This document shows, in pieces, positions 1 through 64,000 of a DNA stretch of 64,000 nt. The stretch's first letter is position 1, and every line of letters starts with the position of its first letter. The DNA is from an uncultured Acidobacteriota bacterium. Its GTDB lineage: Bacteria; Acidobacteriota; Terriglobia; UBA7540. The notes under the pieces are model-generated. The model had not been told where the DNA came from and searched no databases. It saw only the letters and a list, made by a program, of their open reading frames with translations. The stretch lies in contig CAWDSK010000006.1 of NCBI GenBank assembly GCA_963804995.1, positions 864,001-928,000 of the forward strand. The letters are read 5' to 3'. The translations under genes were made by a program, and so were the position numbers.

Positions 1-1
1 C

Positions 2-403
2 GTCTGGTTCAGCGTGCACGGAGCCATCGCCGAGCACTATAAGGTAGATCCGGCGATTATCAAGGAGCCCCACGCCTCCACGCTGGATTACGTGATTGCC
101 GCGACCGCCGGTTGAATGATCGGCACCTTCGGGAGCGCGCTGGAAGCGCGTCAAATTGATGCGAGTCATGGCAAGCTCAACGCGGAGGTAACCGGTGAGG
201 TGGAAAAGGAAGACGGCATGCTGGTCATTCGCCGCATTGATGTGGCCATGCGCTTGGTCGCGGCGGAAGCAGTTCGCGAGACGGTTGAGCGTGTTCACGC
301 CATGTACGCGATGCGCTGCCCTCTTTATCGAACGTTGCGCAACGCCATTCAGATTACGTCGTCGTACACCTTGGATACCCCGGCGACGGGTACTGAGAAA
401 TAG
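2..403 (+). CDS. OsmC/Ohr-like redox protein, 5'-partial, in-frame TGA at 113-115 (probable selenocysteine)
   Basis: The frame is open from base 2 (VWFSVHG...STLDYVIAATAG-TGA-MIGTFGSALEAR). The TGA sits at the first catalytic Cys position of OsmC; the second Cys is in RCPLY. Confidence 0.8.
135..151 (+). promoter_or_regulatory. Putative bacterial SECIS hairpin
   Basis: GCGCGCT-GGA-AGCGCGT stem-loop with G in the apical loop, 26 nt after the TGA. Confidence 0.6.
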
Positions 404-444
404 TAAGATCAAAACCAAATTGAACAACAAGGAGAGGAGGAACT

Positions 445-1338
445 GTGATGCGGAACCTACTAATTAAATGGGGCGTGTTTGTACTCGGGGTAGTCGTCAT
501 GCTGGCCTCCACGGTTTTAGTCCCCGCGCAAGGGGGTAAACCTATAAAGGTCTTCATGACCACCGACATGGAGGGTGTAGACGGTGTTTTTGATTTCGAC
601 CTCCAGTGCGAACCCCAGAAGAGCCTGCTTTGGGAAGAGTCGCACAAGCTGCTGACCGATGAAGTGAATGCGGCGGTCAAGGGGCTGTACGAGGGTGGCG
701 CAACAGAAGTATTCATATATGACGGCCACGACAGCGGTCGCAGTCTGTCCGTGCTTGACATTGAACCTCGGGCACGGCTCCTGCAAGGGCGTCCGATCTC
801 CCCTACTGCGGAGCTCGATGCTTCCTTCAACGCCTTTGTCTTCATTGGGCAGCATGCCATGGCGGGCGCGGAAAAGGGGGTGCTTACACATACCGAATCA
901 TTTGACGTCCAGAATGTCTTGGTCAACGGCCGGCCTACGGGCGAGATAGGTCTTTTCGTGATGCTGGCGGGTCAATTGGGTGTCCCCGCGATCATGCTTT
1001 CCGGTGATACGGCTGCCTGCCGAGAGTTTCATGAACTGGTCCCGGAAGGCGAATGCGCGGAGGTAAAGAAGGGCGTTAGCCGCACCGCCGCCTGGATGCT
1101 TTCCCACTCCGCGGCCTGCGCTTTGATTAACGAAACGGCGCGGCGAGCCATGCAGCGCCTACCCCAGATCAAGCCCTATAAGCTCGCCGGACCTGTGGAA
1201 GTGAAAGTTGAGCACACGGTCCAAGGCACGCCACTTAACCCTCCGCACGAAGGAATCGAACGGTTGAACGACCGAACCTGGGTGTTTCGAGCAAAAGACA
1301 TGCTCGAGATGTGTTCGAAATATTTAGGTTGCACCTAA
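445..1338 (+). CDS. M55 family D-aminopeptidase (DppA-like) with Sec-type signal peptide
   Basis: TDMEG, DGH, GQHAMAG, HT and SGD motifs; hydrophobic N-terminus; GGAG RBS. Confidence 0.9.
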   Translation: MMRNLLIKWGVFVLGVVVMLASTVLVPAQGGKPIKVFMTTDMEGVDGVFDFDLQCEPQKSLLWEESHKLLTDEVNAAVKGLYEGGATEVFIYDGHDSGRSLSVLDIEPRARLLQGRPISPTAELDASFNAFVFIGQHAMAGAEKGVLTHTESFDVQNVLVNGRPTGEIGLFVMLAGQLGVPAIMLSGDTAACREFHELVPEGECAEVKKGVSRTAAWMLSHSAACALINETARRAMQRLPQIKPYKLAGPVEVKVEHTVQGTPLNPPHEGIERLNDRTWVFRAKDMLEMCSKYLGCT

Positions 1339-1400
1339 ACGTATGGATCGCTTTCGGGCACGTCATGAGCGAGTGGTGGGGATAGAGTTTACAAAAAGAC

Positions 1401-1425
1401 ACCCGGCGAGCCATGCCCGCCGGGT
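1401..1425. terminator. Hairpin between convergent genes
   Basis: ACCCGGCG...CGCCGGGT stem flanked by A runs. Confidence 0.4.
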
Positions 1426-1545
1426 AAAACGAGAATGCATGAAAGAGCTATTGGCTAAATGCCACGCCATTAAAGGCAGCGACGCCGATTGAGTTTGACG
1501 TTGCCACAGGTGTGAGGTCGCCGTAAGTGTCGATGGCGAAGATTT

Positions 1546-1923
1546 TCAAATTCTGGCATTCGGGTCCGTGGGCAAGGGCACCCGGGCGATCGCGAGCCCG
1601 CATCGCCGTTCTTGTTCCGTGGCTTTAACCCCCGCGTACTCTGGACAAATGGAGCTGACCTTCATGGCACTCATGGCCTTCGCGATGCCAAGCGGGTAGG
1701 GTGGGTAAAGGATGGCGTGCCAGTGGTCGGGGAGAAAGACCCAGGCGGTCAGCGAGAAGCCATGCTTCTGGCGCATCCGCGCCAGCGCCACGGCCAGCAG
1801 GGTGTAACCGTGATCCGTCAACTTGGTCCTTGAGGGCAGCAACTTGACTGTTACGAAGAAGAAGCGATCGTAAAGGAAGGGGCGCGTATTCTGGACACGT
1901 GATAAATCGTGTTCTTTCGGCAA
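1546..1923 (-). pseudogene. REP-associated tyrosine (Y1/HUH) transposase remnant
   Basis: FFVTV...AWVFLPDHWHAIL HUH motif. The ORF is short and the C-terminal Y1 helix appears to be missing. Confidence 0.7.
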
Positions 1924-2968
1924 AGCTGCGTGACTTGACCTGACGAAAAGTTGCTAACAGAGGTCTGTTTTCTGCCCAGCGGAGGGTTGAACAGGCTGAG
2001 GGGGTGAGAATCTCGCCAAACCACCTATGTTGTAAGTAATTCTTGAGCGTGCATTGCACGCTCGATGTCGACTGCTACCAATAGCCATCTCATTTGCTGC
2101 ACAATTAGGGTGGTGGTAGACTGCGCCGGACGTAAGGCATACACGCGCTCGACCACTGTGTTCGAAGGTAGCGCATCGAGCCCGAGGAGCTTAACCGTTG
2201 CGTTGTCGCGTACGCCTCGAAATGTCCCGCCTAGAGGAGAAGAGGTGTATACTCGCCCGCGAATTAGGTTTCCCCAATGGGGATCCGAGGGAGAGGAACT
2301 GGCCACACATGGTTATGCGTCTCCCAGACTGGCATGGCCGCGAAGTTGACGCGGTTCGCAGCAGAGGCGGCGTGTGGGCTTTCCCTGACTTTTCTGACAA
2401 CGTCATAAGAAGCGTACCCGGCCACTGGCCGCCCCCAGAACTCGTTCAGAAGCTCTGCCAGAGTAAACAGTTATCTGCCTTCTTGCCTGAAGATCAGTCG
2501 CTTCTGACCCACAAGCTGAACCAACACTCTTTAGCCCTCCAGACAAGCATAGGGAGATGCTGGCGTTGGCCATGGACCTTGACCGGAAGAAACCGCGCAG
2601 AGAGACGCTCGCCAGGTTGGATAGAGCCGATTGCTGAGTTCATGCGAGTGCCGGAAGAGCTCGCTGGCGGGGTAAGTTCATGGATTTGGAGTAATCCGTC
2701 CCGATGTCCAGGGCTCCGACTGCTTCGAGAGATGGGAATGGTGATAAGCCAAAATGCTAGCTACGCTTCGCGGAAGGACGACCTTTTTGACCTACCGCAA
2801 ATACTCGCCATCCCTTACGTAGACGCGATAACGCTCAACAGAACTATGGCCGACTATTTTTCTAGGTTGAAGAGGGCACGCAGAAATCACAGCCCCCAAT
2901 TCGGCCTCCCTTGTAAAGTGTTTAGGAACACCAGCGACCTTCTTCACTGGGTGAATTGAATCTTTTGT

Positions 2969-4120
2969 ATGGACAATGACATGCGTGCCCCCCATCTGTT
3001 GTCAGACCCTACGGAAGCCGAATGCAAGTTCACCATGGATGGCGGGCCTGGACCGGAAGTCGTGATCAACGGGAGGCGGTATCTCTACTTCGGGGGCACG
3101 GGATATTTCAGTTTCCAAACGCATCCCGAGATTGTCCAGACAGCGCAGGCGGGCCTCGCCGACTTCGGGATGTGCACGGCGAGTTCGCGAAGCATCTTCG
3201 GGACCTCTCCCCTCCTCCTGCAAGTTGAACAAAAAGCCCGCGACTTCTTTGGCAGCAAGGACGCGATCTATCTGCCTTCGGGATACCTCATTAACGTCGC
3301 CGGCTTCCAGGCTTTGGTGAAGTTGAATCGCTTTGACGCCATGTTTGTGGATGAACTCGCGCATTGGAGCATCACCGATTTTATATACGCGGTGCAAAAA
3401 TCCGTCTTCACTTTTGCCCACGGGGATGCTGAAGATCTGGACCGAAAACTCAAGTCCAACCTGCAGCCAGGCCAAAGACCCTTGGTGGCGAGCGACGGTG
3501 TTTTCCCAACTTTCGGAGATATCGCCCCCCTGCCCGCGTACTTTGATCTGGTGGAACTTTACGACGGATGTATATGGATGGATGATTGTCATGCAGTCGG
3601 AGTGCTGGGCGAAAACGGACGTGGAACCTGCGAGTATTATGGGATGCGCTCCGATCGAGTGTACTTTGGTGGGACCCTGAGCAAGGCTGTGGGCGCCTAC
3701 GGGGGAATTATTCCGGGCACAGGAGAGTTCGTCCAAGCCATTCGCTCCGGCCATATCGCAAATGGCGCGAATCCATGCTTATCCGCTGCAGCCGCCGCCG
3801 CGGTAAAAGGGCTGGAGCTTATGATGTCCCTGCCGGATCTCCGCCAGCAGCTTTGGCGCAATGCCCGTCGCCTCAAGAGCGGTCTGACAGCCCTGGGATT
3901 CTCCCAGGATGACACACCGGTGCCCGTGGCGGCGTGGGCGCTGAGGACGAGCGAGGACATGGACCGCGTTCATGCCGCCCTGATGGAGCGAGGAATAGCG
4001 ATACAGCGGATGCACTACGTCGGCACGAGCCCAAAGGGGCTTTTGCGCGCTGTTGTGTTTGCCAATCACACGCCGGAACAGATCGATCGTATGCTCAACG
4101 AATTAAGGTCGCTGGTATGA
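2969..4120 (+). CDS. PLP-dependent class II aminotransferase (8-amino-7-oxononanoate synthase-like)
   Basis: SGY, DELAHWSI, DGVF, DDCHAVGVLG and GTLSKA (PLP lysine) motifs. Confidence 0.85.
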   Translation: MDNDMRAPHLLSDPTEAECKFTMDGGPGPEVVINGRRYLYFGGTGYFSFQTHPEIVQTAQAGLADFGMCTASSRSIFGTSPLLLQVEQKARDFFGSKDAIYLPSGYLINVAGFQALVKLNRFDAMFVDELAHWSITDFIYAVQKSVFTFAHGDAEDLDRKLKSNLQPGQRPLVASDGVFPTFGDIAPLPAYFDLVELYDGCIWMDDCHAVGVLGENGRGTCEYYGMRSDRVYFGGTLSKAVGAYGGIIPGTGEFVQAIRSGHIANGANPCLSAAAAAAVKGLELMMSLPDLRQQLWRNARRLKSGLTALGFSQDDTPVPVAAWALRTSEDMDRVHAALMERGIAIQRMHYVGTSPKGLLRAVVFANHTPEQIDRMLNELRSLV

Positions 4121-4173
4121 ATTTGTGGCCAGGGACTTCCCTGGCAAGCTGGGGCGTGCGGGAGGAATGTGAA

Positions 4174-5394
4174 ATGACATTACGAAAACGTGACCCCAAG
4201 GGTTCGGGAGGTACGGGGCTAGCCCCGAATCTTGTGGGAGCGGTGGTGCCGGCACTGGCAGAAGCCCAGTGGGCATCCGGCGCGACGCCCAAGCAGGTGC
4301 GGATTTCGGACCTGGAAGTTTTCCCATTCACGATGGAGTCCAAGCAGGAGACTCGAATCGCCCTGGGCACGCTGAGAGCAGAAAACGTTCTGGTCCGCTT
4401 ACGTACCGAAGATGGTCTGGTGGGCTGGGGGGAATCTTCTCCCTATGCTCCAGTAACCGGTGACACACAGGCCACCAATCTGGCAGCGGCGAAAATGTTC
4501 GCCGGTATTGTGAAGGGGAAGGATCCCTTTGATCTGGGCCGCATCGTTGCCGAAATGGAAGCGGCCACAACTAGTGAACCGGGCATCAAAGCGGCGGTTG
4601 AGATGGCAATTTGGGACATCTGCGGCAAATTAGCGAACCGCCCCGTGCGTTGCCTGTTGGGGAACTACCGAGACTCATTCGAAACCGATTTAACGGTATA
4701 CCTGGATGAGCCGTGCGTCATGGCTGAGAAGGCGGTATCTGTCGTGAATCAAGGCTTCAAGTCCGTCAAGGTGAAACTGGGTGAGACCGCCTTGGCGGAT
4801 ATCGAGCGCATACGCTGCGTGCGCGAGAAGATCGGCAGGGAAGCGAGGATTTGCATTGACGCCAATCAGGGATGGAGCCCCAGCGAGGCGGTGCGTACCC
4901 TAAGGGCCATTGATGCCTATGATGTGCAATTCTGCGAGCAGCCAGTGCCCTATTGGGATTGGGAAGGCTTGCGGTTCGTTCGGGAGCATTCTCCCATCGC
5001 CATTATGGCTGATGAGTCGGTGCACAGCCCGCACGACGCGATCACGGCAGTCCGCCGCGACGCCGTCGACATGATAAACATTAAGCTGATGAAGTCGGGC
5101 GGTATCCTTCAGGCGGTATGCATCGCCTGCATTGCCCATGCGGCCGGTATGGCTTGCATGCTGGGCTGTATGAGCGAAACGCGGGTGGCGCTCACTGCCG
5201 CCTCGCACGTCGTCTGCTCGCAGCGGAATGTGCTATGGGCGGACCTGGACTCCTTCATGGAACATAAGGTCGATCCGGTCATCGGCGGCATGGTATTGAA
5301 GAATGGGATAATTCACGCACCCACCACACCGGGGTTGGGCCTGGACATCGATCCGGCGTGGCTGAAAACGCTTCGTGGGGTTCGCATCGCTTAA
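4174..5394 (+). CDS. Dipeptide epimerase (L-Ala-D/L-Glu epimerase-like, enolase superfamily)
   Basis: KVK, DANQ, EQP, DES, NIKLMK and DLD motifs; GGAGG before ATG 4174. Confidence 0.85.
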   Translation: MTLRKRDPKGSGGTGLAPNLVGAVVPALAEAQWASGATPKQVRISDLEVFPFTMESKQETRIALGTLRAENVLVRLRTEDGLVGWGESSPYAPVTGDTQATNLAAAKMFAGIVKGKDPFDLGRIVAEMEAATTSEPGIKAAVEMAIWDICGKLANRPVRCLLGNYRDSFETDLTVYLDEPCVMAEKAVSVVNQGFKSVKVKLGETALADIERIRCVREKIGREARICIDANQGWSPSEAVRTLRAIDAYDVQFCEQPVPYWDWEGLRFVREHSPIAIMADESVHSPHDAITAVRRDAVDMINIKLMKSGGILQAVCIACIAHAAGMACMLGCMSETRVALTAASHVVCSQRNVLWADLDSFMEHKVDPVIGGMVLKNGIIHAPTTPGLGLDIDPAWLKTLRGVRIA

Positions 5395-5469
5395 CCAAGC
5401 TTCCCTTGTTGCCGAATCGGTACCATCGCATGTGCGATAGATGCGATAGAATCGACCGTAGATCAACGC

Positions 5470-6478
5470 TAGAGCGTTTCCATAAATAATATAGCTTGCA
5501 AAGAGCGGACTTCTGTGGCAGAGTGCGCTCATGCGAGCCATACCGATTCCCCTCCGCAAGCGCATTCTGGAACTCTATGAACGCGGCCGGAGTACGCAGG
5601 AGATCGCGCAGTTTTCGGGCTTCTGTATCGCGGCGGTGCGTCGTGTGCGCCAGCGGTTTGGCGAGCGCGGCACGCTGGAACCCCGGACGTATTTATGTGG
5701 ACGCAAGACGTTGCTCACCGAAGAGCGAAAACAACGTCTGCACCAACTTCTATCCGGACAGCCCGACGCCACGCTGGCCGAGTTGGGCGCGGGCTTGGAT
5801 CGCCCCTTCCGCACTTCCACGATCGATCTCTGGCTGCGGCGGCTGGGTTGGAAGTTTAAAAAAAACTCTGGCCGCCGCCGAACAAGAACGTCCCAACGTC
5901 GCCGAAAAAAGGGCGCGCTGGCATGAGGAGTTGGCTGCCGAGCCCACGGCCCATCTGGTGTTTGTGGACGAAAGCGGAGCCAACACCAAGATGACGCGCC
6001 TGCGGGGCCGTGCGCTGGGTGGGCAAAGACTGTTGGCGCGCCTTCCGCACGGACACTATCAGACCAGCACCTTGATCTCCGGCATTCGTCTGGAGGGTCC
6101 CTGCGCTCCTTGGCTTTTTGAAGGCCCCATGAACGGTGAAATGTTTTTGGCGTGGGTGACGCAAGGGCTCGCGCCTACCCTGCGCCCTGGCGAGGTGGTG
6201 ATTCTGGATAATCTGGCCACGCACAAAATCCGGGGAGTCCGGGAAGCCCTCGAAGCCGCCGGCGCCCGACTGCTCTATCTGCCCCCCTATTCGCCGGACT
6301 TCAATCCCATCGAGCCCATGTGGAGCAAGATCAAACAAATCCTGCGCGGCCACGCTCCCCGGACCGACGAACAACTGCTGCGTGCAGCGAAAAAGGCCTT
6401 CCAGTCCATTTCCGTCGCAGACTGCAAAGGCTTCTTTTTTAGTGCCCAATACGCTACATTATAAATGGAAATGCTCTA
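5470..6478 (+). mobile_element. IS630-family insertion sequence
   Basis: Terminal IRs TAGAGCGTTTCCAT and ATGGAAATGCTCTA in CTAG context. HTH ORF 5531-5926 and DDE ORF (FVDESG, LDNL, YSPDFNPIE) ending 6464, joined at an A8 run (5858-5865). Confidence 0.92.
5531..6464 (+). CDS. IS630 transposase (two overlapping frames)
   Basis: HTH and DDE domains in different frames around TTTAAAAAAAAC. Confidence 0.85.
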
Positions 6479-6987
6479 GCATCAAGAGGTCTGCGGGTCC
6501 GAAGAAGGCGAAATCTCGTGCAAGATGGGGCTTTGGGTATGGGCGGATTGGGATCTGGCTCAGCACGCATTGCCAGTCTCAGTCGAGTGTCGGGAACCAG
6601 CTATGCCGCAATACCGGGAGTACCTGAAGCGGCGAGGAATTTGTGTGTTGCTGCCCAGCATTCTGCGGGGATCACCATCGGTGAGTAAGGAACCCTGTAC
6701 ATCGTAAAACTGATGCTTGCTATGAGTCGATAAAGAAGGGAGAGCTGTGCAGGTGGGCTGTCGCCACAGCATCGTCTGGCATCTCCTCACCAGCGATTGT
6801 GCCCTTGGTCCGCATCCTTGCAAGCCGGGGCGTGCTTTCCCCGGCTGTCAAAACATTTGGAAAAATCGCGAGGGGCACGACATCGCGCCACAACAAGAAG
6901 GCTCGTGAAAGAGCGGTGATGCTGCTGAAAGCTGGCCGTTTTCTCAGGCGCCGCCTTTGTGACGACACACATAGGCTTCGTCAGCCC

Positions 6988-7917
6988 TTAGAAGACACTG
7001 CACTTCAGCCAAGCATCGACGAGATCCTTTCCCCGGTATACATAGGTCCGGTCGTCCAACCGCTCAACGCCTTCGCGCTCCCGGTAAACCGGCATGCCTT
7101 GTACTGTGAACTCAACCTTGAATTCCACTGGCCCGGAGACCTTGTAAGGTTTGAACTCTGGGAGTCGTTCTACAGCGCGGCGCGCCTTTTCGCGAATCAA
7201 TGAATACGCGGCCTGATCCGAGAGCGAAATTCCTCCCGTCCGGCTTAAACCTGTCTTCACCGCTGCACACTCGGCATTGGGGACCAGTTGTTGCAGTTCC
7301 TGGCAAGCTGCCGCGTCCCCGGCAAGCATGATTACCGGTACTCCGAAGTAGCCCGCAAACGCCGCTGTGGACCCGATTTCACCGATGATCTGGTTATTCA
7401 ACCACATATTTTGAATCTCAAAAGCATAGCTGTGGCTTATGACTCCGTTTTTGGCGCCTGCCATCGGATGTTGGCCGATGAAGATCATGGCGCTGTAAGA
7501 AGAGTCTAACCCAAGAGTGGCCGGGATACCTACACCCTGAAGTAATCGTGCTCGCGGGTCAATTGTTTCCGTTGAAAGTGAGCGACTACTGTCATGGAGA
7601 TCGGCCACAATGACTTCCGTCGCGCCACCAGCACACAGCCCCTCAACAGCGGCGTTGACCTCACCCGTCAGCAACTTCTGGGACTCTGCCCACCGAGCGC
7701 TCTTGAACGGTTGACACTGGTCTTCCCAGTTGAAAATGCCGTGTACACCTTCCATATCGGTGACCATGTAAACCTTTACCGACTTCGCTTGTGCTGTAGA
7801 CGTTGAGGGCGGTTCCAAAAGACCGCTCGGGTTAGTGGCACCGGCGGCAAGACCAACTCCGGCTACTGCGCTCGTTTTAAAAAATTCGCGTCGGTTTACA
7901 GCGGATTCCTCAGACAT
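6988..7917 (-). CDS. M55 family D-aminopeptidase with Tat signal
   Basis: NRREFFK twin-arginine motif; TDMEG, DLH, GQHPMAG and SHS motifs; GGAGGAG RBS. Confidence 0.9.
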   Translation of the reverse strand: MSEESAVNRREFFKTSAVAGVGLAAGATNPSGLLEPPSTSTAQAKSVKVYMVTDMEGVHGIFNWEDQCQPFKSARWAESQKLLTGEVNAAVEGLCAGGATEVIVADLHDSSRSLSTETIDPRARLLQGVGIPATLGLDSSYSAMIFIGQHPMAGAKNGVISHSYAFEIQNMWLNNQIIGEIGSTAAFAGYFGVPVIMLAGDAAACQELQQLVPNAECAAVKTGLSRTGGISLSDQAAYSLIREKARRAVERLPEFKPYKVSGPVEFKVEFTVQGMPVYREREGVERLDDRTYVYRGKDLVDAWLKCSVF

Positions 7918-8039
7918 ATGTTCTCCTCCCTTTGCTGTACTCATCCATTATTGTGGTTTCGAGGCGTCATCTGCGCCCGGTTCGCTGAACCGGTGACGGC
8001 AGGGATCCATCCAACAAACGCTGGCCACGGAGCGAGTTA

Positions 8040-8376
8040 CATTGTATCTCCTTTCCCACCTCCCGCTCGAGATCGGACCATCCTAACCCGGGTAGACTAG
8101 AAAATTGTCGCCGGGGGGAAATACGTGTCGGAGTGCCGTCCAGAGCTTGTCGGGCCGACCCGGCGACGCTTTTGGAGCAGATATGCGAGCGCGTCCGCAT
8201 TGGACAGATCGCTCCAGAAGATTGTCGCCGGCCTCGGTCAATCGCTGGATGGAGGTGCCGCCGGCCAGAGCGATCTTGAGTTCTGGAGCATAGGTACTTA
8301 GCGCGGTCATAACGCCGTCCATGGATTCCTTGTCCCACTCATCAAAAGCGATGTAGGTCAACATTTCCGTTTTCAA
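8040..8376 (-). pseudogene. Fragment of a DUF4091/GH123-like glycoside hydrolase
   Basis: IAFDE...APELKIALAG and FPPGDNFLVYPG segments; truncated. Confidence 0.5.
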
Positions 8377-8790
8377 ATCTCAACCGACGCATAACATACA
8401 CCTGCCTGCCCCTGCATGCAATCGCGCGCCCGCGTCGTGCGGGCGGTTCCGGTATCGACCGCCTCGGCGACGGCTGGAAAAGCCCGTCGTGCTGTTGTCT
8501 GATGACGCTGGGTTGGGAGCTGTGACGAACGTGTCACGGACGATTCCAAACTGCTTAGCGAAGGATGTAGGTTTTCCAGGCAAGCCCTGCACTCGGTCAG
8601 TCCTTTCCCGCCCACCCCAAGGGGTAAGGTCCGTTCATTTGTCACACGATCTCAATGAGAATCACGATGCGACGTGAAAAACTCAAAGCGGCAGGCGCAC
8701 TGTCTTTCTGCGAAGGATGCTGGAGTCCTGCACTACAGGCAGTTTCCCCCCCCAAGGATTTTCGCTCTCTCTAAATCGCCCTTGCGATCC

Positions 8791-9675
8791 TTACTCGGGC
8801 AGGTACTTTAACCAGGCCTCGAGAAAGTTCTTCCCGTGGAAGACCCAGGTTCGCTCATCCAATCGTTCGACTCCGTTGCCGGTCCGCCAGCGGCTGGTTC
8901 CACGTGTAGTGATTTCCACCTTCATGTCCACCGCCCCCGACATCTTGTAGGGCTTCATTTCTCCGAGCCGTTCCATCGCCCGCTGTGCCTTCTCGCGAAT
9001 CAGCTTGCAAGCAGTAGGGTGCGGCAGCATATACCCCGCTGTGCGACCGACGCCGGACTTCACTTCTGCACACTCGGCTTGCGGCGCAGTATCGTGTAGT
9101 TCGCGGCAGGCAGCCGCGTCACCGGAAAGCATTGCGACCGGAATTCCAAACTCTCCCGCCAGCATGTTGGTGGTGCCGATTTCACCCTCCGGCGTACCAT
9201 TCACCCACATGTTCTGGATTCCCAGCGAACTATAGCTGTGGCTCAGAATTCCATCCTTAGCTCCGGCCATGGCGTGCTGGCCAATGAAAACGACAGCGCT
9301 ATAAGATGAATCAAGCCCCATGGTCGGTGGAATGGGGCTGCCTGTAAGCAATCTACATCTCGGATTGATATCAAGCACGGAGAGCGTTTGTGAGCCGTCG
9401 TGCCCGTCGTACACAATGACCTCCGTCGCGCCGCCGGCGAATAACCCATCCACCGCCGCGTTGATTTCGCCGGTCAACAGGTTGCGTGATTCTTCAAATC
9501 GCCTGCTACGGCCTGGCATGCACTGCAAATCACTGTCGAAAATTCCGCTCACGCCTTCCATGTCGGTAACCACGAAGACCTTCTTCGGTAGCGTGGCCTG
9601 CCCAAAACCCGAGCCTACTAATACCGAACTCATCAATAGGCAATATCCGGCGAAGATCCTTTTCTCCTTCGACAT
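8791..9675 (-). CDS. M55 family D-aminopeptidase with signal peptide
   Basis: TDMEG, DGH, GQHAMAG and SHS motifs; GAGGTG RBS before MSKEK. Confidence 0.9.
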   Translation of the reverse strand: MSKEKRIFAGYCLLMSSVLVGSGFGQATLPKKVFVVTDMEGVSGIFDSDLQCMPGRSRRFEESRNLLTGEINAAVDGLFAGGATEVIVYDGHDGSQTLSVLDINPRCRLLTGSPIPPTMGLDSSYSAVVFIGQHAMAGAKDGILSHSYSSLGIQNMWVNGTPEGEIGTTNMLAGEFGIPVAMLSGDAAACRELHDTAPQAECAEVKSGVGRTAGYMLPHPTACKLIREKAQRAMERLGEMKPYKMSGAVDMKVEITTRGTSRWRTGNGVERLDERTWVFHGKNFLEAWLKYLPE

Positions 9676-9911
9676 GGTTTTGTCACCTCGTTTCAGTGGA
9701 ATGTTGACGCGACTCTGGTTTCCCCAAAAATCGTTTGCCCGCCGCCCAGCCGGGGAAGTGTCAGCGCCACTGCTACGGCTCATTGGCCAAATCTTTACTT
9801 CTCGGGCTCACAACGCGCACGTATTAGGCGCCAACGGCAGCACATTGTACATCTGTTTTTTTCTTCCATAGATGCGCTGTTGACCGGTCCCAGTCACTTC
9901 AGACACAATAA

Positions 9912-11186
9912 GTGCGCAAGTGGCGTTTGGCTCCGCCGGTGACCGACACCAGCCGGGACCACTTTCCTCTGAACCAGCAGTCATGGCAGAGACAGATGCC
10001 GCGAAAGGTGTATATGGATTCCGTTGGTGTCATTCTCTATTGCTTTTTCGTCGTATTGTTTCCGGCGGGTGGGGGGGCCCAGAAACCCGGACCTGATCCC
10101 AGCGCGCTGTTCGCAGAGGCCCAGCGAGCCCTCCTCGCGCACGACTACGCCAAGGCAGAGCGGGGCTTCCAAGAGGTCCTGAAAATCAATCCGCGGTCCG
10201 CCGGGGCTTATTCGAATCTGGGCGTGGTTGAGATGCGTCTGGGCAGGTACAACTCCGCCATCCAGGCTTTCCAGGAAGCCAAAAAACTCGAGCCTCAATT
10301 GATAGGGTTCGACCTGAACCTGGGCCTGGCTTATTACCGCAAACAGGACTATGCCAATGCTATTCCCGCATTCGCGCGGGTGCTGCAATCCAACCCTGAG
10401 CACGCACAGGCGCGCTATCTGCTGGGCATGAGTTACTTTATGCAGGACGACTTCGAGCGTGCGGTCGCTACACTTGAGCCGCTTTCGGGCGAAGAGAAGA
10501 ACAATCTTGATTACCTCTTCGTGCTGGGCGTTGCCTATGACAAGGTCAAGCGGCCTGCGGACTCCCAGCAGACCTTTGAGCAGATGATTCGCGCAGGAGG
10601 CGACACCGCTCATCTGCACTTGCTTCTGGGGAAGGCCTACCTGGACAATTCACAGACTTCCAGGGCCGAGACTGAACTGGAGAAAGCAGTGGCACTTGAT
10701 CCCAAGCTGCCCTCCGCTCACTACAATCTGGGTGTGGCCTATCAGCGCGAGGGGAAGTTAGATCAAGCGGCAGCACAATTCAAACAAGAAATGCCGCTCA
10801 CTCCGGATCATCCTTGGAGCTTTGAGAATCTAGGCGCTGTCTATCTCGATCAGGAAAAGCCCGACGAAGCCATCGAGGTGTTTCGCAAAGCGCTCGACAT
10901 TGATCCCAAGCTCCCCTATTCGATCGACGGAATTGGCAAGGCCTATTTGCTGAAGGGCCAGCCGGAGAAAGCCCTACCTTACCTCCAGCGCGCGGTGGGA
11001 CTGATGCCAGACAGTGCCCTGATGCACTTCCAATTAGGTCAGGCCTATCTGAAAACCGGTCAGCGCGAAAAGGGCCAGAAGGAAATCGTCGTGGCAGGAC
11101 AGCTCCAAGAGAAGGCTCGGAAGAAATTCGAGGAGACACTATCGGGGAAGTTACCCGCTCCGGAAGCTCCCGGGGAGGACCGATAG
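9912..11186 (+). CDS. Exported tetratricopeptide-repeat protein (start uncertain)
   Basis: Many TPR units (AYSNLG, AHYNLG, MHFQLG). Confidence 0.88.
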   Translation: MRKWRLAPPVTDTSRDHFPLNQQSWQRQMPRKVYMDSVGVILYCFFVVLFPAGGGAQKPGPDPSALFAEAQRALLAHDYAKAERGFQEVLKINPRSAGAYSNLGVVEMRLGRYNSAIQAFQEAKKLEPQLIGFDLNLGLAYYRKQDYANAIPAFARVLQSNPEHAQARYLLGMSYFMQDDFERAVATLEPLSGEEKNNLDYLFVLGVAYDKVKRPADSQQTFEQMIRAGGDTAHLHLLLGKAYLDNSQTSRAETELEKAVALDPKLPSAHYNLGVAYQREGKLDQAAAQFKQEMPLTPDHPWSFENLGAVYLDQEKPDEAIEVFRKALDIDPKLPYSIDGIGKAYLLKGQPEKALPYLQRAVGLMPDSALMHFQLGQAYLKTGQREKGQKEIVVAGQLQEKARKKFEETLSGKLPAPEAPGEDR

Positions 11187-11295
11187 GCAAGTGCGAAGCC
11201 GGACACAGCGTACAGGGGATTTCGTCAAGTCGAACTTGGTCTTCCTGTGGCCCCTATTGACAACCTGAGAAAGGTCTTTTTAGCAAGCTTACAGG

Positions 11296-13120
11296 TTAGG
11301 GCTTCGCGGTGGAGAGCTTCGCCGCAGTCGGGGCTTTTTCTGCCTTGATGATTCCAGCCCCTTCTTTGATGGTAAGGAACTGGTTGGCTTCGATGTTCGT
11401 GAATTTCTCGGCCCGCTGGGTAGTAGGCCACTTCACCTCAATCAGGTCCGCCTGTGGGGCTCGCCCAAGGCCAAAGTGCAGGCGCAAATCACTTTGCGAC
11501 ATCACGCTGGTTCCGGAGTGCACCTCATCGGTTTGGATGTGTTTTCCGGTTACCACTCGCACGCGCGCTCCGATGGCTGTGCGGTTACAGGTTGCGCCGA
11601 CAAGCTTGAGCTTGATCCAGTTGTTTTTATTGCCGCCGTCGTTGCGGAGCAGTGACGGGTAATCGTTCATATTCAAGACCAGCACGTCGATGTCGCCGTC
11701 GTTGTCATAGTCGCCAAAGGCGCACCCTCGAACTCGCAAAGCGCGAGGCTATTCCCGGCCCCAAGTCCTTGGAGACGTCCTTGAACTTGCCATTCCCGAG
11801 GTTCCTGTACACGATCCGCGGTGAAGTAAATTGGGCGTCCAATTCCAGCTCCGCGAGCTCCGGGTAAATGTGGCCGGTGACATGGAAGATATCCTCCCAA
11901 CCGTCGTTGTCGTAATCCATGAAACCCGCGCCCCAACACACGTACTGCTTGTTCAGGGCCAAGCCGGCCGAGCGGGCCACCTCTGTGAACATCCCGTCCC
12001 CGTTGTTATGATAGAGGTCCACCGTATCGTCTGAAAAGTTCGTTTTGAAGATGTCGAGCCAGCCGTCGCAATCATAGTCCCCCACCCCCAGTCCCATTCC
12101 AGCCTGTTCCTCCCCGTCCTCGCTGTAAGCGCATCCGGCACTTATGGCGATGTCCTCAAACGTCCCGTCGTGCTGGTTATGAAACAAAATGCTGGGCTCG
12201 GAATCCACTGCCACGTAAATATCGGGCCAGCCGTCGTTGTCAAAATCGTAGGAGACGGCGCTGAGGGAGTACCGAGGGCCGGGTTTCAGGATACCTGCCT
12301 TTTCCGAAACATCCGTGAACGTCCCGTCCCCATTGTTGTGGTAAAGGATATTCATCGCGCCGGGCAGGCCTCGCGGCCCGCAAATCACCGGATGCTGACG
12401 ATACTGGCAATAGCCCGTCTCTCCTGGCAAGGGCACTTTGTTCAGGTCCAGCTCGATGTAGTTGCACACGAACAAGTCCAGGAATCCGTCACGGTCGTAG
12501 TTGAGCCACGTGCAGCCGGTGCCCCAGCGGACGCGCTCTTGCCATAGCCCCGACTGCTTCGTTACGTCGGTGAAGGTGCCGTCGCCATTGTTGTGCCAAA
12601 GCACGTTATGACCCCAATAGGTACAGAACAAATCATCCCAGCCGTCGTTGTCATAATCGCTTACGCAGACGCCGGTGCCCCATCCCGTACGAATGAGGCC
12701 GGCCTTCTCGGTTACGTCGGAGAACGTACCATCGCGGTTATTCTTGAAGAGGCGCTGGGTGGGAGTCCTGCCGCCCGGATACGGCTCTTCGCCCGGCAAG
12801 CGGTCACCGTTGGGCAAATAGATGTCAAGCCAGCCGTCCTGGTCATAATCGAAAAAAGCCAAGCCGCTACCTTTGGATTCCACGAGGTACTTCTTGCGTT
12901 TGACACCGCCCCAGACATTCGGCACGTTTAAGCCGGCCTCTTTGGCGACATCCACAAAGGTGACCGGGCACGGGTTGTCGGGATGGGAGACCGTTGCCGC
13001 CAGCGCGGGAATTCCGGTCCATCGCCACAGCGGGGTAGTAAGAACTTCCAGTAGTCTTGACCCCAAGAGGATAGCGGAAGAACCCAGAAAATGGCGACGA
13101 GGCAGTCTCATTGATGTCAA
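11296..13120 (-). CDS. CRTAC1/ASPIC-UnbV FG-GAP protein, frameshift near 11730
   Basis: DYDNDG repeats and an RR leader. The C-terminal UnbV domain (RGCAFGD...LHFGLG) continues in another frame. Confidence 0.88.
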
Positions 13121-13440
13121 TTGTAGGCCCCCGTACTATTCCATAGACAACAACTCTATTTACCTCTCCAAGGGTACGCAAGAGAATAAATCCGGTGAGC
13201 AACGACCTGGACCAGCCATTTCTGGGGACTCTGATCCGGATAGGACCCTTCCCGCCAACTAATCCCTTGTGCGATCTTATGGCTTGATGGCTGCGGTCCT
13301 GCGGGTTTCACTAGGGCGGAATGCATTTATCGAATAGAGCTTGCGGTGCGAAATCGAAAACGGTCGGCAAGAATCGAGGACCCTGAGGTCTCGCCGTCGC
13401 GGCTGGCTCACTGCCGCCGCGGCTCTCCACACTAGACGAT

Positions 13441-13480
13441 GGGGGTACAGGAAGATTCTCGCTGCCTCGCTGTACCCCCG
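13441..13480 (-). terminator. Hairpin downstream of the TonB receptor gene
   Basis: GGGGGTACAG...CTGTACCCCC inverted repeat. Confidence 0.4.
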
Positions 13481-13497
13481 CCCCCAGAACATTCACG

Positions 13498-16400
13498 TCA
13501 GAAGGTAAACTTCATAGCGAACTGTAAAACGCGCGGCGTCCATGCCCCTGACACCTCACCCATGCCATAATTGTTGGCGATGCCGCTGCACGGAGATCCA
13601 AAAGGCGTACTGCCGCCACAGCCAGCGTTAATGTTATTCCACTGTGTGTGATTGAAGGTGTTAAACGTTTCGAAGCGGAATTGTAGCGATGAGTGTTCGC
13701 CTCGCGCCCAAGGCAATTGAAAGTCTTTGAGCAGGGCTAAGTCCCAGTTATTTCGGCCCGGTCCAGTGAGGGCGTTCCGTCCCATATAGCCGAACATCCC
13801 CGGTTCACCGCTGGCGCTGAACTGGGAGAGATTCGGCTGGCCGACACTATTTGGATCATACCACATCTGAGTAGGTCCGAATTGAGGGTCGTTGTAAGTA
13901 GATTTCCTGATCTTGACCGGGGCGAGCGAGTTGCAACGCATTCCTTCACTGATACCGTTGCTCATTCCGTCTACACCGCAGCCGAAGTTCACCGGCTCCC
14001 CGCTGTAGAAAGTCGTAATCCCACTCACCGCCCAGCCACCCAGCGCCGTCTTTACTGTGGCCTTAGAGGCATTCTTGAAGAACGGCAGGTCGTACATGTA
14101 ATTCATCACCAGAGCGTGGGTACGGTTAAAGTCCGACGTGGCAAACCAGCGGTTTAGGTTGGACTCGTCCACATACAAATAGCCGTTTCCGCTCTCGTTG
14201 TCAATCCCGTGAGCATATGTGTAGGCCGCCTCGAAGCTCACGCCATGTCCAAACCTATGGCGCAAGTCCGCTTGCAAAGAGTTGTAATGAGAGGAGGCTG
14301 CATATTCGTAATAGTCGATCTGGCTGTAAGCGCGATACGGAAAAAAGAAGATGTTCGGCTGGATCTGGTTCATCAGGATGGACTGGACATCACAGTTGCC
14401 CGAGACATCGCATCCCGTTGTCCCGGCTAGGGCTGGAACGTTCATAGTTCCTACACCATCAGGTATGCGGGTGAGGTTCGAGGTGCGGCTCAGGTGCCGC
14501 CCCAAAGTCCCAACCCATCCTATGCTCAGAACAGTATCCGATGGAAACTCGTGCTGCACCGTGAGATTGTACTGCTGCGACGACTGCCAAGGTCCGGAGG
14601 ATGGATAGGCGGATACATACACCGGAGCTAGAGGGCCCTGCGCTAAGCTCTCGTAACCGTTAATGTTGTACCCGACAGGTTTAAATGACGTTGGCGGATT
14701 TCCAATTCCCACTTCCGAATTCCCGTAGGAAGACAAGTTGTCATAGAAAATGCCATATCCCCCACGGATAGAGGTCTTGCCACTGCCGGTAGGATCAAGG
14801 GCAAACCCGAGGCGCGGCGTAAACATATTCCGCGGCACGTTCCGGCAACCTACGGGAATCCCTGTCGACCCGCATTGTACCAAGCCGTTCCCGAACATCG
14901 TGTAGTTATATCCGGTACCTTGGACTATGTTTCCGTCGATATCGAGCTGAGCTTGTTTCGCCGGATCGTACAGTGCAGGGAAGAAATCCGCGTCGTTGGT
15001 GGGAATGGAGAAATCGTGTTCGGGTGTCGAAGCGTAGTAACGCAACCCCAGGTTGAGGGTCAACCTGCGGTTAACCTTCCAGTCATCCTGGATATAAGGC
15101 TCGTATTGCTGCTTGCGCTCGCGCGTCCAGCCCCATCCCCCCACCGGGACGCCACCAGAAACGGCGGTGCGCTCCGTGTACGAATAGATCCGGCCCAAAA
15201 ACATATCGGCTAAACCATTCTTCGTCGTGAGAGGTCCTCCGCCCGTAAAGACGTAGTTCCCCATCGGGTCGGCATCCGACCCCGGGCCCGAAGTGTGATA
15301 GATCAAAGCCTGCAACCCAAACTTAAGGGTGTGTCTACCCACCGTCCAGGCCACGTTGTCTCTCAACGTATTCACGGGGAACCACTGGCGATAGTTGGTC
15401 AAATGCACGGCCATGGTAAAATGGAAGGGCGTGCCCCCAGAAACCTTGATTCCAGGCAGATAGGGGATCGCAGCGTTGGGAGCGAAGAAGTTTCCCGCGG
15501 TCCAGTTGGAGGGCTTGGTGATCGATCCTGAGGGAGACGTAGGGCTGACCAAAGGAGTGTAAATCTGATCCGTGCGAGAGTACCCATAGATGAACTCGTT
15601 CATCAGGTTGGGCTTGAAGGTGTGGACCAGGTGCAGCCAAGCCATCGGAGTCGGAATCGACCTGTGCGTCTCTACGGTGTCGTAAGTGTTGGAAGAATAT
15701 AGGGCCGGGGCGACGATCTTGGTCCACGACTTGTGTGAGTACTTGACGAAAAGTCTAGTATTGTCACCGATATTCTGATCCACACGCGCGCTGATTTCCA
15801 GCAAATCCGCCGGCACCTTGATAGAACTCACGTAACTGTCAACGCCGTTATTGGGAAGAGGAACGAACGCATCGAGCATCGGCTTTGCGTTGGGATCGAT
15901 AGGCACAGTGTCCCCTGGGAACGGCTGGCCGGTGGCAGGATTTATGGGTAACCTGCAGCCGGAAGCAACCACGGCGTTGTAATTGGCAGACATTGGGTCG
16001 CATTCACTGAAATCCCCCTGCCGCATCCGCAGACTCGGCACACCGCTGGGGCCAATTTCCTTCCCGTCACGATACTTCGCCCAGTACTGGGAATAGTAGA
16101 AAAAAGTCTTCGACTTATCCGTGTTGTAATGGCCGGGAATATAGACCGGCCCGCCGAGGGTGAAGCCGAAAGTGTTAGCTTGCAAGGGGGCCTTTGGAGC
16201 GTTACAAGGTCCGGCAGGGTTTCCGCCACAGTCTGCTTGCACATTTAAGCTGCTCCAAGGTTCTCGGTTAATAAAAAAATCATTGGCGTTGAGGGCTTGG
16301 TTCTTGACGAATTCGAACGCCGTGCCGTGAAAGTCCTTCGTCCCAGACTTCGTGACGACGTTCAATCTGGGCTGCGCCCCGTGAGCCCAGATCTGCGCCA

Positions 16401-17140
16401 TAGTTGGCGGTGGAGACCCGGAACTCGGCAATGGATTCGATGCTCGGAAACTCCACCAGGGTAACGCCGCCGCTGCTATTATCCTCGGCGCTCTGGCCGT
16501 TGAGATTCCAATTGGTGGAATCCTCCCGCAACCCGTTGAAGGACATGTAAGCTCTGTAGCCGTGGCCGATATGCGAAAGGTCTGCACTATTATCGGGGCT
16601 TGCCCCGGGAACCAGGAAGCTAAGCTGCTGAAATTGGCGCCCGGCTAGGGCCAGGGTGACGATTTGACTTCCTGTCACCACGTCGGAAACGGATCCGCTC
16701 TCCGTTTCCACTTTCGTGACGTTCCCAGCGACGGTGATTTGCTGCGTCACCTGACCGAGCGTGAGCTGCATGTCTAACCGGAGCGTCTGGTCGACTTCAA
16801 GCCTGATCCCTGTGCGCACCAACTTCTGGAAACCCGAAACCTCGGCGCTGACGACGTAGTTGCCGATGGGAACCTTATCGGCCCTATATTCTCCCGCTGA
16901 ATTCGTCACCGTATTGCGAACAAAGCCTCGGTCGGGATTTGAAACCACAATCTTGGCTCCTGGCACGATGGCACCTGTGGAGTCCGTCACTATGCCCACA
17001 ATCGTGGCTTGATCCTGCGCCCAAGCCGCGACCGGCGAGAGCAAAACAAGGGCCAATATGAGCAAGCCCAGCTTCCCGATAACGTCTGTCGGAGATAGAT
17101 ACCCCTCTCTCTTGTCAAACCGTTGAGATTTACGCTCCAT
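13498..17140 (-). CDS. TonB-dependent receptor with N-terminal carboxypeptidase-regulatory-like domain, frameshift near 16365
   Basis: GIVTDSTGAIVPGA N-domain, plug ...EFRVSTANYGAD / NVVTKSGT, YIQDDWKV, terminal aromatic residue (KFTF). Confidence 0.9.
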
Positions 17141-17758
17141 AAATCACTCTCCTTTACTCTTGTGGGTTCTTCTCAGGAGCGACGCTTATAAATTAACTGC
17201 CATGAGTACTGCAAAACTAGTGGAGAAGGCCTTCCATCGAAAACCCCAAATCCCGCGACCGTCAATTCTTCGACCCATTCCTTCCAGACCCGACGACCAA
17301 CACCGTCGCGGCCCATAGAGCGGATGCACAAACATCCTTGTGAACTGGACGGATTCACTCGCTCCTTCCTTGCGTCAACCTTCTTATTCGGTTAAATGGC
17401 GGGGAATTTGGGAAACTGGCAGGCTCCTCCTTTTTCTGAGGATTCCGCGTTCCTGAAATGAACGGCATTTACCACTAAAGGCGCGGTCTGTCAAGACAAA
17501 TCTTGGGATTTTGCAGCCCGTGATAGAACACGTTGAGGGCTCGCAGGTAAGTCTCTGCTTTCGCAGCAAAGGAGCTAAGTCGGATGAGAATGGGAAAGGG
17601 GTCGACCTAAATTCCGGAAGTTGCACGCATGGCGAAAGTCGGCGTGACAACCGCTTCGCGAGTGATCAACGGTTCGGATCTCACTTGTCCCTACCAATAA
17701 TCTCGTTCATCTTGAAATCATTGATCTTCTCAGGAGACGTTGTTAGCCTTGCTCGTCC

Positions 17759-18540
17759 ATGTTTACTCCACTCCTTTGCGCATTGGTTAGCATCCGAGCT
17801 TGGTTTCGAAGTTGAGCAGTGCTGCAAATGGAGAACCTTGCCCTGCGCCACCAACTGATAGTTCTTAAGAGGTCTCAGCGTGGCCGGCTTCGTCTGGACT
17901 CCGCCGACCGATGGCTTTGGATTTGGCTCGCTCGCTTCTGGTCGAACTGGCGCTCGGCGTTGCTCATCGTCAAGCCCGAAACGGTAATCGCCTGGCATCG
18001 CCAGGGATTCCGCTGGTATTGGAGATGGAAGAGTCGGCACGGCGAGCCGGGAAGGCCTACCATCGAGTTGGAGGTTCGGGAGTTGATCCGAAAGATGAGT
18101 CTGGCGAACCCGCTCTGGGGAGCACCCCGTATTCATGGGGAATTGCTCAAGCTCGGAATCCAAGTGTCACAAGCCACAGTCGCGAAGTACATGGCTCGGC
18201 AACGAAGACCGCCATCCCAGACGTGGCGTACTTTCCTTGAGAACCACGTGCAGCAGTTGGTTGCGACGGACTTCTTCGTCGTGCCGACCGTCACTTTTCG
18301 ACTCCTATACGTCTTTATCGTCTTGGCGCACGATAGGAGACGCCTACTCCATTTTAACGTCACCGCCCATCCCACTTCCGAATGGACGGCGCAACAGCTG
18401 GTTGAGGCGTTCCCTTGGGACAGCGCGCCACGCTACCTGCTCCACGATCGCGACTCGATTTATGAAGGGGCATTCCGTCAACGAGTTCGGAGGATGGCGA
18501 TTCAGGAAGTTCTGACGGCCCCCAGATCGCCTTGGCAGAA
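17759..18540 (+). pseudogene. Integrase-core (rve) transposase, 5' part
   Basis: ENLALRHQ, RIHGELLKLG, DFF, HDRD and PRSPWQ motifs; in-frame TGA at 17813; cut at 18540. Confidence 0.88.
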
Positions 18541-18543
18541 GGC

Positions 18544-20637
18544 TTATGCTTCATACTGCACCTCATTGGTATGATTCGAGGGGTCCTCGAAGAATCGCTG
18601 CCTGGCAGCGAGCTTCGTCCCTTGCATCTTGCGCGGCGGATCATCGCCGGGGTGTTCATATAAACACTCGTTTTTCTCGTTGTAGGCTTGAGCTCTTAAC
18701 AGACCATGGTCCCGCCAGACTTTCACCCACCCGGTGGAGATGCCGAGCAGCTTAGCCATCTCTTGCAGGGTCAACAGGCCGGCTCCGCGTAGGCGAGTGT
18801 AACCGCTCTTCAAGGCATAGTTACGCCGTATGCGCGCGACGATGTGAGGGCTGAAGGGCCTGCCTTCGCCCGAGAGCCAGCCGCGTTCATTCAGCAGGCT
18901 AGCGATCTGCCGATCGGTACGTTGATCCAGGAGCCGGTCGATCTCCGCCACCACCTCCGGCTTGGTGGTGCGCTGTTTCCAGGCATTGAGGGGGATGGGC
19001 AAATGCAGGGTCTTTGTAGCTCCCCCCTTGAAGCGGATCTGAAGCGTGATCTCATGGTTGCGGGTCAACGTGACGTCTTCCAATAGAAGGCGGACCATAC
19101 GCTTCCGTTCTCGATGTGGCGTTTTCGCATCGCGCCACAGCCGAGGGAAGTCTGTGGCCAGGGCAAAAATCTGAGCGCGTTCCTCTTCCCGACACAACCC
19201 ACGGTCGACCTGACGTTGACGTTGATACTCTTGCTGAGCCTCTCCCAGAGCACGCAGCTTGTGGTTCCAGTCGGCCTCGAGCGAATCCGCCACGAGCCGG
19301 TTGTCGGGATCGCAACGCAAGTAGCGCCGCTCGGCCAGCTCCGCCTCATACCGGGCGCGCTCAACTTGGGTTTGGCGCAACCGATCCGCTTCTTCCCAAC
19401 GAGACTGAAGTTCTTGCTGCACGCTCAGCGCCACCTCCAGGGCTAACGGAGTGACCACTTCGATCAGCAGTTCCCCGATGGCCTGGTCGATACCCGCTCC
19501 AGGAACCGTCTGGCAGATGGTTTGAGCGTGTTCGATACCGTACCGCTGACACACATAATGGGGGGCCAGGCGTGACCGGTGAACATGATAACGCACGGTC
19601 ATCCGATTCCCACAGCGGCCACAGATCACTAATCCCTGCAGAAGCGCTGGACCTTCCCGCGGAGGGCTTTGACGACGGTCGGGACCCCAAGCTTGCGCGG
19701 ATTCCCGTAACCGCCGCTGATTGCTCTCATATTCTTCCCAGGAGAGGTAACCCGCATGGGCCCCAGGAAGGCAAGTGTCCCACTCCTCGCGAGGCAACCA
19801 CTTCACCGTCACGCCACCCTCCAGCTTCTTGCGCGTCTGACTCCGGCCAAAGACGTAGGCCCCGGCATACCGAGGATTGTGCAAAACGCGCAGGACATGG
19901 CTGTGAACAAGTTCCACCCATACCAACTCTCCTTGGTGGGGCCCCGCCCGCAGGCGGCGGGGAAACAGCAGCCCCTGCTGGCGAAAGGCCTTCACCGTGG
20001 CCAGGGCGGATCCCGTACGACGGAAGGTTTCAAACAAGAGTCGAAGGCCCTGTTGCACCTGCTGGTCCGGATCGAGAACGAGTTGCCCCGAGCCGTTATA
20101 GACCAAGCCGACCGGAGGTGGGATCTCCAACTCACCGCGCCGAGCTTTGCTGAGGATTCCGCCTCGCAACCGGGCTCGCAGCACGTGCAGTTCCGCCTCG
20201 CTCATCGTGCCTTTCAGCCCCAACAGCAGGCGGTCATTAAAGTGCGCCGGGTCGTAGATGCCATCTTCATCCAAAATGAGCGTGTCGGTGAGCGCGCAGA
20301 TCTCCAGCAGTCGATGCCAGTCCGTGGAGTTGCGCGCCAGGCGCGACACCTCGAGACCCAGAACGATCCCTGCTCGCCCCATCCCCACTTCACTCACCAA
20401 CCTTTGAAATCCCTCTCGGTCTACCGCCGAAGCTCCCGACTGGCCTTGATCGTTGTCGATCACGATGATCCGTTCCAAAGGCCAGCCCAGGGCCACGGCC
20501 TGTTGGCGTAACGCGTACTGGCGCTGGGTGCTCTCGGTATTCTCAAAGACCTGCCGAAGCGTGGACTGCCGGATATACAGGTAGGCGTCGCGTTTCAAAT
20601 GGTGGGCTTGAACCTTCTGCGGCATTTCGGTTCTCAT
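18544..20637 (-). CDS. Large serine recombinase (resolvase, recombinase, Zn ribbon, coiled coil)
   Basis: YIRQS catalytic Ser, SRLARN, LHNPRYAG, CGRCG...C...C. Confidence 0.95.
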   Translation of the reverse strand: MRTEMPQKVQAHHLKRDAYLYIRQSTLRQVFENTESTQRQYALRQQAVALGWPLERIIVIDNDQGQSGASAVDREGFQRLVSEVGMGRAGIVLGLEVSRLARNSTDWHRLLEICALTDTLILDEDGIYDPAHFNDRLLLGLKGTMSEAELHVLRARLRGGILSKARRGELEIPPPVGLVYNGSGQLVLDPDQQVQQGLRLLFETFRRTGSALATVKAFRQQGLLFPRRLRAGPHQGELVWVELVHSHVLRVLHNPRYAGAYVFGRSQTRKKLEGGVTVKWLPREEWDTCLPGAHAGYLSWEEYESNQRRLRESAQAWGPDRRQSPPREGPALLQGLVICGRCGNRMTVRYHVHRSRLAPHYVCQRYGIEHAQTICQTVPGAGIDQAIGELLIEVVTPLALEVALSVQQELQSRWEEADRLRQTQVERARYEAELAERRYLRCDPDNRLVADSLEADWNHKLRALGEAQQEYQRQRQVDRGLCREEERAQIFALATDFPRLWRDAKTPHRERKRMVRLLLEDVTLTRNHEITLQIRFKGGATKTLHLPIPLNAWKQRTTKPEVVAEIDRLLDQRTDRQIASLLNERGWLSGEGRPFSPHIVARIRRNYALKSGYTRLRGAGLLTLQEMAKLLGISTGWVKVWRDHGLLRAQAYNEKNECLYEHPGDDPPRKMQGTKLAARQRFFEDPSNHTNEVQYEA

Positions 20638-20939
20638 CCTCTCACCTCCGGCCGACTGTGAAGTACCATGCTCGCCAGAATCGTAACCACTTCCGTGTGC
20701 AGATCGAGAGGAACCCTCTCCTCAGGGCCGGACGGATTCTGGGGTTTCATCGGAATCCCACCCGGCAGGCAGTGGGACCAGGCTTCCATCCAGCCTTTCA
20801 TCCCCTGGCGAATAAACAGCGCCAGGCCCAAGGCTCCGCGCCTGCCGCCTAACTCACCCCGCACTTGTCGCCGGAGTTCCTCATATTGGTTTACGATCCC
20901 CTCCTGGGCCATCAGGGGAGCAACGGGAGGGTCGCTCAA
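20634..20939 (-). CDS. Small hypothetical protein of the recombinase element
   Basis: The TTG start overlaps the upstream stop (TTGA), and its own stop overlaps the recombinase ATG (ATGA). Confidence 0.7.
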   Translation of the reverse strand: MSDPPVAPLMAQEGIVNQYEELRRQVRGELGGRRGALGLALFIRQGMKGWMEAWSHCLPGGIPMKPQNPSGPEERVPLDLHTEVVTILASMVLHSRPEVRG

Positions 20940-21403
20940 CGTCGTTTTTTTTGCTGCTGCCGAAGCCGGCGCTCCAAGCTGCGAGGATGGACCCGTAGAC
21001 GGAAGGCTTTCTTCACCCGGGCCGCCAGTTCCTCGCTCCGCAAGGAGGGTTCGGCAGCTCGGGCCTGCCGGACGAACTCCATTACCTCGGCCGTGAGCTT
21101 GTGGGCGTGCCGAGGTCCCCGTTTCTGGGGAATCAATCCTGCGAGTCCCCTGGCTACGAAGCCCGCCTGGGCGAGGTAGAAGGAGGGTCTGGAGAAACCA
21201 AAAGCCTCCGCCGCTTGGCTCACCGCTTGGTTTTCGACCCTCACTTGGCGCAGCATCTCGTACTTGACCTGCAGCAAGTCCCGGGGATCGAAGAAGTCGC
21301 TGTCCTGGAACAGGGCGTGGGCCACCTCCTGCGGGCGGGGATTCAAGGTACCTTGGGAGCGCAGGATATGGCGCTTGGCATCGTGGCGTGAGGAAGGGGA
21401 CAT
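20936..21403 (-). CDS. Helix-turn-helix protein
   Basis: VSQAAEAFGFSRPSFY HTH; GGAGGAG RBS. Confidence 0.85.
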   Translation of the reverse strand: MSPSSRHDAKRHILRSQGTLNPRPQEVAHALFQDSDFFDPRDLLQVKYEMLRQVRVENQAVSQAAEAFGFSRPSFYLAQAGFVARGLAGLIPQKRGPRHAHKLTAEVMEFVRQARAAEPSLRSEELAARVKKAFRLRVHPRSLERRLRQQQKKRR

Positions 21404-21444
21404 GGGCTCCTCCGGAGCAAATCCGGCAAACGAGTGTAATGTTA

Positions 21445-21473
21445 ATTATATACATTCTCTTGCTCCCTGTCAA
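21445..21473 (-). promoter_or_regulatory. Consensus sigma70 promoter for the HTH-orf-recombinase operon
   Basis: TTGACA-N17-TATAAT, exact consensus. Confidence 0.85.
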
Positions 21474-21623
21474 GCCTTTTCTATCCTCCGACCCGAATTT
21501 GTGTTGCACAATAAGCGGATATTGCACTCACACACCCACCGAAAACTCTGGACTTCGGCTCAAGCTCCGACATAATCCCTTTAACACAAACGGCGTAATT
21601 CCCTTTACAGACCTTCCGGGGCT

Positions 21624-21918
21624 TCAGGACCGTAAACCCTCCACCAAACGCACCAATTCAATCAGGTCCTCAACGCGAAAATACGAGCGGCCTCCCCCTA
21701 TGACCACGAATGGGTCCTCCCCCACGACACTCGTCCACCGCGCCGGTAGCGAGGTCAACTGGCCTCCTTCGTCGTAGAAATACACTCGGTCCTCCCCCCA
21801 GTTCTGGCGGTAGTCCACCCATTCGAATTCACGTTGGAACAGTGGATGGTAAGGGTGAGTTACTCGGAAACGTCGTTTTGAATAGTCTCTATGGTGTGTA
21901 GTTGACAACCTGATCCAA
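21624..21918 (-). CDS. DUF5372 / Y4bD-like protein, 5' end cut by the recombination junction
   Basis: RVTHPYHPL...WGEDRV...SLPARWT motif. The frame runs into the element boundary. Confidence 0.75.
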
Positions 21919-22168
21919 TCCATACGTCGAGCGCCTAGTGGGCTCGATCCGGCGCGAGTGCCTGGACCATGTTGTTGTGTTCAACGAGTCTTCTCTGCGT
22001 GGCCTTCTAAATTCTTATTTCGCGTATTACCTACATTCGCGAACACATCTGGCGTTGGTGAAGGATGCCCCGGAAGCGAGGGTTATCCAAGGGCCGGAAT
22101 TCGGTGCCGTGGCAGAGATCCCCGAAGTTGGAGGACTCCATCACCGTTATGAACGGCGAGCAGCTTGA
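21919..22168 (+). pseudogene. rve transposase, 3' part
   Basis: PYVERLVGSIRRECLDH...GGLHHRYERRAA. Confidence 0.88.
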
Positions 22169-22823
22169 AGTGTCATTCCCCCAAGAGACAGTCTTGAGTT
22201 TCCTTCCGGCGCCAGCAGAGATTGGCGTTGGATGACAGAACCACGGATCGATTCCAGGATCCGTCTCCGCGAGAACGATGGTGAGGATATCGTGCGCTGC
22301 TGCTGGGAGGCACACGGAGCCATCTCGGATTATCTTCCTACTGCGATCGAGTTTTTGGTATGGACAACTTTCCCGATGGCTACATTTTCCGGCTACTTTA
22401 AGGGGCAGAAGGTTTGTGCTGCTTGAGTTGTAAACCTGCTACCTCAAGGCTCTTCAAGATTAGCTCTGAAGCCAGCAACTGAGCCTGATCGCTAGAGCCG
22501 CCGAGCCCAACACTCGTGCCTTCGTTCACGTGACCCAGGCGATCCATCCGCGTCTTCACGTCCACCTCTTTGTGCTGCCCCCAGCGCGTTCCGACTGTGC
22601 GAAACCCCGTTGAGGAACCTACTGGATTGAAAGTTCTAACCAACCGTATGGATCGATTGGCCGCCCGTTGCGCGGTGCGTTTCCGGGTTGTGCTTCCTGC
22701 GTTGTTGAGGCAAACACCGTCCCGCAGGCTATGCTTCCATTATGCTTCCAATAAACGGGCTGAAAAAGCGGAGCAGAACCAAGCTAATATGCTTTGAATC
22801 AATGAGATGGCCTTGGGCGACTA

Positions 22824-22873
22824 CAGCCCTGAAAAGGCTGGCGTCGGCGGTTCAACTCCGTCCCGCGGCACCA
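22824..22873 (+). tRNA. 3' fragment of tRNA-Phe(GAA), att-like
   Basis: CAGCC-CTGAAAA-GGCTG anticodon arm, GGCGG-TTCAACT-CCGTC T arm, CCGCGGC-A-CCA end. No matching 5' acceptor strand or D arm. Confidence 0.85.
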
Positions 22874-23265
22874 ACTATCTTGCGGCCACACCTCCCCTCA
22901 GCAAATCCCAATCACACTCCTCAAGATAGAACGGACGGCTTCTTCGCCAGCATACATTCACACCCCTGACGTAGAAGAACCCCAGACCTCAAACGGCAGA
23001 GGTCCGTGCTGTAGTTGCTGAAGCGCTCGAAGCCGCGTAGCGGCGGCAGAATGTGGCCCATGGCGTGAGAAGGTGTGAAAAAATACCATTTTCACCGCTG
23101 AGACGCTGAGACGCAGAGAAATGAGCTTTTGGTTGCGGCTCCGCCACGCTGCGTCTCTGCCCCTCTGCGGTGAACCTGCCAATTCTTTCGCAAAGGCACG
23201 AGATCTCCACCACAACCTTGCACCCAGGACCGATTTCGGACAATGTGACGCCCATCGCTTACGAT

Positions 23266-23285
23266 TTGGGCTACCGGTAGCCCAA
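23266..23285. repeat. Perfect palindrome, copy 1
   Basis: TTGGGCTACCGGTAGCCCAA; also present at 58626-58645. Confidence 0.9.
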
Positions 23286-23402
23286 GTGTACATCTTTTTT
23301 ATATAATTACACCAACTATAAATGTTAATATAAATGTGAAGTGTCAGGCGCTGAGTGCCAAGTACTAGGTGCTTGGGGCTGAGGGCTGGGGAGAAGCCGT
23401 AA

Positions 23403-23546
23403 GCAGCGAGCGTTTTTTGCGAGTCCCGACAAGTCGGGATGGGCAGCGAGCGCTTTTTGCGAGTCCCGACAAGTCGGGATGGGCAGCGAGCGCTTTTTGC
23501 GAGTCCCGACAAGTCGGGAAAGGCAGCGAGCGGGATTTGCGAGTCC
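23403..23546 (+). repeat. 40-bp tandem repeat (about 3.6 copies) with internal hairpin
   Basis: GCAGCGAGCGCTTTTTGCGAGTCCCGACAAGTCGGGATGG; no spacers. Confidence 0.9.
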
Positions 23547-23769
23547 TAGTGGGCCAGGGTGGACAGCATGCTGACTCCTGATTTCCAACTTCTGATTCCA
23601 GAAATCTGACTAGTGCATGAAGTCAACGGTAAGTTGTCGCCTGTGAGCTGTCAGCCCTAAAAGGTAATTCCAACTTCTGGGAAGTCCGCCGCGTCACCAG
23701 CCGGCTGCTGAAAATCATACCCCGAGAGCGCAGAATGGAACCCGTGGAAGCGAGCAGAGAGGACCTACT

Positions 23770-24040
23770 AACCCATGATATAGTAGAAAACAAAGGTACT
23801 TAGCGGTAAAATGGCAGAAATGTCCAAGCATCTATGTTGCTGAAATTAAATCATATAGCTCGTGCGAACGGCCTGGGAGCAGTGAAACAGGGGGAATTAA
23901 AAATGAAGGATGAACCCATCATGTTGTTGAAAACACATGTAGAAAAAATGTCGGTTTTGCGCTAACCCATGATGTTTATGAAAAATAAGCTAGTTATCGT
24001 CGCTAACCCATGATGTCTATGAAAAGAAAGGGAGTTATAA
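23770..24040 (+). repeat. AT-rich degenerate direct-repeat array
   Basis: Five copies resembling AACCCATGATGTTNNTGAAAANAAAG. Confidence 0.8.
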
Positions 24041-24083
24041 CTTTTTTTCACCACGGAAGGGGTTGATCCTGACAAGCAGAGAA

Positions 24084-24436
24084 GTGAGTAAGAATGGTTT
24101 CGCAGCGTCGGGCCTTGATGCAGATCTGGCCGTGGTCAAGACGCCAAACGGCCATCCCCCGACCTCAGGGCACTCGCTCATTCTCATTTGCCGGCCACCC
24201 ACACTCCCCCGCATCGCTTATCGGCGGAAGGAGGCAGCGAGGTGAGTAAAGATAGTTCCGCGACACCGGTTCTTGATGCAGCGATGGCCGCGGTCAAGGC
24301 ACCAAACGACCGACCGATCACCGAGCCCTCGCTGCTCCCCCTGCATCGGCCGCCCACACTCCCCTGCATCGCTTATCGGCGGAAGGAGGCAGCGAGGTGA
24401 GTAAAGATAGTTCCGCGACACCAGTTCTTAATGCAG
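24084..24436 (+). repeat. 155-158-bp tandem repeat (about 2.3 copies)
   Basis: Units start GTGAGTAA at 24084, 24242 and 24397. Confidence 0.85.
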
Positions 24437-24614
24437 GGCCTGCGTGCGGTTCGCGGAGCAACTCGACAACCTGCAATCACCGGAGAATCTCGCGGCGCTG
24501 GTGGCTCCCCAGGACGAAAAATCGCTGCTCATGCAAAGAATGGAAGATTCCAACCTGCGCCAATTGTGGCGGCTTACGAACGTGCTATTTAAGGTCCGCA
24601 ACGGAGCGCTGACC

Positions 24615-26559
24615 GGTTCTGTCAAAAGTTTTATGAAAGGTAATGAAGGGTCGGGAGGTGGGTAGAGCTGGGGGATTTGCCCCCAGACCCCCAGGATTTA
24701 TCGCTTTGGTGCCAAGATGGGTCTGGACTGGGGGAGCGAGTGGGGCTCGCTCCCGACCGATCTCGGCCCCGGGGTCGGCGCTCAGGTCGCATCCCTGCGG
24801 AGCCCTATCCTCCGCCCCGGCCACCGCGAAGTTTACTCCCACCGGGCTCAGGCCGCCAGGGCGAGAGCGAGGATCTTGTTCCACTGGCCTTGCAAGGTGG
24901 TGAGGGAACTCAACTCCGGCAAGGGGATGGGTACGCGGTAGCCCAGGGCCAGATGGGGGCGAAGGAAGTTGTAGTGGGTGACGAACAGGGTGGTGAGGGC
25001 CACGGCGCCGTTGCGCGTGGCAAAGCCGCAAGCCGGGCGGACGTGGTATTTGTAGGTGCGATTGAGACGTTCGATGAGTTGCTTGAAGGGGCGGAATTCC
25101 TTGGAGACCGCGTCGAGGTTTTCCAGGCCGATGACCTGCCGCAAGGTATGGGGAGGTTGGGAAGCGGTGCGGTGAGCGTTGAGGAAGTGTACGCCGGCCT
25201 GATAAGCGGGGTTGCCGTCGGTGATGAAACGCAGGGCCTGATCTTCGGGCAAGGTGCGCGCGGCCTCGCCCAGGGCCACGGTGGCGGCCAAGGCATCGCG
25301 CTCCGGCGCCACGTGATAGGACGTGATGCGATGCCCTTGGGGATCGAGAAAGAAGAACGTGTATGGGTGCTTCCCCGCGACGCGAATATAAGTCTCGTCG
25401 CCGGTGGCGGTGGCGCTGAGCGGGGCTTTGTAGCGGAGGTTGAAGGCGTGGCAGTAGTAAGCGGCGGCCTGGGCATAGTTGAGAACGGACTGGTAGCTGA
25501 GAGGCACGCCGAAGACTTGCCGCAGGACCTGGGCGGTCTTGCGGGCGGAGAGGGCGAAAGAGATGTGGAAGGCCAACACCAGGCCCAAGACATCGGAAGA
25601 ACGATGCAGACGGGTGAGGTCGACGGTGGGCGGATCGGGAGCGGTGGGGGCCAGTTGGGCGGGTTGAAAGTGGTATTCGCGATACTGGTAACGCAGCTTG
25701 AACTGCGTGCGGCGCAGCTTCTGGAGCAACTTCTCGTTCCAGTGCAGGGCTTGCTGCTTCTGGAGATAGTGAGGACAACGCTCGCCAGGACATTTGTAGA
25801 TGGTGCAATCGGCACGCTGCTTCCAGCGGAAGAGGGAGCTGCCGCAGTAGGGGCACCAGTAAGGAGTTTTCGTCGGGCGATGACGACGAGCGATTTGCGA
25901 CAGCCGGCCACAGACTTTGCAGCGCAGTTGGCGGGCGTGACGGCCATCGTTGAGGTAGAGGAAGTCGCGCGGTGCGCCGCAGTGGGCACAACGACAAGTG
26001 GGAGGCAGGGGGTGGGCGCCAGAACGCTGAATCGGAGCCAACGGTCGGCGGTGCTGGCGCTGGTACTGAGCCAGCAACTGCCGCCAGTTCCAGGTGCGAG
26101 GTGCCGGAGGCGGCTGGGTCAAGGGAGCCAGAGGGTCAACGTAGAAGTCGCGATAGTGTGGATGCTGCTGGCGAAAGTCGTCGCGGGGTTGAGGCTCGGG
26201 CTGGCGCCCGGCGAGAATCTCTTGCAGTTGCTCGACCAGTTCCTGCAAATCCTGGCGGGTAAATTTCCTACAGAGCCAAAGCACCAATCGTGGTATCTTG
26301 CCCATGGCGGTGAGTCTCTCGGGAACCTGGCGGGTTCCCTACAAGGTGGATTGGGAAAGAGAGACTTCACCGCCCTTTTTGTTTGCCGTCAAGCCCCACG
26401 ACGCAGTTACGTCCAGGAACTTAAGCGCGGCAACCCGACCGCACCTCACGCCAACGTCCTAGTCAAGCGCACCCGGAGGGGGGAGAAAGCAGAAAATCCA
26501 GTTTCTCCCAGCAATTCAATGGGTTATCGCCTTAGGGGACAAAAATTCTTGACACAACC
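24615..26559 (-). mobile_element. IS6-like element, copy 1 (1945 bp), 8-bp TSD CGCTGACC
   Basis: IRs GGTTCTGTCAAAAGTTTT and AAAATTCTTGACACAACC; TSD at 24607-24614 and 26560-26567. Confidence 0.9.
24848..26305 (-). CDS. DDE transposase (IS6/IS240-like core) with N-terminal Cys-rich Zn ribbons
   Basis: DETY, ITDG and IERLNRT motifs; several CxxC pairs. Confidence 0.9.
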   Translation of the reverse strand: MGKIPRLVLWLCRKFTRQDLQELVEQLQEILAGRQPEPQPRDDFRQQHPHYRDFYVDPLAPLTQPPPAPRTWNWRQLLAQYQRQHRRPLAPIQRSGAHPLPPTCRCAHCGAPRDFLYLNDGRHARQLRCKVCGRLSQIARRHRPTKTPYWCPYCGSSLFRWKQRADCTIYKCPGERCPHYLQKQQALHWNEKLLQKLRRTQFKLRYQYREYHFQPAQLAPTAPDPPTVDLTRLHRSSDVLGLVLAFHISFALSARKTAQVLRQVFGVPLSYQSVLNYAQAAAYYCHAFNLRYKAPLSATATGDETYIRVAGKHPYTFFFLDPQGHRITSYHVAPERDALAATVALGEAARTLPEDQALRFITDGNPAYQAGVHFLNAHRTASQPPHTLRQVIGLENLDAVSKEFRPFKQLIERLNRTYKYHVRPACGFATRNGAVALTTLFVTHYNFLRPHLALGYRVPIPLPELSSLTTLQGQWNKILALALAA

Positions 26560-27037
26560 CGCTGACCCATAGAGATGTTAAAAATGAAGATCGACCCGGG
26601 GATGTGTATGAAAACAAAGGCGAGGATGACAAAATGTCGTGCAATTTACCAGTGTTTTTCCAAGAAAATGCAGAAATTTCACGATAATTCACACCATTGA
26701 ACAGATTTTTGACAGAAATTACGGGTTGCGCGGTAATTCGGGGCAAAGGCAGATGGCTTTTTTTGAAGACAAAAATGAGCATATCGCGCTACTCGCGGGC
26801 AGGGGCATAAATTCGCGCGAATCCAGAGGGTGCAACCCGGGTTGGATTGTGTTGGCGAAATGGCCTTCCAATGGAAAGGCAAATGCCGGAGGCGGACCGG
26901 CCTGTTCCTGCGGTGGCTGCCGCGTCCCTGACGTAGCACAGGGAAAAAATCCGCGCCTGTCATGGGTTGAATTTCGCAGCCTGGCAGGGCCGACCGAGTA
27001 CTGTGGGGTGGCAGGTCGCCCCAAAGCGGAGCAGCAA

Positions 27038-27051
27038 TTGATAAACATCAG
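27038..27051. promoter_or_regulatory. Putative FNR box
   Basis: TTGAT-AAAC-ATCAG (9/10 match to TTGAT-N4-ATCAA), upstream of a gene run ending in a Crp/Fnr regulator. Confidence 0.5.
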
Positions 27052-27187
27052 AAAACAGAACCCTAACGTGCTTCTTCCTCCCTGGGCATCGAGTACCCCC
27101 CTATTTTTGCAAAATGTCAATTCTGGCAGATAGATTGCGGCAACTCGTACTGGGAACATTCTTAATTCGTCGTGACAGGAGGGGAAG

Positions 27188-27673
27188 ATGACCATACCCC
27201 AACGAATCATCGACTTTTTGGATTCCCAGAACGTCCCTTTCGAGACGCTCCACCACTCGCAAGCCTTCACCGGACAGGAGATCGCTCATTCCCTCCATGT
27301 CTCGGGAAAGAGGTGTGTGAAGGCAGTGGCAGTCGCGGGGGACGATAAGATGGTGCTAGCAGTCATTCCTGCCTCGCACCGGTTGAATTTTCAAGAACTG
27401 AGGGCCGCGCTGGATGTGAGCCAACTGGAGATGTTGCACGAAGGTGAGCTGGTTGGACTCTTTCCGGACTGTGACCTTGGCGCCGTGCCACCCTTCGGTA
27501 ATCTATACGGGATTGAGGTATGGGTCGACCGGGCCGTGGCGGATGCAGAGGAAATCGTGTTCTGTGCGGGAAGTCACGAAGACTGCATTCGCATGCGTTA
27601 CTCGGACTTTTCGAGAGTGACCCTGCCTCGCTTGGGCCGGTTCTCTGAAATGGGAATGGCCAAGGCAGCCTGA
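27188..27673 (+). CDS. YbaK/ProX aminoacyl-tRNA deacylase family protein
   Basis: VKAV, GAVPPFG and AGSH motifs. Confidence 0.9.
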   Translation: MTIPQRIIDFLDSQNVPFETLHHSQAFTGQEIAHSLHVSGKRCVKAVAVAGDDKMVLAVIPASHRLNFQELRAALDVSQLEMLHEGELVGLFPDCDLGAVPPFGNLYGIEVWVDRAVADAEEIVFCAGSHEDCIRMRYSDFSRVTLPRLGRFSEMGMAKAA

Positions 27674-27797
27674 GCTGGTTTGCGTGAACGTTTGCTTCCA
27701 TTCTCTTCCCCCCTCCGCTGCCCACGCCGGGCACGAGAGGGGTAGTTTGCCCTGCAAAGTTCATACATTGGTTGTATCAAGTTCATAGGAGTGCTTA

Positions 27798-29090
27798 ATG
27801 CTCAGTCTGAAAGAGGAATTGGAACAACAGATCCCCGCACTGCGGGAGGAAGCCCGCCAGCTCATTAAGGAGCACGGGGAGAAAGTCATTTCCCAGGTCA
27901 CGGTAGGCCAGGTTTTCGGAGGGATGCGCGGCATCCGAGGCTTGGTGTGCGATACCTCAGTTGTCGATCCTGACCGGGGATTGTCCGTCCGGGGAATCCC
28001 CATCGGAGAGCTTGCCGACCGCCTTCCCGAAGAGATCTTCTACCTGCTTTGCACCGGAAAGTTGCCCGACGCCAAGGCTCTCGCCTCGCTACAGGCAGAA
28101 TTCCGCAAGCGCGCGCACGTGTCACCTTATGTCTGGAACGTCCTGGAAGCGATGCCGAAAGATTCCCATCCCATGACGATGTTCAGCACCGCCATCCTGG
28201 TGATGGAGAGGGACTCCTCGTTCCGCCGCTGTTACTCCCACGGGATGCCCAAGGACAGCTACTGGCAAGCCACGTTGGAGGATTCCCTGCAACTGCTGGC
28301 CAAGCTTCCCGCGGTGGCAGCGGGAATCTATCGCCTGCACTCGCACCGGGGTACGCCGCTGCCCTCCGACCCCAGACTGGACTGGGCGGCCGACTACGCG
28401 CAGATGCTGGGCTTGACCGATCATAGCGGCGAATTCGCCAACCTGATGCGGCTCTACCTGACCTTGCACTGTGACCATGAGGGAGGAAACGTCAGCGCCT
28501 TCACGTGTCAGACCGTCGGATCAGCGCTTTCCGATCCCTATTATGCTGTCTCCGCAGGCTTGAACGGCCTGGCGGGGCCACTCCATGGACTAGCCAACCA
28601 GGAGTGCCTGCACTTCGTACTCGCCGTCCGCAAGGAGTTCAACGGGGTTCCCAGCGACGAGCAATTGCGCGAGTATGCTTGGAGTACCCTCAAGGCTGGT
28701 CGCGTGATTCCCGGTTACGGCCACGCTGTGCTGCGCATCACCGATCCGCGCTTTGCGGCCTTCCACAAATTCGGCGAACGCGTTTGCGCCAACGATGAAA
28801 TCTTCCGCATCGTCGACCGGGTCTTTGCCGTCGTCCCCGAAGTGCTGCGGGAACAGGGTAAGGCCAAGGATCCCTGGCCCAATGTCGATGCCATTTCCGG
28901 CTCCCTGCTGCATCACTTCGGCCTGACGGAGTTTGATTATTACACCGTTCTGTTCGGAGTCTCGCGCGCGCTGGGATTGTGTGCCCAGTTGGTCCTGAAT
29001 CGAGCCCTGGGTATGCCCATCACGCGGCCAAAGTCGGTTAGCACTGAATGGATCAAGTCGAATTCTCAGAAGGCCCAACAGGCCGCCTGA
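27798..29090 (+). CDS. gltA: Citrate (Si)-synthase, eukaryote/Geobacter-like type
   Basis: GGMRGI, DHEGGNVSA, GPLHGLANQE, PGYGHAVLR, WPNVDA and RPKS motifs. Confidence 0.93.
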   Translation: MLSLKEELEQQIPALREEARQLIKEHGEKVISQVTVGQVFGGMRGIRGLVCDTSVVDPDRGLSVRGIPIGELADRLPEEIFYLLCTGKLPDAKALASLQAEFRKRAHVSPYVWNVLEAMPKDSHPMTMFSTAILVMERDSSFRRCYSHGMPKDSYWQATLEDSLQLLAKLPAVAAGIYRLHSHRGTPLPSDPRLDWAADYAQMLGLTDHSGEFANLMRLYLTLHCDHEGGNVSAFTCQTVGSALSDPYYAVSAGLNGLAGPLHGLANQECLHFVLAVRKEFNGVPSDEQLREYAWSTLKAGRVIPGYGHAVLRITDPRFAAFHKFGERVCANDEIFRIVDRVFAVVPEVLREQGKAKDPWPNVDAISGSLLHHFGLTEFDYYTVLFGVSRALGLCAQLVLNRALGMPITRPKSVSTEWIKSNSQKAQQAA

Positions 29091-29161
29091 GAATATCGGT
29101 AGGGAAAACTTGTTTCCCCAGGAAGAATTACCGTTTGGGGAGTTTTCCAGAGGAGAATGTC

Positions 29162-29851
29162 ATGGGGCCTGGATGCACCAACTGTCCCGTCTTGAAAACC
29201 TCGCTGTTTCGCAGCATGAAGAGTGACGATATCCAACGACTAGGCTGCGTGTTCCGGCCTGCTCGCTATCGCCGGAACCAGATCCTGTTCTTCGAGGGAG
29301 GGGTGGCTCAACATCTGTTCGCGCTCCACTCCGGTCTGGTCAAGGTCGTGAAATCCCTCGAGAATGGAAAGGATCGGATCACCGGGGTCCTCTTCCCGGG
29401 TGAACTGTTCGGTCTTGAGGCGCTTACCGACGCCGCCTACCCCCTCACTGCCGTGGCCCTGCGGGATTGCGAGATTTGCGCGGCGCCGCGCGAAGAGTTT
29501 TCCACCTTCCTGCAAACCAATCCCGGGGTCGCCATTGGCATGGTTCAGTTTCTGATCGGCGAACTGGAGCGCATTCGGAAGCAAGTGACCGACATGAGCT
29601 TCAAGGATGCCCGCATGAAGGTGGCAACCTTTCTCCTCTCCCTGGTCACTTCCGACACGCCAACCAACAATGGCTCAGTGAACTTGACTTTGCCGCTCTC
29701 CCGCCAGGAGATCAGTGAGGTTCTGGAGCTATCACCGGAGACCGTGAGCCGAACCTTGAGCTCGTTCCGTCGTGAACAGCTCGTGATGGCGCGCGGAAGG
29801 CACCTGGTGATTCAGAATCGCGCTGGCTTGGAGGGCGTGGCGCATCGTTAG
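29162..29851 (+). CDS. Crp/Fnr family regulator with N-terminal CxxC
   Basis: CTNC, GELFG and SRQEI...ETVSR HTH. Confidence 0.92.
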   Translation: MGPGCTNCPVLKTSLFRSMKSDDIQRLGCVFRPARYRRNQILFFEGGVAQHLFALHSGLVKVVKSLENGKDRITGVLFPGELFGLEALTDAAYPLTAVALRDCEICAAPREEFSTFLQTNPGVAIGMVQFLIGELERIRKQVTDMSFKDARMKVATFLLSLVTSDTPTNNGSVNLTLPLSRQEISEVLELSPETVSRTLSSFRREQLVMARGRHLVIQNRAGLEGVAHR

Positions 29852-30270
29852 GGTTGCCGGTCGCGAAATTGCCCGTCCCATTTTGCCACGATTTGGGTCA
29901 CGAGGATTTTTGGTGGGACTAGGGCCGCTACGCCCCTGTAAGAGTAACATCTGGGACATCCGTGAGGGCCATAATGTCCGATGGAGTCGGGTCTTCACTC
30001 CTGACTTGAGTGGCAAGTGAGCCCGCCGTGGCGGTGGGTTTCGGCATACGGGATACGGAGTTCGGGAGACGGGTTTCGGGATTCGGGACTAACTGTTGGT
30101 TGTCGGCTGTAAGCTGTAAGCTCCCACGCTCCCTTCCTGCCGCGCGATCATGTCCGCAAACAACGGACTTATTGTCATCATCCAACTCTTGGTTTGCCCT
30201 ACTGCATAAACCCCAACCCTAACAAATAAAACAATTACATCTTGGCGATTGAGTTGCAGCAGAGTCGTTT

Positions 30271-31896
30271 ATGACAAGTGTCATCGACACTCATCTTGAG
30301 ACCCTGTTACGGTCATTGCTTGCGTCGGGTCTTGGGTATTGGAGACTGATCGTGGGGCCGCCTGGAACCCGCCGAGCCTCATTGCTGTCCCGGACGATGA
30401 GGTACCGCCAAACCGTATCCTCTCCTCCGAGTCCTCTGACCAGGGTTGTGTCACCGATGGGCCAAATTGCACGAGCCTCGCGCCTGATTTTTGTCGCCGC
30501 AGGGGTATGGCTGGTGGTGATGTCAATCCCACGTTGTGCAGCCGCTCAAGCGGGCAGTGCGACAGCGCAGCCCGACCTCGTCATCGTGGAAGCGCCCGTG
30601 GTGCACACTGGGGCACTCGCGAATCGATTCCCTCAAGGGAGCTGCCTGGTACGACTCGCGCAGAAAGGCGCCGCTCCCCTCAACTTGACTCCGGACTTCA
30701 ATGCCGCTTCCGACCCACGCATCTCCTTTGATGGCCTTCGCGTGCTCTTCGCGGGAAAGAGGTCACCGGACGCGCGCTGGCAGATCTGGGAGATGAACGT
30801 CGACGGTACGGGCCAGCGCCAAGTCACCCACTGCACGGACGATTGCTTGCAGCCCGCCTACCTGCCGCGTGGCGAGATAGTCTTCACAGTCGTTTCAGCA
30901 CGCACCACGGGAGCAACTTCGCAGATCTGGGTGTCGAAGGTGGATGGTTCTGACGCCCATCCCATCACCTTTGGGCCAGGTGACTTCCAAGTGGAGACGG
31001 TCCTGAAGAACGGCACGATTCTGACCAGCGCGCGTTCGCCATTGCTTCCCGCCAACGGTCAGCCGGCTGACCGCGAGCTTTACACTCTACGGCCTGACGG
31101 TAGCGGCCTGGCAACGTTGCGCTGCGATCACGAGCACCCCGCAATCCGCAGCCAGGCGGAAGAAATAGACGATGGCTCAGTGGTATTCGTGAAGAGCCCG
31201 CTCCAAGGCGCGAGCTTGGGGGGCGAGCTTGCCTGGATTCGCCGGGGCGCCGTCCACAACGCTTCCCTCACGCCGCCGCAGATCTATGTTTCGTCACCGC
31301 AGCCGCTCTCGGCAGAGGAGCTGGTTGTCGCGCACGAACCGAGTGCAGGCGGCCCGTCGGGAATGAAGCTTGCGCTCTATTCATTTGACACGGCAGACCA
31401 AAAGTTCGGCGCTTTGATCTACCGAGACCCGAAACTCGCCAGCGTCGCCGCCGTACCGGTGGCTGCCCACGAGCCGCCGCGCTGGTATTGGACCACGCTC
31501 AATCCCGCGCTCCAAACGGGCTACTTCGTTTGCCTCGATAGCTACATGGCCCAGGGTGTTCCACACGGGCGGCTCGCGACTGAACTCTCGAAAGTCCGGG
31601 TGCTGACGCTCGACGCCCAAACCCAGCGCGAGGCCAGCCTGGGGGAAGCATCGGTTGAGCGAGACGGTTCGTTCTACATCGCGGTGCCACCTGACCAGCC
31701 CGTGAGATTTGAGCTGCTGGACGGCGCCGGTCGGGTGGTCCGTGCGCAGAAGAGTTGGATCTGGTCGCGTTCCGGCGAAGAGCGAGGCTGCGTGGGCTGC
31801 CACGAAGATCGTGCCCTGGCACCGGAGAATCACTGGCCCCTGGCGCTTCGCCGCTTTGATACGCCCACTCGGTTGGGAGTGGGAAAAGGGAAGTAG
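30271..31896 (+). CDS. Hydrazine synthase alpha-like protein (TolB-like propeller plus monoheme); start likely downstream, near 30457
   Basis: SFDG.RVLFAG, WQIWEMN, LGEASVERDGSF...VPPDQPVRFELLD and CVGCHE. Confidence 0.8.
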   Translation: MTSVIDTHLETLLRSLLASGLGYWRLIVGPPGTRRASLLSRTMRYRQTVSSPPSPLTRVVSPMGQIARASRLIFVAAGVWLVVMSIPRCAAAQAGSATAQPDLVIVEAPVVHTGALANRFPQGSCLVRLAQKGAAPLNLTPDFNAASDPRISFDGLRVLFAGKRSPDARWQIWEMNVDGTGQRQVTHCTDDCLQPAYLPRGEIVFTVVSARTTGATSQIWVSKVDGSDAHPITFGPGDFQVETVLKNGTILTSARSPLLPANGQPADRELYTLRPDGSGLATLRCDHEHPAIRSQAEEIDDGSVVFVKSPLQGASLGGELAWIRRGAVHNASLTPPQIYVSSPQPLSAEELVVAHEPSAGGPSGMKLALYSFDTADQKFGALIYRDPKLASVAAVPVAAHEPPRWYWTTLNPALQTGYFVCLDSYMAQGVPHGRLATELSKVRVLTLDAQTQREASLGEASVERDGSFYIAVPPDQPVRFELLDGAGRVVRAQKSWIWSRSGEERGCVGCHEDRALAPENHWPLALRRFDTPTRLGVGKGK

Positions 31897-32203
31897 GCAG
31901 TAGGCAGTGGGCTGTGGCGGATAGGCGGTAGGTAAAAGCGGAAGGCGATTCCGAGGGAGGGAAGAGCAAGGCAAAAGGCAAAGTGCAAAATGCAAAAGGC
32001 AAAAGTACAGGACGGACAGGAATGATTCAAACTAATTTCGGTTCATCGCGTCGCGAAGAACACGTCAAAAGGCAAAGCCGGGACCAAAGATTGCCAGGTC
32101 CGGCGAAAGCGGTTTTTGGGTTTCTACTTTTGCCTTTTGCATTTTGCACTTTGCCTTTTGACTTCGCACTTCCTACCGCCCATCACCGGGAAGTAAGGAA
32201 CTA

Positions 32204-33880
32204 ATGAATCTTTCTCTCGCTCGACAAATCGTTATGGCGGTCCTGGCCGCCACCCTGCTCTGGGCGAATCTGCGTACGCCTGCCCAGGGACCGGCGCCAA
32301 AGCCTCTCCCGCCCGCATCGCGCGTGACCTACGAGGACGTCACGGCGAAATCCGGCATTAACTTCCAGCATTCCTTCGGCGAGCAAAAGCTCAGTTCCAT
32401 CATGGAGGCCACCGGTTCCGGCTGTGCCTGGATCGACTACAACAACGACGGGCTGCTGGATCTTTACGTCGTGAGCGGTCGCTACCTGGATGGGGTCACC
32501 AAGTTTTCGAAGCCCCAGGGCATGGACGCAACGAACCATCTCTACCGCAACAACGGCGACGGCACGTTTACAGACGTCACGGCGCAGGCCGGTGTGGGCG
32601 GCAAAGGCTTCGGCATGGGCGTCACCGTCGGCGACTACGACAACGATGGCTACGAAGACATCTTTGTGACCAACTGGAATTCCTCGATTCTTTACCACAA
32701 CAACGGCAATGGAACCTTTACCGACGTCACCGCCAAGGCCGGAGTTGAGAACCCTCACTTTGGCACGGGCGCGGCATGGGTGGACTACGACCGCGACGGC
32801 AAGCTCGATCTCTTCGTAGGCAACTACCTGAAGTTTGACCCCAATGCCAAGCGCGAGTACTTCACCGCAGAGGCTTTCCCCGGCCCACTCGATTACGAGG
32901 GCACCGCCAATCGACTCTTCCACAACAATGGCGACGGCACGTTTACGGATGTCTCGCACCAGGCGGGCATTGACAACCCTCTGGGCCGCGCCATGGGACT
33001 GACCGTGGGTGATTACGACAACGACGGCTGGCCCGACATCTATATCGCCAACGACACGATGGAAAGCTACCTGTACCACAACAATCACGACGGCACGTTC
33101 ACCAATGTCGCGCCGGACGTGAACACCGCTTTCGGGGCCAATGGCGAAGCGACCTCCGCCATGAATCCCATCTTTGGAGATTACGACAACGACGGCTGGC
33201 AGGATCTGTTTGTCTCCGACATGCGCTACCACCGGTTGTTTCACAACCCCGGCGACAAGGGTTTTTGGCTCGACACAACGGTTGAGACGGGTGTGGCGGC
33301 GGTTTCCGGCCAATACGTGGCCTGGGGCGATGGCTTCTTCGATTTCGATAACGACGGCTGGAAAGACATCTTCATTGTGAATGGCGGCCTGCACTGGCTG
33401 ATCCCCATGGAGGATTCCCTCCTCCGCAATAACGGTGATTCAACGTTCACGGATGTGTCATCCCAAGCGGGCGACTATTTCAAGACGAAGAAAGTCGGCC
33501 GCGGCGCTTGCTTCGCAGATTACGACAACGACGGCTACATGGATGCCTTCATTGTGGTGCTGGGCGGCAAAGGTATTCTGCTGCATGCCAAGCCCCCCGT
33601 GTCAGGCCCGCGCAATCATTGGCTAACCATCAAGTTAGTGGGCACCAAGAGCAATCGCGATGGATTCGGCGCGCGCTTGGAAGCTATCGCCGGCGACTTG
33701 CACCAGTATGTTGAGGCGGTTTCTGAGAATGGCTATCTCTCCCAAGGCGACCCGCGCCCGCACTTCGGCCTGGCGCAGCACACAGAAGTCGACAAGCTCA
33801 TTATTCATTGGCCCAGCGGAACCAACCAAGTGCTCGAGCACGTTAAGGCGGACCAGATTTTGACAGTCAAGGAACAGTGA
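32204..33880 (+). CDS. CRTAC1/ASPIC-UnbV FG-GAP protein
   Basis: DYDNDG repeats, HFGL and IHWPSG motifs; signal peptide. Confidence 0.92.
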   Translation: MNLSLARQIVMAVLAATLLWANLRTPAQGPAPKPLPPASRVTYEDVTAKSGINFQHSFGEQKLSSIMEATGSGCAWIDYNNDGLLDLYVVSGRYLDGVTKFSKPQGMDATNHLYRNNGDGTFTDVTAQAGVGGKGFGMGVTVGDYDNDGYEDIFVTNWNSSILYHNNGNGTFTDVTAKAGVENPHFGTGAAWVDYDRDGKLDLFVGNYLKFDPNAKREYFTAEAFPGPLDYEGTANRLFHNNGDGTFTDVSHQAGIDNPLGRAMGLTVGDYDNDGWPDIYIANDTMESYLYHNNHDGTFTNVAPDVNTAFGANGEATSAMNPIFGDYDNDGWQDLFVSDMRYHRLFHNPGDKGFWLDTTVETGVAAVSGQYVAWGDGFFDFDNDGWKDIFIVNGGLHWLIPMEDSLLRNNGDSTFTDVSSQAGDYFKTKKVGRGACFADYDNDGYMDAFIVVLGGKGILLHAKPPVSGPRNHWLTIKLVGTKSNRDGFGARLEAIAGDLHQYVEAVSENGYLSQGDPRPHFGLAQHTEVDKLIIHWPSGTNQVLEHVKADQILTVKEQ

Positions 33881-33968
33881 CGCATTTCGAGCAAAGAGCA
33901 AGGCAAAAGGCAAAGCGCAAAAGTCAAAAGGCAAAGCCGGAAGAGCGAATTAGAAGTCAAAGGCAACG

Positions 33969-36007
33969 GTGGAGAGGGCAAAACCGGTGATTAGCGTTAG
34001 CGCCCCACAGTTACGCAGGATGTCCCCGAAGCGGTATTGGGGGAACAACTTTTGCCTTTTGACTTTTGCGCTTTGCCATTTGACTTGCTTTCTGCCGTTG
34101 GCCGCCCCTCTCAATACACAGACGGCTGTCGCCGCCGAGCCCGAGTACCTCACACCCGGCGATATCAAACTCTCCGCGGACGGGAAGAAACTCTTCATCG
34201 CCTGCGAGGGCAATGATTCTGTGATCGCCCTCAACACGCAGACGAAAAAGGTTGCGTCGCGCGCCAAGGTCGGCCACAGGCCCCGAGGCATCGCCCTCTC
34301 TCCGGACGGCAAGACCCTCTACGTCTCAAACTCTTGGAGCGACACGGTCAGCGAAGTCGATGCCGCGACCTTCGAGGTTAAGCGCACGCTCAAAACCGGC
34401 TGGGGGCCGGTGGGCTTGACCACAGATCGCTCCGGCAAAACGCTCTACGTCGCCAACAGCATCGGGGATAGCGTCTCACTGCTTGACCTCGCCACCGGGA
34501 CTGAAATCAAGCGCTTCACCACTCATCGCTATCCTGAGCAGGTGGCGCTTTCGCGCGACGGCCGCCGTGTCTACGTTTCGAACATCTTGCCTCTGCTCGG
34601 ACCTTACGATCAGCCGCCGGTATCGGAATTACTGGTGCTCAACGCCACCAAGCAAGTGGTCGCTGAGCGCATTTTGATTCCCGGGGTGATCGAATTGCGT
34701 CACATCGCGGAAGCGCCGGCCCGGCTGGGTGGATATTTGCTGGTTCCCTTTCTGCGGCCGAAGAATCTTGGGCCGCTAGTCCAGGTGAGCCAGGGATGGA
34801 CGCTGACGCACGGGATGGCCGTGGTACGCCCCGCCTTGCGTGAAACTGTGGGTGAAGCAAGATCGAAGGTGACGGAAGTTCTGCTCGACAACATTGATTA
34901 TTACTTTGCCGGAAATGACGGCGTCGCCTTCACCCCGGACGGCCGCCGCGCAGTTGTTACTTCCGCGGAGGCCAACGTCGTATCAATCCTTGATACCGCT
35001 AAACTCGCCGAGCGCCTGCGGCAGGTCCCTGCGGAGGAACTCCCGGACCGCCTCAACTCCGCCGCCACCTTTGTCACCGCGCGTCTGGCAACGGGCCACA
35101 ATCCAGGCGCGGTCGTGGTCTCACCCGACAGCCGCTGGGCTTACGTCGCCAATCGACTGGACGATTCCATGACTGTCATCGATCTCGAATCGACTGTAGC
35201 GGCGGTCTCCGACCGCCGAAACGTCGATCGGAGATCAACGCTACAGCCGGCCGGTCGGAGATCGGCGCTACAGACCCTTGACCTTGGCGGGCCGAAGGTA
35301 ATCACACCGATGCGGCGGGGCGAGCAGTTGTTCCATGCGGCGAAGTATTGCTTCCAGGGCCAGTTCGCGTGTGGGACCTGCCACCCCAATTCTCACCTGG
35401 ATGGTTTGGCATGGAACCTGGAAACGCCGCAACTTGGGCGCGACCGTGTGGCCAACCGCACGCTACGGGGGATTCGCGAACGGCGCCCTACAAGTGGAAT
35501 GGCCACAATCCGGACCTCGCCACGCAGTGTGGTCCCCGCATCGCCAAGTTCCTTTTCCGTTCGGAGGGCTTCAACGCTCAGGAATTGGAGGCTCTGCTTA
35601 CCTACATCAACGACATTCCGCTCGCACCCAACCGCCATCTCGCGCCCGACGGGCAGTTGACCGAATCCCAGGAGCGCGGCAAGACCATTTTCTATCGCGA
35701 ATACACGAACCAGGGGGGCGCGATTCCCGTCCAGAATCGTTGCTACACCTGCCACCCGGCGGAGACGCACTACACCAATCGCATCAGTACGCAGGTGGGC
35801 TCCGCCACCCGGTACGACACCAGCGGATTGTTCGACACCCCGCAGCTTGATCGCGTCTACGAAGACGCGCCGTACCTGCATAACGGCGAGGCGCTGACGC
35901 TCGAAGAAATCTGGACGGTGTTCAACAACCAGGACACGCACGGGATTACGTCGGACATGAGCAAGGAGCAGTTGAATGACCTTATTGAGTTCTTGAAGAC
36001 GCTTTAG
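33969..36007 (+). CDS. YVTN beta-propeller fused to a diheme cytochrome c (peroxidase-like) domain, frameshift near 35480
   Basis: LYVSN/LYVAN repeats, CGTCH, TAPYKWNG, CYTCH and APYLHNG. Confidence 0.85.
35195..35272. repeat. GTAG-type REP cluster inserted in frame
   Basis: TGTAGCGGCGGTCTCCGACCGCCG plus two inverted ...CGGAGATCRRCGCTACA copies. Confidence 0.75.
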
Positions 36008-36174
36008 CCATTGGTGATTGGTGATTGGTGATTTGCGATTTTAGTTGATCTTTTGTAGCACTGAACTTTAGTTCAGCCCTTAAAGACATTGTAGAGACGG
36101 CGAAGAACAAGGCAAAAGGCATCGCTGGACGAGCAAAGTGCAAGGCAAAAGGCAAAAGTAAGGGACGGACGGCA

Positions 36175-37440
36175 ATGATTCATACTGATTTTGGATTCCC
36201 GCATCGGGAGAAACAAATCAAAAGCCAAGGCCAGGACAAACACTGCCAGGCTCGGGGGAAGCGGTTTTCGGGTTTCTACTTTTGCCTTTTGCCTTTTGCC
36301 TTATGCCTTTTGACTTGTTCTTCCTCCTTTGCCGCTCCGCGTCCAACCCTTATCACCCGCTGGGAAAACTTCACCACCAAAAGCGGCATGCCCGACGCCA
36401 AGGTCTTCTGCGTGACCGTAGACGGCAGCCGCGTATGGGCGGGCACTGAAGACGGGCTGGCGCTCATCGAGAACGGCAAGGTCGCGAAAGTATACAAGCC
36501 CGCGGATGGCCTCGCGCACCGCGTCGTGATGGGCATTGCTGTGGACAAGAACACGGGCGACCTATGGATCGCGACGTTCGGCGGGGTCAGCCACTTCTCC
36601 GGCGGCCGTTTTGAGAATTTCAAAAATCTGACCAGCGGCCTGCTGAACGATATCTGTTACGGGATTGCCGTGCAGGACAAATTCGTTTGGGTGGCGACCA
36701 CGGCGGGCATCAGCCGCTATAACACGTACACGGGCGAGTGGAACAACTGGAGCGAAAAGAATGCGCCGTTCCACGAACCGTGGACTTACGGGATAGTCAT
36801 CGCCCCGGAGCTCGGCAAAGTGTACTTCGCTATGTGGGGCGCCGGCCTGATTGAATACGACAACCAACAGGGCTACATGAAGGCCTACACTGACCCCGAC
36901 GAGGAAATGGAAATCGTGCTGTTCAAAAATCAGGGCCTCGTCCACGTCATCGTCTCGAACGTCGCCTACGACCCCGACACCAGGATGGTCTGGGCTTCCA
37001 CCTATTTCGGCCTCAGCGGTTATGACGGCCGCGACTGGCACAACTATCTGACCAAGGACAGCGGCCTGGCCTCAGATTTTATCAACGCTCCCAAATCGCG
37101 CCGCAACCAAGTATGGGCCTGCACGGATAAAGGGCTTAGCCGGCTCGATTACGCCACCAACACCTGGGTCACCTATCGGCCCAGCAAACAGAAGGGCCAG
37201 GGCGAAATTGAAATCACCTGGCCGGACGGCAAGAAACAATTTCTATCCACACCCACAACCCTCGCGCACAACTACATCCTGAATATGGATTTTCAGGGTG
37301 AAGACATTTGGGTGGCTACAGCCCAAGGGCTGAGTCACGGAATTCGCGAACCTCAAAAGGAGTCTCAACTTTATGCCAATCCCGGAAACCATCACAACAC
37401 CGGAAACGTCGGATCAGGTCATCTCCAAAAAGGCGATTAG
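36175..37440 (+). CDS. Exported beta-propeller protein (two-component regulator propeller-like repeats)
   Basis: VWAGT, LWIAT, VWVAT and IWVAT repeats. Confidence 0.8.
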   Translation: MIHTDFGFPHREKQIKSQGQDKHCQARGKRFSGFYFCLLPFALCLLTCSSSFAAPRPTLITRWENFTTKSGMPDAKVFCVTVDGSRVWAGTEDGLALIENGKVAKVYKPADGLAHRVVMGIAVDKNTGDLWIATFGGVSHFSGGRFENFKNLTSGLLNDICYGIAVQDKFVWVATTAGISRYNTYTGEWNNWSEKNAPFHEPWTYGIVIAPELGKVYFAMWGAGLIEYDNQQGYMKAYTDPDEEMEIVLFKNQGLVHVIVSNVAYDPDTRMVWASTYFGLSGYDGRDWHNYLTKDSGLASDFINAPKSRRNQVWACTDKGLSRLDYATNTWVTYRPSKQKGQGEIEITWPDGKKQFLSTPTTLAHNYILNMDFQGEDIWVATAQGLSHGIREPQKESQLYANPGNHHNTGNVGSGHLQKGD

Positions 37441-37897
37441 CGCCCCCGAGGTCCTGAACGAAGCCTTTCATTACCCCAAACCCTCGTCCTTCTCGCGCGG
37501 TCTGCGCCTGGATATCAAGGGCATCACCATCCTGCTGATCTCCGGCACTGCCAGCGTCGATGAGTACGGCAGAAGCATCCACGTAGGGGATTTCCGCGCC
37601 CAGACCTGGCGGACCTACCACAACATCACGAAGTTGCTGGAAGCCGAGGGCGCCACTTGGAAGGATATAATCAGGACCACCTGCTATCTGCGCGATATCG
37701 AGCGCGACTACGAAGTATTCAACGAGGTTCGGACGCACTTCTTCGAGGAGCAGGGACTCAACCCGCTGCCCGCCTCCACCGGCATCCAAGCCATTCTCTG
37801 CCGCCCCGACCTGCTGGTTGAGATTGAGGCCATGGCAATCTTCGACAGCGACCGCGGCACCGGCAAGGACGGCGGAGAACGAAAGGTCGCGGCGTGA
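37373..37897 (+). CDS. RidA/YjgF family protein
   Basis: ISGTAS, FNEVR, PAST and LLVEIEA motifs. Confidence 0.88.
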   Translation: MPIPETITTPETSDQVISKKAISAPEVLNEAFHYPKPSSFSRGLRLDIKGITILLISGTASVDEYGRSIHVGDFRAQTWRTYHNITKLLEAEGATWKDIIRTTCYLRDIERDYEVFNEVRTHFFEEQGLNPLPASTGIQAILCRPDLLVEIEAMAIFDSDRGTGKDGGERKVAA

Positions 37898-37973
37898 GAA
37901 GAGCAGTGGCTAGTGGTTAGTGGTCAGTGGCTAGTGGCAAGTAGTTAGTTTGTGCTTTTGAGAGACAAAAAAT

Positions 37974-40575
37974 ATGCACCACCAAGACACCAAGACACAA
38001 AGAAAGCAAGGGACCTGGCGCTGGGCAGACAAGAAACTCAAAAGGCCAAATTCGCGACTTTTGCCTTTTGCCTTTTGCAATTTGCCTTTTGACTTCGCTC
38101 TGACCACCTGCCTACTGCCCACTGCCTACTGCCTGCTTTGTGCCTTGGTGGGAATCCTGCTGGCGCTGCCCCTCCGCGCCCAGTCCGCTGACCCGGGCCA
38201 GGCCAAGCCTGCCTCCCCGCCCGTTCGAGCGGTACGCCAACATGCCGGATGAAGCGATCCCTTACCGCCGTTTCACCAAGCCCTACTACGACTGGTTCGT
38301 GCGCGATGATACCATCCAGTACCACGGCGCGGCGGACCTGCGCCCGGACGGCGATCCTGCGAAGCTGCAGGAAATCGCCATCGGATTTCTTTCCCCGGTC
38401 GAGAACAACCCCGAATCCATCTATGGCATTCCCGCCCTGCACGGCGCGCAACTAGCCATTGAGCAAGCGAACGCCGCGGGGGGATACAAGGGAAAACCTT
38501 TCGCGCTCAAGGTCCATAACGAGTCGGCGCTCTGGGGCGCTTCCTCCTCTGAGCTTGTCAAGATGCTCTTTGATGAAAACTGCTGGGCCATGGCGGGGTG
38601 TATCGACGGCCAGAACTGCCACATCGCGCTGCGCGTGACGCTGAAGTTGGAACTCCCCATCCTGGACACCGGCACGACCGACCGCACCGTCACCGAGACG
38701 CGTATCCAGTGGTTGCTGCATAACTTTCCGGATGATCGCCAGCAAGGCTATACGCTGGCCGACTACGTTTTTAAGACCCTCAAGTTGAAGCGCCTGGGCG
38801 TGTTGCGCACCCAGACGCGCTACGCCCGCATCGGCGTCGGAGAGTTCAACGACGAGGCGCGGCGGCTGGGGCATCAGCCGGTCTTGGAGGTAAAGTTTGA
38901 GCGGGGTGACCAGGATTTTTCAAACCAGCTCCGCATGCTGCGCGACGCGAAGGTTGAAGGTGTGATCATTTGGGCTGAGGCCGAGGATGGCGGCCACATC
39001 CTGAAACAGATGCGCGCCCTGGGCATGAACCAACCGGTCTTTGGGGGCAGCCGCCTGGCGTATCCGCAGTTGCTCGAGATTGCCGGACCCGCCGCGGAGG
39101 GTGTGGTCGTCACTTCGGCGCTAGACCCAACTCGCACGGACCCCAAGTGGCTGGCCTTTCGCGATGCTTACGTCCAGAAATTCCACGCAGAACCTATCGA
39201 CTATGCCGCTTATGCCTACGACGGCATCAACATTCTGATTGCAGCGATCGAGAAGACCGGCCTCAACCGCGGGCGCATCATGGATGTGCTGCGCGAGTAC
39301 GAGATGAAAACTTACGAGGGCGTTACCGGCACTGATTTCTTTGACTATACGCTCAACAACCTTGCGCCCGTCACCCTGGCCCGCGTTAAAGACGGCAAGT
39401 TTGAATATTGGCGCGCGCCGCGCCAGCGTGGCCACGAAGGCCCCGTCTCGGCCCTTACACCTGCGCCTTCCGCCCCTGTGCCGTACGCGGCCATCAATCG
39501 TGACGCGGTCAATTACCACGGGCCTGGACGCGATTCCAGCCACGATCTGAACGGCACAGAGATTCGCATCGGATTACTCGCGCCACTCGCCGGCCCACGC
39601 CAGGCTGAGGGCGAGGATTTGCGCCGCGCTGCGCAGATGGCGATCGATGAAGAGAATACCACTTCCCTACCCGGCGGCCGCCGGCTGACATTGACCACGC
39701 GCGATGAGAGTGGGCCGTGGGGGCAGGCCAGCACGGAAATCGTCCACTTGGTCTCCGACGATCAGGCCATGGCGCTCATCACCTCCGCTGAGGGCGTCTC
39801 CGCGCACCTGGCGGAACAAGTTGCGAACAAAGTCGGCGTGCCCATCCTCACGCTTTCCTCCGACCCAACGACGACTGAAATCAACTTGCCCTGGCTCTTC
39901 CGTCTGGGACCAACCGACGCCGCGCAGGCGCAGGCCTTTGTGCGCGATATCTATGGCAAGCGGGGATTCCAGCGCGTCGTGCTGGTAACCGAAGACAACC
40001 ACGACGGCCGCATTGGTGGCGAGGAATTTGAGCGAGCCGCGCGGGAAATGAATGCGCCCGCACCCACGCGAATCAGCATTGCGCCCGAGAAACTGCTGCT
40101 GGACGGATTGGTTAGGGAACTTCAGGGCGTGCAGGCTGTGGTCATTTGGGCAGATGCAGGGACAGCGAACCAGCTTGTCGAGCCAGTGCGCGCAACGTTG
40201 CCCTCTGTGCAACTCTACCTTTGTCGCAAGGCGGTGCGACGCGAGTCGGGCAACCCGCACGCCCCCCCCTGCGCGACGTGCGGTGGTGATAAGGCAGGAA
40301 CCTGGACCGCGAGTACGCCCCAGAATCAAGCAGCCTATTGGGCCTTCGAGCAGCGCTACTATCAGCGCTATGCCGTCGAGCCCGGCGTCGGTGCGGCACA
40401 GGCCTATGACGCGGTGCGGCTGCTGGCCGCCTCACTCCGTCAATCAGGTCCCAATCGCACGCGCCTCCGTGACGCTTTGGCCGGAGTTTCCGGCTACGCG
40501 GGCGCTTCAGGAATTATCTCCTTCGATCATGCCGGCAACGACCTTACAGCCGTTGCCTTGACCCGCCTTCCCTGA
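37974..40575 (+). CDS. Tandem (double) Leu/Ile/Val-type periplasmic binding protein, frameshift near 38220
   Basis: Two IG...P...AQ.AI domains with AYAYDG/AQAYDA and GVTG/GASG. The signal peptide is in the 37974 frame. Confidence 0.82.
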
Positions 40576-40593
40576 GAATACCGATGTGGGTAT

Positions 40594-41901
40594 TTATAGT
40601 TCCGGCAATACCTTGCCGCGGGTTTCTTCCGCAAAGGGAAGGAGCAGCAATCCGATTCCGAAGGCCACCGCAGTAAATGCCACGGGTTTTCCGAGCGTCC
40701 CCATGTTATGAACCAGCGCCCCCAGCAGGAAGTTAACTCCGGCGCCGATGAAGCGTCCGAAGGAAGTCGCAAATGCGAAGGCGGTCGCCCGGACCGACGT
40801 GCCGTACTGCTCAGGTAACCAAAGACTGAACACGGCGAAATTGCCGCCAAAGAAACCCAGGAAGAACAACGCGGCGATAAAAGGATAGAGCCCGTGCGGC
40901 AGATAAAAGGCCCACCCGAAGCTGAGCAGAATACACGCGCCCATTCCCAGGAAGTAGATACCTAGTGTCGGCCGCCGACCCAGGCGCTCGGCTAAAGGTG
41001 GAACCAACAAACAGCCCAGTATCGTGCCGACGGAAAGCAGAGCGCTGCCCATCGATACCATCCGCGCCGCCTGGAGCGCTGTCATGCCCGCCTTGGTTGC
41101 GAGCGCGACAATGGCCGTCGGCTCGTAAACGGCGCCCGCCCAGAGACCGATGATCGCGACCGTAAGCAGGGCGGTATTGACCAGGGTACGCTGGCGATAT
41201 CGCCCACTGAAAATCATGCGGATCGGAGAATGCGCCGGAGTTCCCTGTGCGTGCGAGGTGCGTTGCCAACGCTCCGGTTCCTTAACGTGCCGCAGGATGA
41301 AGAGGGCCAGAATCACCGGCGCCAGGCCGCACCAGAACATGGCCCGCCACCCGTAACGCGCGCCGACGGTGAAGTTGAGGGCGGAAGCGAGGAAGAACCC
41401 CGCGTAGTATCCAGTTTGCAAATAGCCCGCACCCATTTTCCGCCGGTCCTCCGGCCACGCTTCCGCAACGTAGGTGCCCGCCAGGGCCCATTCGCCGCCG
41501 ATGCCAATACCTGCCAACAGGCGGAACAACGCAAGTTGCCACACGGTTTGCGACAAGGCTGCAACGCCGGTGAACACCGAATAAACAATGATGGTGCCCG
41601 CGAGCACAGGTGTGCGTCCAAAACGGTCGGCCAGCGGTCCCCAGATAAAAGACAGTCCCCAACCCACCAGGAAGAGGGCGAACAATATGGAGCCTGCAAG
41701 GCCCACGTTGCCCGGAGTGTTTGCTATGCCCGACTTGGGAAGAAGTTCGGTGAGCGCCGGGCTGAGGACTAGGGCGTAAATGAACGAACCCATGCCGTCC
41801 AGCGTCCACCCGGCCCAAGCGGCCCAGAAACCCAGGATCTGCTGCCGGTTTAGAGGAGTCGAGCGCGTAATCTTCGGGGGAGCTGTCGATTGTTCAGCCA
41901 A
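40594..41901 (-). CDS. MFS transporter
   Basis: GPLADRFGR and GIGGEW motifs; many hydrophobic segments. Confidence 0.92.
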   Translation of the reverse strand: MAEQSTAPPKITRSTPLNRQQILGFWAAWAGWTLDGMGSFIYALVLSPALTELLPKSGIANTPGNVGLAGSILFALFLVGWGLSFIWGPLADRFGRTPVLAGTIIVYSVFTGVAALSQTVWQLALFRLLAGIGIGGEWALAGTYVAEAWPEDRRKMGAGYLQTGYYAGFFLASALNFTVGARYGWRAMFWCGLAPVILALFILRHVKEPERWQRTSHAQGTPAHSPIRMIFSGRYRQRTLVNTALLTVAIIGLWAGAVYEPTAIVALATKAGMTALQAARMVSMGSALLSVGTILGCLLVPPLAERLGRRPTLGIYFLGMGACILLSFGWAFYLPHGLYPFIAALFFLGFFGGNFAVFSLWLPEQYGTSVRATAFAFATSFGRFIGAGVNFLLGALVHNMGTLGKPVAFTAVAFGIGLLLLPFAEETRGKVLPEL

Positions 41902-41983
41902 AGCAATTCTCCTCGACTGGTAACGCCATGTTCGCAGGCCCAGCGGCTATGAGATCGCATTTCCAATCCCCTCGTCCGGATCA

Positions 41984-43534
41984 TCAGGACGCGCCGCTTT
42001 CCTCCCCTTTCGCCATGCGTTCCTTCCACATTGGAAGATAGCTTTCGCGTAGCACGTTCTTCTGCACTTTGCCCATGGTGTTGCGGGGCAACTCCTTTGC
42101 GATGGCAACCAATTTCGGAACTTTGTAATTCGCCAGGCTACGGCGCAAGCAGGATCTGATGGCTTCCGGGTCCACGGTCGAACCCGAGCGAGGCACGACA
42201 ATCGCCATCACAGCCTCGCCAAAGTCAGGATGAGGCATGCCGACCACCGCCGATTCCTCGACGCCCTCGAGACAGTTCAGGCAATCCTCAACTTCCTTCG
42301 GATAGACGTTATACCCTCCAGAGATAATCAAGTCCTTGGAACGGCCCACGATGGTTATATATCCCTGGTCATCCACGAGCCCCAAATCGCCAGTGCGGAA
42401 GAATCCATCAGGGGTAAAGCAAGCGTCGTACATCTCCGGCCGCCGCCAGTAGCCCACAAAGACGTTCGGACCTCGAACCTGGATTTCACCCACCGTGCCG
42501 GGCGCCAGCGCATGATCATCTGTGCCCGCGATGCGCACCTCAACTCCGGGAAGCGGCAAGCCGATGGAGCCGGCGCGACGCTCTCCCACGAGCGGGTTGC
42601 TGACGTTCATGTTGGTTTCAGTCAGGCCGTAGCGTTCCAGGATGCGGTGCCCGGTTCGCCGCTCGAATTGCTCGAAGGTGTCGGGCAGCAGCGGGGCCGA
42701 GCCCGATGTGAACAGACGCATTCCTCGGCAGTCTTCCCGGCCGAAATCGGGCAGCGCCAGGAGGCGCGTGTAATACGTGGGGACGCCCATGAACACCGTC
42801 ACCCGCGGCAGCAGCGAGCAGACCTGGGCGGCGTCGAAGCGCGGCAGAAAAAGCACACGCGCACGGCTTAGCAGAGCGCAATGCAAGGCCACGAACAATC
42901 CGTGAACATGGAAAATTGGCAGGGCGTGCAACAGCACATCGCGATCGGTAAAACCCCACGCTTCGACCAGCGTTTCGGCATTAGAGGAAAGGTTGCGCTG
43001 GGTCAGCATCACACCCTTGGGCTTCCCCGTGGTTCCCGAGCTATAGAGCATCGGTGCAAGGTTATCTCCCGACCTCGGCGCAGTCTCGAAGGCCGGGGGC
43101 GTGGCGCGGCATTTTTCGATTAGGTCTCCCTCCCCCTCAGGACCGAGAGTGAAGAGGTTCGGAATATCGTGCATGCGACTTAAATCTGCCATTTCCTTGT
43201 GCCGCTCGGGTGTACAGACCATCGCCCTCGGTTGGGCATCGCCCAGGAAATAATCCATCTCCTCACAGGTATAGGAAGTGTTTAGTGGGAGATAAACAGC
43301 CCCGGCGCGCAGGCAGGCAAGATAGAGGAAGACAGCCTGAGGAGATTTCTCCACTTGGACGGCGACACGATCTCCCGGTGCAATCCCGCATACGGCGAGT
43401 AGGTTTGCGAGACGAGCGGAGTGCTCATCGAGATCACCATACGTGAAGCTCTGCCCCGCCGGCGTTTCAATGCAAACGCGCGCGCGGTCGGTGGAGGTTC
43501 CACCCGCAAGGATGTCATACAGGTTCTGTCCCAT
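41984..43534 (-). CDS. matB: Malonyl-CoA synthetase (MatB-like acyl-CoA ligase)
   Basis: YSSGTTGKPKG, HVHGLF, ERYG.TE and MGKVQKN motifs. Confidence 0.85.
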   Translation of the reverse strand: MGQNLYDILAGGTSTDRARVCIETPAGQSFTYGDLDEHSARLANLLAVCGIAPGDRVAVQVEKSPQAVFLYLACLRAGAVYLPLNTSYTCEEMDYFLGDAQPRAMVCTPERHKEMADLSRMHDIPNLFTLGPEGEGDLIEKCRATPPAFETAPRSGDNLAPMLYSSGTTGKPKGVMLTQRNLSSNAETLVEAWGFTDRDVLLHALPIFHVHGLFVALHCALLSRARVLFLPRFDAAQVCSLLPRVTVFMGVPTYYTRLLALPDFGREDCRGMRLFTSGSAPLLPDTFEQFERRTGHRILERYGLTETNMNVSNPLVGERRAGSIGLPLPGVEVRIAGTDDHALAPGTVGEIQVRGPNVFVGYWRRPEMYDACFTPDGFFRTGDLGLVDDQGYITIVGRSKDLIISGGYNVYPKEVEDCLNCLEGVEESAVVGMPHPDFGEAVMAIVVPRSGSTVDPEAIRSCLRRSLANYKVPKLVAIAKELPRNTMGKVQKNVLRESYLPMWKERMAKGEESGAS

Positions 43535-43690
43535 GACGTTTGTTTCAGGTGCAACGCCTTCGGTGCAAGTGGCTGATCTTCCCCCAGCCTAAATCTAAAT
43601 TCAAGCTTCGTTCCCGATCCTTGCTCATGACTGGAGGGTAAATCGACTCGCGCGGTCGCCTGGAATGATTCAACCCCCAAAAGCCCGTGC

Positions 43691-44773
43691 TTACATTCCC
43701 ACCAGCGGGCGAAGGGTTTCGACTTCTTCCATCGTGTTGACCATGATGTTCAGAAAGAGCCCGCGCGGTTCCAGCCCATCCATCAGGAGTCGTGCTTCTT
43801 CTGGATTGAATGAACCCCGGATCAGCAAGGGTCGCCTGGCCTGCTGAACTTTCTGGAAATGACCCACCATATCCTTGAGGGGTGGACCGCAGACATCGTT
43901 ATTGATTTCAAAACATCGAATCTCTTCGATCTCCAGGAAGGCATCCAGCAAGAACATCGAGGTGGAATGAAGATGCATGAAGCTGTTGGCGAACTGGCCG
44001 GCCAATTTACGGTCCACAGGCTGCACGAGTTTTCGATAAAGGTCCGGAGAGTATACTGCCGTAGCGTCTTCCTGCATGCGAATGATCGGACCGGGTGACC
44101 ACAAAGAATACTGACCATCGAAATATCCGCCGTGGAATAGCGGGAGGTGCTCCCAGAATGCCTGGGTGAACTCGTAGAAGATTTCCCCGAGGCGTCCGAG
44201 AAGTTCAGCGGACCGCTCCGGTTCATCGACGAGGTCAATAATGCTCTGGTTGTGGCCGCGCAGTACTGCGTGCAGATCGGTGGGACCGAGTTCGGCGCCG
44301 TGGCTTACCGGAAAGAGTCCTTGCGATTTCTCGACCAACGCCTGTCCGAAATCCAGATACTTTCTGAACCAGGGGTTTTGAGGATCAAAACGCAACGTGA
44401 GGGCCTGATCCCAGGTGAGGTTTTGCTCTTCACCCATCACGTTGTCGGGCAGGATACGTGCTTTGCACTCCAGCACGCCAGGCAGGAAGGGCACCGCCAC
44501 CTGCGTGGGGCCCGCACCTCGCAGCAGGTCGTCGTCAACCCTTTCCCCTTCCCGCAGCATGCGCAGGTGATCTTCCATAAAGGCTTCGGGAACGATCATC
44601 TCCGGCGTCAGGTATCGCGAAGAGCTCCACGCCTTACAGGCGGCAAACTCAGCGAAGGGAAACCAGCCGACAAAGCTGAAGCCCACGAGAGGCCGCCTCA
44701 CATCCTCCCGGCTCCAGAAGGCCTTATACCTTTTGATTTTTGCTGGATCGTTTCCATACGGCGCTTTGGACAT
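43691..44773 (-). CDS. URO-D/methyltransferase-like TIM-barrel hypothetical protein
   Basis: GPTDL...RG, YSPDLY...P.D and HLH pattern. Confidence 0.6.
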   Translation of the reverse strand: MSKAPYGNDPAKIKRYKAFWSREDVRRPLVGFSFVGWFPFAEFAACKAWSSSRYLTPEMIVPEAFMEDHLRMLREGERVDDDLLRGAGPTQVAVPFLPGVLECKARILPDNVMGEEQNLTWDQALTLRFDPQNPWFRKYLDFGQALVEKSQGLFPVSHGAELGPTDLHAVLRGHNQSIIDLVDEPERSAELLGRLGEIFYEFTQAFWEHLPLFHGGYFDGQYSLWSPGPIIRMQEDATAVYSPDLYRKLVQPVDRKLAGQFANSFMHLHSTSMFLLDAFLEIEEIRCFEINNDVCGPPLKDMVGHFQKVQQARRPLLIRGSFNPEEARLLMDGLEPRGLFLNIMVNTMEEVETLRPLVGM

Positions 44774-44978
44774 GAATGCTTTCCTCAAAGGGGACGTCGC
44801 TCGCGTGAAACTCTAATGCCTGGAAGTTCGGAATGGAAGCGCAAAAGTGCGCCGAGGCCATGGTGCCGGGCAGATTGGTGTCAATTTTGCATTTCAGATT
44901 AGATTAAGAGGTGTTATAACCCTGTGCATTATTCCGGCGATGGGATTGCTGCCGGGTATCGAATGGAGGCTTACTAAG

Positions 44979-47243
44979 ATGAAACGCAGAACGTTTCTGC
45001 AGAGAACCACAGCGGGATTAGGTGTCTTGGCGGGGTGGCCGCGCACGCGCGCGGGAATGGGGATAGCTTCGCCCGCCGTGGCGGCTCCCCTTGGTCAGGA
45101 TCCACCCGTGGATAATTTTCGAGTCCCGGACTGGCTGCGTTACTCGCGAACCATATATTTTGAGGGCTACGCCCCTCCAGTTTTCCCACGAGTGCGAGAC
45201 TTCGATGCCAAGCGTATTGTCGAACTTTCCCTGGAATTGGGCGGGGACACGTTGAGGTTTCAGCCCGTCGGCCACCGCGCTGCCTACCCGAGCAAGGTAT
45301 TTCCCACGTATGCAGAGTTGGGCAACCGCGACTTAATCGACGAAGTTTCCCGGGAATGCCGCCGGGCAGGCTTACATTTTTACTGTTACTGCGTTCTCTC
45401 CAACGAAATGGATGCCAGGCTGGTCAACGATCCTGTGCAGGGGATTTATGTGCTTCGTGATGTCAACGGCAAGCCTTACGGATTTGAGGCCGGTTACGGG
45501 AACGAGGAGGAGATCAAGACGTGTGCCACCGGGGACCCCTACCGGCAAATGATTCGAAAAGTGGTCCAGGAACTCTGCGAACATGACACCGATGGTGTTT
45601 ATTTCGATGGTCCGAGCGGCTATCGGGGTGTTTGCTTCTGCGATTCCTGCCGTAGCGGCTTCAAGAAATTCAGCGGCATGGATCTTGAACGCCTTCGCGA
45701 CGTGCGCGAGCCGGAGGACCCTCCGATAAACGCGGATATGAAAGCGTTGAGCGCATGGTTCGATTGGGCCAACAAACTGGTGGAGGAGGACCTGGTAGAC
45801 CTCCGCAAGATCATCCACGGGAGTGGGAAATTCATCCTTTGCCACAACGGCGCAACGTGGAGGCCCGGGGCATTTCATTTGCAGTACCGGTACTCCGACG
45901 GATTCATGGTGGAGTATAGCGAGCAATTTTATCAGCGCCTGCTGCGGGCGATGATGGGAGCGTCGATGGCCCGGCCCACCAAGAAGCTGGCGCAGACGTA
46001 TATGGGCAGTTACGACGTGGCCGCCATCGGGGAACCGCCTCACGACCAACCCTGGACGCCGCACGCCATGAACCTGGAGGACGGGGACGAGATCCGCATG
46101 GAGGGCTTCGCTGATCTGGCGGGTGGGAACATGCCCCTCTATGCCTCGGTCAACCGTCTGCTGTATGGAATCGGTGACGGCAGCGCGGAGCCGGCAAAGG
46201 AAGTCTTCGCCTTGGTCCGTCGTGCCGAACCCCTCTTCAAGGATAGTGTTCCCGTACCTTATGTGTCGATCGTCCTCACGGCGGAGTCGCTGGAGATGTT
46301 TCGAGCGCATCGCCGCAGTTGGAACATTATGATGAGCGAAGGGTTTGCGCTGGTCATGCTGGACGAGCGCATCAGCTTCGATGTTAATCCCAACACGGAG
46401 ATGAATGCGGATTGGCTCAGAGGCCAGCGGGCCATCGCGCTTTGCGGAGCCTCAGCGATTACGGACCATGACGCCCGCCTGCTGGCCGATTGGGTGAAAG
46501 AAGGCGGAGCGCTGCTGGCCACCTACGATTCGGGTCTTTACAAGGACAATGGCGAGTTGCGGCGAGATGGCGGAGCGCTACGGGAAATCCTGGGTGTGGA
46601 CATGAAGGGAGAACCTCCGGTAAGCGAAGCGGACAGCTATTATCGGATTACCAAATCTCATCCTGCGCTTGGTGATTATCAGGAGGGAAGGCTGGTGATG
46701 GGTGATGGCAAGCTGGTACCCATCACGCCTCGCCCGGGGGCGACCGTTCTGGCGGAATGCCTCAAGCTTGAGACCCAGGAAACTCGCGGTCCCGCAATCG
46801 TCGTCAATCAATACGGGCGAGGGCGGACCCTTTATGTAGCGGGTAGTTTGGAAGCCCAATACATCGCCACGCGCGTGCTTTCGCTCCAAAGAATGTTGGC
46901 GTCCATGATTCGTTACCTGAGGGCCGACGCCCCGCTGCCTTTCAGCCTCGCCGCTCCTCGAGGGGTTTACGGAATTCTCCGCAGTGCGCCCGGAGGAGAC
47001 TTGGTGCTCTGGATCTGCGCCAATGTGGGATTCAAAGACGATACGGTGGGCCGCATGCGGCAGGATTTTCTGCCGGTCCCTAACGTAGTGGCCAAGGTCC
47101 TGATACCGGAAGGGCGACAATTGAAATCGGTCGAGCTGTTTCGAGCGGGACAAACGGCTCCCTTTTCGATGGAAGGCGGATACGCCGTGGTTACGCTGCC
47201 CGTCGTGCACATTGCCGAGGTCGTGCATTTGAGTTTTGCCTAG
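44979..47243 (+). CDS. Tat-exported glycoside-hydrolase-like protein (GHL6 / beta-galactosidase trimerisation type)
   Basis: KRRTFL, DGVYFDG, CFCDSC and WVKEGGALLAT motifs. Confidence 0.75.
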   Translation: MKRRTFLQRTTAGLGVLAGWPRTRAGMGIASPAVAAPLGQDPPVDNFRVPDWLRYSRTIYFEGYAPPVFPRVRDFDAKRIVELSLELGGDTLRFQPVGHRAAYPSKVFPTYAELGNRDLIDEVSRECRRAGLHFYCYCVLSNEMDARLVNDPVQGIYVLRDVNGKPYGFEAGYGNEEEIKTCATGDPYRQMIRKVVQELCEHDTDGVYFDGPSGYRGVCFCDSCRSGFKKFSGMDLERLRDVREPEDPPINADMKALSAWFDWANKLVEEDLVDLRKIIHGSGKFILCHNGATWRPGAFHLQYRYSDGFMVEYSEQFYQRLLRAMMGASMARPTKKLAQTYMGSYDVAAIGEPPHDQPWTPHAMNLEDGDEIRMEGFADLAGGNMPLYASVNRLLYGIGDGSAEPAKEVFALVRRAEPLFKDSVPVPYVSIVLTAESLEMFRAHRRSWNIMMSEGFALVMLDERISFDVNPNTEMNADWLRGQRAIALCGASAITDHDARLLADWVKEGGALLATYDSGLYKDNGELRRDGGALREILGVDMKGEPPVSEADSYYRITKSHPALGDYQEGRLVMGDGKLVPITPRPGATVLAECLKLETQETRGPAIVVNQYGRGRTLYVAGSLEAQYIATRVLSLQRMLASMIRYLRADAPLPFSLAAPRGVYGILRSAPGGDLVLWICANVGFKDDTVGRMRQDFLPVPNVVAKVLIPEGRQLKSVELFRAGQTAPFSMEGGYAVVTLPVVHIAEVVHLSFA

Positions 47244-47423
47244 CGGGCTGGATACCGAACAGTTTTTGTTGTAACAGTGATATCCTGAGCAGGCCGGGCA
47301 GGCGACGCATCAACAGTGATGCCTGCGCAATAAGCGGGGAGGATTGTCGTTGCTTACCGCAGCGAACCGGGGAAATAACTGCGCTCGCATATTTATGAGC
47401 CACAGGGAGGAGGGAACGTAAAA

Positions 47424-48332
47424 ATGAATGCCAATCAAATCGGCGCCTCGGCTGGATACACATTCGCCTATTGGAGTTTGGACTCAACTCTCGAACGGTT
47501 TCTATGGAGCATCGAGCGGCTTAGCGAATTGGGTTACAAGCAATACTCGCTTGAAATCCTGGAACCGCCGCACGTGGCCATCTACGAGAGCAAGGCAAAT
47601 CTCCAGCGGCTGCTCGACAAGGGCCGTGAGAAAGGCGTGAAGTTTTACAATTTCATTCCCTACCACTGTTGTACGAATCTGACCAGCACCAGCAGAGAGC
47701 GGAGAAAACTGGGCGTCCAGCAATTTGCGGAGGGGGCGAAGATTGCCCAGGAAATGGGAATCTCCGTGCTGAACATCGCTTCTGATTGGCCGCCGGAGTG
47801 GGTTTCCAGTTACAGCCCGGAGTACGCCCACGCCCCGGCGGCGGAGTTCCAGGTGCCCTCGCGCGAGGAGTACGGCTGCGTATGGTCCGCCCACGTGGCG
47901 GCGGTATCGGAATGTCTCGATATTGCCCTGAAGCATAATATGCGATTCGGGTATGAGCCGCGTGCCAATTGCCTGGTGTCCGGCGCTGACGGTTTCCTGC
48001 GGTTGTGGGAGAAACTTCCCTCTGACGATTTCTTCTGCGCGCTGGACGTTATGCATTGCGCCTACCACCGTGAGGACCTGCCGGTCGCCATCAAAAAGCT
48101 CGGTTCGCGCCTGGGAGAGATACAGATCTGCGGGACCGACGGGCAGACCTTGAATCATCTTCCTCTGGCGGATGACCTCGCCACCCGGAAAAACCTGAAG
48201 GCCCTCGAGGAGGCGGATTTCAAGGGGATCATCTGCGTCGAGCTTTACGGGATGCCGAGCGAGCAGGTCGACGCGGCCTACCGCGGGGCCCGGGAAATCC
48301 TGGAGCGCCAAATCGCGGCACTGAAATCATGA
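47424..48332 (+). CDS. Sugar phosphate isomerase/epimerase (xylose-isomerase-like TIM barrel)
   Basis: YEP, LDVMH, HLP and VE motifs. Confidence 0.8.
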   Translation: MNANQIGASAGYTFAYWSLDSTLERFLWSIERLSELGYKQYSLEILEPPHVAIYESKANLQRLLDKGREKGVKFYNFIPYHCCTNLTSTSRERRKLGVQQFAEGAKIAQEMGISVLNIASDWPPEWVSSYSPEYAHAPAAEFQVPSREEYGCVWSAHVAAVSECLDIALKHNMRFGYEPRANCLVSGADGFLRLWEKLPSDDFFCALDVMHCAYHREDLPVAIKKLGSRLGEIQICGTDGQTLNHLPLADDLATRKNLKALEEADFKGIICVELYGMPSEQVDAAYRGAREILERQIAALKS

Positions 48333-49570
48333 AATACTTTCGCACAGCGCGCAGTGGAGAGATTGTGGTCCTGCTGCTGGCGGCGACGACGATCAACTAC
48401 ATCGATCGCCAGACGCTGTCGGTCCTGGCGCCCTTGCTCCAGAAAGAACTGCACATCTCCAGCCTGCAGTATTCCTACGCCGTCAATTCGTTTCTGATTG
48501 TTTACTCGCCCATGTATCTGCTGATGGGCCGGGTGCTGGATCGCCTCGGGTCGCGCCGGGGCATGGCGCTGGCGGTTATCTGGTGGTCGGTGGCGGAAAT
48601 CCTGCACGGCGCGGTGGTGGGAATCAAAACCCTGTGCCTCTTCCGGGCCATGCTGGCCATCGGCGAGGCCGCCATCATTCCGGGCGGGGTCAAGGCGGTG
48701 GCGGAGTGGTTCAGTCCCAAGCGACGCGGCGTGGCTATAGGCACTTTTGAAACCGGTCTGAGTTTAGGGCCCATCGTCGCCCCGCCGATGGTCGTCTGGA
48801 TTGCGCTGCACTATAGCTGGCGCGAAGCGTTTGTCTGGACGGGAATCATGGGCCTCGTTTGGACCATCCCCTGGATGATTCTTTACCGGCCTCCGGTGCC
48901 GGTGACAGCTGGGCCGGATTCACCCGCCACACTCCTTGCAGTGCCTGTGGCCTTGAAATGGGCTGATCTCTTCACTTCCAAAAAGGCTTGGGCTGTGGCG
49001 CTAGGGCGATTCTTTAGCGACCCGATCTGGTATTTCTACCTTTTCTGGCTCCCCAAATATATGGCCGACGCCAAGGGACTGAGCATCAAGGTCATTGGCG
49101 AACTAGCCTGGATTCCCTATGTCGCTTCCCTGCTCGGCAGCCTCACCGGTGGGGCATTTTCGAGTTGGCTGGTGAAGCGCGGTACCGACCCTGCCACCGC
49201 CCGGATGTGGGCGCTGTTCGTAGGGATGATCCTCGTGACGTTCGGCGTCTTCTCGATTTATTTGGATAACATGTTTCTGGTGATGGGTGTGATCAGCGTG
49301 GGGGCGTATGCCATGCAGTTCTGGGGCGGCAATCTGGATACCCTCCCCACAGACCTCTTCCCTTCCCATCACGTGGCCGAAGTCGTGGGCTTTGGAGGAT
49401 TGATGGGAGCGCTGGGTGGCATCCTCTTTACTGCCTCCACGGGTTACGTCGTAACGCACTACTCTTACACGCCGATTTGGATTGCGAGCGGCCTGACATA
49501 TCCCGTAGGGTTGCTACTCATGTATGTATTACTGCGGGAGGCTCCCAACGCAAGCCGGGGCGAGCCGTAG
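48329..49570 (+). CDS. MFS transporter, ExuT/hexuronate-like
   Basis: INYIDRQ, DRLGSR and DPIWYFYLFWLPKY motifs. Confidence 0.9.
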   Translation: MKYFRTARSGEIVVLLLAATTINYIDRQTLSVLAPLLQKELHISSLQYSYAVNSFLIVYSPMYLLMGRVLDRLGSRRGMALAVIWWSVAEILHGAVVGIKTLCLFRAMLAIGEAAIIPGGVKAVAEWFSPKRRGVAIGTFETGLSLGPIVAPPMVVWIALHYSWREAFVWTGIMGLVWTIPWMILYRPPVPVTAGPDSPATLLAVPVALKWADLFTSKKAWAVALGRFFSDPIWYFYLFWLPKYMADAKGLSIKVIGELAWIPYVASLLGSLTGGAFSSWLVKRGTDPATARMWALFVGMILVTFGVFSIYLDNMFLVMGVISVGAYAMQFWGGNLDTLPTDLFPSHHVAEVVGFGGLMGALGGILFTASTGYVVTHYSYTPIWIASGLTYPVGLLLMYVLLREAPNASRGEP

Positions 49571-49674
49571 GCGGTAGCACTTGTAGCGCCGACCTTCAGG
49601 TCGGCATGTGCTTCGGGATCGTGGATTTGCTGACTGAGTAAGCGCGCGTGAATACTGCCGAACATATTGTAGCG

Positions 49675-51587
49675 GTTGCGGTAGGGATACCGGTTACCCG
49701 GTACCCCCCGCACGGATCCGTACGTGCGCTGGTTAGCGCATACGGCTCTTATCTCGGATGTGTGGCGGCGAACCGTTGGGATGGCCAAGGATGCACAACG
49801 TGCGGAGCAGGCAACCAGCAGGCCGCAAGCTTCCCCAGTCGGTCCCAGTTGAGGCGGTGGCGTTGACTGCGTTGACGCAGTTGTGTTCGCCACAGTCGGG
49901 TCAACCGTTCCCGAAAGATTCGCAGGCGGTCGAGGTTTCCCGGTACCGCGTGATAGTTGAAGTAGCCTTGCACGACCGACCGGAGCCATTTACCCGTATC
50001 CGCGATGGGATCGTGCCGACGCTGCCGGAGTTGTTGCTTGAGTTCCTGCAACTTCCCCCGCAGGCGCTTGCTGATCGTCTTCCGCTTCACGGTAAATTGC
50101 CCCCTCCGGTTCTTCCCGCTGATATGCGTGAAGCCCAGAAAGTCGAACGTCTCCGGCTTACCTTCTCCTCTCCGTTTCCGGTAAAGTTCGGCAAACGGCC
50201 CGAACTCGATCCGGCGCGTTTTGTCAGGATGCAGTTCCAATCCAAACTTCCCCACCCGCTCCCGGAAATCCTCCAGAAAGCGGTCGGCTTCCGTCTGCGA
50301 TTGGAATCCAAGGACCGTATCGTCGGCATACCGCACCACGACCACGTCTCCCCGGGCGTGCTTCTTGCGCCACGCCTGCACCCACAGGTCAAAGACGTAG
50401 TGCAGATAGATATTCGCCAGCAGGGGCGAGACCACCGCCCCTTGTGGCGTACCCATCTCCGTCTCCGACCATTCGCCTTCCTCCCTCACCCCGGCTTTCA
50501 GCCATTTCTGGATGAGCCGGAGAATCCGGGGGTCGGCGACGCGATGCTGCACGAACTTGAGCATCCATTCGTGGGATATCGAATCGAAAAATCCACGAAT
50601 GTCCGCGTCAAGAACGTAGTTCACGTGCTTCACCGTGAGCGCGTACGAGAGCGCGTCCAGCGCTTGATGCTGGCTGCATCCCGGTCGAAAGCCATACGAG
50701 AAGCCCAGAAAGTCTTCCTCGTAAATCGCCTTGAGGATGGTGACCACGGCCTGTTGGACGATCTTGTCCTCCAGTGCCGCAACCCCCAACGGACGTTGCC
50801 GCCCGTCGCCTTTCGGGATATACGCCCTTCGCGAGGGCTTCGCTCGGAATGCTCCACGGTGGACCCGGCTGTGCAGATCGACGAGTCGACCTTCCAGCCC
50901 GCTTTCATACTCCTGCCACGTCATGCCGTCTACTCCCGGTGCAGCTTTTCGCTTCAAGGCGTAAAAGCTTTCCCGCAGCAGATCGACCGTTAAGTGGTGG
51001 AGCAAGGCCGTGAACTTCATCTCCCTGTGTTCCTTCGCGGCTTTCCGCACACCCGCGAGTCCCTGGGACACGCGTGCCCCGCTCTGTGTCGGGTGCGTGT
51101 TAGGCCAACGGGTGTTCTCCTTGATCAGCGGCCTTCCCTCCTCATTCTCCGCCAACGGCTTCCCGTCTTTGTTCAAATGATTCATCGGTACTGTTCCGCT
51201 GTCCGACTCCTCGAAAGCGTGCAGGCGGGCTGTACGGCCATCGCCTTTTCCCGCCGTCCGGCCACGATCTACGGCGGCCGGCGCCTCCGAGGTCTCCCGG
51301 TTCTCGTGCAGAAAGTGTCTAGGCGTGTCTGGGGTCTACGACTACGCAGGACTGTGCCGGAACTCGCGTTGGCGTCCCGGCCTCATGTTGCCTTCCGTTT
51401 AGTCTGAAAACGTCGGCGTCCTGATTGGACATTTTCGAAGCTCAATACCCAGCCCACCTATTCCCCTGTTTACGCTTCACCGTGCGCCTCACGACGCCCA
51501 GCGCAAAACTCGGGGCCGAGTGGATCGCTGCTCCTTCCTCGTGAGAAATTTTCATTCTCTGCTTTCTGCCGGTTTATCCCGGCGCAC
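49675..51587 (-). mobile_element. Group II intron (IIB-like), 1913 nt
   Basis: 5' GTGCG end, domain V GAGCCGTATGCG...CGTACGGATC, domain VI ending CCCTACCGCAAC. Confidence 0.92.
49749..51185 (-). CDS. ltrA: Group II intron reverse transcriptase/maturase, no endonuclease domain
   Basis: APGVDG, RPLG, GTPQG, YADD and FDFLGF motifs. Confidence 0.95.
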   Translation of the reverse strand: MNHLNKDGKPLAENEEGRPLIKENTRWPNTHPTQSGARVSQGLAGVRKAAKEHREMKFTALLHHLTVDLLRESFYALKRKAAPGVDGMTWQEYESGLEGRLVDLHSRVHRGAFRAKPSRRAYIPKGDGRQRPLGVAALEDKIVQQAVVTILKAIYEEDFLGFSYGFRPGCSQHQALDALSYALTVKHVNYVLDADIRGFFDSISHEWMLKFVQHRVADPRILRLIQKWLKAGVREEGEWSETEMGTPQGAVVSPLLANIYLHYVFDLWVQAWRKKHARGDVVVVRYADDTVLGFQSQTEADRFLEDFRERVGKFGLELHPDKTRRIEFGPFAELYRKRRGEGKPETFDFLGFTHISGKNRRGQFTVKRKTISKRLRGKLQELKQQLRQRRHDPIADTGKWLRSVVQGYFNYHAVPGNLDRLRIFRERLTRLWRTQLRQRSQRHRLNWDRLGKLAACWLPAPHVVHPWPSQRFAATHPR

Positions 51588-51690
51588 CAGACCTCCGCCG
51601 TTGAGGTCTGCGTCTTTTCTTGCGAAATGCCGTAACCCTCAACGGGAGGAATCGGCATTCACAATCGGATGCGTGAATCAGAGTAAGAAC

Positions 51691-51721
51691 CGCAGACCCC
51701 AAAGACGGGGGTCTGCGCTAC
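51691..51721 (-). repeat. GTAG-type REP, inverted partner of the intron target
   Basis: GTAGCGCAGACCCCCGTCTTTGGGGTCTGCG on the minus strand. Confidence 0.8.
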
Positions 51722-51792
51722 CCTCTCTCCCAAACCATCGTGAAGACCTTACTCGCCAAAGTAATTAACTCCGATCCTCTGGAGGCAGAATC

Positions 51793-53787
51793 ATGTATCA
51801 GCGGTATGTCCTCATCATTTTAGTAAGCGTTGCCGTTGCGCATTCCCAGACTACGCCCCAATCGGTTGCGGGAGCGATCGAGGCCTCGATCCAGCCCGTC
51901 CCGGTCACGGCGTACCAGGTGCAGCGTTACCTGATGAACCGGATTCCAAAGCAGCAGCCGTCCGGGAGTCAGGAACTTTGGTCAGCGGAAGCAAACAAGT
52001 TACGCCAGTACATGCTCAATGACATTGCGTTCCATGGCTGGCCGCGCGAGTGGGTAGAGGCGCCACCGCGGTTTGAGGAAGCCGGACCGGTCGAGCACGG
52101 ACAAGGCTACCGCTGGCGGAAACTGCGTTTTGAAATCGTTCCCGGTTACCAGTCGACGGCGATTCTTTATGAACCGGAAAACGCCGGCGGCAAGACTCCG
52201 GCCATCTTGTACGTCGAGGGACATGAGCGCGTGGGTGGCAAGGCCGTGGAATACGCCCAGAAAGCGTGTATCAATTTCGCGAAACGCGGAATCGTGACTC
52301 TCAACCCCGAGTGGCTCGGGATGGGTGAGCTTTTTCAAAAAGAGGATGCGCACGATTACGGCACACACCTGGACCTGGTGGGCGCGAACGCCCTGGGGCT
52401 TTTTTATTTAGCGATGCGCCGCGGGCTCAACTATCTCGCCCAGCTTCCCCAGGTCGACGCCGAACGCCTGGGGGTCACAGGGCTCTCCGGGGGTGGCTGG
52501 CAAACGATTGTGCTCGGCGCACTTGACCCGCGTGTTGCGGTGATGGTGGAGGTGGCCGGGTTTGGCTCGCTCGAATCGAACCTCACTCACCCGGTCGACA
52601 CCGATGAAATCGAGGAGACGCCCACCGATTTCCTGGCGGGCCAGGACTACACGGACCTGGTCGCCCTGCGCGCCCCCCGCCCGACACTTCTGATTCACAA
52701 CGCTGAGGACGATTGCTGCTTCCGCGCAGCGCTGGTGAAGCCTTATATTTTCGACAATTTAAAGCCCTTCTTCCGAATCTTCGGGAAGGAGCAGAATCTG
52801 GCCTTCCATGAGAACCGCGATCCGGGCACGCACAACTACCAGCTCAACAACCGCCTTCAGGCTTACAAGTTCTTCGCCGAACATTTTCATTTGCCCGTGG
52901 TTACTGACGAGATTCCCAGTGGGGCAGAGTTGAAGACTTTCGATGAGCTAAGGGTGGGCTTGCCGGCCGATAACCTGACAACCGTGGGCCTGGCGAAGAG
53001 ATTCGCAGATCGCATCACCCGCCCTGCCATCCCCGCGGACTCCCCGACGCGGGAAACCTGGGCGGCAGCACAGCGACCAATTCTCAAGTCCGTCATTCGC
53101 TATAAGCCGGTGACGGTAGCCAACGCTTGGCGAATGTGGAACACCAAGGACAAGGGCCTCGAAACGCTTTCCTATCGGTTCGATTTCTCGAATGCCCTGA
53201 GCGCCACAGGTGTGTGGTTGAAAGGCATCGCCGCTCCCGCGAACGCGCCGGCGACCGTGGTCCTGAACGACAAAGGCCGCAAGGCGGCGGGGGAGGTTGT
53301 CTCCGACCGCGCCAACCGAGGTGAGCAGGTGCTCGCGCTGGACGTCATCTTCAATGGGGAAATACTGCCGCAAAGCCCCGACCCCACCGATTATGAATTC
53401 ATCGTGGCGAGTATGGGAGATCGGCCGCTGGGTCTCGAAGTGGGTCAACTGATTGGAGCCGCGAAGTGGCTGGCACATACTTCAGGGCAAACCCAGCTTC
53501 GGTTGGAGGTTGCAGGGATGCGCAGCCAGGTGGTTGCGCTCGTGGCCGCGGCGATCGAGCCCCAGTTGTTTTCAGAGGTTGTCGTCACAGGCGGTATGCG
53601 CAGCCTGGGATTTCTCCTGGACGCGGCGGTACCCATGCGCGCGGCACCGGAACTGTTCTGCCTGGATTTGTACAAAGATTTCGACCTCAACCAATTCCGG
53701 GCCATGGCCGCGCCAACGAAAATTACCGAAAAGGATTGGGTGAAGCCGGAGGCCATCACACCTCCCCCGCGCGGTGCCGGCAGGTAA
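51793..53787 (+). CDS. Exported alpha/beta hydrolase (acetylxylan-esterase-like)
   Basis: GLSGGG nucleophile elbow, APRP and THNY motifs; signal peptide. Confidence 0.82.
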   Translation: MYQRYVLIILVSVAVAHSQTTPQSVAGAIEASIQPVPVTAYQVQRYLMNRIPKQQPSGSQELWSAEANKLRQYMLNDIAFHGWPREWVEAPPRFEEAGPVEHGQGYRWRKLRFEIVPGYQSTAILYEPENAGGKTPAILYVEGHERVGGKAVEYAQKACINFAKRGIVTLNPEWLGMGELFQKEDAHDYGTHLDLVGANALGLFYLAMRRGLNYLAQLPQVDAERLGVTGLSGGGWQTIVLGALDPRVAVMVEVAGFGSLESNLTHPVDTDEIEETPTDFLAGQDYTDLVALRAPRPTLLIHNAEDDCCFRAALVKPYIFDNLKPFFRIFGKEQNLAFHENRDPGTHNYQLNNRLQAYKFFAEHFHLPVVTDEIPSGAELKTFDELRVGLPADNLTTVGLAKRFADRITRPAIPADSPTRETWAAAQRPILKSVIRYKPVTVANAWRMWNTKDKGLETLSYRFDFSNALSATGVWLKGIAAPANAPATVVLNDKGRKAAGEVVSDRANRGEQVLALDVIFNGEILPQSPDPTDYEFIVASMGDRPLGLEVGQLIGAAKWLAHTSGQTQLRLEVAGMRSQVVALVAAAIEPQLFSEVVVTGGMRSLGFLLDAAVPMRAAPELFCLDLYKDFDLNQFRAMAAPTKITEKDWVKPEAITPPPRGAGR

Positions 53788-53940
53788 GACCCTTGGATTG
53801 CGCCGCGGCCAACTCAACCACCCCCTAGCCCCAATACTGTTCACGTAAGGGGTTTGTTCCTTTGCAAGTCGTTGCTGGGATACCCCCTCACCCGTCCCGC
53901 ACTATTGCCGCGGAGCGGATTGAGGGCCTTCAGAAAGGCG

Positions 53941-54715
53941 TCACCCTTTCAGCAGCGCCTGGGCGTTCCCTTCAGAGCAACGCTTTCTCCTGATCCGCAG
54001 GCAGGCCAGCTTCCCGGACCTTGAGGTACGCGGATTCCCAGTAGAAAAAGGGAAAGTGCGAACCGAAGAGCACGCGCGTAGGAGAGATTTCCTCCATGAA
54101 CTTTGCCACGCCGCCCACTCCTTCCAGATAGGCAATGTCAAAGTAGACGTTCTCAAGCTTGCCGACTTCTGCCATGTGGCTGGTTCGAGGTCCGCCCCAA
54201 TAGCCGACGTTGAGCGCCTGAATGCGCAGGGTGGGATTCTGTTTCGCCAGATCGACGAGCGGCCCAGGATCCGTGGGCGGTACTTTCATCAGCGGGAACT
54301 GGGTGCGCGGGTCCTCCATGCAGAGCGCAATCTGGAGCAGCATTTTGCGTCCGGCCACGAGCGAGAACAGTTCGGCAGCCGCCGGATCATCCAGCCCGTA
54401 GCCATGATAGCTCGGGTAGAGGCGAATGCCTGGCATCTTGTGCACTTCCTGGCAACGCCGCAGGTCTTCCTGCCAGTCCGGCTCCTTGGGATTGACCGTC
54501 CCGAAGGGAACCAGGAAATTCGGCCCGTGCTGGCGGCAAGCGGCTGCCAGGCGGCTGTTCACACCGGCCACGTCCCGATGCAGCAGCCCCTCATAGCTCC
54601 CCGCCCAGGCTTGCGTTACACCCTTTTTGCGAAGCAGTGCTACAAGCTCAGCAGGATCATCACCCGGTATGCGGCGGAATGGCCAGCGGAACAGATCTAC
54701 GTTGGTGTCAATCAT
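53941..54715 (-). CDS. Amidohydrolase_2 family protein, probable frameshift near 53974
   Basis: MID, GIRLYP and RVLFGS motifs; the GNAQALL tail is in another frame. Confidence 0.8.
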
Positions 54716-54975
54716 GCTGTTATCCCTTTCGTTTTCAAAATGGGTTGTACGAGGCGGCGCATATTCTCACGCAAGATCAGGCGGCGTGTGGAGTCAGGGA
54801 TGTCCGCCCCCATCACCTTCGGAATCGCCGAGGCAAAGCTGCGTTCTTGGATGTCACTGCCCATGCAGAACGCAGTCCGGTCCGAATTCCCGCACAGTCT
54901 CCCGCGCGCTTCGCAAGATATTACCACTGATTGTTGGGGTCGGGCTGCCGTGATCTCCCAACTGCGGATCGGAGG
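54712..54975 (-). pseudogene. C-terminal remnant of a second amidohydrolase
   Basis: GSD...RSFAS..KVMGADI...ILRENMRRL; no N-terminus. Confidence 0.6.
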
Positions 54976-55806
54976 TTAAGGAAGGCGAGCCGCCAGAGGC
55001 GCGGCCAGTTCAGCGGGATGAGTCCCCTCGGGCAGATTGGCGAAGCCGGCAATGGTGCGCCCTTTGCGGAAGAAGCACAGGCCCCCGAGGTAGGGGTCGC
55101 GGGTCACAAATGCCTCATCGGCCACCTGAACCTGCAAGGTCTGGTCAAATCGCTGGCGCAACTTGGCCATGATGGCGGCGGCGGATTCCGGTGAAGCTTC
55201 TACCACCACAAATGCTTTGCCCAATTCGTACTGAGCAACGTAGCCACGTTTCAGGAGGCGTATTCCCAATACGCTCTCCGGAACCAGCCGGACCGAGGTG
55301 AGCTTCGCTGCAGGAAACCAGCTTACTGCATCGGGAGGAGTACCGCGGCCACTGATCCGTTTCTCGATCGCAGCAACAAAGGTCTGAAGGGTGAGTGTGT
55401 GATCCTTATCAGAGGGGGCAGTCAGTTCAACGTAGTACTTGCCTTTCGAGAACATGGCGCGCCGCGATTGGATCTGGCCACCCATGCCGATTCGCGCAAT
55501 CGGCTGGCCCGGGTTCAGCCGATCCAGAAAGAGACCGTAGGCTCCCTCCGCATCGGACATTTCCGAGACATCAATCACCAGGGTGTCACTACCGGATTTA
55601 CAGGTAAGGTTTTGGAGTCGGAGGAAATCGTAGATCAGGAATCCTTCTGCATCTCCATCCAGATACTCAAAAAGATTGTCGGCCCCAAAGGTACGCGCTG
55701 CCCCGTCCTGCTCCCATCCGGGCACGAGGCGGCAGTCAGCCACCTCCCCTGCCGAGGCAGCGGAGGCCACAATGATAACGAAGAGAAAGCTTTTAAGAAT
55801 GTTCAC
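54976..55806 (-). CDS. Exported hypothetical protein (DUF6599-like)
   Basis: NLFEYLDGDAE, AYGLF and KGKYYVEL motifs; the GTG start overlaps the upstream stop. Confidence 0.7.
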   Translation of the reverse strand: MNILKSFLFVIIVASAASAGEVADCRLVPGWEQDGAARTFGADNLFEYLDGDAEGFLIYDFLRLQNLTCKSGSDTLVIDVSEMSDAEGAYGLFLDRLNPGQPIARIGMGGQIQSRRAMFSKGKYYVELTAPSDKDHTLTLQTFVAAIEKRISGRGTPPDAVSWFPAAKLTSVRLVPESVLGIRLLKRGYVAQYELGKAFVVVEASPESAAAIMAKLRQRFDQTLQVQVADEAFVTRDPYLGGLCFFRKGRTIAGFANLPEGTHPAELAAPLAARLP

Positions 55807-56978
55807 CCGAACAATTCCTGTGCGCGGCTGAGCCGGCTCGAAACGCGCACGCCGAAGGGGCAAGTGACCGTGCAACTGGGGCACTCGGTGCACCGAACTG
55901 CCGCGATTTCCTTGGGTAACTGCCTAAATCCTTCCCGCCCAAGTGCAAACTGGCCATAGCCCTCGGAGTAGGTGAGGTACCGCAACATGTCTGCCACCGG
56001 CAAGCCCTTCGCACAGTTCCCATCACACTTCCCGCACATTCGGCAATAAAGCGGGCTGATGGATTCCAGATGCGCCGCCAGGAGTTTCTCCTCATGCGGC
56101 GTAAACGGTTCAGCCATGGCTTTCAGGTTCTCATCGAGTTGGTCCATGTCGGTCATGCTGGGAACGGTGGTTCGAATATGCGGATTCTTCACCACCCATT
56201 TCAAGGCGGCGAGCATCACGCCTTCCCGCTTGAGTTTCGGATACAGAGGGTCACCCGGCCTGACCTTGCGATAGCCTCCGGCCATGACCTTCATCGCCAC
56301 CACGCCCATGCCCATCTCACTGGCTTGCTGGATTGCCCCTGCGAGGGCAGGATCCATACTGAAATTGAAGGCGGTAAGCACCACGTCGACCGCGCCATTC
56401 TTTGCCAACCAGGGAATCAATTCCACCTGGCCGCCGTGCGTACTGACGCCGGCGAAGCGAGTTTTGCCTTGCATTTTGGCGAGCTGTTGGGCTTCGAGGA
56501 GATCATCCGTCACTTCGGCGGGGCTGCCCTTGCCGTGCAGATACCAGATGTCCACGTAATCGGTTCCCAGTTCGCGCAGGCTGGTCTCAAGGTCTTTCAG
56601 CGCTGCGTCTTTGTGGTCTGCCCCCGATTTCGTGGAGAGAAAAACGTCTTTACGTTTGCGTTTAAGCGCGCCGCCCACCATACGTTCGTTGTTGCCGTGC
56701 TGATAGCCGCGAGCCGTATCGAAATAGTTGATTCCCAGGTCAGCGGCGCGTTCAACCACGCTCGGGTCAGAGGTTACCATGCATCCAAATCCCACTGTCG
56801 TGACTTGCATGCCGGTCTTGCCCAGGGTGCGGTAGAAAAGCTGGGGTGTGGTGCGTGTAGACGATCTGGAAGTTGGATGTTCGGCCGTTTCGTGCACACC
56901 CAGAGAAGAGGCAAGATTCGCTACGGGCAATGCGAGTCCTGCCGATAAGAAGGCTCGACGTGATGCATCGATTCCCAT
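55803..56978 (-). CDS. Tat-signal aldo/keto reductase with C-terminal Fe-S motif
   Basis: SRRAFL, LGKTG, DTARGY, CRMCGKC and CTECPSC...CP. Confidence 0.9.
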   Translation of the reverse strand: MGIDASRRAFLSAGLALPVANLASSLGVHETAEHPTSRSSTRTTPQLFYRTLGKTGMQVTTVGFGCMVTSDPSVVERAADLGINYFDTARGYQHGNNERMVGGALKRKRKDVFLSTKSGADHKDAALKDLETSLRELGTDYVDIWYLHGKGSPAEVTDDLLEAQQLAKMQGKTRFAGVSTHGGQVELIPWLAKNGAVDVVLTAFNFSMDPALAGAIQQASEMGMGVVAMKVMAGGYRKVRPGDPLYPKLKREGVMLAALKWVVKNPHIRTTVPSMTDMDQLDENLKAMAEPFTPHEEKLLAAHLESISPLYCRMCGKCDGNCAKGLPVADMLRYLTYSEGYGQFALGREGFRQLPKEIAAVRCTECPSCTVTCPFGVRVSSRLSRAQELFG

Positions 56979-57104
56979 ATGACCCTTTCCCTGCCCGGAT
57001 GTGCGGCCTTGCAGAATTTCATGCTTTAAGGCCACCGATGAGCCGGAGGGGCGAGCAGGGCTCACCCCGAGGCCGAACGCCATTCGGCCCTACACAAGAT
57101 GCTC

Positions 57105-58181
57105 TTAACCAACCTTAGGCGGCAGTGTTGTCATAGGGCCCATCCACTCGAGCTGCAGATTGAGGTCACCATGCAGTTGGTACTTCCTGCTCACGTCAGC
57201 GATGGCGGCGCCTTGCACATCGATTTTCGCGAGGTCGTACTGCCCCAAGCCAGCCTGTCCGCAATACTGCAAATACCCCACCCAGTCCGCCTTGATCCCC
57301 ATGGTTTCCAAAGCCACACGGTCGGCAGCCACAAAATCCGTGGAGGCCAGCGCGATTCGGGAAGGAACAGGCGTACCCTCCGTCGGGCCCTGTCCTTCCA
57401 TTCCTTCAAACCCGTCAATCACCGCCACACCCCAATGGGGCTGCAATTTTTGCGCGGTCATCAGCATGTTGTAATGGGTCTGGCGGATTCCCGTGTGGTA
57501 GTTCGACTTATCGCTCCATTCCGGCGTTTCTCCCGGAGCGTTGTGCAAGGGTGCGCCCAGCACCATGTTCTTCACCGACATGGTCGCCACCACCGTGTCG
57601 TGTGTCTTCAGAATCGCCGCGCAGATGACAAACCCTTCCGGATCGAGCAATCGCGCCGCCAGCCGCGTCCGCACCGGATGCAGGTCGTAGTCAACCAGTT
57701 GAATAGGTTCATAGCGGGCTTCCTGGTTGAGATCGACCAGGCTCACCTGCTGCGGCCGGTATTCAGGAATCACTTCTGCATAGTGGAAACTCTCAAAACC
57801 CTCCAGGGTTTTCTCCGCGGAAGATTCGGCGATTACCACCGGGCCTTTGAAGCGCGGCGCAAGGTAATCCAGAATGCCCCGCAGAGCATCAACGTGCGTC
57901 GACGCCAGTTGCTTCGAGGTCGAGACATTATTCGGCTTTATGATCACATACTTCTTGCCCATCAGTTTGGGTCGAATCTGGTCGTCGATGGCGGTAAGCG
58001 CATTCGTAATGTTCTTGCGGCGATCCTCCCCTTCGACCAAAGCCACTCGCGACCTGCCGACAGTTTGACTTGCGGTTGTCGGCGCCATGAAGGCGTGCAG
58101 CGGTGGGGTTTCGAGAAAACGGTTGGCTACAACCAAGCCAGTTCCTGCTACTTGTAAAAAGCGGCGGCGAGAACAACTCAT
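57105..58181 (-). CDS. Tat-signal DUF362 protein
   Basis: SRRRFL, IKPN, LKTH, KNM, GPTEG and DFVAAD motifs. Confidence 0.88.
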   Translation of the reverse strand: MSCSRRRFLQVAGTGLVVANRFLETPPLHAFMAPTTASQTVGRSRVALVEGEDRRKNITNALTAIDDQIRPKLMGKKYVIIKPNNVSTSKQLASTHVDALRGILDYLAPRFKGPVVIAESSAEKTLEGFESFHYAEVIPEYRPQQVSLVDLNQEARYEPIQLVDYDLHPVRTRLAARLLDPEGFVICAAILKTHDTVVATMSVKNMVLGAPLHNAPGETPEWSDKSNYHTGIRQTHYNMLMTAQKLQPHWGVAVIDGFEGMEGQGPTEGTPVPSRIALASTDFVAADRVALETMGIKADWVGYLQYCGQAGLGQYDLAKIDVQGAAIADVSRKYQLHGDLNLQLEWMGPMTTLPPKVG

Positions 58182-58624
58182 AAGCGTGAACTCTCCTCGT
58201 GAAATTTGATAGATCGGTGACGAATCTTAAGGCGAGGACCTTCGAGGCGTGAGGGGCGTGAACACCAGCTCGGGGACGAAGCGAGCAGGACTAACATTCG
58301 AGGAGGACCATTGCCTGGTCCTGCCCCGCCCGGCTATCCCTGTTTCTCGGACAACGCCGAACCTGGGCTCACCGGGCACCCCCATTGTGCCTGCAAGGAA
58401 GTCCGTTGGCAAGGGGTATTGAACCACCAAGACACCAAGCCACGAAGAGAGCAAGGAAACCGAGGAATTTGCGCTGCAGGTCCCTGATGCTGCATTTGTG
58501 GTGCGAACGGCGCTCGCTGCCTACTACTTTCCGCCTTCTGCCTTCTATCTCCTGAATCCATCTGCGGCATCCTTCAATCCGCCCCTCGCCCTCTGTTCGG
58601 ACAATTTGATTGATTTATTTCATT

Positions 58625-58646
58625 TTTGGGCTACCGGTAGCCCAAA
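58625..58646. repeat. Perfect palindrome, copy 2
   Basis: TTTGGGCTACCGGTAGCCCAAA. Confidence 0.9.
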
Positions 58647-59073
58647 CCTCTACATTGCCCATTGACATAGCCCAGGCGATCAAGAGCACAATAGAGGTGA
58701 GGCAGCGTTGCGCCATGATGTGTCCAGACAGCCCTTTCTACCGAACAACCACGGGTCCCCAAATCGGGGGTCTGCCATGCCATCCCGTGAATGCAGGTTG
58801 TGTTTGCAAACATTTTTCTGTGACCTCTGCATTCCGAAGAGCTTTCACACAGAGGTCACGGAGACGCTATGGGCGCACTGTGTTGAAGCTTGCGAGGCAC
58901 GGAGGACACGGAGAGTTTCGTTGCGGCCCCGCGGCGCTATTCGGTTCGCTCCCTCTGGAGTTTCGTATGTTCTTCCTCATGCGGCATCGGGTGAGTCTGG
59001 CGGCACGGGAGGCGTGGATTTGCCATTGCACCCGACGAACACGCCGACCAACGTCCAGGAAGGGGTACTGATC

Positions 59074-61018
59074 GGTTCTGTCAAAAGTTTTATGAAAGGT
59101 AATGAAGGGTCGGGAGGTGGGTAGAGCTGGGGGATTTGCCCCCAGACCCCCAGGATTTATCGCTTTGGTGCCAAGATGGGTCTGGACTGGGGGAGCGAGT
59201 GGGGCTCGCTCCCGACCGATCTCGGCCCCGGGGTCGGCGCTCAGGTCGCATCCCTGCGGAGCCCTATCCTCCGCCCCGGCCACCGCGAAGTTTACTCCCA
59301 CCGGGCTCAGGCCGCCAGGGCGAGAGCGAGGATCTTGTTCCACTGGCCTTGCAAGGTGGTGAGGGAACTCAACTCCGGCAAGGGGATGGGTACGCGGTAG
59401 CCCAGGGCCAGATGGGGGCGAAGGAAGTTGTAGTGGGTGACGAACAGGGTGGTGAGGGCCACGGCGCCGTTGCGCGTGGCAAAGCCGCAAGCCGGGCGGA
59501 CGTGGTATTTGTAGGTGCGATTGAGACGTTCGATGAGTTGCTTGAAGGGGCGGAATTCCTTGGAGACCGCGTCGAGGTTTTCCAGGCCGATGACCTGCCG
59601 CAAGGTATGGGGAGGTTGGGAAGCGGTGCGGTGAGCGTTGAGGAAGTGTACGCCGGCCTGATAAGCGGGGTTGCCGTCGGTGATGAAACGCAGGGCCTGA
59701 TCTTCGGGCAAGGTGCGCGCGGCCTCGCCCAGGGCCACGGTGGCGGCCAAGGCATCGCGCTCCGGCGCCACGTGATAGGACGTGATGCGATGCCCTTGGG
59801 GATCGAGAAAGAAGAACGTGTATGGGTGCTTCCCCGCGACGCGAATATAAGTCTCGTCGCCGGTGGCGGTGGCGCTGAGCGGGGCTTTGTAGCGGAGGTT
59901 GAAGGCGTGGCAGTAGTAAGCGGCGGCCTGGGCATAGTTGAGAACGGACTGGTAGCTGAGAGGCACGCCGAAGACTTGCCGCAGGACCTGGGCGGTCTTG
60001 CGGGCGGAGAGGGCGAAAGAGATGTGGAAGGCCAACACCAGGCCCAAGACATCGGAAGAACGATGCAGACGGGTGAGGTCGACGGTGGGCGGATCGGGAG
60101 CGGTGGGGGCCAGTTGGGCGGGTTGAAAGTGGTATTCGCGATACTGGTAACGCAGCTTGAACTGCGTGCGGCGCAGCTTCTGGAGCAACTTCTCGTTCCA
60201 GTGCAGGGCTTGCTGCTTCTGGAGATAGTGAGGACAACGCTCGCCAGGACATTTGTAGATGGTGCAATCGGCACGCTGCTTCCAGCGGAAGAGGGAGCTG
60301 CCGCAGTAGGGGCACCAGTAAGGAGTTTTCGTCGGGCGATGACAACGAGCGATTTGCGACAGCCGGCCACAGACTTTGCAGCGCAGTTGGCGGGCGTGAC
60401 GGCCATCGTTGAGGTAGAGGAAGTCGCGCGGTGCGCCGCAGTGGGCACAACGACAAGTGGGAGGCAGGGGGTGGGCGCCAGAACGCTGAATCGGAGCCAA
60501 CGGTCGGCGGTGCTGGCGCTGGTACTGAGCCAGCAACTGCCGCCAGTTCCAGGTGCGAGGTGCCGGAGGCGGCTGGGTCAAGGGAGCCAGAGGGTCAACG
60601 TAGAAGTCGCGATAGTGTGGATGCTGCTGGCGAAAGTCGTCGCGGGGTTGAGGCTCGGGCTGGCGCCCGGCGAGAATCTCTTGCAGTTGCTCGACCAGTT
60701 CCTGCAAATCCTGGCGGGTAAATTTCCTACAGAGCCAAAGCACCAATCGTGGTATCTTGCCCATGGCGGTGAGTCTCTCGGGAACCTGGCGGGTTCCCTA
60801 CAAGGTGGATTGGGAAAGAGAGACTTCACCGCCCTTTTTGTTTGCCGTCAAGCCCCACGACGCAGTTACGTCCAGGAACTTAAGCGCGGCAACCCGACCG
60901 CACCTCACGCCAACGTCCTAGTCAAGCGCACCCGGAGGGGGGAGAAAGCAGAAAATCCAGTTTCTCCCAGCAATTCAATGGGTTATCGCCTTAGGGGACA
61001 AAAATTCTTGACACAACC
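59074..61018 (-). mobile_element. IS6-like element, copy 2, no matching TSD
   Basis: Same IRs and length as copy 1; flanks are TACTGATC and GCACAGAT. Confidence 0.9.
59307..60764 (-). CDS. DDE transposase, near-identical to 24848-26305
   Basis: One visible substitution (ARRHR versus ARCHR). Confidence 0.9.
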   Translation of the reverse strand: MGKIPRLVLWLCRKFTRQDLQELVEQLQEILAGRQPEPQPRDDFRQQHPHYRDFYVDPLAPLTQPPPAPRTWNWRQLLAQYQRQHRRPLAPIQRSGAHPLPPTCRCAHCGAPRDFLYLNDGRHARQLRCKVCGRLSQIARCHRPTKTPYWCPYCGSSLFRWKQRADCTIYKCPGERCPHYLQKQQALHWNEKLLQKLRRTQFKLRYQYREYHFQPAQLAPTAPDPPTVDLTRLHRSSDVLGLVLAFHISFALSARKTAQVLRQVFGVPLSYQSVLNYAQAAAYYCHAFNLRYKAPLSATATGDETYIRVAGKHPYTFFFLDPQGHRITSYHVAPERDALAATVALGEAARTLPEDQALRFITDGNPAYQAGVHFLNAHRTASQPPHTLRQVIGLENLDAVSKEFRPFKQLIERLNRTYKYHVRPACGFATRNGAVALTTLFVTHYNFLRPHLALGYRVPIPLPELSSLTTLQGQWNKILALALAA

Positions 61019-61432
61019 GCACAGATCGTAGAGATGTTAAAAATGAAGGTCGATCCGGGGATGTGTATGAAAACACAGGATAGGGGACAATTTGTCTGGC
61101 TATTATTCGACCTTTTTGCAGAAAATTCCGGAGTTTTGTGACAATCGACGGCAATCGAACGGGATTGTTGGCCGACAATGCACAGGTTATACGGAAATTC
61201 GGGGCGAATCAGCGCCGACCTTTAGAGCCCTCCCCGAACACTTCGCGGTTATGGGGGCGCCAGCCTGCCCCGGAATTGGGCAACCCCCGCCCCCCCGATC
61301 AGGTCCCGCAGAGGGGCGGAGAGCAGAGGGCAAAAATAGAGGGGTAGCGGCGGATTTACCTTGCCCAAGGAGGCGTCCCGATAGGATCGGGATGGATTCC
61401 GTCACGTCGGCATCCAGTTGGCTCGCCACCCT

Positions 61433-61816
61433 ATGCCACGATGTTTCAGATAACAAAAGGAGTTAGCGAAGAGGAGCAAAAACTATCAAAATGTAACTCA
61501 TTGAAACAACAAGACTAATTCAATCTGCGGAAATTTACTCAACCCCCTAAGCCACGATGTTATAGAAAGCAAAAGGGGTTAGCAATGGAGAGAGGAAACG
61601 TGGCAAAAATCTATCTGATTGAAATAAGGAGAGTTAATCGATTCTGTTGCAAATGGGGTGAGGAAAAAAGGGGGATTAAAAATGAAGGAAGAACCCACGA
61701 TGTTGTTGAAAACAAAGAAAGAAGGAAGTGACATTGTGACTAATGCCACGATGTTGCTGAAAAATAAGGTAGTTATAATTGTAAAGCCACGATGTTTATG
61801 AAAATAAAGGGACTTA
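61433..61816 (+). repeat. AT-rich degenerate direct-repeat array, second locus
   Basis: About six copies resembling GCCACGATGTTNNTGAAAANAAAG. Confidence 0.8.
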
Positions 61817-62123
61817 CTGGATGTGATGGGGGAAAGGAAAGAACGAACCCTGCAGCGAGAAAAGGGCCGAAAGGTGCAATAGCCGTTGTACGGGGCGTCA
61901 AAAGCGGTGATGTCCGCTGCCCCAACCGACCCGCCGCGGCCCCCTACCTCGGCCACCGGTTGTCACTGCGAGGACAAATGACCGCGATGGCCCGGGGGAC
62001 CCTCGGCGAGCGACCAACGCCGCCGACCGAATGCCGCCCGCCCGTGAGACACTCCCCCCCTCGGTTATCGGTGGACTCGACGCTGACGATAGGGGAAATT
62101 GGGTGGCCCACAACAGCAGCTTA

Positions 62124-62413
62124 CCCCCTCACCCGTCCCGCCCCGGCTGGTGAGAACGCCGGCGGCGGTCCACCCTCTCCCCCGAGAGAGGGCTATGAAC
62201 TTTCGCCATGGACCGATGATCAAATCACCCGATTGTCTGACGCGGCCGCCCCACACTTCCCCGCTTCGGTTATCGGCGGGTTCGACGCCAGGGATGAGGC
62301 AAATTCAGTGGCCCGTGACAAGCGGCTTGACCCCTCACCCGTCCCGCCCCGGCTGGTGAAAACGCCGGCGGCAGTCCACCCTCTCCCCTCGGAGAGGGCT
62401 ATGAATTTTCGCT
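62124..62413 (+). repeat. Two ~85-bp REP-like units
   Basis: CCCCTCACCCGTCCCGCCCCGGCTGGTGA...CCCTCTCCCC..GAGAGGGCTATGAA twice; partial copy near 53885. Confidence 0.75.
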
Positions 62414-62653
62414 TTGGGCTGATGAAGCGATCGCCCGATCTCCCGATCAACCGATCCCCTGACGCCGCCGGCCCACACTCCCTCATATCGGCTATCGGCA
62501 GTGCCAGGTGAAAAGATGAATCGAATGCCGACTCCGAAAATCGCCAATTACCAATCGCCATTCGCAATTGAGCCGATCTCCCGATCGCCAAGTCCAATCC
62601 CCCTCTCGGCTTTGCTTGGCCAGTTCAGGATGCTACGAGGAGGAAGGATGATT

Positions 62654-63142
62654 TCAGCTTGCGGCTGGGGCGGGTGGAGACTGTCGCTTTTTGCGATACC
62701 AGGCGATCGCAGTGTCGAGGGAGAACCATCCGGGGCCGAAGAACAGGACAATGAACGAGGCAAACAGGAAAGTATATGGAGCCGCTGCATAGAACTTGTC
62801 CGGGTCGGAGATAATAGATCCCAGGGCTTCGCGATCCCCCACAAAGAACGCCACAATCATGTCAATCGTGAGTGGGAAAGCGATGAGCCGGGAGCCCAAC
62901 CCCAGGATCAGCAGGATGCCGCCGACCGCTTCCAGCCAGGCGATGAAATGAGCGTTCAGCGCCGGGGCGGGAACCCCCAGGCTCGTGAAGTAATCGACGA
63001 CTTTGGGGATATTCGACAGCTTTCCCGAACCGCTTTGCCAATATTGCCAGCCCCAATACAGCCGTACGGCGAGCAAGAAAACCGCTTGGCAGGAATTTGC
63101 CCCGCGCAGAAACCACTGATAGACCTGATCGATGAGCTTCAT
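62654..63142 (-). CDS. DoxX family membrane protein
   Basis: RLYWG...SG.GK, EAVGG and GPG.FSLD motifs. Confidence 0.9.
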   Translation of the reverse strand: MKLIDQVYQWFLRGANSCQAVFLLAVRLYWGWQYWQSGSGKLSNIPKVVDYFTSLGVPAPALNAHFIAWLEAVGGILLILGLGSRLIAFPLTIDMIVAFFVGDREALGSIISDPDKFYAAAPYTFLFASFIVLFFGPGWFSLDTAIAWYRKKRQSPPAPAAS

Positions 63143-63167
63143 CTTGGAACCTATGGCTTCGCAGCGG

Positions 63168-64000
63168 TTACGCTTGCCGGGCGAACCATCCGAGTGACGC
63201 CCAGTCCTCAAACCACTCGCGCAGTTGCTCGCGGTAAGAATCGAGGCTACGCCGCGTCTGCCGCCAGGGGACCTCAAGGGCTGCGGCGAGCGGCATGCCG
63301 TCGCCCAACGCCCGAAGCAGCGTGAAGGAAGGGCGCGTCAGGCGTTTGAAATAAACGGAACCATGCAAACGATAGACAGCAAGATACACTTTCCGGGGTT
63401 TGGGCAAAGAGACTCGCCGGGTTCGGGACTTCCGGGGAAACTCCAGCACCGCGTTGCTCACCATATGACTATCCGGTTCAGTCTGGCGGGTTCGGAAAAG
63501 CAGGTCATCCACCGGGTAGGACAGGTCCAACAGGTGCAGGTGGGGTTGCAGGCGGAACACCGTCTCGCCGCCCAATTTAGTGAGGTCGTCACGGTGGAAG
63601 CGGGGCAATTCCGGGCCATCAAAGGCGTCGATGTCAGCCCACTCCAGGCGCACCATATCGATGGCGAGCCGTTCCACCCCCGGAGCGAACTCGCGGTGGG
63701 CGCGCAGCCACGCTTCCAGCCGGGCGCCCAGGTTCCTCAAGGTAAAGGTTTCCGAGGGGCAATCATTCAGGTAGGCGGCAAGCAGCTTATCGAATTTCCG
63801 CTGCCCCAGGACAGCGCGCAGCCCCGGAAAATCCTCGGCCATACTGGCCAGGATTCTGAACCAATACTGCTGGCTGTAAATCTGCAAGCGCTCGAACCGA
63901 AGTCATCCGGGCGTTGGGTTTGATGAGGGCGTTGGCGATGTCGCGCGTCGACCGTCCGTCCGGAAGGCGCGGACGCATTTTTTCCGAAGGGGTGAGCGGC
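63168..64000 (-). CDS. DUF2063 (HvfC-like) protein, 5'-partial, frameshift near 63897
   Basis: ERLQIYSQQYW.R, DFPGL, PS.TFTL..LG and LEWA motifs. Confidence 0.82.

What the first reader, a model, noticed from the sequence alone, without database searches (positions are those of the whole stretch)
18539..21923. Serine-recombinase element whose fourth gene is completed only by excision
Seen: joining the two ends at the shared AA gives, on the minus strand, GAGGTG-CAGT-ATG AAG CAT AAG CC|TT|GG ATC AGG TTG TCA ACT. This reads MKHKPWIRLST..., in frame with the DUF5372-like ORF. The SD (18559-18564) and ATG (18554) overlap the end of the recombinase gene, while the gene body lies 3.4 kb away at the other end. 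The element's consensus promoter (21445-21473) lies downstream of that body. Inference: attP lies inside the DUF5372 gene, so the protein is made only from the circle, as the last gene of HTH-orf-LSR. This would be a recombination-state switch, with DUF5372 a candidate directionality, integration or replication factor. I do not know of a description of this arrangement.
Basis: partly seen in the sequence, partly recalled or inferred. Interest (0 to 1): 0.92.

Follow-up and report, generated by a model that had tools for sequence, protein, structure and literature searches.

The report
Gene completed only in excised circle
A small jumping DNA element that lands inside other jumping genes keeps the start signal of one of its four genes at its far end, so that gene is whole only when the element has looped out as a circle, and its protein probably steers the enzyme that moves the element.

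Summary
Window 18541-21918 is a 3378-bp large-serine-recombinase (LSR) element with an AA/TT crossover core. It sits in an IS481/IS3-like transposase gene. The genome holds 4 near-identical copies, each in a different transposase gene at the same SPWQ|N motif, plus an empty site. On the minus strand the gene order is DUF5372, a perfect sigma-70 promoter, HTH, orf102, LSR. The DUF5372 body begins at the right end. Its SD and ATG lie at the left end, over the LSR stop.

I compared 107 related loci from Acidobacteriota, Actinomycetota-like MAGs and alpha/beta-proteobacterial plasmids. Of 56 with an LSR 3' end, 54 have ATG or GTG, then 11 nt, then the TT core. In 52 the junction reads in frame and stop-free into DUF5372. 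Of 83 integrated copies, 48 have no canonical start before the Pfam domain. TTG 21908 is TCG in 2 of the 4 copies here, and the host ATG 21923 depends on the insertion site. The DUF5372 domain is under purifying selection (dN/dS 0.25).

A complex model places DUF5372 at the base of the LSR coiled coil, where directionality factors bind (0.71, best control 0.00).

No circle, transcript or activity was seen. My searches found no published description. Earlier notes of this scan report the same family elsewhere.

The parts
17816..18538 (+). Host gene, N-terminal part: IS481/IS3-like DDE transposase, ending ...SPWQ
   Evidence: One search gives the frame. One search gives NCBIfam IS481 E 2.2e-12 and IS3 E 3.2e-12, both below cut-off because the protein is truncated. 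The match ends at IS481 model position 228 of 284.
18539..18540 (.). Left copy of the AA (TT on the gene strand) crossover dinucleotide (attL core)
   Evidence: The empty site overlaps by these 2 bases. The core is TT in 89 of 94 relatives.
18541..18564 (-). Left-end arm of attP. It carries SD GAGGTG (18564-18559), spacer CAGT, the DUF5372 start ATG (18554-18552), and 11 nt up to the core. It overlaps the last codons and the stop of the LSR gene.
   Evidence: RTG + 11 nt + TT is present in 47 of 49 genome and metagenome loci and in 7 of 7 plasmid loci.
18544..20637 (-). Large serine recombinase, 697 aa: Resolvase, Recombinase and Zn-ribbon domains, a coiled-coil hairpin (about residues 397-478), and a C-terminal extension with a MerR/HTH_17-like motif
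   Evidence: Pfam; XisF and Ccr models, below cut-off; phrog_95 integrase, E 8.6e-51; AF2 secondary structure.
20634..20942 (-). orf102, a conserved small ORF between HTH and LSR; no family found
   Evidence: tblastn shows it conserved in most relatives. Pfam, NCBIfam, PHROGs and the Atlas gave nothing.
20936..21403 (-). HTH protein, 155 aa; it resembles the N-terminal DNA-binding part of IS481/IS630 transposases
   Evidence: HTH_32, HTH_29, HTH_28. (IS630 E 7e-11 and IS481 E 6e-10, both below cut-off).
21445..21473 (-). Internal promoter TTGACA-17-TATAAT, 40 nt upstream of the HTH start. It would drive HTH-orf102-LSR and, on a circle, would read on into DUF5372.
   Evidence: 12 of 12 consensus matches. 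Three such sites were found in the region, against a mean of 1.0 in shuffles.
21624..21916 (-). Body of the DUF5372 gene. A 17-codon leader follows the junction codon, then an SH3/KOW-like barrel and a C-terminal helix. There is no conserved start of its own.
   Evidence: PF17342, E 1.5e-22. (starts). (AF2 pLDDT 73.5, residues 1-13 disordered). (dN/dS 0.25 for the domain, 0.79 for the leader).
21893..21916 (-). Right-end arm of attP. It is quasi-symmetric to the left arm; both share an outer GGTG(C/T)AGT motif. It encodes the DUF5372 leader (the ..STT.. codons).
   Evidence: arm profiles: 80 distinct right arms, 29 distinct left arms.
21917..21918 (.). Right copy of the AA core (attR core)
21917..22168 (+). 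Host gene, C-terminal part: NPYVERLVGSIRRECLDH... of the same transposase
   Evidence: Target consensus..SP(W/Q)(Q/A)|N(A/G/P)x(A/V/C)E(R/S)..

Best explanation
Window 18541-18918 should be read with the full span 18541-21918: it is a 3.4-kb transposon-like element moved by a large serine recombinase (LSR). It inserts at a TT/AA core inside the DNA that encodes a conserved SPxx|NxxxE(R/S) motif of rve-type (IS481/IS3-like) transposases.

Its attP lies between codons 5 and 6 of its fourth gene, DUF5372. In the integrated state the internal consensus promoter expresses HTH-orf102-LSR. The DUF5372 body sits upstream of that promoter, behind arbitrary host DNA, without an SD or a conserved start, and so stays silent.

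Excision joins the two ends. The SD and the ATG/GTG that overlap the LSR stop are then fused in frame to the DUF5372 body. DUF5372 becomes the translationally coupled last gene of the operon.

The protein is an SH3-like barrel plus a helix. It then binds the LSR at the zinc-domain/coiled-coil hinge, the place where recombination directionality factors act, and changes what the recombinase does next.

My best guess is that it favours attP x attB integration or blocks re-excision. On that reading the element senses 'free' versus 'inserted' and resets on integration, when the gene is split again.

Shown here: the boundaries, the conserved geometry, the missing starts and purifying selection. Modelled: the binding site. 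Inferred: circle formation, transcription across the joint, and the direction of the effect.
For: Boundaries and mobility:
- Four copies differ at only 7 columns, sit in 4 different transposase genes, and are accompanied by an empty site.
- Contigs in two runs skip exactly 3378 bases.
- Three contigs are bounded by the core.

Conserved split:
- The order DUF5372-HTH-(orf)-LSR holds in every locus that has enough sequence.
- 54 of 56 LSR 3' ends carry ATG or GTG + 11 nt + TT. In 52 of 56 the junction frame is open and in frame.
- Relatives share only 37-60% DUF5372 identity. They include Sinorhizobium, Rhizobium, Mesorhizobium, Burkholderia and Paraburkholderia plasmids.

The motif is not there for LSR coding:
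- The LSR stop lies upstream of the start in L065, L090, L092, L101 and in L067, L078, L079, L095.
- In L021, L048 and L094 it overlaps the start as RTGA.

No start of its own:
- Of 83 integrated copies, 48 have none, 23 have only host-derived starts (mostly 39-98 codons away), 10 have only internal starts and 2 have both.
- TTG 21908 is polymorphic within this genome.
- PGAP had to annotate an ATA start in S. meliloti.

The gene is functional:
- The ORF is intact in 94 of 96 loci.
- Domain dN/dS has a median of 0.25 over 982 pairs.

Binding:
- Complex prediction of LSR and DUF5372 scored 0.71 in 3 of 3 runs; the best of 3 controls scored 0.00.
- That mark was reached by 116 of 157 solved complexes and 2 of 215 mismatched pairs. 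My own 17-row alignments were used, so these counts hold only roughly.
- Runs agree in at least 74% of contacts, and partner pLDDT is at least 69.
- Contacts fall on LSR 338-343, 394-413, 482-518 and 523-541. In the AF2 model these are the zinc ribbon, the foot of the 397-478 coiled-coil hairpin and the following helices and strands.
- DUF5372 has no PDB sequence relative at E<=1, so the pass is unlikely to come from memory of a solved look-alike.
Against: - No circular form, junction read or transcript was seen. There were 0 junction-motif hits in 111 loci, the own genome and 401 genomes of the phylum, and the 2 viral hits were chance. The contigs laid show only integrated and empty forms.
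- The start and the SD lie inside attP, whose two arms share GGTG(C/T)AGT. The mirrored positions of the other arm are also conserved. Recombinase binding could therefore explain much of the sequence conservation. Because attP tolerates no indels, frame conservation comes for free once it is established.
- My left-arm profile was partly selected by the regex that found it.
- Some copies could be translated while integrated: 12 of 83 have a host start within 10 codons, 9 of 94 have TTG at +4, and L104 has an internal ATG that PGAP uses.
- L054 has a stop in the leader.
- A factor made only after excision cannot be a classical RDF, so the direction of its effect is a guess.
- Fold search gave only weak SH3/KOW-like matches (Z<=4.5).
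Confidence: 0.7

Rival explanations
1. The junction start is a by-product of attP. The ATG/GTG and the GAGGTG are recombinase-binding bases that merely look like a start site. DUF5372 is really translated in the integrated state from whatever start is at hand: TTG at +4, host-derived ATG/GTG, or non-canonical codons.
For: - Both attP arms carry GGTG(C/T)AGT, and the mirrored positions of the right arm are also conserved at 1.2-1.9 bits.
- 35 of 83 integrated copies have some canonical in-frame start.
- PGAP annotates starts in several records: ATG in L104, GTG in L105, ATA in L106.
Against: - 48 of 83 copies have no canonical start, and none of the alternative starts is conserved, not even among the 4 copies of this genome.
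- Almost none has an SD.
- At the start position only A or G occurs at the first base, and TG is invariant, in all 54 ends. The right arm shows T/C/A there.
- The integrated gene lies upstream of, and points away from, no known promoter, and is antisense to the host gene.
- The gene is nevertheless under purifying selection.
Confidence: 0.13
2. DUF5372 is made only from the circle but is a classical excision-promoting RDF. A rare first circle then triggers excision of sibling copies in trans (positive feedback) and holds circles free until the factor is diluted.
For: - The predicted binding site matches the RDF site.
- Many genomes carry several copies: 4 here and 4 in the genome of L012-L015.
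- SSV-type integrated elements likewise depend on an intact episomal copy (PMC8371274, passages read).
Against: - An RDF that is absent from the state in which it is needed cannot start excision, yet these elements clearly proliferate within genomes.
- An RDF would also inhibit the integration that a non-replicating circle needs. That follows from established RDF behaviour (PMC5814800 abstract).
Confidence: 0.2
3. DUF5372 is circle-specific but does not act on recombination. It could be, for example, an autorepressor of the strong promoter, or a factor that delays cell division or replication until the non-replicating circle has re-integrated.
For: - The SH3/KOW/Tudor-like fold is generic and occurs in nucleic-acid binders.
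- No terminator separates DUF5372 from the promoter region.
Against: - The complex model passes with controls at 0.00.
- The strongly conserved residues HPxHPL and the C-terminal helices lie in the predicted LSR interface.
Confidence: 0.08

Closest known systems
Tn4451/Tn4453 of Clostridium (large serine recombinase TnpX)
   Same: - It is a transposon-like element moved by an LSR through a circular intermediate.
- The circle joint changes gene expression. [quoted passage not shown] I saw that title only in the reference list of PMC13023037; the rest is recalled.
   Different: - Here the joint assembles a coding sequence (SD and start codon joined to the gene body), not a promoter.
- The gene concerned is an accessory protein, not the recombinase.
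- The LSR here has its own internal consensus promoter.
- The LSR here lacks the DUF4368 domain that Durrant et al. tie to the TndX-like multi-targeting clade (PMC10083194, passages read; Pfam result).
SSV-type 'suicidal' tyrosine integrases (SSV1, pTN3, pT26-2)
   Same: - The recombination site lies inside one of the element's own genes.
- That gene is split on integration and whole only on the circle (PMC8371274, passages read).
   Different: - Those are tyrosine recombinases of archaeal viruses and plasmids, and the split gene is the integrase itself. [quoted passage not shown]
- Here the recombinase is a bacterial serine recombinase that stays intact.
- The split removes only the SD, the start and 4 codons from a small partner protein.
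Recombination directionality factors of serine integrases (e.g. phiC31 gp3)
   Same: It is a small accessory protein encoded next to the integrase and predicted to bind the zinc-domain/coiled-coil hinge (PMC5814800 abstract).
   Different: - There is no sequence or clear fold relation.
- Expression is predicted only after excision. That is the wrong time for an excision factor, so the sign of the effect may be opposite.
Junction promoters of IS circles (IS3/IS911 type) and circle-dependent transcription of Tn916
   Same: Gene expression depends on the state of the element and is created by joining the two ends. This is recalled; a Tn916 reference was seen only as a title.
   Different: Those cases act at the level of transcription only. 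No case of a start codon separated from its ORF came up in my searches.

Membership tests
Large serine recombinase (serine integrase) mobile element | Recombinase with Resolvase catalytic domain, Recombinase domain, zinc ribbon domain and a coiled-coil insertion | tested here: met
   Pfam PF00239 (E 1.7e-18), PF07508 (E 3.3e-14) and PF13408 (E 1.6e-9), all above cut-off. The AF2 model has long antiparallel helices at 397-441 and 447-478.
Large serine recombinase (serine integrase) mobile element | Conservative insertion at a 2-bp crossover core, with no target duplication beyond the core and precise empty sites | tested here: met
   The AA core is present at both ends. The empty site overlaps by 2 bp. 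Contigs skip exactly 3378 bases. The core is TT in 89 of 94 relatives.
Large serine recombinase (serine integrase) mobile element | Quasi-palindromic attP of about 50 bp centred on the core | tested here: met
   The arm profiles share GGTG(C/T)AGT at -22..-15 and CC at -2..-1. In this window 13 of 24 positions are identical between the arms; this is a hand count.
Large serine recombinase (serine integrase) mobile element | Catalysis of attP x attB and attL x attR | not testable with these tools
   Needs in vivo or in vitro recombination assays.
DUF5372 (PF17342; NCBI names 'DUF5372 family protein' and 'Y4bD/Y4pK family protein') | Match to the Pfam model above the gathering score | tested here: met
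   79.8 bits against a cut-off of 25, E 1.5e-22, model positions 1-78 of 78. Both names appear in plasmid records.
Recombination directionality factor (RDF) of serine integrases | Binds the integrase at the zinc domain / base of the coiled coil | tested here: inconclusive
   The model supports binding there but does not show it. Score 0.71 against a best control of 0.00. The mark was reached by 116 of 157 solved complexes and 2 of 215 mismatched pairs.
Recombination directionality factor (RDF) of serine integrases | Stimulates attL x attR and inhibits attP x attB | not testable with these tools
   The predicted timing of expression (only after excision) argues against the classical sign. That is inference.
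SSV-type self-splitting integrase elements | attP lies inside the recombinase gene itself, which is fragmented on integration | tested here: not met
   The LSR ORF 20637-18544 is intact in the integrated state. The split gene is DUF5372.
Tn4451-type circle-junction promoter | -35 and -10 elements on opposite ends that form a promoter for the recombinase on the circle | not tested
   The joined ends were not scanned for a promoter. The operon has a complete internal promoter, so a junction promoter is not required.

The most novel reading that the evidence does not exclude
DUF5372 is an 'inverse' directionality factor. Its production is hard-wired to the topological state of its own element. 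Only the excised circle can make it. It docks on the coiled-coil hinge of the serine recombinase and switches the enzyme from excision-competent to integration-committed, possibly by displacing an RDF encoded by orf102 or HTH. Integration then destroys its gene and resets the switch. This would be a self-sensing, two-state recombination circuit, conserved from Acidobacteriota to rhizobial plasmids, in an element that specialises in knocking out the catalytic motif of other transposons.
Probability: 0.3. Interest if true: 0.9.

Novelty: new variant of a known kind. Interest (0 to 1): 0.78.

Why it matters
- It would be a clean natural example of a gene whose translation reports the excised or integrated state of a mobile element. 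It uses a split between start codon and ORF rather than a split promoter.
- It would give DUF5372, a widespread family of unknown function, a role. The family matched in 131 plasmid records and in 578 metagenome stretches.
- Serine integrases are genome-engineering tools whose directionality control is an open practical problem. A 100-residue partner predicted to bind the coiled-coil hinge, coupled to a recombinase that recognises a roughly 50-bp site in a conserved coding motif, is directly testable in vitro.
- The element is also a parasite of insertion sequences. It splits their transposase genes five codons before the conserved E(R/S) motif. That bears on how transposon loads are held in check in soil bacteria.

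Tried and rejected
- **Circle evidence.** I searched a degenerate junction motif (left-arm motif, N10, TT, N11, right-arm motif). It gave 0 hits in the 111 loci held, 0 in the window's own genome (92% complete) and 0 in 401 genomes of the phylum. The 2 hits in viral contigs have no homology to any of the four proteins and are chance.
- **Sequencing runs.** 24 DNA metagenome holders were listed, with a share of at most 0.32, and no RNA holder was listed. The contigs of 4 runs that I laid (all were contigs, no raw reads) show the integrated relative and empty sites. No contig goes back from 18541 to 21918. Contigs drop rare forms, so this says nothing about circles.
- **Fold of DUF5372.** Foldseek against the PDB gave no match at E<=0.001; the top rows are the KOW part of ribosomal protein eS4. 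VIA-align wide gave at best Z 4.5 (Spt5 KOW, NdhS, NusG, SH3, Tudor). I take this as a generic small barrel only. The PDB profile search found 0 at E<=1.
- **orf102.** Pfam, NCBIfam, PHROGs and the ESM Atlas gave nothing.
- **Terminator after DUF5372.** The scan found none on the minus strand. The RNA fold of 21640-21475 has z -0.48.
- **Literature.**
  - 'DUF5372' occurs in 0 papers.
  - 'y4bD', 'y4pK', 'y4bA' and 'y4pH' gave 5 papers, none biological or relevant.
  - Four combined searches on serine recombinase with circular form, start codon, transposase gene, IS481 or TnpX brought up no description of this element or of a start codon split from its ORF.
  - The library lacks most subscription journals, and no supplements were read.
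- **Rejected: DUF5372 as a decayed relic.** The ORF is intact in 94 of 96 loci and dN/dS is 0.25.
- **Rejected: conservation of the SD and start as LSR C-terminal coding.** The motif persists where the LSR stops upstream or is read in another frame.
- **L022 and L023.** For these most distant relatives no ends could be defined, and I left them out of the counts.

Full report
**1. What is in the window**

On the minus strand lie, in order:
- a 99-codon frame matching PF17342/DUF5372 (E 1.5e-22; the domain starts at residue 21) that runs from the right end down to 21624;
- a perfect TTGACA-17-TATAAT promoter at 21473-21445 (12 of 12);
- an HTH gene (21403-20936);
- orf102 (20942-20634);
- a 697-aa large serine recombinase (20637-18544) with Resolvase, Recombinase and Zn-ribbon domains.

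At the left end, GAGGTG (18564-18559), CAGT and ATG (18554-18552) overlap the last LSR codons and its TAA (18546-18544).

The flanks on the plus strand are the two halves of one IS481/IS3-like transposase gene. They are cut between ...SPWQ and NPYVER....

**2. Boundaries**

The window's genome is 7.55 Mb in 9 contigs and 92% complete. It holds four copies of the element.
- The copies differ at only 7 alignment columns.
- Each sits in a different transposase gene, at the same motif, with AA at both ends.
- An empty site overlaps by exactly the 2-bp core.

Peat-metagenome contigs of two runs join 18538 to 21917, skipping 3378 bases. A relative differing at 120 of 3380 positions assembles as a contig that starts exactly at 18539. 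Three metagenome contigs (L024, L051, L089) begin at the TT core and end at or one base after it. This is what a repeat collapsed by an assembler looks like.

The element is therefore 18541-21918, with a TT/AA crossover core.

**3. Is the split conserved?**

I collected the following loci:
- 15 loci from one-genome-per-species contigs;
- the best 80 of 578 confirmed metagenome stretches;
- 8 plasmid loci drawn from 131 matching records.

With the 4 own copies this makes 107 loci.

The order DUF5372-HTH-(orf)-LSR holds wherever enough sequence is present. No locus has the LSR directly followed by DUF5372.

56 loci hold the LSR 3' end: 49 and 7 plasmid loci.
- 54 have ATG or GTG followed by 11 nt and then the core. 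Of these, 43 were found by a regular expression and 4 are a variant with GGAGG ten bases upstream (L067, L078, L079, L095). The other 7 are plasmid elements.
- The two misses are L009, whose LSR 3' end is replaced, and L022, a distant element with different ends.

On the other side, the core lies exactly 18 codons before the R of the conserved RVTH motif in 89 of 94 loci. L109 has a 2-codon insertion.

Joining the ends in a script gives an in-frame, stop-free reading frame in 52 of the 56.
- 40 are clean cases.
- L081 has core CA on both sides.
- 4 are the variant loci.
- 7 are the plasmid loci.
- L021 has an indel in the leader and is in frame only under my hand-placed boundary.
- L056 has an internal duplication and was not evaluated.

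These loci are not independent. There are 29 distinct left arms among 40.

**4. Can DUF5372 be made while integrated?**

I examined 94 loci. L021, L056 and L087 were dropped for broken geometry, and L022 and L023 for undefined ends. In 83 of the 94 the upstream in-frame stop could be reached.
- 48 have no ATG, GTG or TTG between that stop and the Pfam domain.
- 23 have only host-derived starts, mostly 39-98 codons away and without an SD.
- 10 have only an internal start. In eight of these it is TTG at codon +4, without an SD.
- 2 have both.
- 12 of the 83 have a host start within 10 codons. Several of these are the ATG or GTG created by the reverse complement of the N-P-(Y/H) target codons, as in this window.

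TTG 21908 is TCG in two of the four copies here. That codon is TCG, TGT, TTG and others (28, 16, 9...) across relatives. In S. meliloti, PGAP resorted to an ATA start. Many plasmid records list no CDS under the match, although PLSDB omits pseudogenes.

The gene is nevertheless alive.
- The ORF is intact in 94 of 96 loci. L054 has a TAG in the leader, and L036 runs off its contig.
- dN/dS of the domain is 0.25 (982 pairs).
- The 17-codon leader evolves almost neutrally at the protein level (0.79) but has lower dS (0.75 against 1.15), as expected if it doubles as an attP arm.

**5. Caveats on the conservation argument**

- The start and the SD lie inside attP.
- The two arms are quasi-symmetric and share GGTG(C/T)AGT. 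The mirrored positions of the right arm are also conserved.
- The recombinase tolerates no indels in attP, so frame conservation is nearly automatic.
- My left-arm profile is partly selected by the regex.

Recombinase binding does not explain four things:
- the first base of the start codon is always A or G;
- the motif persists where the LSR ends 11-89 nt upstream (L065, L090, L092, L101; the four variant loci) or reads it in another frame (L021);
- in three loci the LSR stop and the start overlap as RTGA;
- a selected ORF needs a start, and in most copies this is the only one on offer.

**6. What DUF5372 may do**

AF2 with 55 sequences gives pLDDT 73.5. It shows a disordered leader (residues 1-13), a small five-stranded barrel and a C-terminal helix. 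Fold searches give only generic SH3/KOW/Tudor-like matches (Z<=4.5). There is no PDB sequence relative.

The complex model of LSR and DUF5372, each with a 17-row alignment, supports binding but does not show it.
- It scored 0.71 in all three runs, and the best of three controls scored 0.00.
- That mark was reached by 116 of 157 solved complexes and 2 of 215 mismatched pairs. My own alignments were used, so the counts hold only roughly.
- Runs agree in at least 74% of contacts, and partner pLDDT is at least 69.
- The interface uses DUF5372 residues 22-26 (the invariant HPxHP stretch) and 68-96.
- On the LSR it uses 338-343, 394-413, 482-518 and 523-541.

In the AF2 model of the LSR (pLDDT 74.8), the LSR residues are the zinc ribbon, the foot of the coiled-coil hairpin (helices 397-441 and 447-478) and the helices and strands that follow. 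This is the hinge where phiC31 gp3 is reported to bind (PMC5814800, abstract read).

A protein made only after excision cannot start excision. I therefore favour an integration-committing or anti-excision role. This is inference, and I rate it at about 0.3-0.35.

**7. Target**

Host flanks from 33 left and 80 right distinct sites give the consensus ..(R/H)SP(W/Q)(Q/A)|N(A/G/P)x(A/V/C)E(R/S).., with GAGCG nearly invariant. That this E is the third catalytic residue of DDE transposases is recalled, not tested. Plasmid copies sit in or beside IS21 and IS66 genes. The element is thus a parasite of insertion sequences.

**8. Comparison and novelty**

The closest known cases are:
- Tn4451, where the circle forms a promoter for TnpX (title seen in a reference list);
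- SSV-type integrases, which are split by their own attP (PMC8371274, passages read);
- serine-integrase RDFs.

None of these combines an intact bacterial LSR with an accessory gene whose start codon sits on the opposite end.

My literature searches and the passages I read of Durrant et al. 2022 (PMC10083194) found no description. The library misses most subscription journals.

Eight earlier notes of this scan describe the same family in other genomes with the same reading. I saw them only after forming mine, and they are not independent evidence.

**9. Verdict**

It is a new variant of state-dependent expression in mobile elements. Still to be shown are the circle itself, transcription and translation across the joint, and the effect of DUF5372 on the recombinase.

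Noticed in passing
L004 (own genome C6:764612-768001), LSR gene around element column 1562: This copy has a 1-nt insertion that splits its LSR into 123-aa and 616-aa ORFs. It may be a non-autonomous copy or an assembly error.
   Followed up: partly
window 20936-21403 (-): The element's HTH protein resembles the N-terminal DNA-binding region of IS630/IS481 transposases (E 7e-11 and 6e-10, below cut-off). That is the same kind of gene the element inserts into. It could be a captured transposase domain used for regulation or targeting.
   Followed up: no
L005 721-1443 (own genome C6, empty site near L005 position 1501): The transposase ORF of the uninterrupted 'empty site' copy ends about 58 nt before the target motif. 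This copy of the host IS itself looks broken.
   Followed up: no
L081 (metagenome contig), both element ends: At the fixed core position, both the LSR-side and the DUF5372-side junctions read CA instead of TT, and the fusion is still in frame. This may be an element with a changed crossover dinucleotide.
   Followed up: no
L030 778-2664: A second, distant LSR gene (35% identity) lies about 330 bp upstream of a DUF5372 element on the same strand.
   Followed up: no
L022 1-200: In the most distant relative with an LSR, three copies of an inverted repeat (GTGTTTCC ... GGAAACAC) precede DUF5372, and in-frame ATGs are available there. Its ends could not be defined.
   Followed up: partly
L011, L026, L028, LSR 3' end: In this subfamily the LSR has no stop inside the element and reads 74-77 nt on into host DNA. 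Its C-terminus therefore differs between integrated and circular states.
   Followed up: no
window 22950-23600: Overlapping minus-strand ORFs repeat the peptide ...RCPSRLVGTRKKRSLPIPTCRDSQK... several times. This suggests a tandem DNA repeat just beyond the host IS.
   Followed up: no

Follow-up and report, generated by a model that had tools for sequence, protein, structure and literature searches.

A compact element with a large serine recombinase, probably targeting a codon four positions before the presumed catalytic glutamate of insertion-sequence transposases

Within the analyzed window, a 64,000-nucleotide stretch of an uncultured Acidobacteriota genome (G000), an element of 3,378 bp (one AA counted) was located between the AA cores at positions 18539-18540 and 21917-21918. 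Based on its gene content, comprising DUF5372, a helix-turn-helix (HTH) protein, a small ORF and a 697-aa large serine recombinase (LSR), and on the insertion sites of its relatives, it is interpreted, with a probability of roughly 0.75, as a compact multi-targeting transposon moved by the LSR and using a relaxed attB at the transposase codon four positions before the catalytic glutamate.

The element is integrated antisense relative to its target transposase; its ends are fixed, and the 2-bp core reads AA on the strand of the transposase. With the element taken out, an open 323-aa rve transposase reading PWQ^NPYVER is obtained, and this reading is regained only with the three offsets inside the shared AA. 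The 5' part of the rve/DDE transposase gene (17819-18540, plus strand) encodes residues 1-240 including D151 and D210, and the 3' part (21917-22168, plus strand) residues 241-323 including E245. These three residues form a candidate triad with D(35)E spacing; E245 is presumed to be catalytic because of this spacing and by reference to known DDE enzymes, and the crossover at N241 lies four codons before it. The interrupted host IS spans 17686-22366 (plus strand), measures approximately 1.3 kb when empty and has TGT...ACA ends with imperfect inverted repeats; no clear target duplications were seen around the host IS copies. An intact copy in the same genome (C6:298504-299806) aligns to 17686-18540 (97.7%) and 21917-22366 (94.7%) of the window, and these alignments share exactly 2 bp, the AA core.

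The rejoined ORF and the intact IS bear out the AA junctions and the reconstructable attP/attB pair of the first-pass annotation. Its assumption of a 2-bp AA crossover is supported by the identical 2-bp core at both junctions, which, without target duplication, is a feature of LSR elements. The integrated sites, whose outer limits are approximate, are attL (18515-18565, plus strand; host arm, AA core, element arm) and attR (21890-21945, plus strand; element arm, AA core, host arm). Recounting again gave 12 of 21 attP positions symmetric about AA, compared with 7/21 for attB; a symmetry of at least 12/21 is reached at 177 of 63,938 window positions (0.28%). Among homologues, the imperfect inverted symmetry amounts to 7-14/21 for 45 distinct attP and to 2-10/21 for 48 attB. 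The placement of attB in the PWQNPYVER motif of the rve core likewise holds, but the glutamate lies inside this motif and not just after it.

All element genes are located on the minus strand. The LSR (18544-20637) comprises Resolvase (residues 18-169), Recombinase (198-312) and zinc-ribbon (332-389) domains, followed by a coiled coil (about 397-479) and a C-terminal helical/HTH extension. Matches to PF00239, PF07508 and PF13408 all exceed the cut-offs and occur in the order catalytic, Recombinase and zinc-ribbon domain; Y21, R23 and S25 (Y-x-R-x-S) as well as the zinc-site residues C339, C342, C363 and C375 are invariant among 18 sequences. Upstream, a conserved ORF of approximately 100 aa (20634-20939), assigned to no known family and without a usable Atlas match, overlaps the stop of the HTH gene and the start of the LSR gene. 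The 155-aa HTH protein (20936-21403; HTH_32/HTH_29) is, judged from its domains, probably a regulator. A promoter matching the sigma-70 consensus at 12/12 positions (21445-21473, minus strand) points into the HTH, small-ORF and LSR genes, and matches of at least 10/12 were observed in 36 of 46 homologous intergenic regions. The body of the DUF5372 gene (PF17342; 21624-21916), encoding an SH3-like barrel plus helix and predicted to specify an LSR-binding directionality factor, is separated from its ribosome-binding site (18564-18559) and ATG (18554-18552), which, when the element is integrated, lie at its opposite end (18552-18564, minus strand) and overlap the last LSR codons.

In total, four copies of the element, differing in seven alignment columns altogether, are present in G000, each in a different transposase but always at the same Asn codon. 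The targets are 48-83% identical pairwise, and the other three are 49-62% identical to the one in the window. All four copies occupy AA sites and none occupies the six non-AA relatives listed, although these numbers are small. In the first-pass annotation, the element was regarded as a parasite of one multicopy IS. A site-specific element with a single such target would be in line with the intact, approximately 97%-identical host IS copy, but is hardly tenable given four copies in four different transposases and homologues that use at least five IS groups. The description proved too narrow, since the targets in G000 are only about 50% identical and the copies in another genome, G040, lie in IS3 and ISNCY genes. 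Furthermore, G000 contains an element-free chimeric transposase (C1:68554-67278), the halves of which are joined exactly at AA; from its sequence, it is likely an excision footprint. Several hybrid flanks come from draft MAGs and may reflect joins made during assembly. A contig of run X1 that skips exactly 3,378 bp at AA was rejected as proof of excision, because an empty relative of the host IS accounts for the skip.

The recurrent insertion at one rve codon expected in the first-pass annotation was found when the flanks of homologues were mapped. Among 80 homologous loci, 17 lacked a callable end and 63 had both ends callable; 53 of the latter were flanked by 30 nt or more on either side, yielding 48 distinct sites. 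N/K-x-x-x-E occurs in 46 of the 48 distinct downstream half-sites, in IS3, IS481, IS21, ISNCY and rve genes. Sorting by motif gave concordant halves in 40 of the 48 full sites (IS3 21, rve 7, ISNCY 6, IS21 4, IS481 2). Moreover, 39 of 45 halves searched with NCBIfam, a subset of those at hand, match an IS-transposase model, the N-halves stopping next to the profile position at which the C-halves begin. TT/TT cores were recorded for all 63 callable loci, a count that leans towards TT because cases with a TT core served to build the end matrices. In the complete genome G040, 11/11 copies are inserted at the N/K codon four before Glu. Insertion of homologues at unrelated sites, named in the first-pass annotation as a refuting outcome, was not borne out. 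Metagenomes provided 107 loci, of which two were too short and the rest gave 85 distinct host halves; 77 of these end in a PQA/PQT-type motif, in a search whose pattern fixed two host bases. Minority sites comprise IS256 N-termini and non-transposase DNA. Judged by these comparisons, the element is a parasite of several unrelated IS families, inserted almost always four codons before the putative catalytic glutamate.

Spread of the element mostly as cargo of its host IS, with IS ends intact, transposase supplied in trans and few independent insertions, is considered very unlikely. Such hitchhiking is consistent with L052, L053, L054 and L058, in which not only the elements but also the surrounding IS3 copies are identical as far as the IS ends, and with L113 and L114 of G040, where the same holds, but it adds copies and cannot account for the shared codon. 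Moreover, identical or near-identical elements reside in unrelated IS families within one genome, both in G000 and in G040, where identical copies occupy IS3 and ISNCY genes, and this requires independent insertions.

The best-conserved attB letters are the core and GA at +11/+12, which correspond to the codons for N/K and for the catalytic Glu of rve-type DDE transposases. Recognition at the DNA level is supported because locus L038, inserted on the opposite strand into a gene that encodes no transposase, retains the core and GAG at +11 to +13, and because L066 (read by eye) has a CG core at both ends and lies at the same codon. In a weight matrix built without the target family of G000, the four true sites rank 166th to 704th among 827,212 AA sites, so a simple additive motif alone is insufficient to explain the preference. 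The hundreds of higher-scoring non-target sites also fit steering of the LSR by an extra factor (the HTH protein, the LSR C-terminal extension, a cis-bound target transposase or an element RNA), with attB setting only the register. This is regarded as unlikely, even though the letters conserved in attB are not a mirror image of the arm motif conserved in attP, the four-gene layout is kept across phyla, and ISEc21 uses RNA to reach the second Asp codon of IS3 transposases (sections of PMC11187229). Intergenic matches to the element's own attB are not in excess (mean longest match 6.57 nt versus 6.53 nt for shuffled sites, n=37) and no Rfam match was obtained in 17000-23500, on which grounds a guide RNA was rejected; moreover, L038 retains the DNA motif without a nearby transposase.

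Integration splits the DUF5372 gene, which is whole only in the circle (attP) form, behind the LSR in one operon. In 59 of 63 loci, the joined ends supply a start codon together with an ORF exceeding 80 codons, which implies circle formation. Junctions of attP circles were absent from 107 metagenomic right ends (degenerate junction pattern, none followed by the element left end) and from four genomes, and no go-back joint occurred in contigs of four runs; all of these searches used assemblies, which drop rare forms. A complex of DUF5372 and LSR, predicted from alignments built in this analysis, reached an ipSAE of 0.73 in three runs (best of three controls 0.00), with contact agreement of at least 77% and partner pLDDT of at least 75; the ipSAE mark applied is reached by 116/157 solved complexes and 2/215 mismatched pairs. 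The modelled contacts involve LSR residues 338-343, 394-413, 480-518 and 533-541, placing DUF5372 at the zinc-ribbon/coiled-coil junction, the site of recombination directionality factors (RDFs). Known RDFs were predicted to bind at this junction (10.1101/2024.06.11.598349, in part). Since DUF5372 is whole only in the circle and modelled at the RDF site, it may act as a directionality factor made mainly from the circle; whether it favors re-integration or is a classic excision factor acting on other copies is about evenly balanced. Fold searches with DUF5372 retrieved nothing beyond generic SH3/KOW-like folds (a best Z of 5.3 with an rmsd of about 2 across 45-50 residues) and viral models gave no match at E 0.001 or better; the function of DUF5372 is not derivable from fold-search matches.

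A copy with the same gene order was detected on Sinorhizobium fredii pNGR234a (NC_000914.2:33989-37258; 3,320 bp, LSR 55% identical). It interrupts an ISNCY transposase at the same codon; the record shows four separate CDSs and its gene table gives neither att sites nor a target. This cluster presumably corresponds to y4bA-D.

Among known systems, the clostridial Tn4451/Tn4453 (TnpX) and Tn5397 (TndX) are excised and integrated by an LSR via identical 2-bp cores with low site specificity; they bear genes for mobilisation and resistance, and their recombinase is described in a review as independent of an RDF (sections of PMC5704250). The present element shares multiple targets and several copies per genome, but besides the LSR it has only three small ORFs and no mobilisation/conjugation module, is found almost only at a single transposase codon, and has a gene for a predicted LSR-binding factor that becomes complete upon circularisation. 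The Cp36 clade of Durrant et al. 2023 combines one LSR cluster with many target-gene clusters and a conserved TT core (PMC10083194, in part). Multi-targeting around TT is common to both, whereas the present targets are homologous catalytic motifs instead of AT-rich sites. DUF4368, reported in the same portion of PMC10083194 for 63% of the multi-targeting clade, was absent from the LSR (Pfam, E 0.01). Supplementary file 3 of that study includes the present family as cluster11023 (53 proteins, target genes 'NA', three searched motifs shared), with listed att sites that are unlike the present ends and, by eye, resemble a tRNA 3' end. Transposase activity was not enriched among the 2023 targets (6/1069 versus 2/908, p 0.20). 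ISEc21, a seekRNA-guided IS110-family member whose ends are joined in a circular form, targets catalytic DDE codons in the transposase genes of other elements, namely the second Asp of certain IS3 members; no re-joined target is reported for the related ISEc11 in the portion considered (PMC11187229). It relies on a DEDD enzyme and an RNA guide, as opposed to a serine recombinase, the codon four before Glu and at least five IS groups here; an intergenic segment matching the target, as in IS110/IS1111, was absent. Domain order, fold matches and the predicted partner site resemble phage LSR-RDF pairs (SPbeta SprA, phiC31, Bxb1, A118), but the element is not a phage and the gene of its predicted factor is split over attL/attR and whole in attP only. 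Tn6048 was rejected as a match, being an unrelated 10.4-kb transposon (parts of PMC11952213 and PMC4914505), and the available part of bioRxiv 10.64898/2026.01.13.699239 holds nothing on this LSR family. No description of the element family was found in the openly readable literature covered.

For the preferred reading, a multi-targeting transposon with a relaxed attB, serine-recombinase chemistry suggests that the LSR would join attP of the circle to attB through cuts staggered by 2 bp and rotation of the strands. Insertion severs the transposase upstream of its Glu, and precise excision restores the gene. The LSR would read DNA and not protein, and selection may further thin insertions outside IS genes. 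Circularisation would assemble the DUF5372 gene behind the LSR and thereby supply the directionality factor mainly from the circle, and recombination between copies in different IS followed by excision could produce hybrid transposases. A broader view, possible though doubtful, would place the element in a widespread, undescribed class of serine-recombinase hyperparasites homing to active-site codons in the enzymes of other mobile elements, sister clades of which would target group II intron reverse transcriptases, with the circle-only DUF5372 turning excision to integration; Glu-bearing C-terminal parts would be swapped between transposase families, and the element would thus act as a site-specific transposase shuffler.

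New in this analysis are the element-free chimera joined at AA, the position of DUF5372 at the RDF site in the model, and the family entry of Durrant et al. with different att sites. The results provide a defined, testable LSR/attP/attB set with a candidate directionality factor, and indicate that a published LSR database holds the family with att sites that look wrong. Dozens of natural attB sites per clade offer a system to study the recognition of a relaxed, asymmetric target by an LSR. For the element, near-invariant catalytic codons of many IS families would constitute a neutral and abundant landing site in the sense of a safe-harbour strategy, while insertion would turn the host IS off reversibly. 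Furthermore, the hybrid transposase points to exchange at one fixed codon as a way in which new IS variants may arise.

The feature represents a single copy of a four-gene element that is widespread and is moved by a large serine recombinase (LSR). Its junctions had been placed exactly by the first-pass annotation, with the 2-bp crossover (AA on the transposase strand, TT on the element strand) at 18539-18540 and 21917-21918, 3,378 bp apart. Upon removal of the element from the window sequence, an ORF of 323 aa was re-formed. The host IS is also present in intact form at another place on the same contig, and this copy aligned to both flanks, the two alignments overlapping by 2 bp, namely AA. 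Contigs from public peat metagenomes begin at 18539, stop at 21918 or show other flanks there, and confirm the ends independently of the assembly, unless one run is the assembly's source. The symmetry predicted for attP, the joined element ends on the excised circle, was reproduced (12 of 21 positions), a score reached by only 177 of 63,938 window positions. The minus strand of the element carries DUF5372, a sigma-70 promoter matching at 12 of 12 positions, an HTH gene, a conserved ORF of approximately 100 aa and the 697-aa LSR. Gene order is conserved in most of the best 80 homologous loci, which originate from Acidobacteriota, Pseudomonadota, Chloroflexota, Actinomycetota and others. Furthermore, a homologue at E 1e-100 or better was detected in 194 plasmid records, and a promoter match of at least 10/12 was present in 36 of 46 distinct intergenic regions of homologues.

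In many rve-type DDE transposase genes, the element is inserted at a single codon, which precedes that of the catalytic Glu by four residues (Glu-4). Both ends were callable in 63 of 80 homologous loci, all 63 showing a TT/TT core on the element strand, as determined with end matrices that were themselves trained on TT-core cases. Same-codon insertion, anticipated from the window sequence, was recovered when homologue flanks were mapped: 46 of 48 distinct downstream half-sites read N/K-x-x-x-E. Based on motif sorting, 40 of 48 distinct full sites possess concordant halves (IS3 21, rve 7, ISNCY 6, IS21 4, IS481 2); of the remainder, three combine an ISNCY left half with a right half from IS3, four could be assigned on one side only, and the last (L038) lies in a non-transposase gene. 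NCBIfam models for IS transposases matched 39 of 45 submitted halves, scores being mostly under the whole-protein cut-off, as expected for half-length queries. In the complete genome G040, eight copies of one variant and three of another all reside at the Glu-4 codon (11/11), within IS3 (5), ISNCY (4) and IS21 (2) genes. In a metagenome scan, 77 of the 85 distinct host halves terminate in a PQA/PQT-type motif, to which two or three conform only loosely; the other eight comprise two IS256 N-termini, one sequence resembling those and five unassigned halves. IS256-family transposase genes are hit repeatedly about 32 codons in, far from the catalytic Glu (L174, L212, L197, L155), these insertions being known from the N-terminal half alone. 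Moreover, identical elements were observed in identical host-IS copies at separate places (L052, L053, L054, L058; also L113, L114), reflecting either repeated insertion or hitchhiking with the IS. That the feature is real and prefers the Glu-4 codon as its insertion site is assigned a probability of about 0.97, and the full mechanism as proposed is considered likely.

The genome of the window (G000) harbors four copies, which differ in seven alignment columns in total; one of them (C6:764621-768001) carries a 1-bp insertion causing a frameshift and an LSR truncated at 123 aa. All four interrupt the same Asn codon, each of a different transposase. These targets are 48-83% identical, and the attB of the window agrees with each of the other three at only 21 to 29 of 48 positions; therefore, the target is not one IS, and the proposal that the element parasitizes a single multicopy IS had to be abandoned. 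The same IS group as the window's host IS has also left nested remnants at C6:862705-863867, among them a short non-autonomous derivative that is inserted adjacent to the 3' part of the host IS, 22 bp beyond the crossover position.

Outside the core, the best conserved attB letters are G +11 and A +12 (45/47 each) and G +2 (41/47). Since the targets are homologous proteins, the contacts made by the enzyme cannot be deduced from attB conservation alone. At L038 the attB motif is kept in an unrelated gene on the opposite strand, and at L066, read by eye, a CG core at both ends accompanies an Arg codon at the same Glu-4 position; these sequences point to reading of the DNA by the LSR. An attB matrix trained with the target family of G000 ranked the four true sites 1st to 21st of 827,212 AA sites, versus 166th to 704th without it, which counts against a purely additive motif. 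The shortfall must come from preferences that differ between clades, from selection against insertion in useful genes or from an additional factor. Searches of the element gave no sign of an RNA guide.

An element-free IS with an open 357-aa transposase was identified at C1:68554-67278. Over its first 847 bp it shows 82% identity to an IS at C5, the match stopping at AA; its final 433 bp, from AA to the IS end, match the right flank of the element copy at C6:764623 with 100% identity. None of its best 119 database relatives contains its C-terminal motif; 115 of them possess a C-terminal part that can be compared, and these show 76-90% identity before AA and 16-37% after. A match across the joint occurs only in G000 among 29 genomes of the genus; most other matches end within a few bases. 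As the simplest reading of these sequences, elements in two different IS would have recombined and then excised exactly, leaving a chimeric transposase. The chimera is one event seen in the assembly, and its reciprocal product is absent. Mismatched flanks also surround an occupied site in G040 (L112).

Further repeats were recorded in the window. An IS6-like DDE element whose N-terminus is rich in cysteine occurs twice (24600-26620 and 59068-61079), sharing 98-100% identity with copies located on four other contigs, and a 1.95-kb repeat (49668-51612) recurs in the genome in more than 35 near-identical copies. A tRNA-like remnant ending in CCA (22810-22873), not called by ARAGORN, falls in a 507-bp stretch repeated at C6:842842; a tandem repeat (23403-23546) comprises 3.6 copies of a 40-bp unit with 94% matches. 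The 8.6-kb segment 8670-17235, 96% identical to C1:36073-44635, holds a TonB-dependent-receptor-like gene with a frame broken near 16280-16590.

According to the available parts of the respective sources, the element works similarly to Tn4451/Tn5397 (PMC5704250) and, unlike these, has no mobilisation module, while ISEc21 (PMC11187229) is the nearest ecological parallel. It also falls within the multi-targeting LSR definition of Durrant et al. (PMC10083194), as far as excerpted; a table of that study appears to list its LSR family with other att sites, which look tRNA-like by our own reading of the sequences, as given in table cells cut at 400 characters. No description of the element was found in the searchable literature (ISfinder, TnCentral, most subscription journals and bioRxiv supplements lie outside it), and the literature library searched held no whole-word mention of DUF5372, PF17342, y4bD or y4pK.

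The last codons of the LSR overlap a ribosome-binding site and start codon that, once the ends are joined, are brought into frame with the DUF5372 body at 59 of 63 loci. In the window copy, an in-frame ATG is supplied by chance from the host flank, which may allow a degree of expression while the element is integrated.

A sister element of 2,721 bp (L123 and L125 in genome G018; also L124, L101) has an LSR approximately 42% identical and showed no separate HTH gene. Its insertion site is the Phe codon of DADLKxY^FD in genes for group II intron reverse transcriptases, and a DUF5372-like gene is likewise formed across its joined ends. A distant LSR element (35% identical) with a broken frame and a DUF5372-like ORF upstream was observed at C1:125101-123146 of G000 (L107, L130).

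DUF5372 is predicted (mean pLDDT 78) to form an SH3-like barrel that carries a helix at its C-terminus. Modelling of the LSR-DUF5372 complex yielded an ipSAE of 0.73 in three runs versus 0.00 for the best control, with contact agreement of at least 77% and partner pLDDT of at least 75. The same mark is attained in 116 of 157 solved complexes versus 2 of 215 mismatched pairs, counts that apply approximately to models built, like this one, from own alignments. The modelled interface comprises the zinc domain and coiled-coil base of the LSR, where known recombination directionality factors are predicted to bind according to the available part of 10.1101/2024.06.11.598349. The model thus supports binding of DUF5372 to the LSR. 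Produced after excision, such a factor could either switch the enzyme to integration or block re-entry and excise other copies.

Follow-up and report, generated by a model that had tools for sequence, protein, structure and literature searches.

What leads an insertion sequence to land, twice within one stretch of DNA, at the same distance and in the same orientation from the same short sequence? The window, that is the whole stretch of 64,000 nucleotides from an uncultured Acidobacteriota bacterium analysed here, contains two copies of a long IS6-like element, and an earlier note on this DNA had remarked that both end exactly 10 bp ahead of TAGAGATGTTAAAAATGAAG, in the same orientation. This was confirmed, as were the gap-free alignment of the left flanks over 39 bp (23/39 positions identical) and the near identity of the two copies, which differ at 1 of 1945 bases. 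Comparison across relatives suggests that the element is probably a long DDE insertion sequence related to IS6, with a transposase that reads a two-part target motif in the DNA itself.

Copy 1 occupies positions 24615 to 26559 on the minus strand (1945 bp), a correction of the span 24576 to 26640 that had been proposed. Because its transposase lies on the minus strand, IRL is the right end as the window is written. The other end begins with the terminal inverted repeat IRR (GGTTCTGTCAAAAG, 24615 to 24628, plus strand), and further in, sub-terminal copies of ATGAA stand at positions 19 and 29, counted from the tip (24633 to 24649, plus strand). The transposase gene P0001 (24848 to 26305, minus strand; Pfam DDE_Tnp_IS240 and rve_3) encodes 485 amino acids, and its catalytic residues D303, D363 and E412 are invariant among 114 homologues. 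The extra zinc ribbons noticed earlier in this protein are well founded. Two ribbons at residues 106-177 (25775 to 25990, minus strand), common to ISCpe7, carry CxxC pairs at 106/109, 129/132 and 151/154 plus a C172/C177 pair, each conserved without exception in the 114 homologues, and we propose them as a putative target-reading module. To judge from Tnp26 (PMC8477213), the terminal repeat is probably bound by a three-helix HTH at residues 236-291 (25433 to 25600, minus strand). A leader hairpin (26306 to 26374, minus strand), whose end is the transposase start codon, shows compensatory change at 7/19 pairs; it was considered as a guide and rejected, its variable loop being unsorted by target class, so that it is read as a control sequestering the start. 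Towards IRL lies CTCCCC (outward GGGGAG; 26480 to 26485, minus strand), possibly an internal binding site for a GGAG-reading module, which starts 74-77 bp inward of the IRL tip in the elements of 108/117 sites. An IHF-like site (26514 to 26526, plus strand) differs by one base from WATCAANNNNTTR, which we take to be the IHF consensus, and the terminal inverted repeat IRL (GGTTGTGTCAAGAA) spans 26546 to 26559 (minus strand). The non-coding ends measure 254 and about 233 bp, in agreement with the 230-250 bp first estimated.

Copy 1 is bordered by a clean 8-bp target duplication, CGCTGACC, at 24607 to 24614 and 26560 to 26567 (plus strand). Beside it lies the core of a target repeat (26570 to 26616, plus strand) in which, counted from the duplication, AGATGT occupies +6..+11 and ATGAAG stands at +17, and the insertion splits the remnant of a multicopy hypothetical gene (24432 to 26684, plus strand) into codons 223-283 to its left and 282-322 to its right. 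Copy 2 (59074 to 61018, minus strand; transposase 59307 to 60764) faces another repeat core (61029 to 61075, plus strand) and has no duplication, its flanks TACTGATC and GCACAGAT being mismatched. The genome (G000) holds seven copies, six of them 10 bp ahead of a repeat copy, which supports the precise, oriented target choice that had been attributed to a long IS6-like transposase; the seventh, off-target copy (C1) keeps GATGT in the same register (+7..+11). The repeat is present in 22 copies, 16 of them empty, and forms the 3' coding end of a multicopy gene that matched no Pfam or NCBIfam family and, in the Atlas, only hypothetical Acidobacteriota/Planctomycetota clusters. In the window the longer motif was found two times, against none in 100 shuffles. 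Derivation of the repeat from the insertion sequence was rejected, since the repeat is found in 13/18 same-genus genomes and a transposase match in 2/28; a class-wide protein search found the transposase in 3/401 genomes. Copy 2 and the C3 copy have identical flanks over 36 bp on the left and 737 bp on the right and thus represent a single insertion duplicated along with its flank. The flank duplication considered in the earlier note is therefore true of this pair but leaves the overall pattern unexplained. Two further copies have 40 bp of right flank in common, and the six repeat insertions represent about 4-5 independent events. A clean 8-bp duplication borders 3/7 copies here and 8/9 in a related genome.

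When the flanks of genomic copies and homologues were aligned, as had been recommended, they were non-random and in fixed register. Most relatives face a Shine-Dalgarno (SD) sequence, GG(A/G)G, at +6..+9 past the duplication and in constant orientation (93/104 sites); GG[AG][GTA] occupies +6..+9 at 56/60 near and 37/44 distant unique sites. An ATG follows at +15..+18 at 92/104 sites (54/60 near, 38/44 distant), compared with a background of 6.7% at that spacing (2411/35,788 RGGAG sites in G000). The SD and ATG target was found for 46/52 Lachnospiraceae relatives and for all five located left ends of ISCpe7-family elements, and the SD target also for a 450-aa relative from Halanaerobiales; short IS6 elements without zinc ribbons, with ends located by pattern, had the SD motif at 0/23 left ends (23 unique sites out of 66 loci). 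The family is carried by 578 genome stretches in gut Lachnospiraceae and also occurs in Clostridium, Geobacillus and Levilactobacillus plasmids. The one-sided motif upstream of which the element is joined places it within 5' untranslated regions, directed away from the gene and leaving ribosome-binding site (RBS) and coding sequence intact; at 23/27 sites no same-strand ORF ends within 70 bp upstream. An outward sigma-70 promoter in IRL scored no higher than shuffles in four groups. No RNA run was listed among the sequencing runs that carry the element. Empty sites of the relatives were found in contigs of four sequencing runs, and among the matches listed in these contigs there was no end-to-end junction.

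About 80% of the targeted ATGs (94/117) start real ORFs. Some targeted ATGs open no gene (fewer than 80 codons), in 9/40, 7/34 and 7/43 cases and in 11/12 of the repeat clade. ATGAA was found at 29/54 targets as against 111/601 real-looking starts (p=4e-8), an enrichment that is inflated for AT-rich hosts because the background is a single 58% GC genome. The enrichment of ATGAA and the occurrence of targeted ATGs without a gene are consistent with a readout of sequence.

The repeat-targeting clade is nested among RBS-targeting elements with 100% SH-aLRT in a quick tree. On this comparison the repeat appears as the derived target of one Acidobacteriota clade and Shine-Dalgarno plus start codon as the target of the family as a whole. 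Residues diagnostic for the repeat clade fall at 9/82 conserved positions in the zinc-ribbon region (residues 101-215), at 2/54 in residues 1-100, at 1/70 in the HTH region and at 0/147 in the catalytic domain, a clustering whose Fisher p=5e-5 is overstated because the clade is a single evolutionary event. Whereas a fold search with the whole protein returned generic DDE integrases, the zinc-ribbon domain had no Foldseek match at E<=0.001 and, in another structure comparison, only matches at Z 2-3 (NrdR, Dof), which do not count as evidence; its model gave no convincing match to a solved DNA-binding structure.

In the preferred reading the transposase itself contacts both halves of the target. 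IRL, which is always the end adjoining the motif, is joined 8 bp upstream of it; the 8-bp duplication is free sequence, and the Shine-Dalgarno GG sits at an offset fixed within each clade, with ATG(AA) after it at +15..+19. In the Acidobacteriota clade that includes the window element the first half-motif has moved from GGAG to AGATGT. The HTH would hold the terminal repeats, as the HTH of Tnp26 does; the double zinc ribbon with its adjoining helices may read the GGAG or AGATGT half at a set distance from the cleavage site, and a flexibly attached part may read ATGAA. The ATGAA at IRR position 19 is presumably bound by the same protein; reading of ATGAA both in the target and in IRR would account for the fixed orientation. 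The target switch could be the outcome of substitutions in the zinc-ribbon region. Movement might proceed via a cointegrate or a circle, and flanks swapped between L009 and L019 and between L101 and L104 fit cointegrates or recombination. Some observations are awkward for this direct protein readout. The position of the ATG varies by 4-5 bp, which is hard for a rigid protein, and the mosaic element L005 argues against it. L005 has non-coding ends identical to those of a repeat-clade element and a repeat-type N-terminus, and it is inserted in the repeat with a clean duplication, but carries RBS-type residues at 10/12 diagnostic positions. Under protein readout L005 requires the extra assumption that it was mobilised in trans or that its interior was replaced after insertion; its reading frame is shifted at about residues 73-97, and its genome holds eight other copies.

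L005 would be accommodated if the choice of target lay instead in cis, with the donor ends or with residues 1-120, possibly together with a host factor at translation-start regions, an alternative that we consider unlikely; one form of it, under the same judgement, is a transpososome whose geometry depends on IHF bending, on sub-terminal sites and on which base forms the IRL tip. The share of targeted ATGs that start real ORFs suits a host factor, and among Acidobacteriota loci the tip base of IRL is G for 20/20 of the repeat class and C for 57/59 others. However, Lachnospiraceae elements combine a G tip with RBS targets, and the tip base was rejected as the determinant for this reason. ISCpe7 lacks residues 1-100 and still has RBS targets, and the nucleotide-exact register favours DNA readout over tethering to ribosome or polymerase.

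Protein- or RNA-directed targeting had both been envisaged at the outset, and it is the protein that the evidence favours. A guide RNA transcribed from the ends, possibly across an IRR-IRL junction, whose UUCAU (IRR) and CUCCCC (IRL) pair with ATGAA and GGAG, is in our view decidedly unlikely. It has attractions: the order of pairing is right, a variable spacing would be tolerated and recalls IS900 (PMC8141618), both complements are conserved in the ends in the needed order (CTCCCC in 108/117, ATGAA in 123/124), and the target of L005 follows its ends. IRR-8 bp-IRL junctions were found at L017, L139, L183 and L184; they fit circles, or re-insertion at a regenerated target giving the same joint, and at L017 two elements of 91% identity stand in tandem. 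A pseudo terminal repeat within the repeat target (TGTTAAAA versus TGTCAAAA) was rejected, as it would impose a spacing of 11 bp and the junctions show 8. Against a guide, CTCCCC at position 75 is kept in 13/13 repeat-clade elements though their target has no GGAG, AGATGT was present in 0 of 20 ends tested, and the longest matches to the repeat target (5-8 nt) do not exceed those of shuffles. Target position +10 is not predictable from the base that follows the internal motif (p=1.0), and the comparison of non-coding ends with targets, proposed earlier as a check, detected no covariation. Moreover, CTCCCC and ATGAA lie at fixed distances from the tips, as is typical of protein sites, ends as short as 109 and 89 bp (L141) keep the target, and four loci gave no Rfam match at E<=0.5. 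The target look-alike AATGAAGG is indeed present in the right end, but belongs to the ATGAA motif, whose ATG stands at IRR position 19 in 123/124 distinct ends whatever their target; the IRL consensus has no such motif. Finally, broad insertion followed by selection for harmless events, or duplication or gene conversion of flanks, is exceedingly improbable and already largely refuted: the duplicated flank of copy 2 and C3, the 40 bp shared by two other copies and the 8-bp duplication at just 45/105 loci having both ends would suit it, but a base-exact offset in a single orientation at 93/104 distinct sites is beyond selection, the duplications vary from site to site, empty sites exist and the short IS6 controls are blank.

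Direct protein readout leads to a wider proposal, towards which we lean with some reserve: that the long zinc-ribbon IS6-like elements form a distinct, phylum-spanning DDE family in which a compact double zinc ribbon locates gene starts by reading SD plus ATGAA, and a few substitutions in it retarget the element to a new 17-23-bp site. The bolder version, a DDE enzyme guided at both half-sites by an RNA made across its own joined ends, seems to us highly unlikely. A nucleotide-precise, family-wide target would give elements of disputed classification (PMC6807381) a defining trait. The role of the extra zinc ribbons becomes directly testable, with the natural specificity switch as a control, and this switch points to a small, re-targetable DNA-reading module within the transposase. 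A gene that receives an insertion between its promoter and RBS should be silenced or rewired while its coding sequence stays whole. If true, the proposal would imply an integrase that is naturally re-programmed, orientation-specific and made of a single protein, and that systematically uncouples promoters from genes in soil bacteria, Clostridium and gut Lachnospiraceae; a one-protein transposase with a swappable target module would interest genome engineering.

The best family of P0001 in both NCBIfam and Pfam is IS6. It scores 32.4 bits with PF13610 (cut-off 27), as expected of an IS6/IS240-type DDE catalytic domain, and 69 bits with the IS6 equivalog NF033587, below the cut-off of 125. Like IS6/IS26 proper (IS26, IS257, IS1216), the window element has GGnnnTG ends (GGTTCTG and GGTTGTG), an 8-bp duplication and an HTH preceding the DDE core; its RBS-targeting Acidobacteriota relatives mostly have CG at the IRL tip. 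Unlike IS6/IS26 proper, the window element is twice as long, with two zinc ribbons and asymmetric ends, and the signature E-DH---K or E-SH--K is replaced by E412-RLNRTY-K419, without H. As redefined in PMC6807381, that family has transposases of 213-254 aa and elements of about 790-880 bp, sizes exceeded by 485 aa and 1945 bp; the same source proposes removal of the long IS6-like elements, described as lacking experimental data. In ISfinder these comprise clade VII/h (ISCpe7, ISCbo1; 340-353 aa) and clade VIII/i (ISHahy6, ISHco2, ISTet2; 453-454 aa), and the accessible descriptions of both are silent on target motif, register, orientation and mechanism (PMC6807381, PMC7986276). ISCbo1 is reported to be 'in most cases located directly upstream a gene' (PMC3098183); besides this placement, only the translation signals of IS900 were found in the accessible literature on such targeting. 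The window element shares with clades h and i the N-terminal multi-CxxC zinc finger ahead of the HTH, the IS6-type DDE core, the 8-bp duplication and GGnnnTG-like ends. ISCpe7 aligns to residues 103-467 of P0001, including both zinc ribbons, and not to residues 1-100 (hhalign 99.6%; 24% identity in the profile alignment). This further N-terminal extension of about 100 aa is a likeness to clade VIII/i, and relatives of 450-490 aa have the same architecture. The ISCpe7 family has the same SD and ATG target; the window element is longer and has switched to the repeat.

Translation signals are also used by IS900, which inserts between RBS and start codon and belongs to the RNA-guided IS110 family. 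Its recombinase, of the DEDD type, is unrelated, and the element has neither terminal repeats nor a duplication, whereas the long IS6-like family has a DDE enzyme, inserts upstream of the RBS, makes an 8-bp duplication and revealed no guide. The translation-initiation motif that IS900 targets is given as CATGNNNNNNTCTCCTT (PMC8141618). Against the DEDD RuvC-like enzyme and missing duplication of RNA-guided IS110/IS1111 elements, the window element has a DDE integrase-like fold and an 8-bp duplication, and comparison of its ends found no guide segments covarying with the target, as RNA-guided elements have. ISLre2-family elements insert upstream of sigma-A promoters and IS1202-group elements beside XerCD sites. 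Both are likewise DDE elements whose insertions keep one spacing and one orientation relative to a host signal that recurs; they differ in transposase family and in signal, and probably rely on host-bound proteins or sites instead of SD plus ATG.

Insertion sequence copy 1 occupies positions 24615-26559 of the window (1945 bp), with the ends GGTTCTGTCAAAAG and TTCTTGACACAACC; copy 2 lies 34,459 bp beyond it and differs by one base. The minus-strand ORF encodes a transposase of 485 aa, the length stated in the earlier note, with the Pfam domains DDE_Tnp_IS240 and rve_3. The exact spacing described there was likewise found, as TAGAGATGTTAAAAATGAAG begins 10 bp past the end of both copies. An 8-bp duplication is present at copy 1 and none at copy 2. 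In the right non-coding end, a module (24724-24885) had a contig depth far above that of the transposase in three of four runs. Loose ends were numerous at 24752-24815, and the module seems to be common to other elements.

The genome holding the window (G000) contains seven copies, six of them full-length and 0-1 base apart and one bearing a 1641-bp insertion. This insertion, with a transposase-like frame, lies in the left non-coding region of the copy at 1397597 of contig C6 (L351). Six of the seven copies occupy the same position of a repeat with AGATGT at +6..+11 (counted after the duplication; the left terminal inverted repeat, IRL, always adjoins the target). With up to 2 mismatches allowed, G000 has 22 copies of the repeat, of which 16 are empty; this bears out the precise target choice. 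Clean duplications were seen at three of the seven copies. Alignment of the flanks showed that they are non-random; the duplication of element plus flank that the earlier note had thought unlikely did occur, since copy 2 and the copy on contig C3, whose flanks are identical over 36 + 737 bp, go back to a single event. A further two copies have 40 bp of identical flank in common. About 4-5 independent on-target events are left, and the chance of 4 of 6 on-target is p about 1e-22. The target-choice finding is real, and an artefact is very improbable. At the off-target copy on contig C1 (L349), a clean duplication is followed by GATGGGGATGTCGAAGG, and GATGT is retained at +7..+11; this copy appears to break a reading frame that we take to resemble another integrase-like gene.

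The repeat forms the 3' end of the coding sequence in a hypothetical multicopy gene, which has no match in Pfam or NCBIfam. An intact 322-aa member was found at L348:909-1877 (-), corresponding to G000:C3:26911-27876, and the remnant that copy 1 interrupts is broken at codons 282-283. Many partial copies exist in G000 (37 tblastn pieces), and the spread of this family suggests that it is a mobile or repeated element that has gone unrecognised. Of 18 genomes of the same genus, 13 carry the repeat; a search of 12 further genomes did not find it in any, and the transposase was matched in 2 of 28 other genomes of the genus.

Loci of relatives were gathered from genomes and metagenomes. Of the 180 matching loci, 150 allowed the left end to be located, and these yielded 117 unique flanks 32 bp or longer, each a separate insertion, though kin are not independent. 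The strict repeat was found at 13 of these, and in one related genome all nine copies lie in it, eight with duplications, several of which differ. The other 104 sites comprise 60 of elements at least 65% identical, among them the off-target G000 copy and two sites resembling the repeat (L100, L027, L038), and 44 of more distant elements (about 44-58%), by record title from Nitrospirota, Thermodesulfobacteriota, Omnitrophota, Bacillota, archaea and others. These sites resemble a Shine-Dalgarno (SD) sequence with a start codon: GG[AG][GTA] stands at +6..+9 in 56/60 near and 37/44 distant sites, and ATG at +15..+18 in 54/60 and 38/44, against a background of only 2411 of 35,788 RGGAG sites of G000 with ATG at that distance. 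Where enough flank was available, an ORF of 80 codons or more begins at the targeted ATG in 31/40 near and 27/34 distant sites, and in 1/12 repeat sites. ATGAA was found at 29/54 near sites versus 111/601 of the RGGAG starts in G000 that look real. Because short-read assemblies collapse multi-copy elements, a duplication is visible at only 45 of the 105 loci for which both ends are available.

A profile search returned 695 representatives at E<=1e-10. With a 34%-identical Lachnospiraceae protein as query, 578 genome stretches were matched; among the best 80 of these the left end was located in 70, giving 52 unique sites, of which 46 have an SD-like tetramer within +1..+10 and 46 an ATG at +16/+17, with a GG offset of +4/+5. 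The same pattern was found at three Geobacillus and Levilactobacillus plasmid loci (the left end of one more was not located) and in 4/10 loci of 450-aa relatives, the only four with a usable left flank. ISCpe7-family elements showed GG at +6/+7 and ATG at +17..+19 in five loci; at a sixth (Cetobacterium), where the left end was not located, an annotated divergent start lies at the same distance. One ISCpe7-family element (L345, NZ_CP075962.1) stands directly before the annotated cpb2 toxin gene start in the usual register. As a control, 23 unique left flanks out of 66 short-IS6 loci contained no SD-like tetramer, and ATG at +14..+19 in 5/23.

The AlphaFold model of the transposase (pLDDT 86) begins with a helical N-terminus, followed by two zinc ribbons (106-177). 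Helices and a strand continue to residue 215, and a three-helix HTH (236-291) then precedes the integrase-type core. The ISCpe7 alignment spans residues 103-467; therefore the double zinc ribbon is an addition common to all SD-targeting members examined. In a quick tree (82 of 99 unique rows, partial rows omitted), the repeat-targeting elements, except L005, form one branch with 100% support within Acidobacteriota elements targeting ribosome-binding sites (RBS). Twelve conserved positions distinguish the 9 clade rows from the 52 near RBS rows: 9/82 in 101-215, 2/54 in 1-100, 1/70 in the HTH region and 0/147 in the core. This clustering may tie the switch to the zinc-ribbon region and is suggestive only, because the repeat clade is one event.

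Direct protein readout of the target is probable. L005 tells against it. Lying in the repeat and flanked by a duplication, this element combines ends identical to the ends of one repeat-clade element with a protein that is RBS-type from about residue 120 onward. It may have been moved in trans or converted later, since it has a frameshift of its own at about residues 73-97 and eight other copies exist in the same genome. That cis ends or a host factor set the target is unlikely. The ends are asymmetric: in 123/124 distinct ends the right inverted repeat has ATG at position 19, and in 108/117 IRL carries CTCCCC at 74-77, with a site that we take to be IHF-like in between. The two target halves thus recur within the element, one per end, which fits a protein reading ends and target with the same readers and also permits a junction RNA. 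The earlier note had envisaged protein- or RNA-directed targeting, and the covariation between ends and targets that it proposed to look for was not found: CTCCCC is unchanged in the repeat clade, AGATGT is absent from all 20 ends tested, the ends match the repeat target no better than shuffled sequences do, and target +10 is not predicted by the base that follows the internal motif. Moreover, the ends shrink to 109 + 89 bp (L141), and Rfam gave no match in four loci. An RNA guide is therefore quite doubtful, and these tests favour a protein. Overall, the element works like a target-specific, oriented DDE insertion sequence.

A hairpin closes at the transposase start, with compensatory changes in 7/19 pairs (21 sequences); its probable role is to mask the start in read-through transcripts, as is known from insertion sequences. 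Head-to-tail junctions of exactly 8 bp at four distinct loci fit circles, use of the right end as target, or re-insertion at a regenerated site, and swapped flank pairs among relatives' loci fit cointegrates or recombination.

Both window loci lie within similar repeat-rich islands, and clusters of a 38-nt repeat of the type CCAYGATGTTNTTGAAAA stand near both copies (23768-24040 and 61431-61819); its sequence is related to that of the target repeat's second half. A large serine recombinase (18544-21527, minus strand, 697 aa; Resolvase, Recombinase, Zn ribbon and HTH), whose gene is overlapped by an ORF of 297 aa that Pfam does not match, probably makes up an integrated element together with the tandem repeats of 40 bp that lie some 2 kb from it (23363-23562). 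REP-like long intergenic inverted repeats of GCAAAAG/CTTTTGC units (31957-38108) have arms up to 40 nt, 98% complementary and about 115 nt apart. The genes at 11705-13120 (-) and 32204-33880 (+), presumably encoding FG-GAP-like propeller proteins, contain internal DNA repeats about 150-230 bp apart.

Because its size, the cut-off and the signature do not agree with the redefined IS6/IS26 family, the element is outside it and belongs with the long zinc-finger group. These clades are described in PMC6807381 and PMC7986276, with no target preference in the sections concerned, and have no experimental data according to PMC6807381. PMC3098183 reports 8-9-bp repeats for ISCbo1 and places it mostly 'directly upstream a gene'; the supplement of that paper gives positions and repeats, and neither 'ribosome' nor 'upstream' appears in its three text files. 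ISCpe7 is merely counted in the relevant part of PMC10210947, a target motif is given for IS900 (PMC8141618), and the HTH of Tnp26 binds the terminal repeat (PMC8477213). A literature search of partial coverage returned no description of SD targeting by IS6-like elements, and an earlier mention may exist. Compared with these systems, the family-wide SD and ATG target, its tie to the zinc ribbons and the recent switch to a repeat are new.
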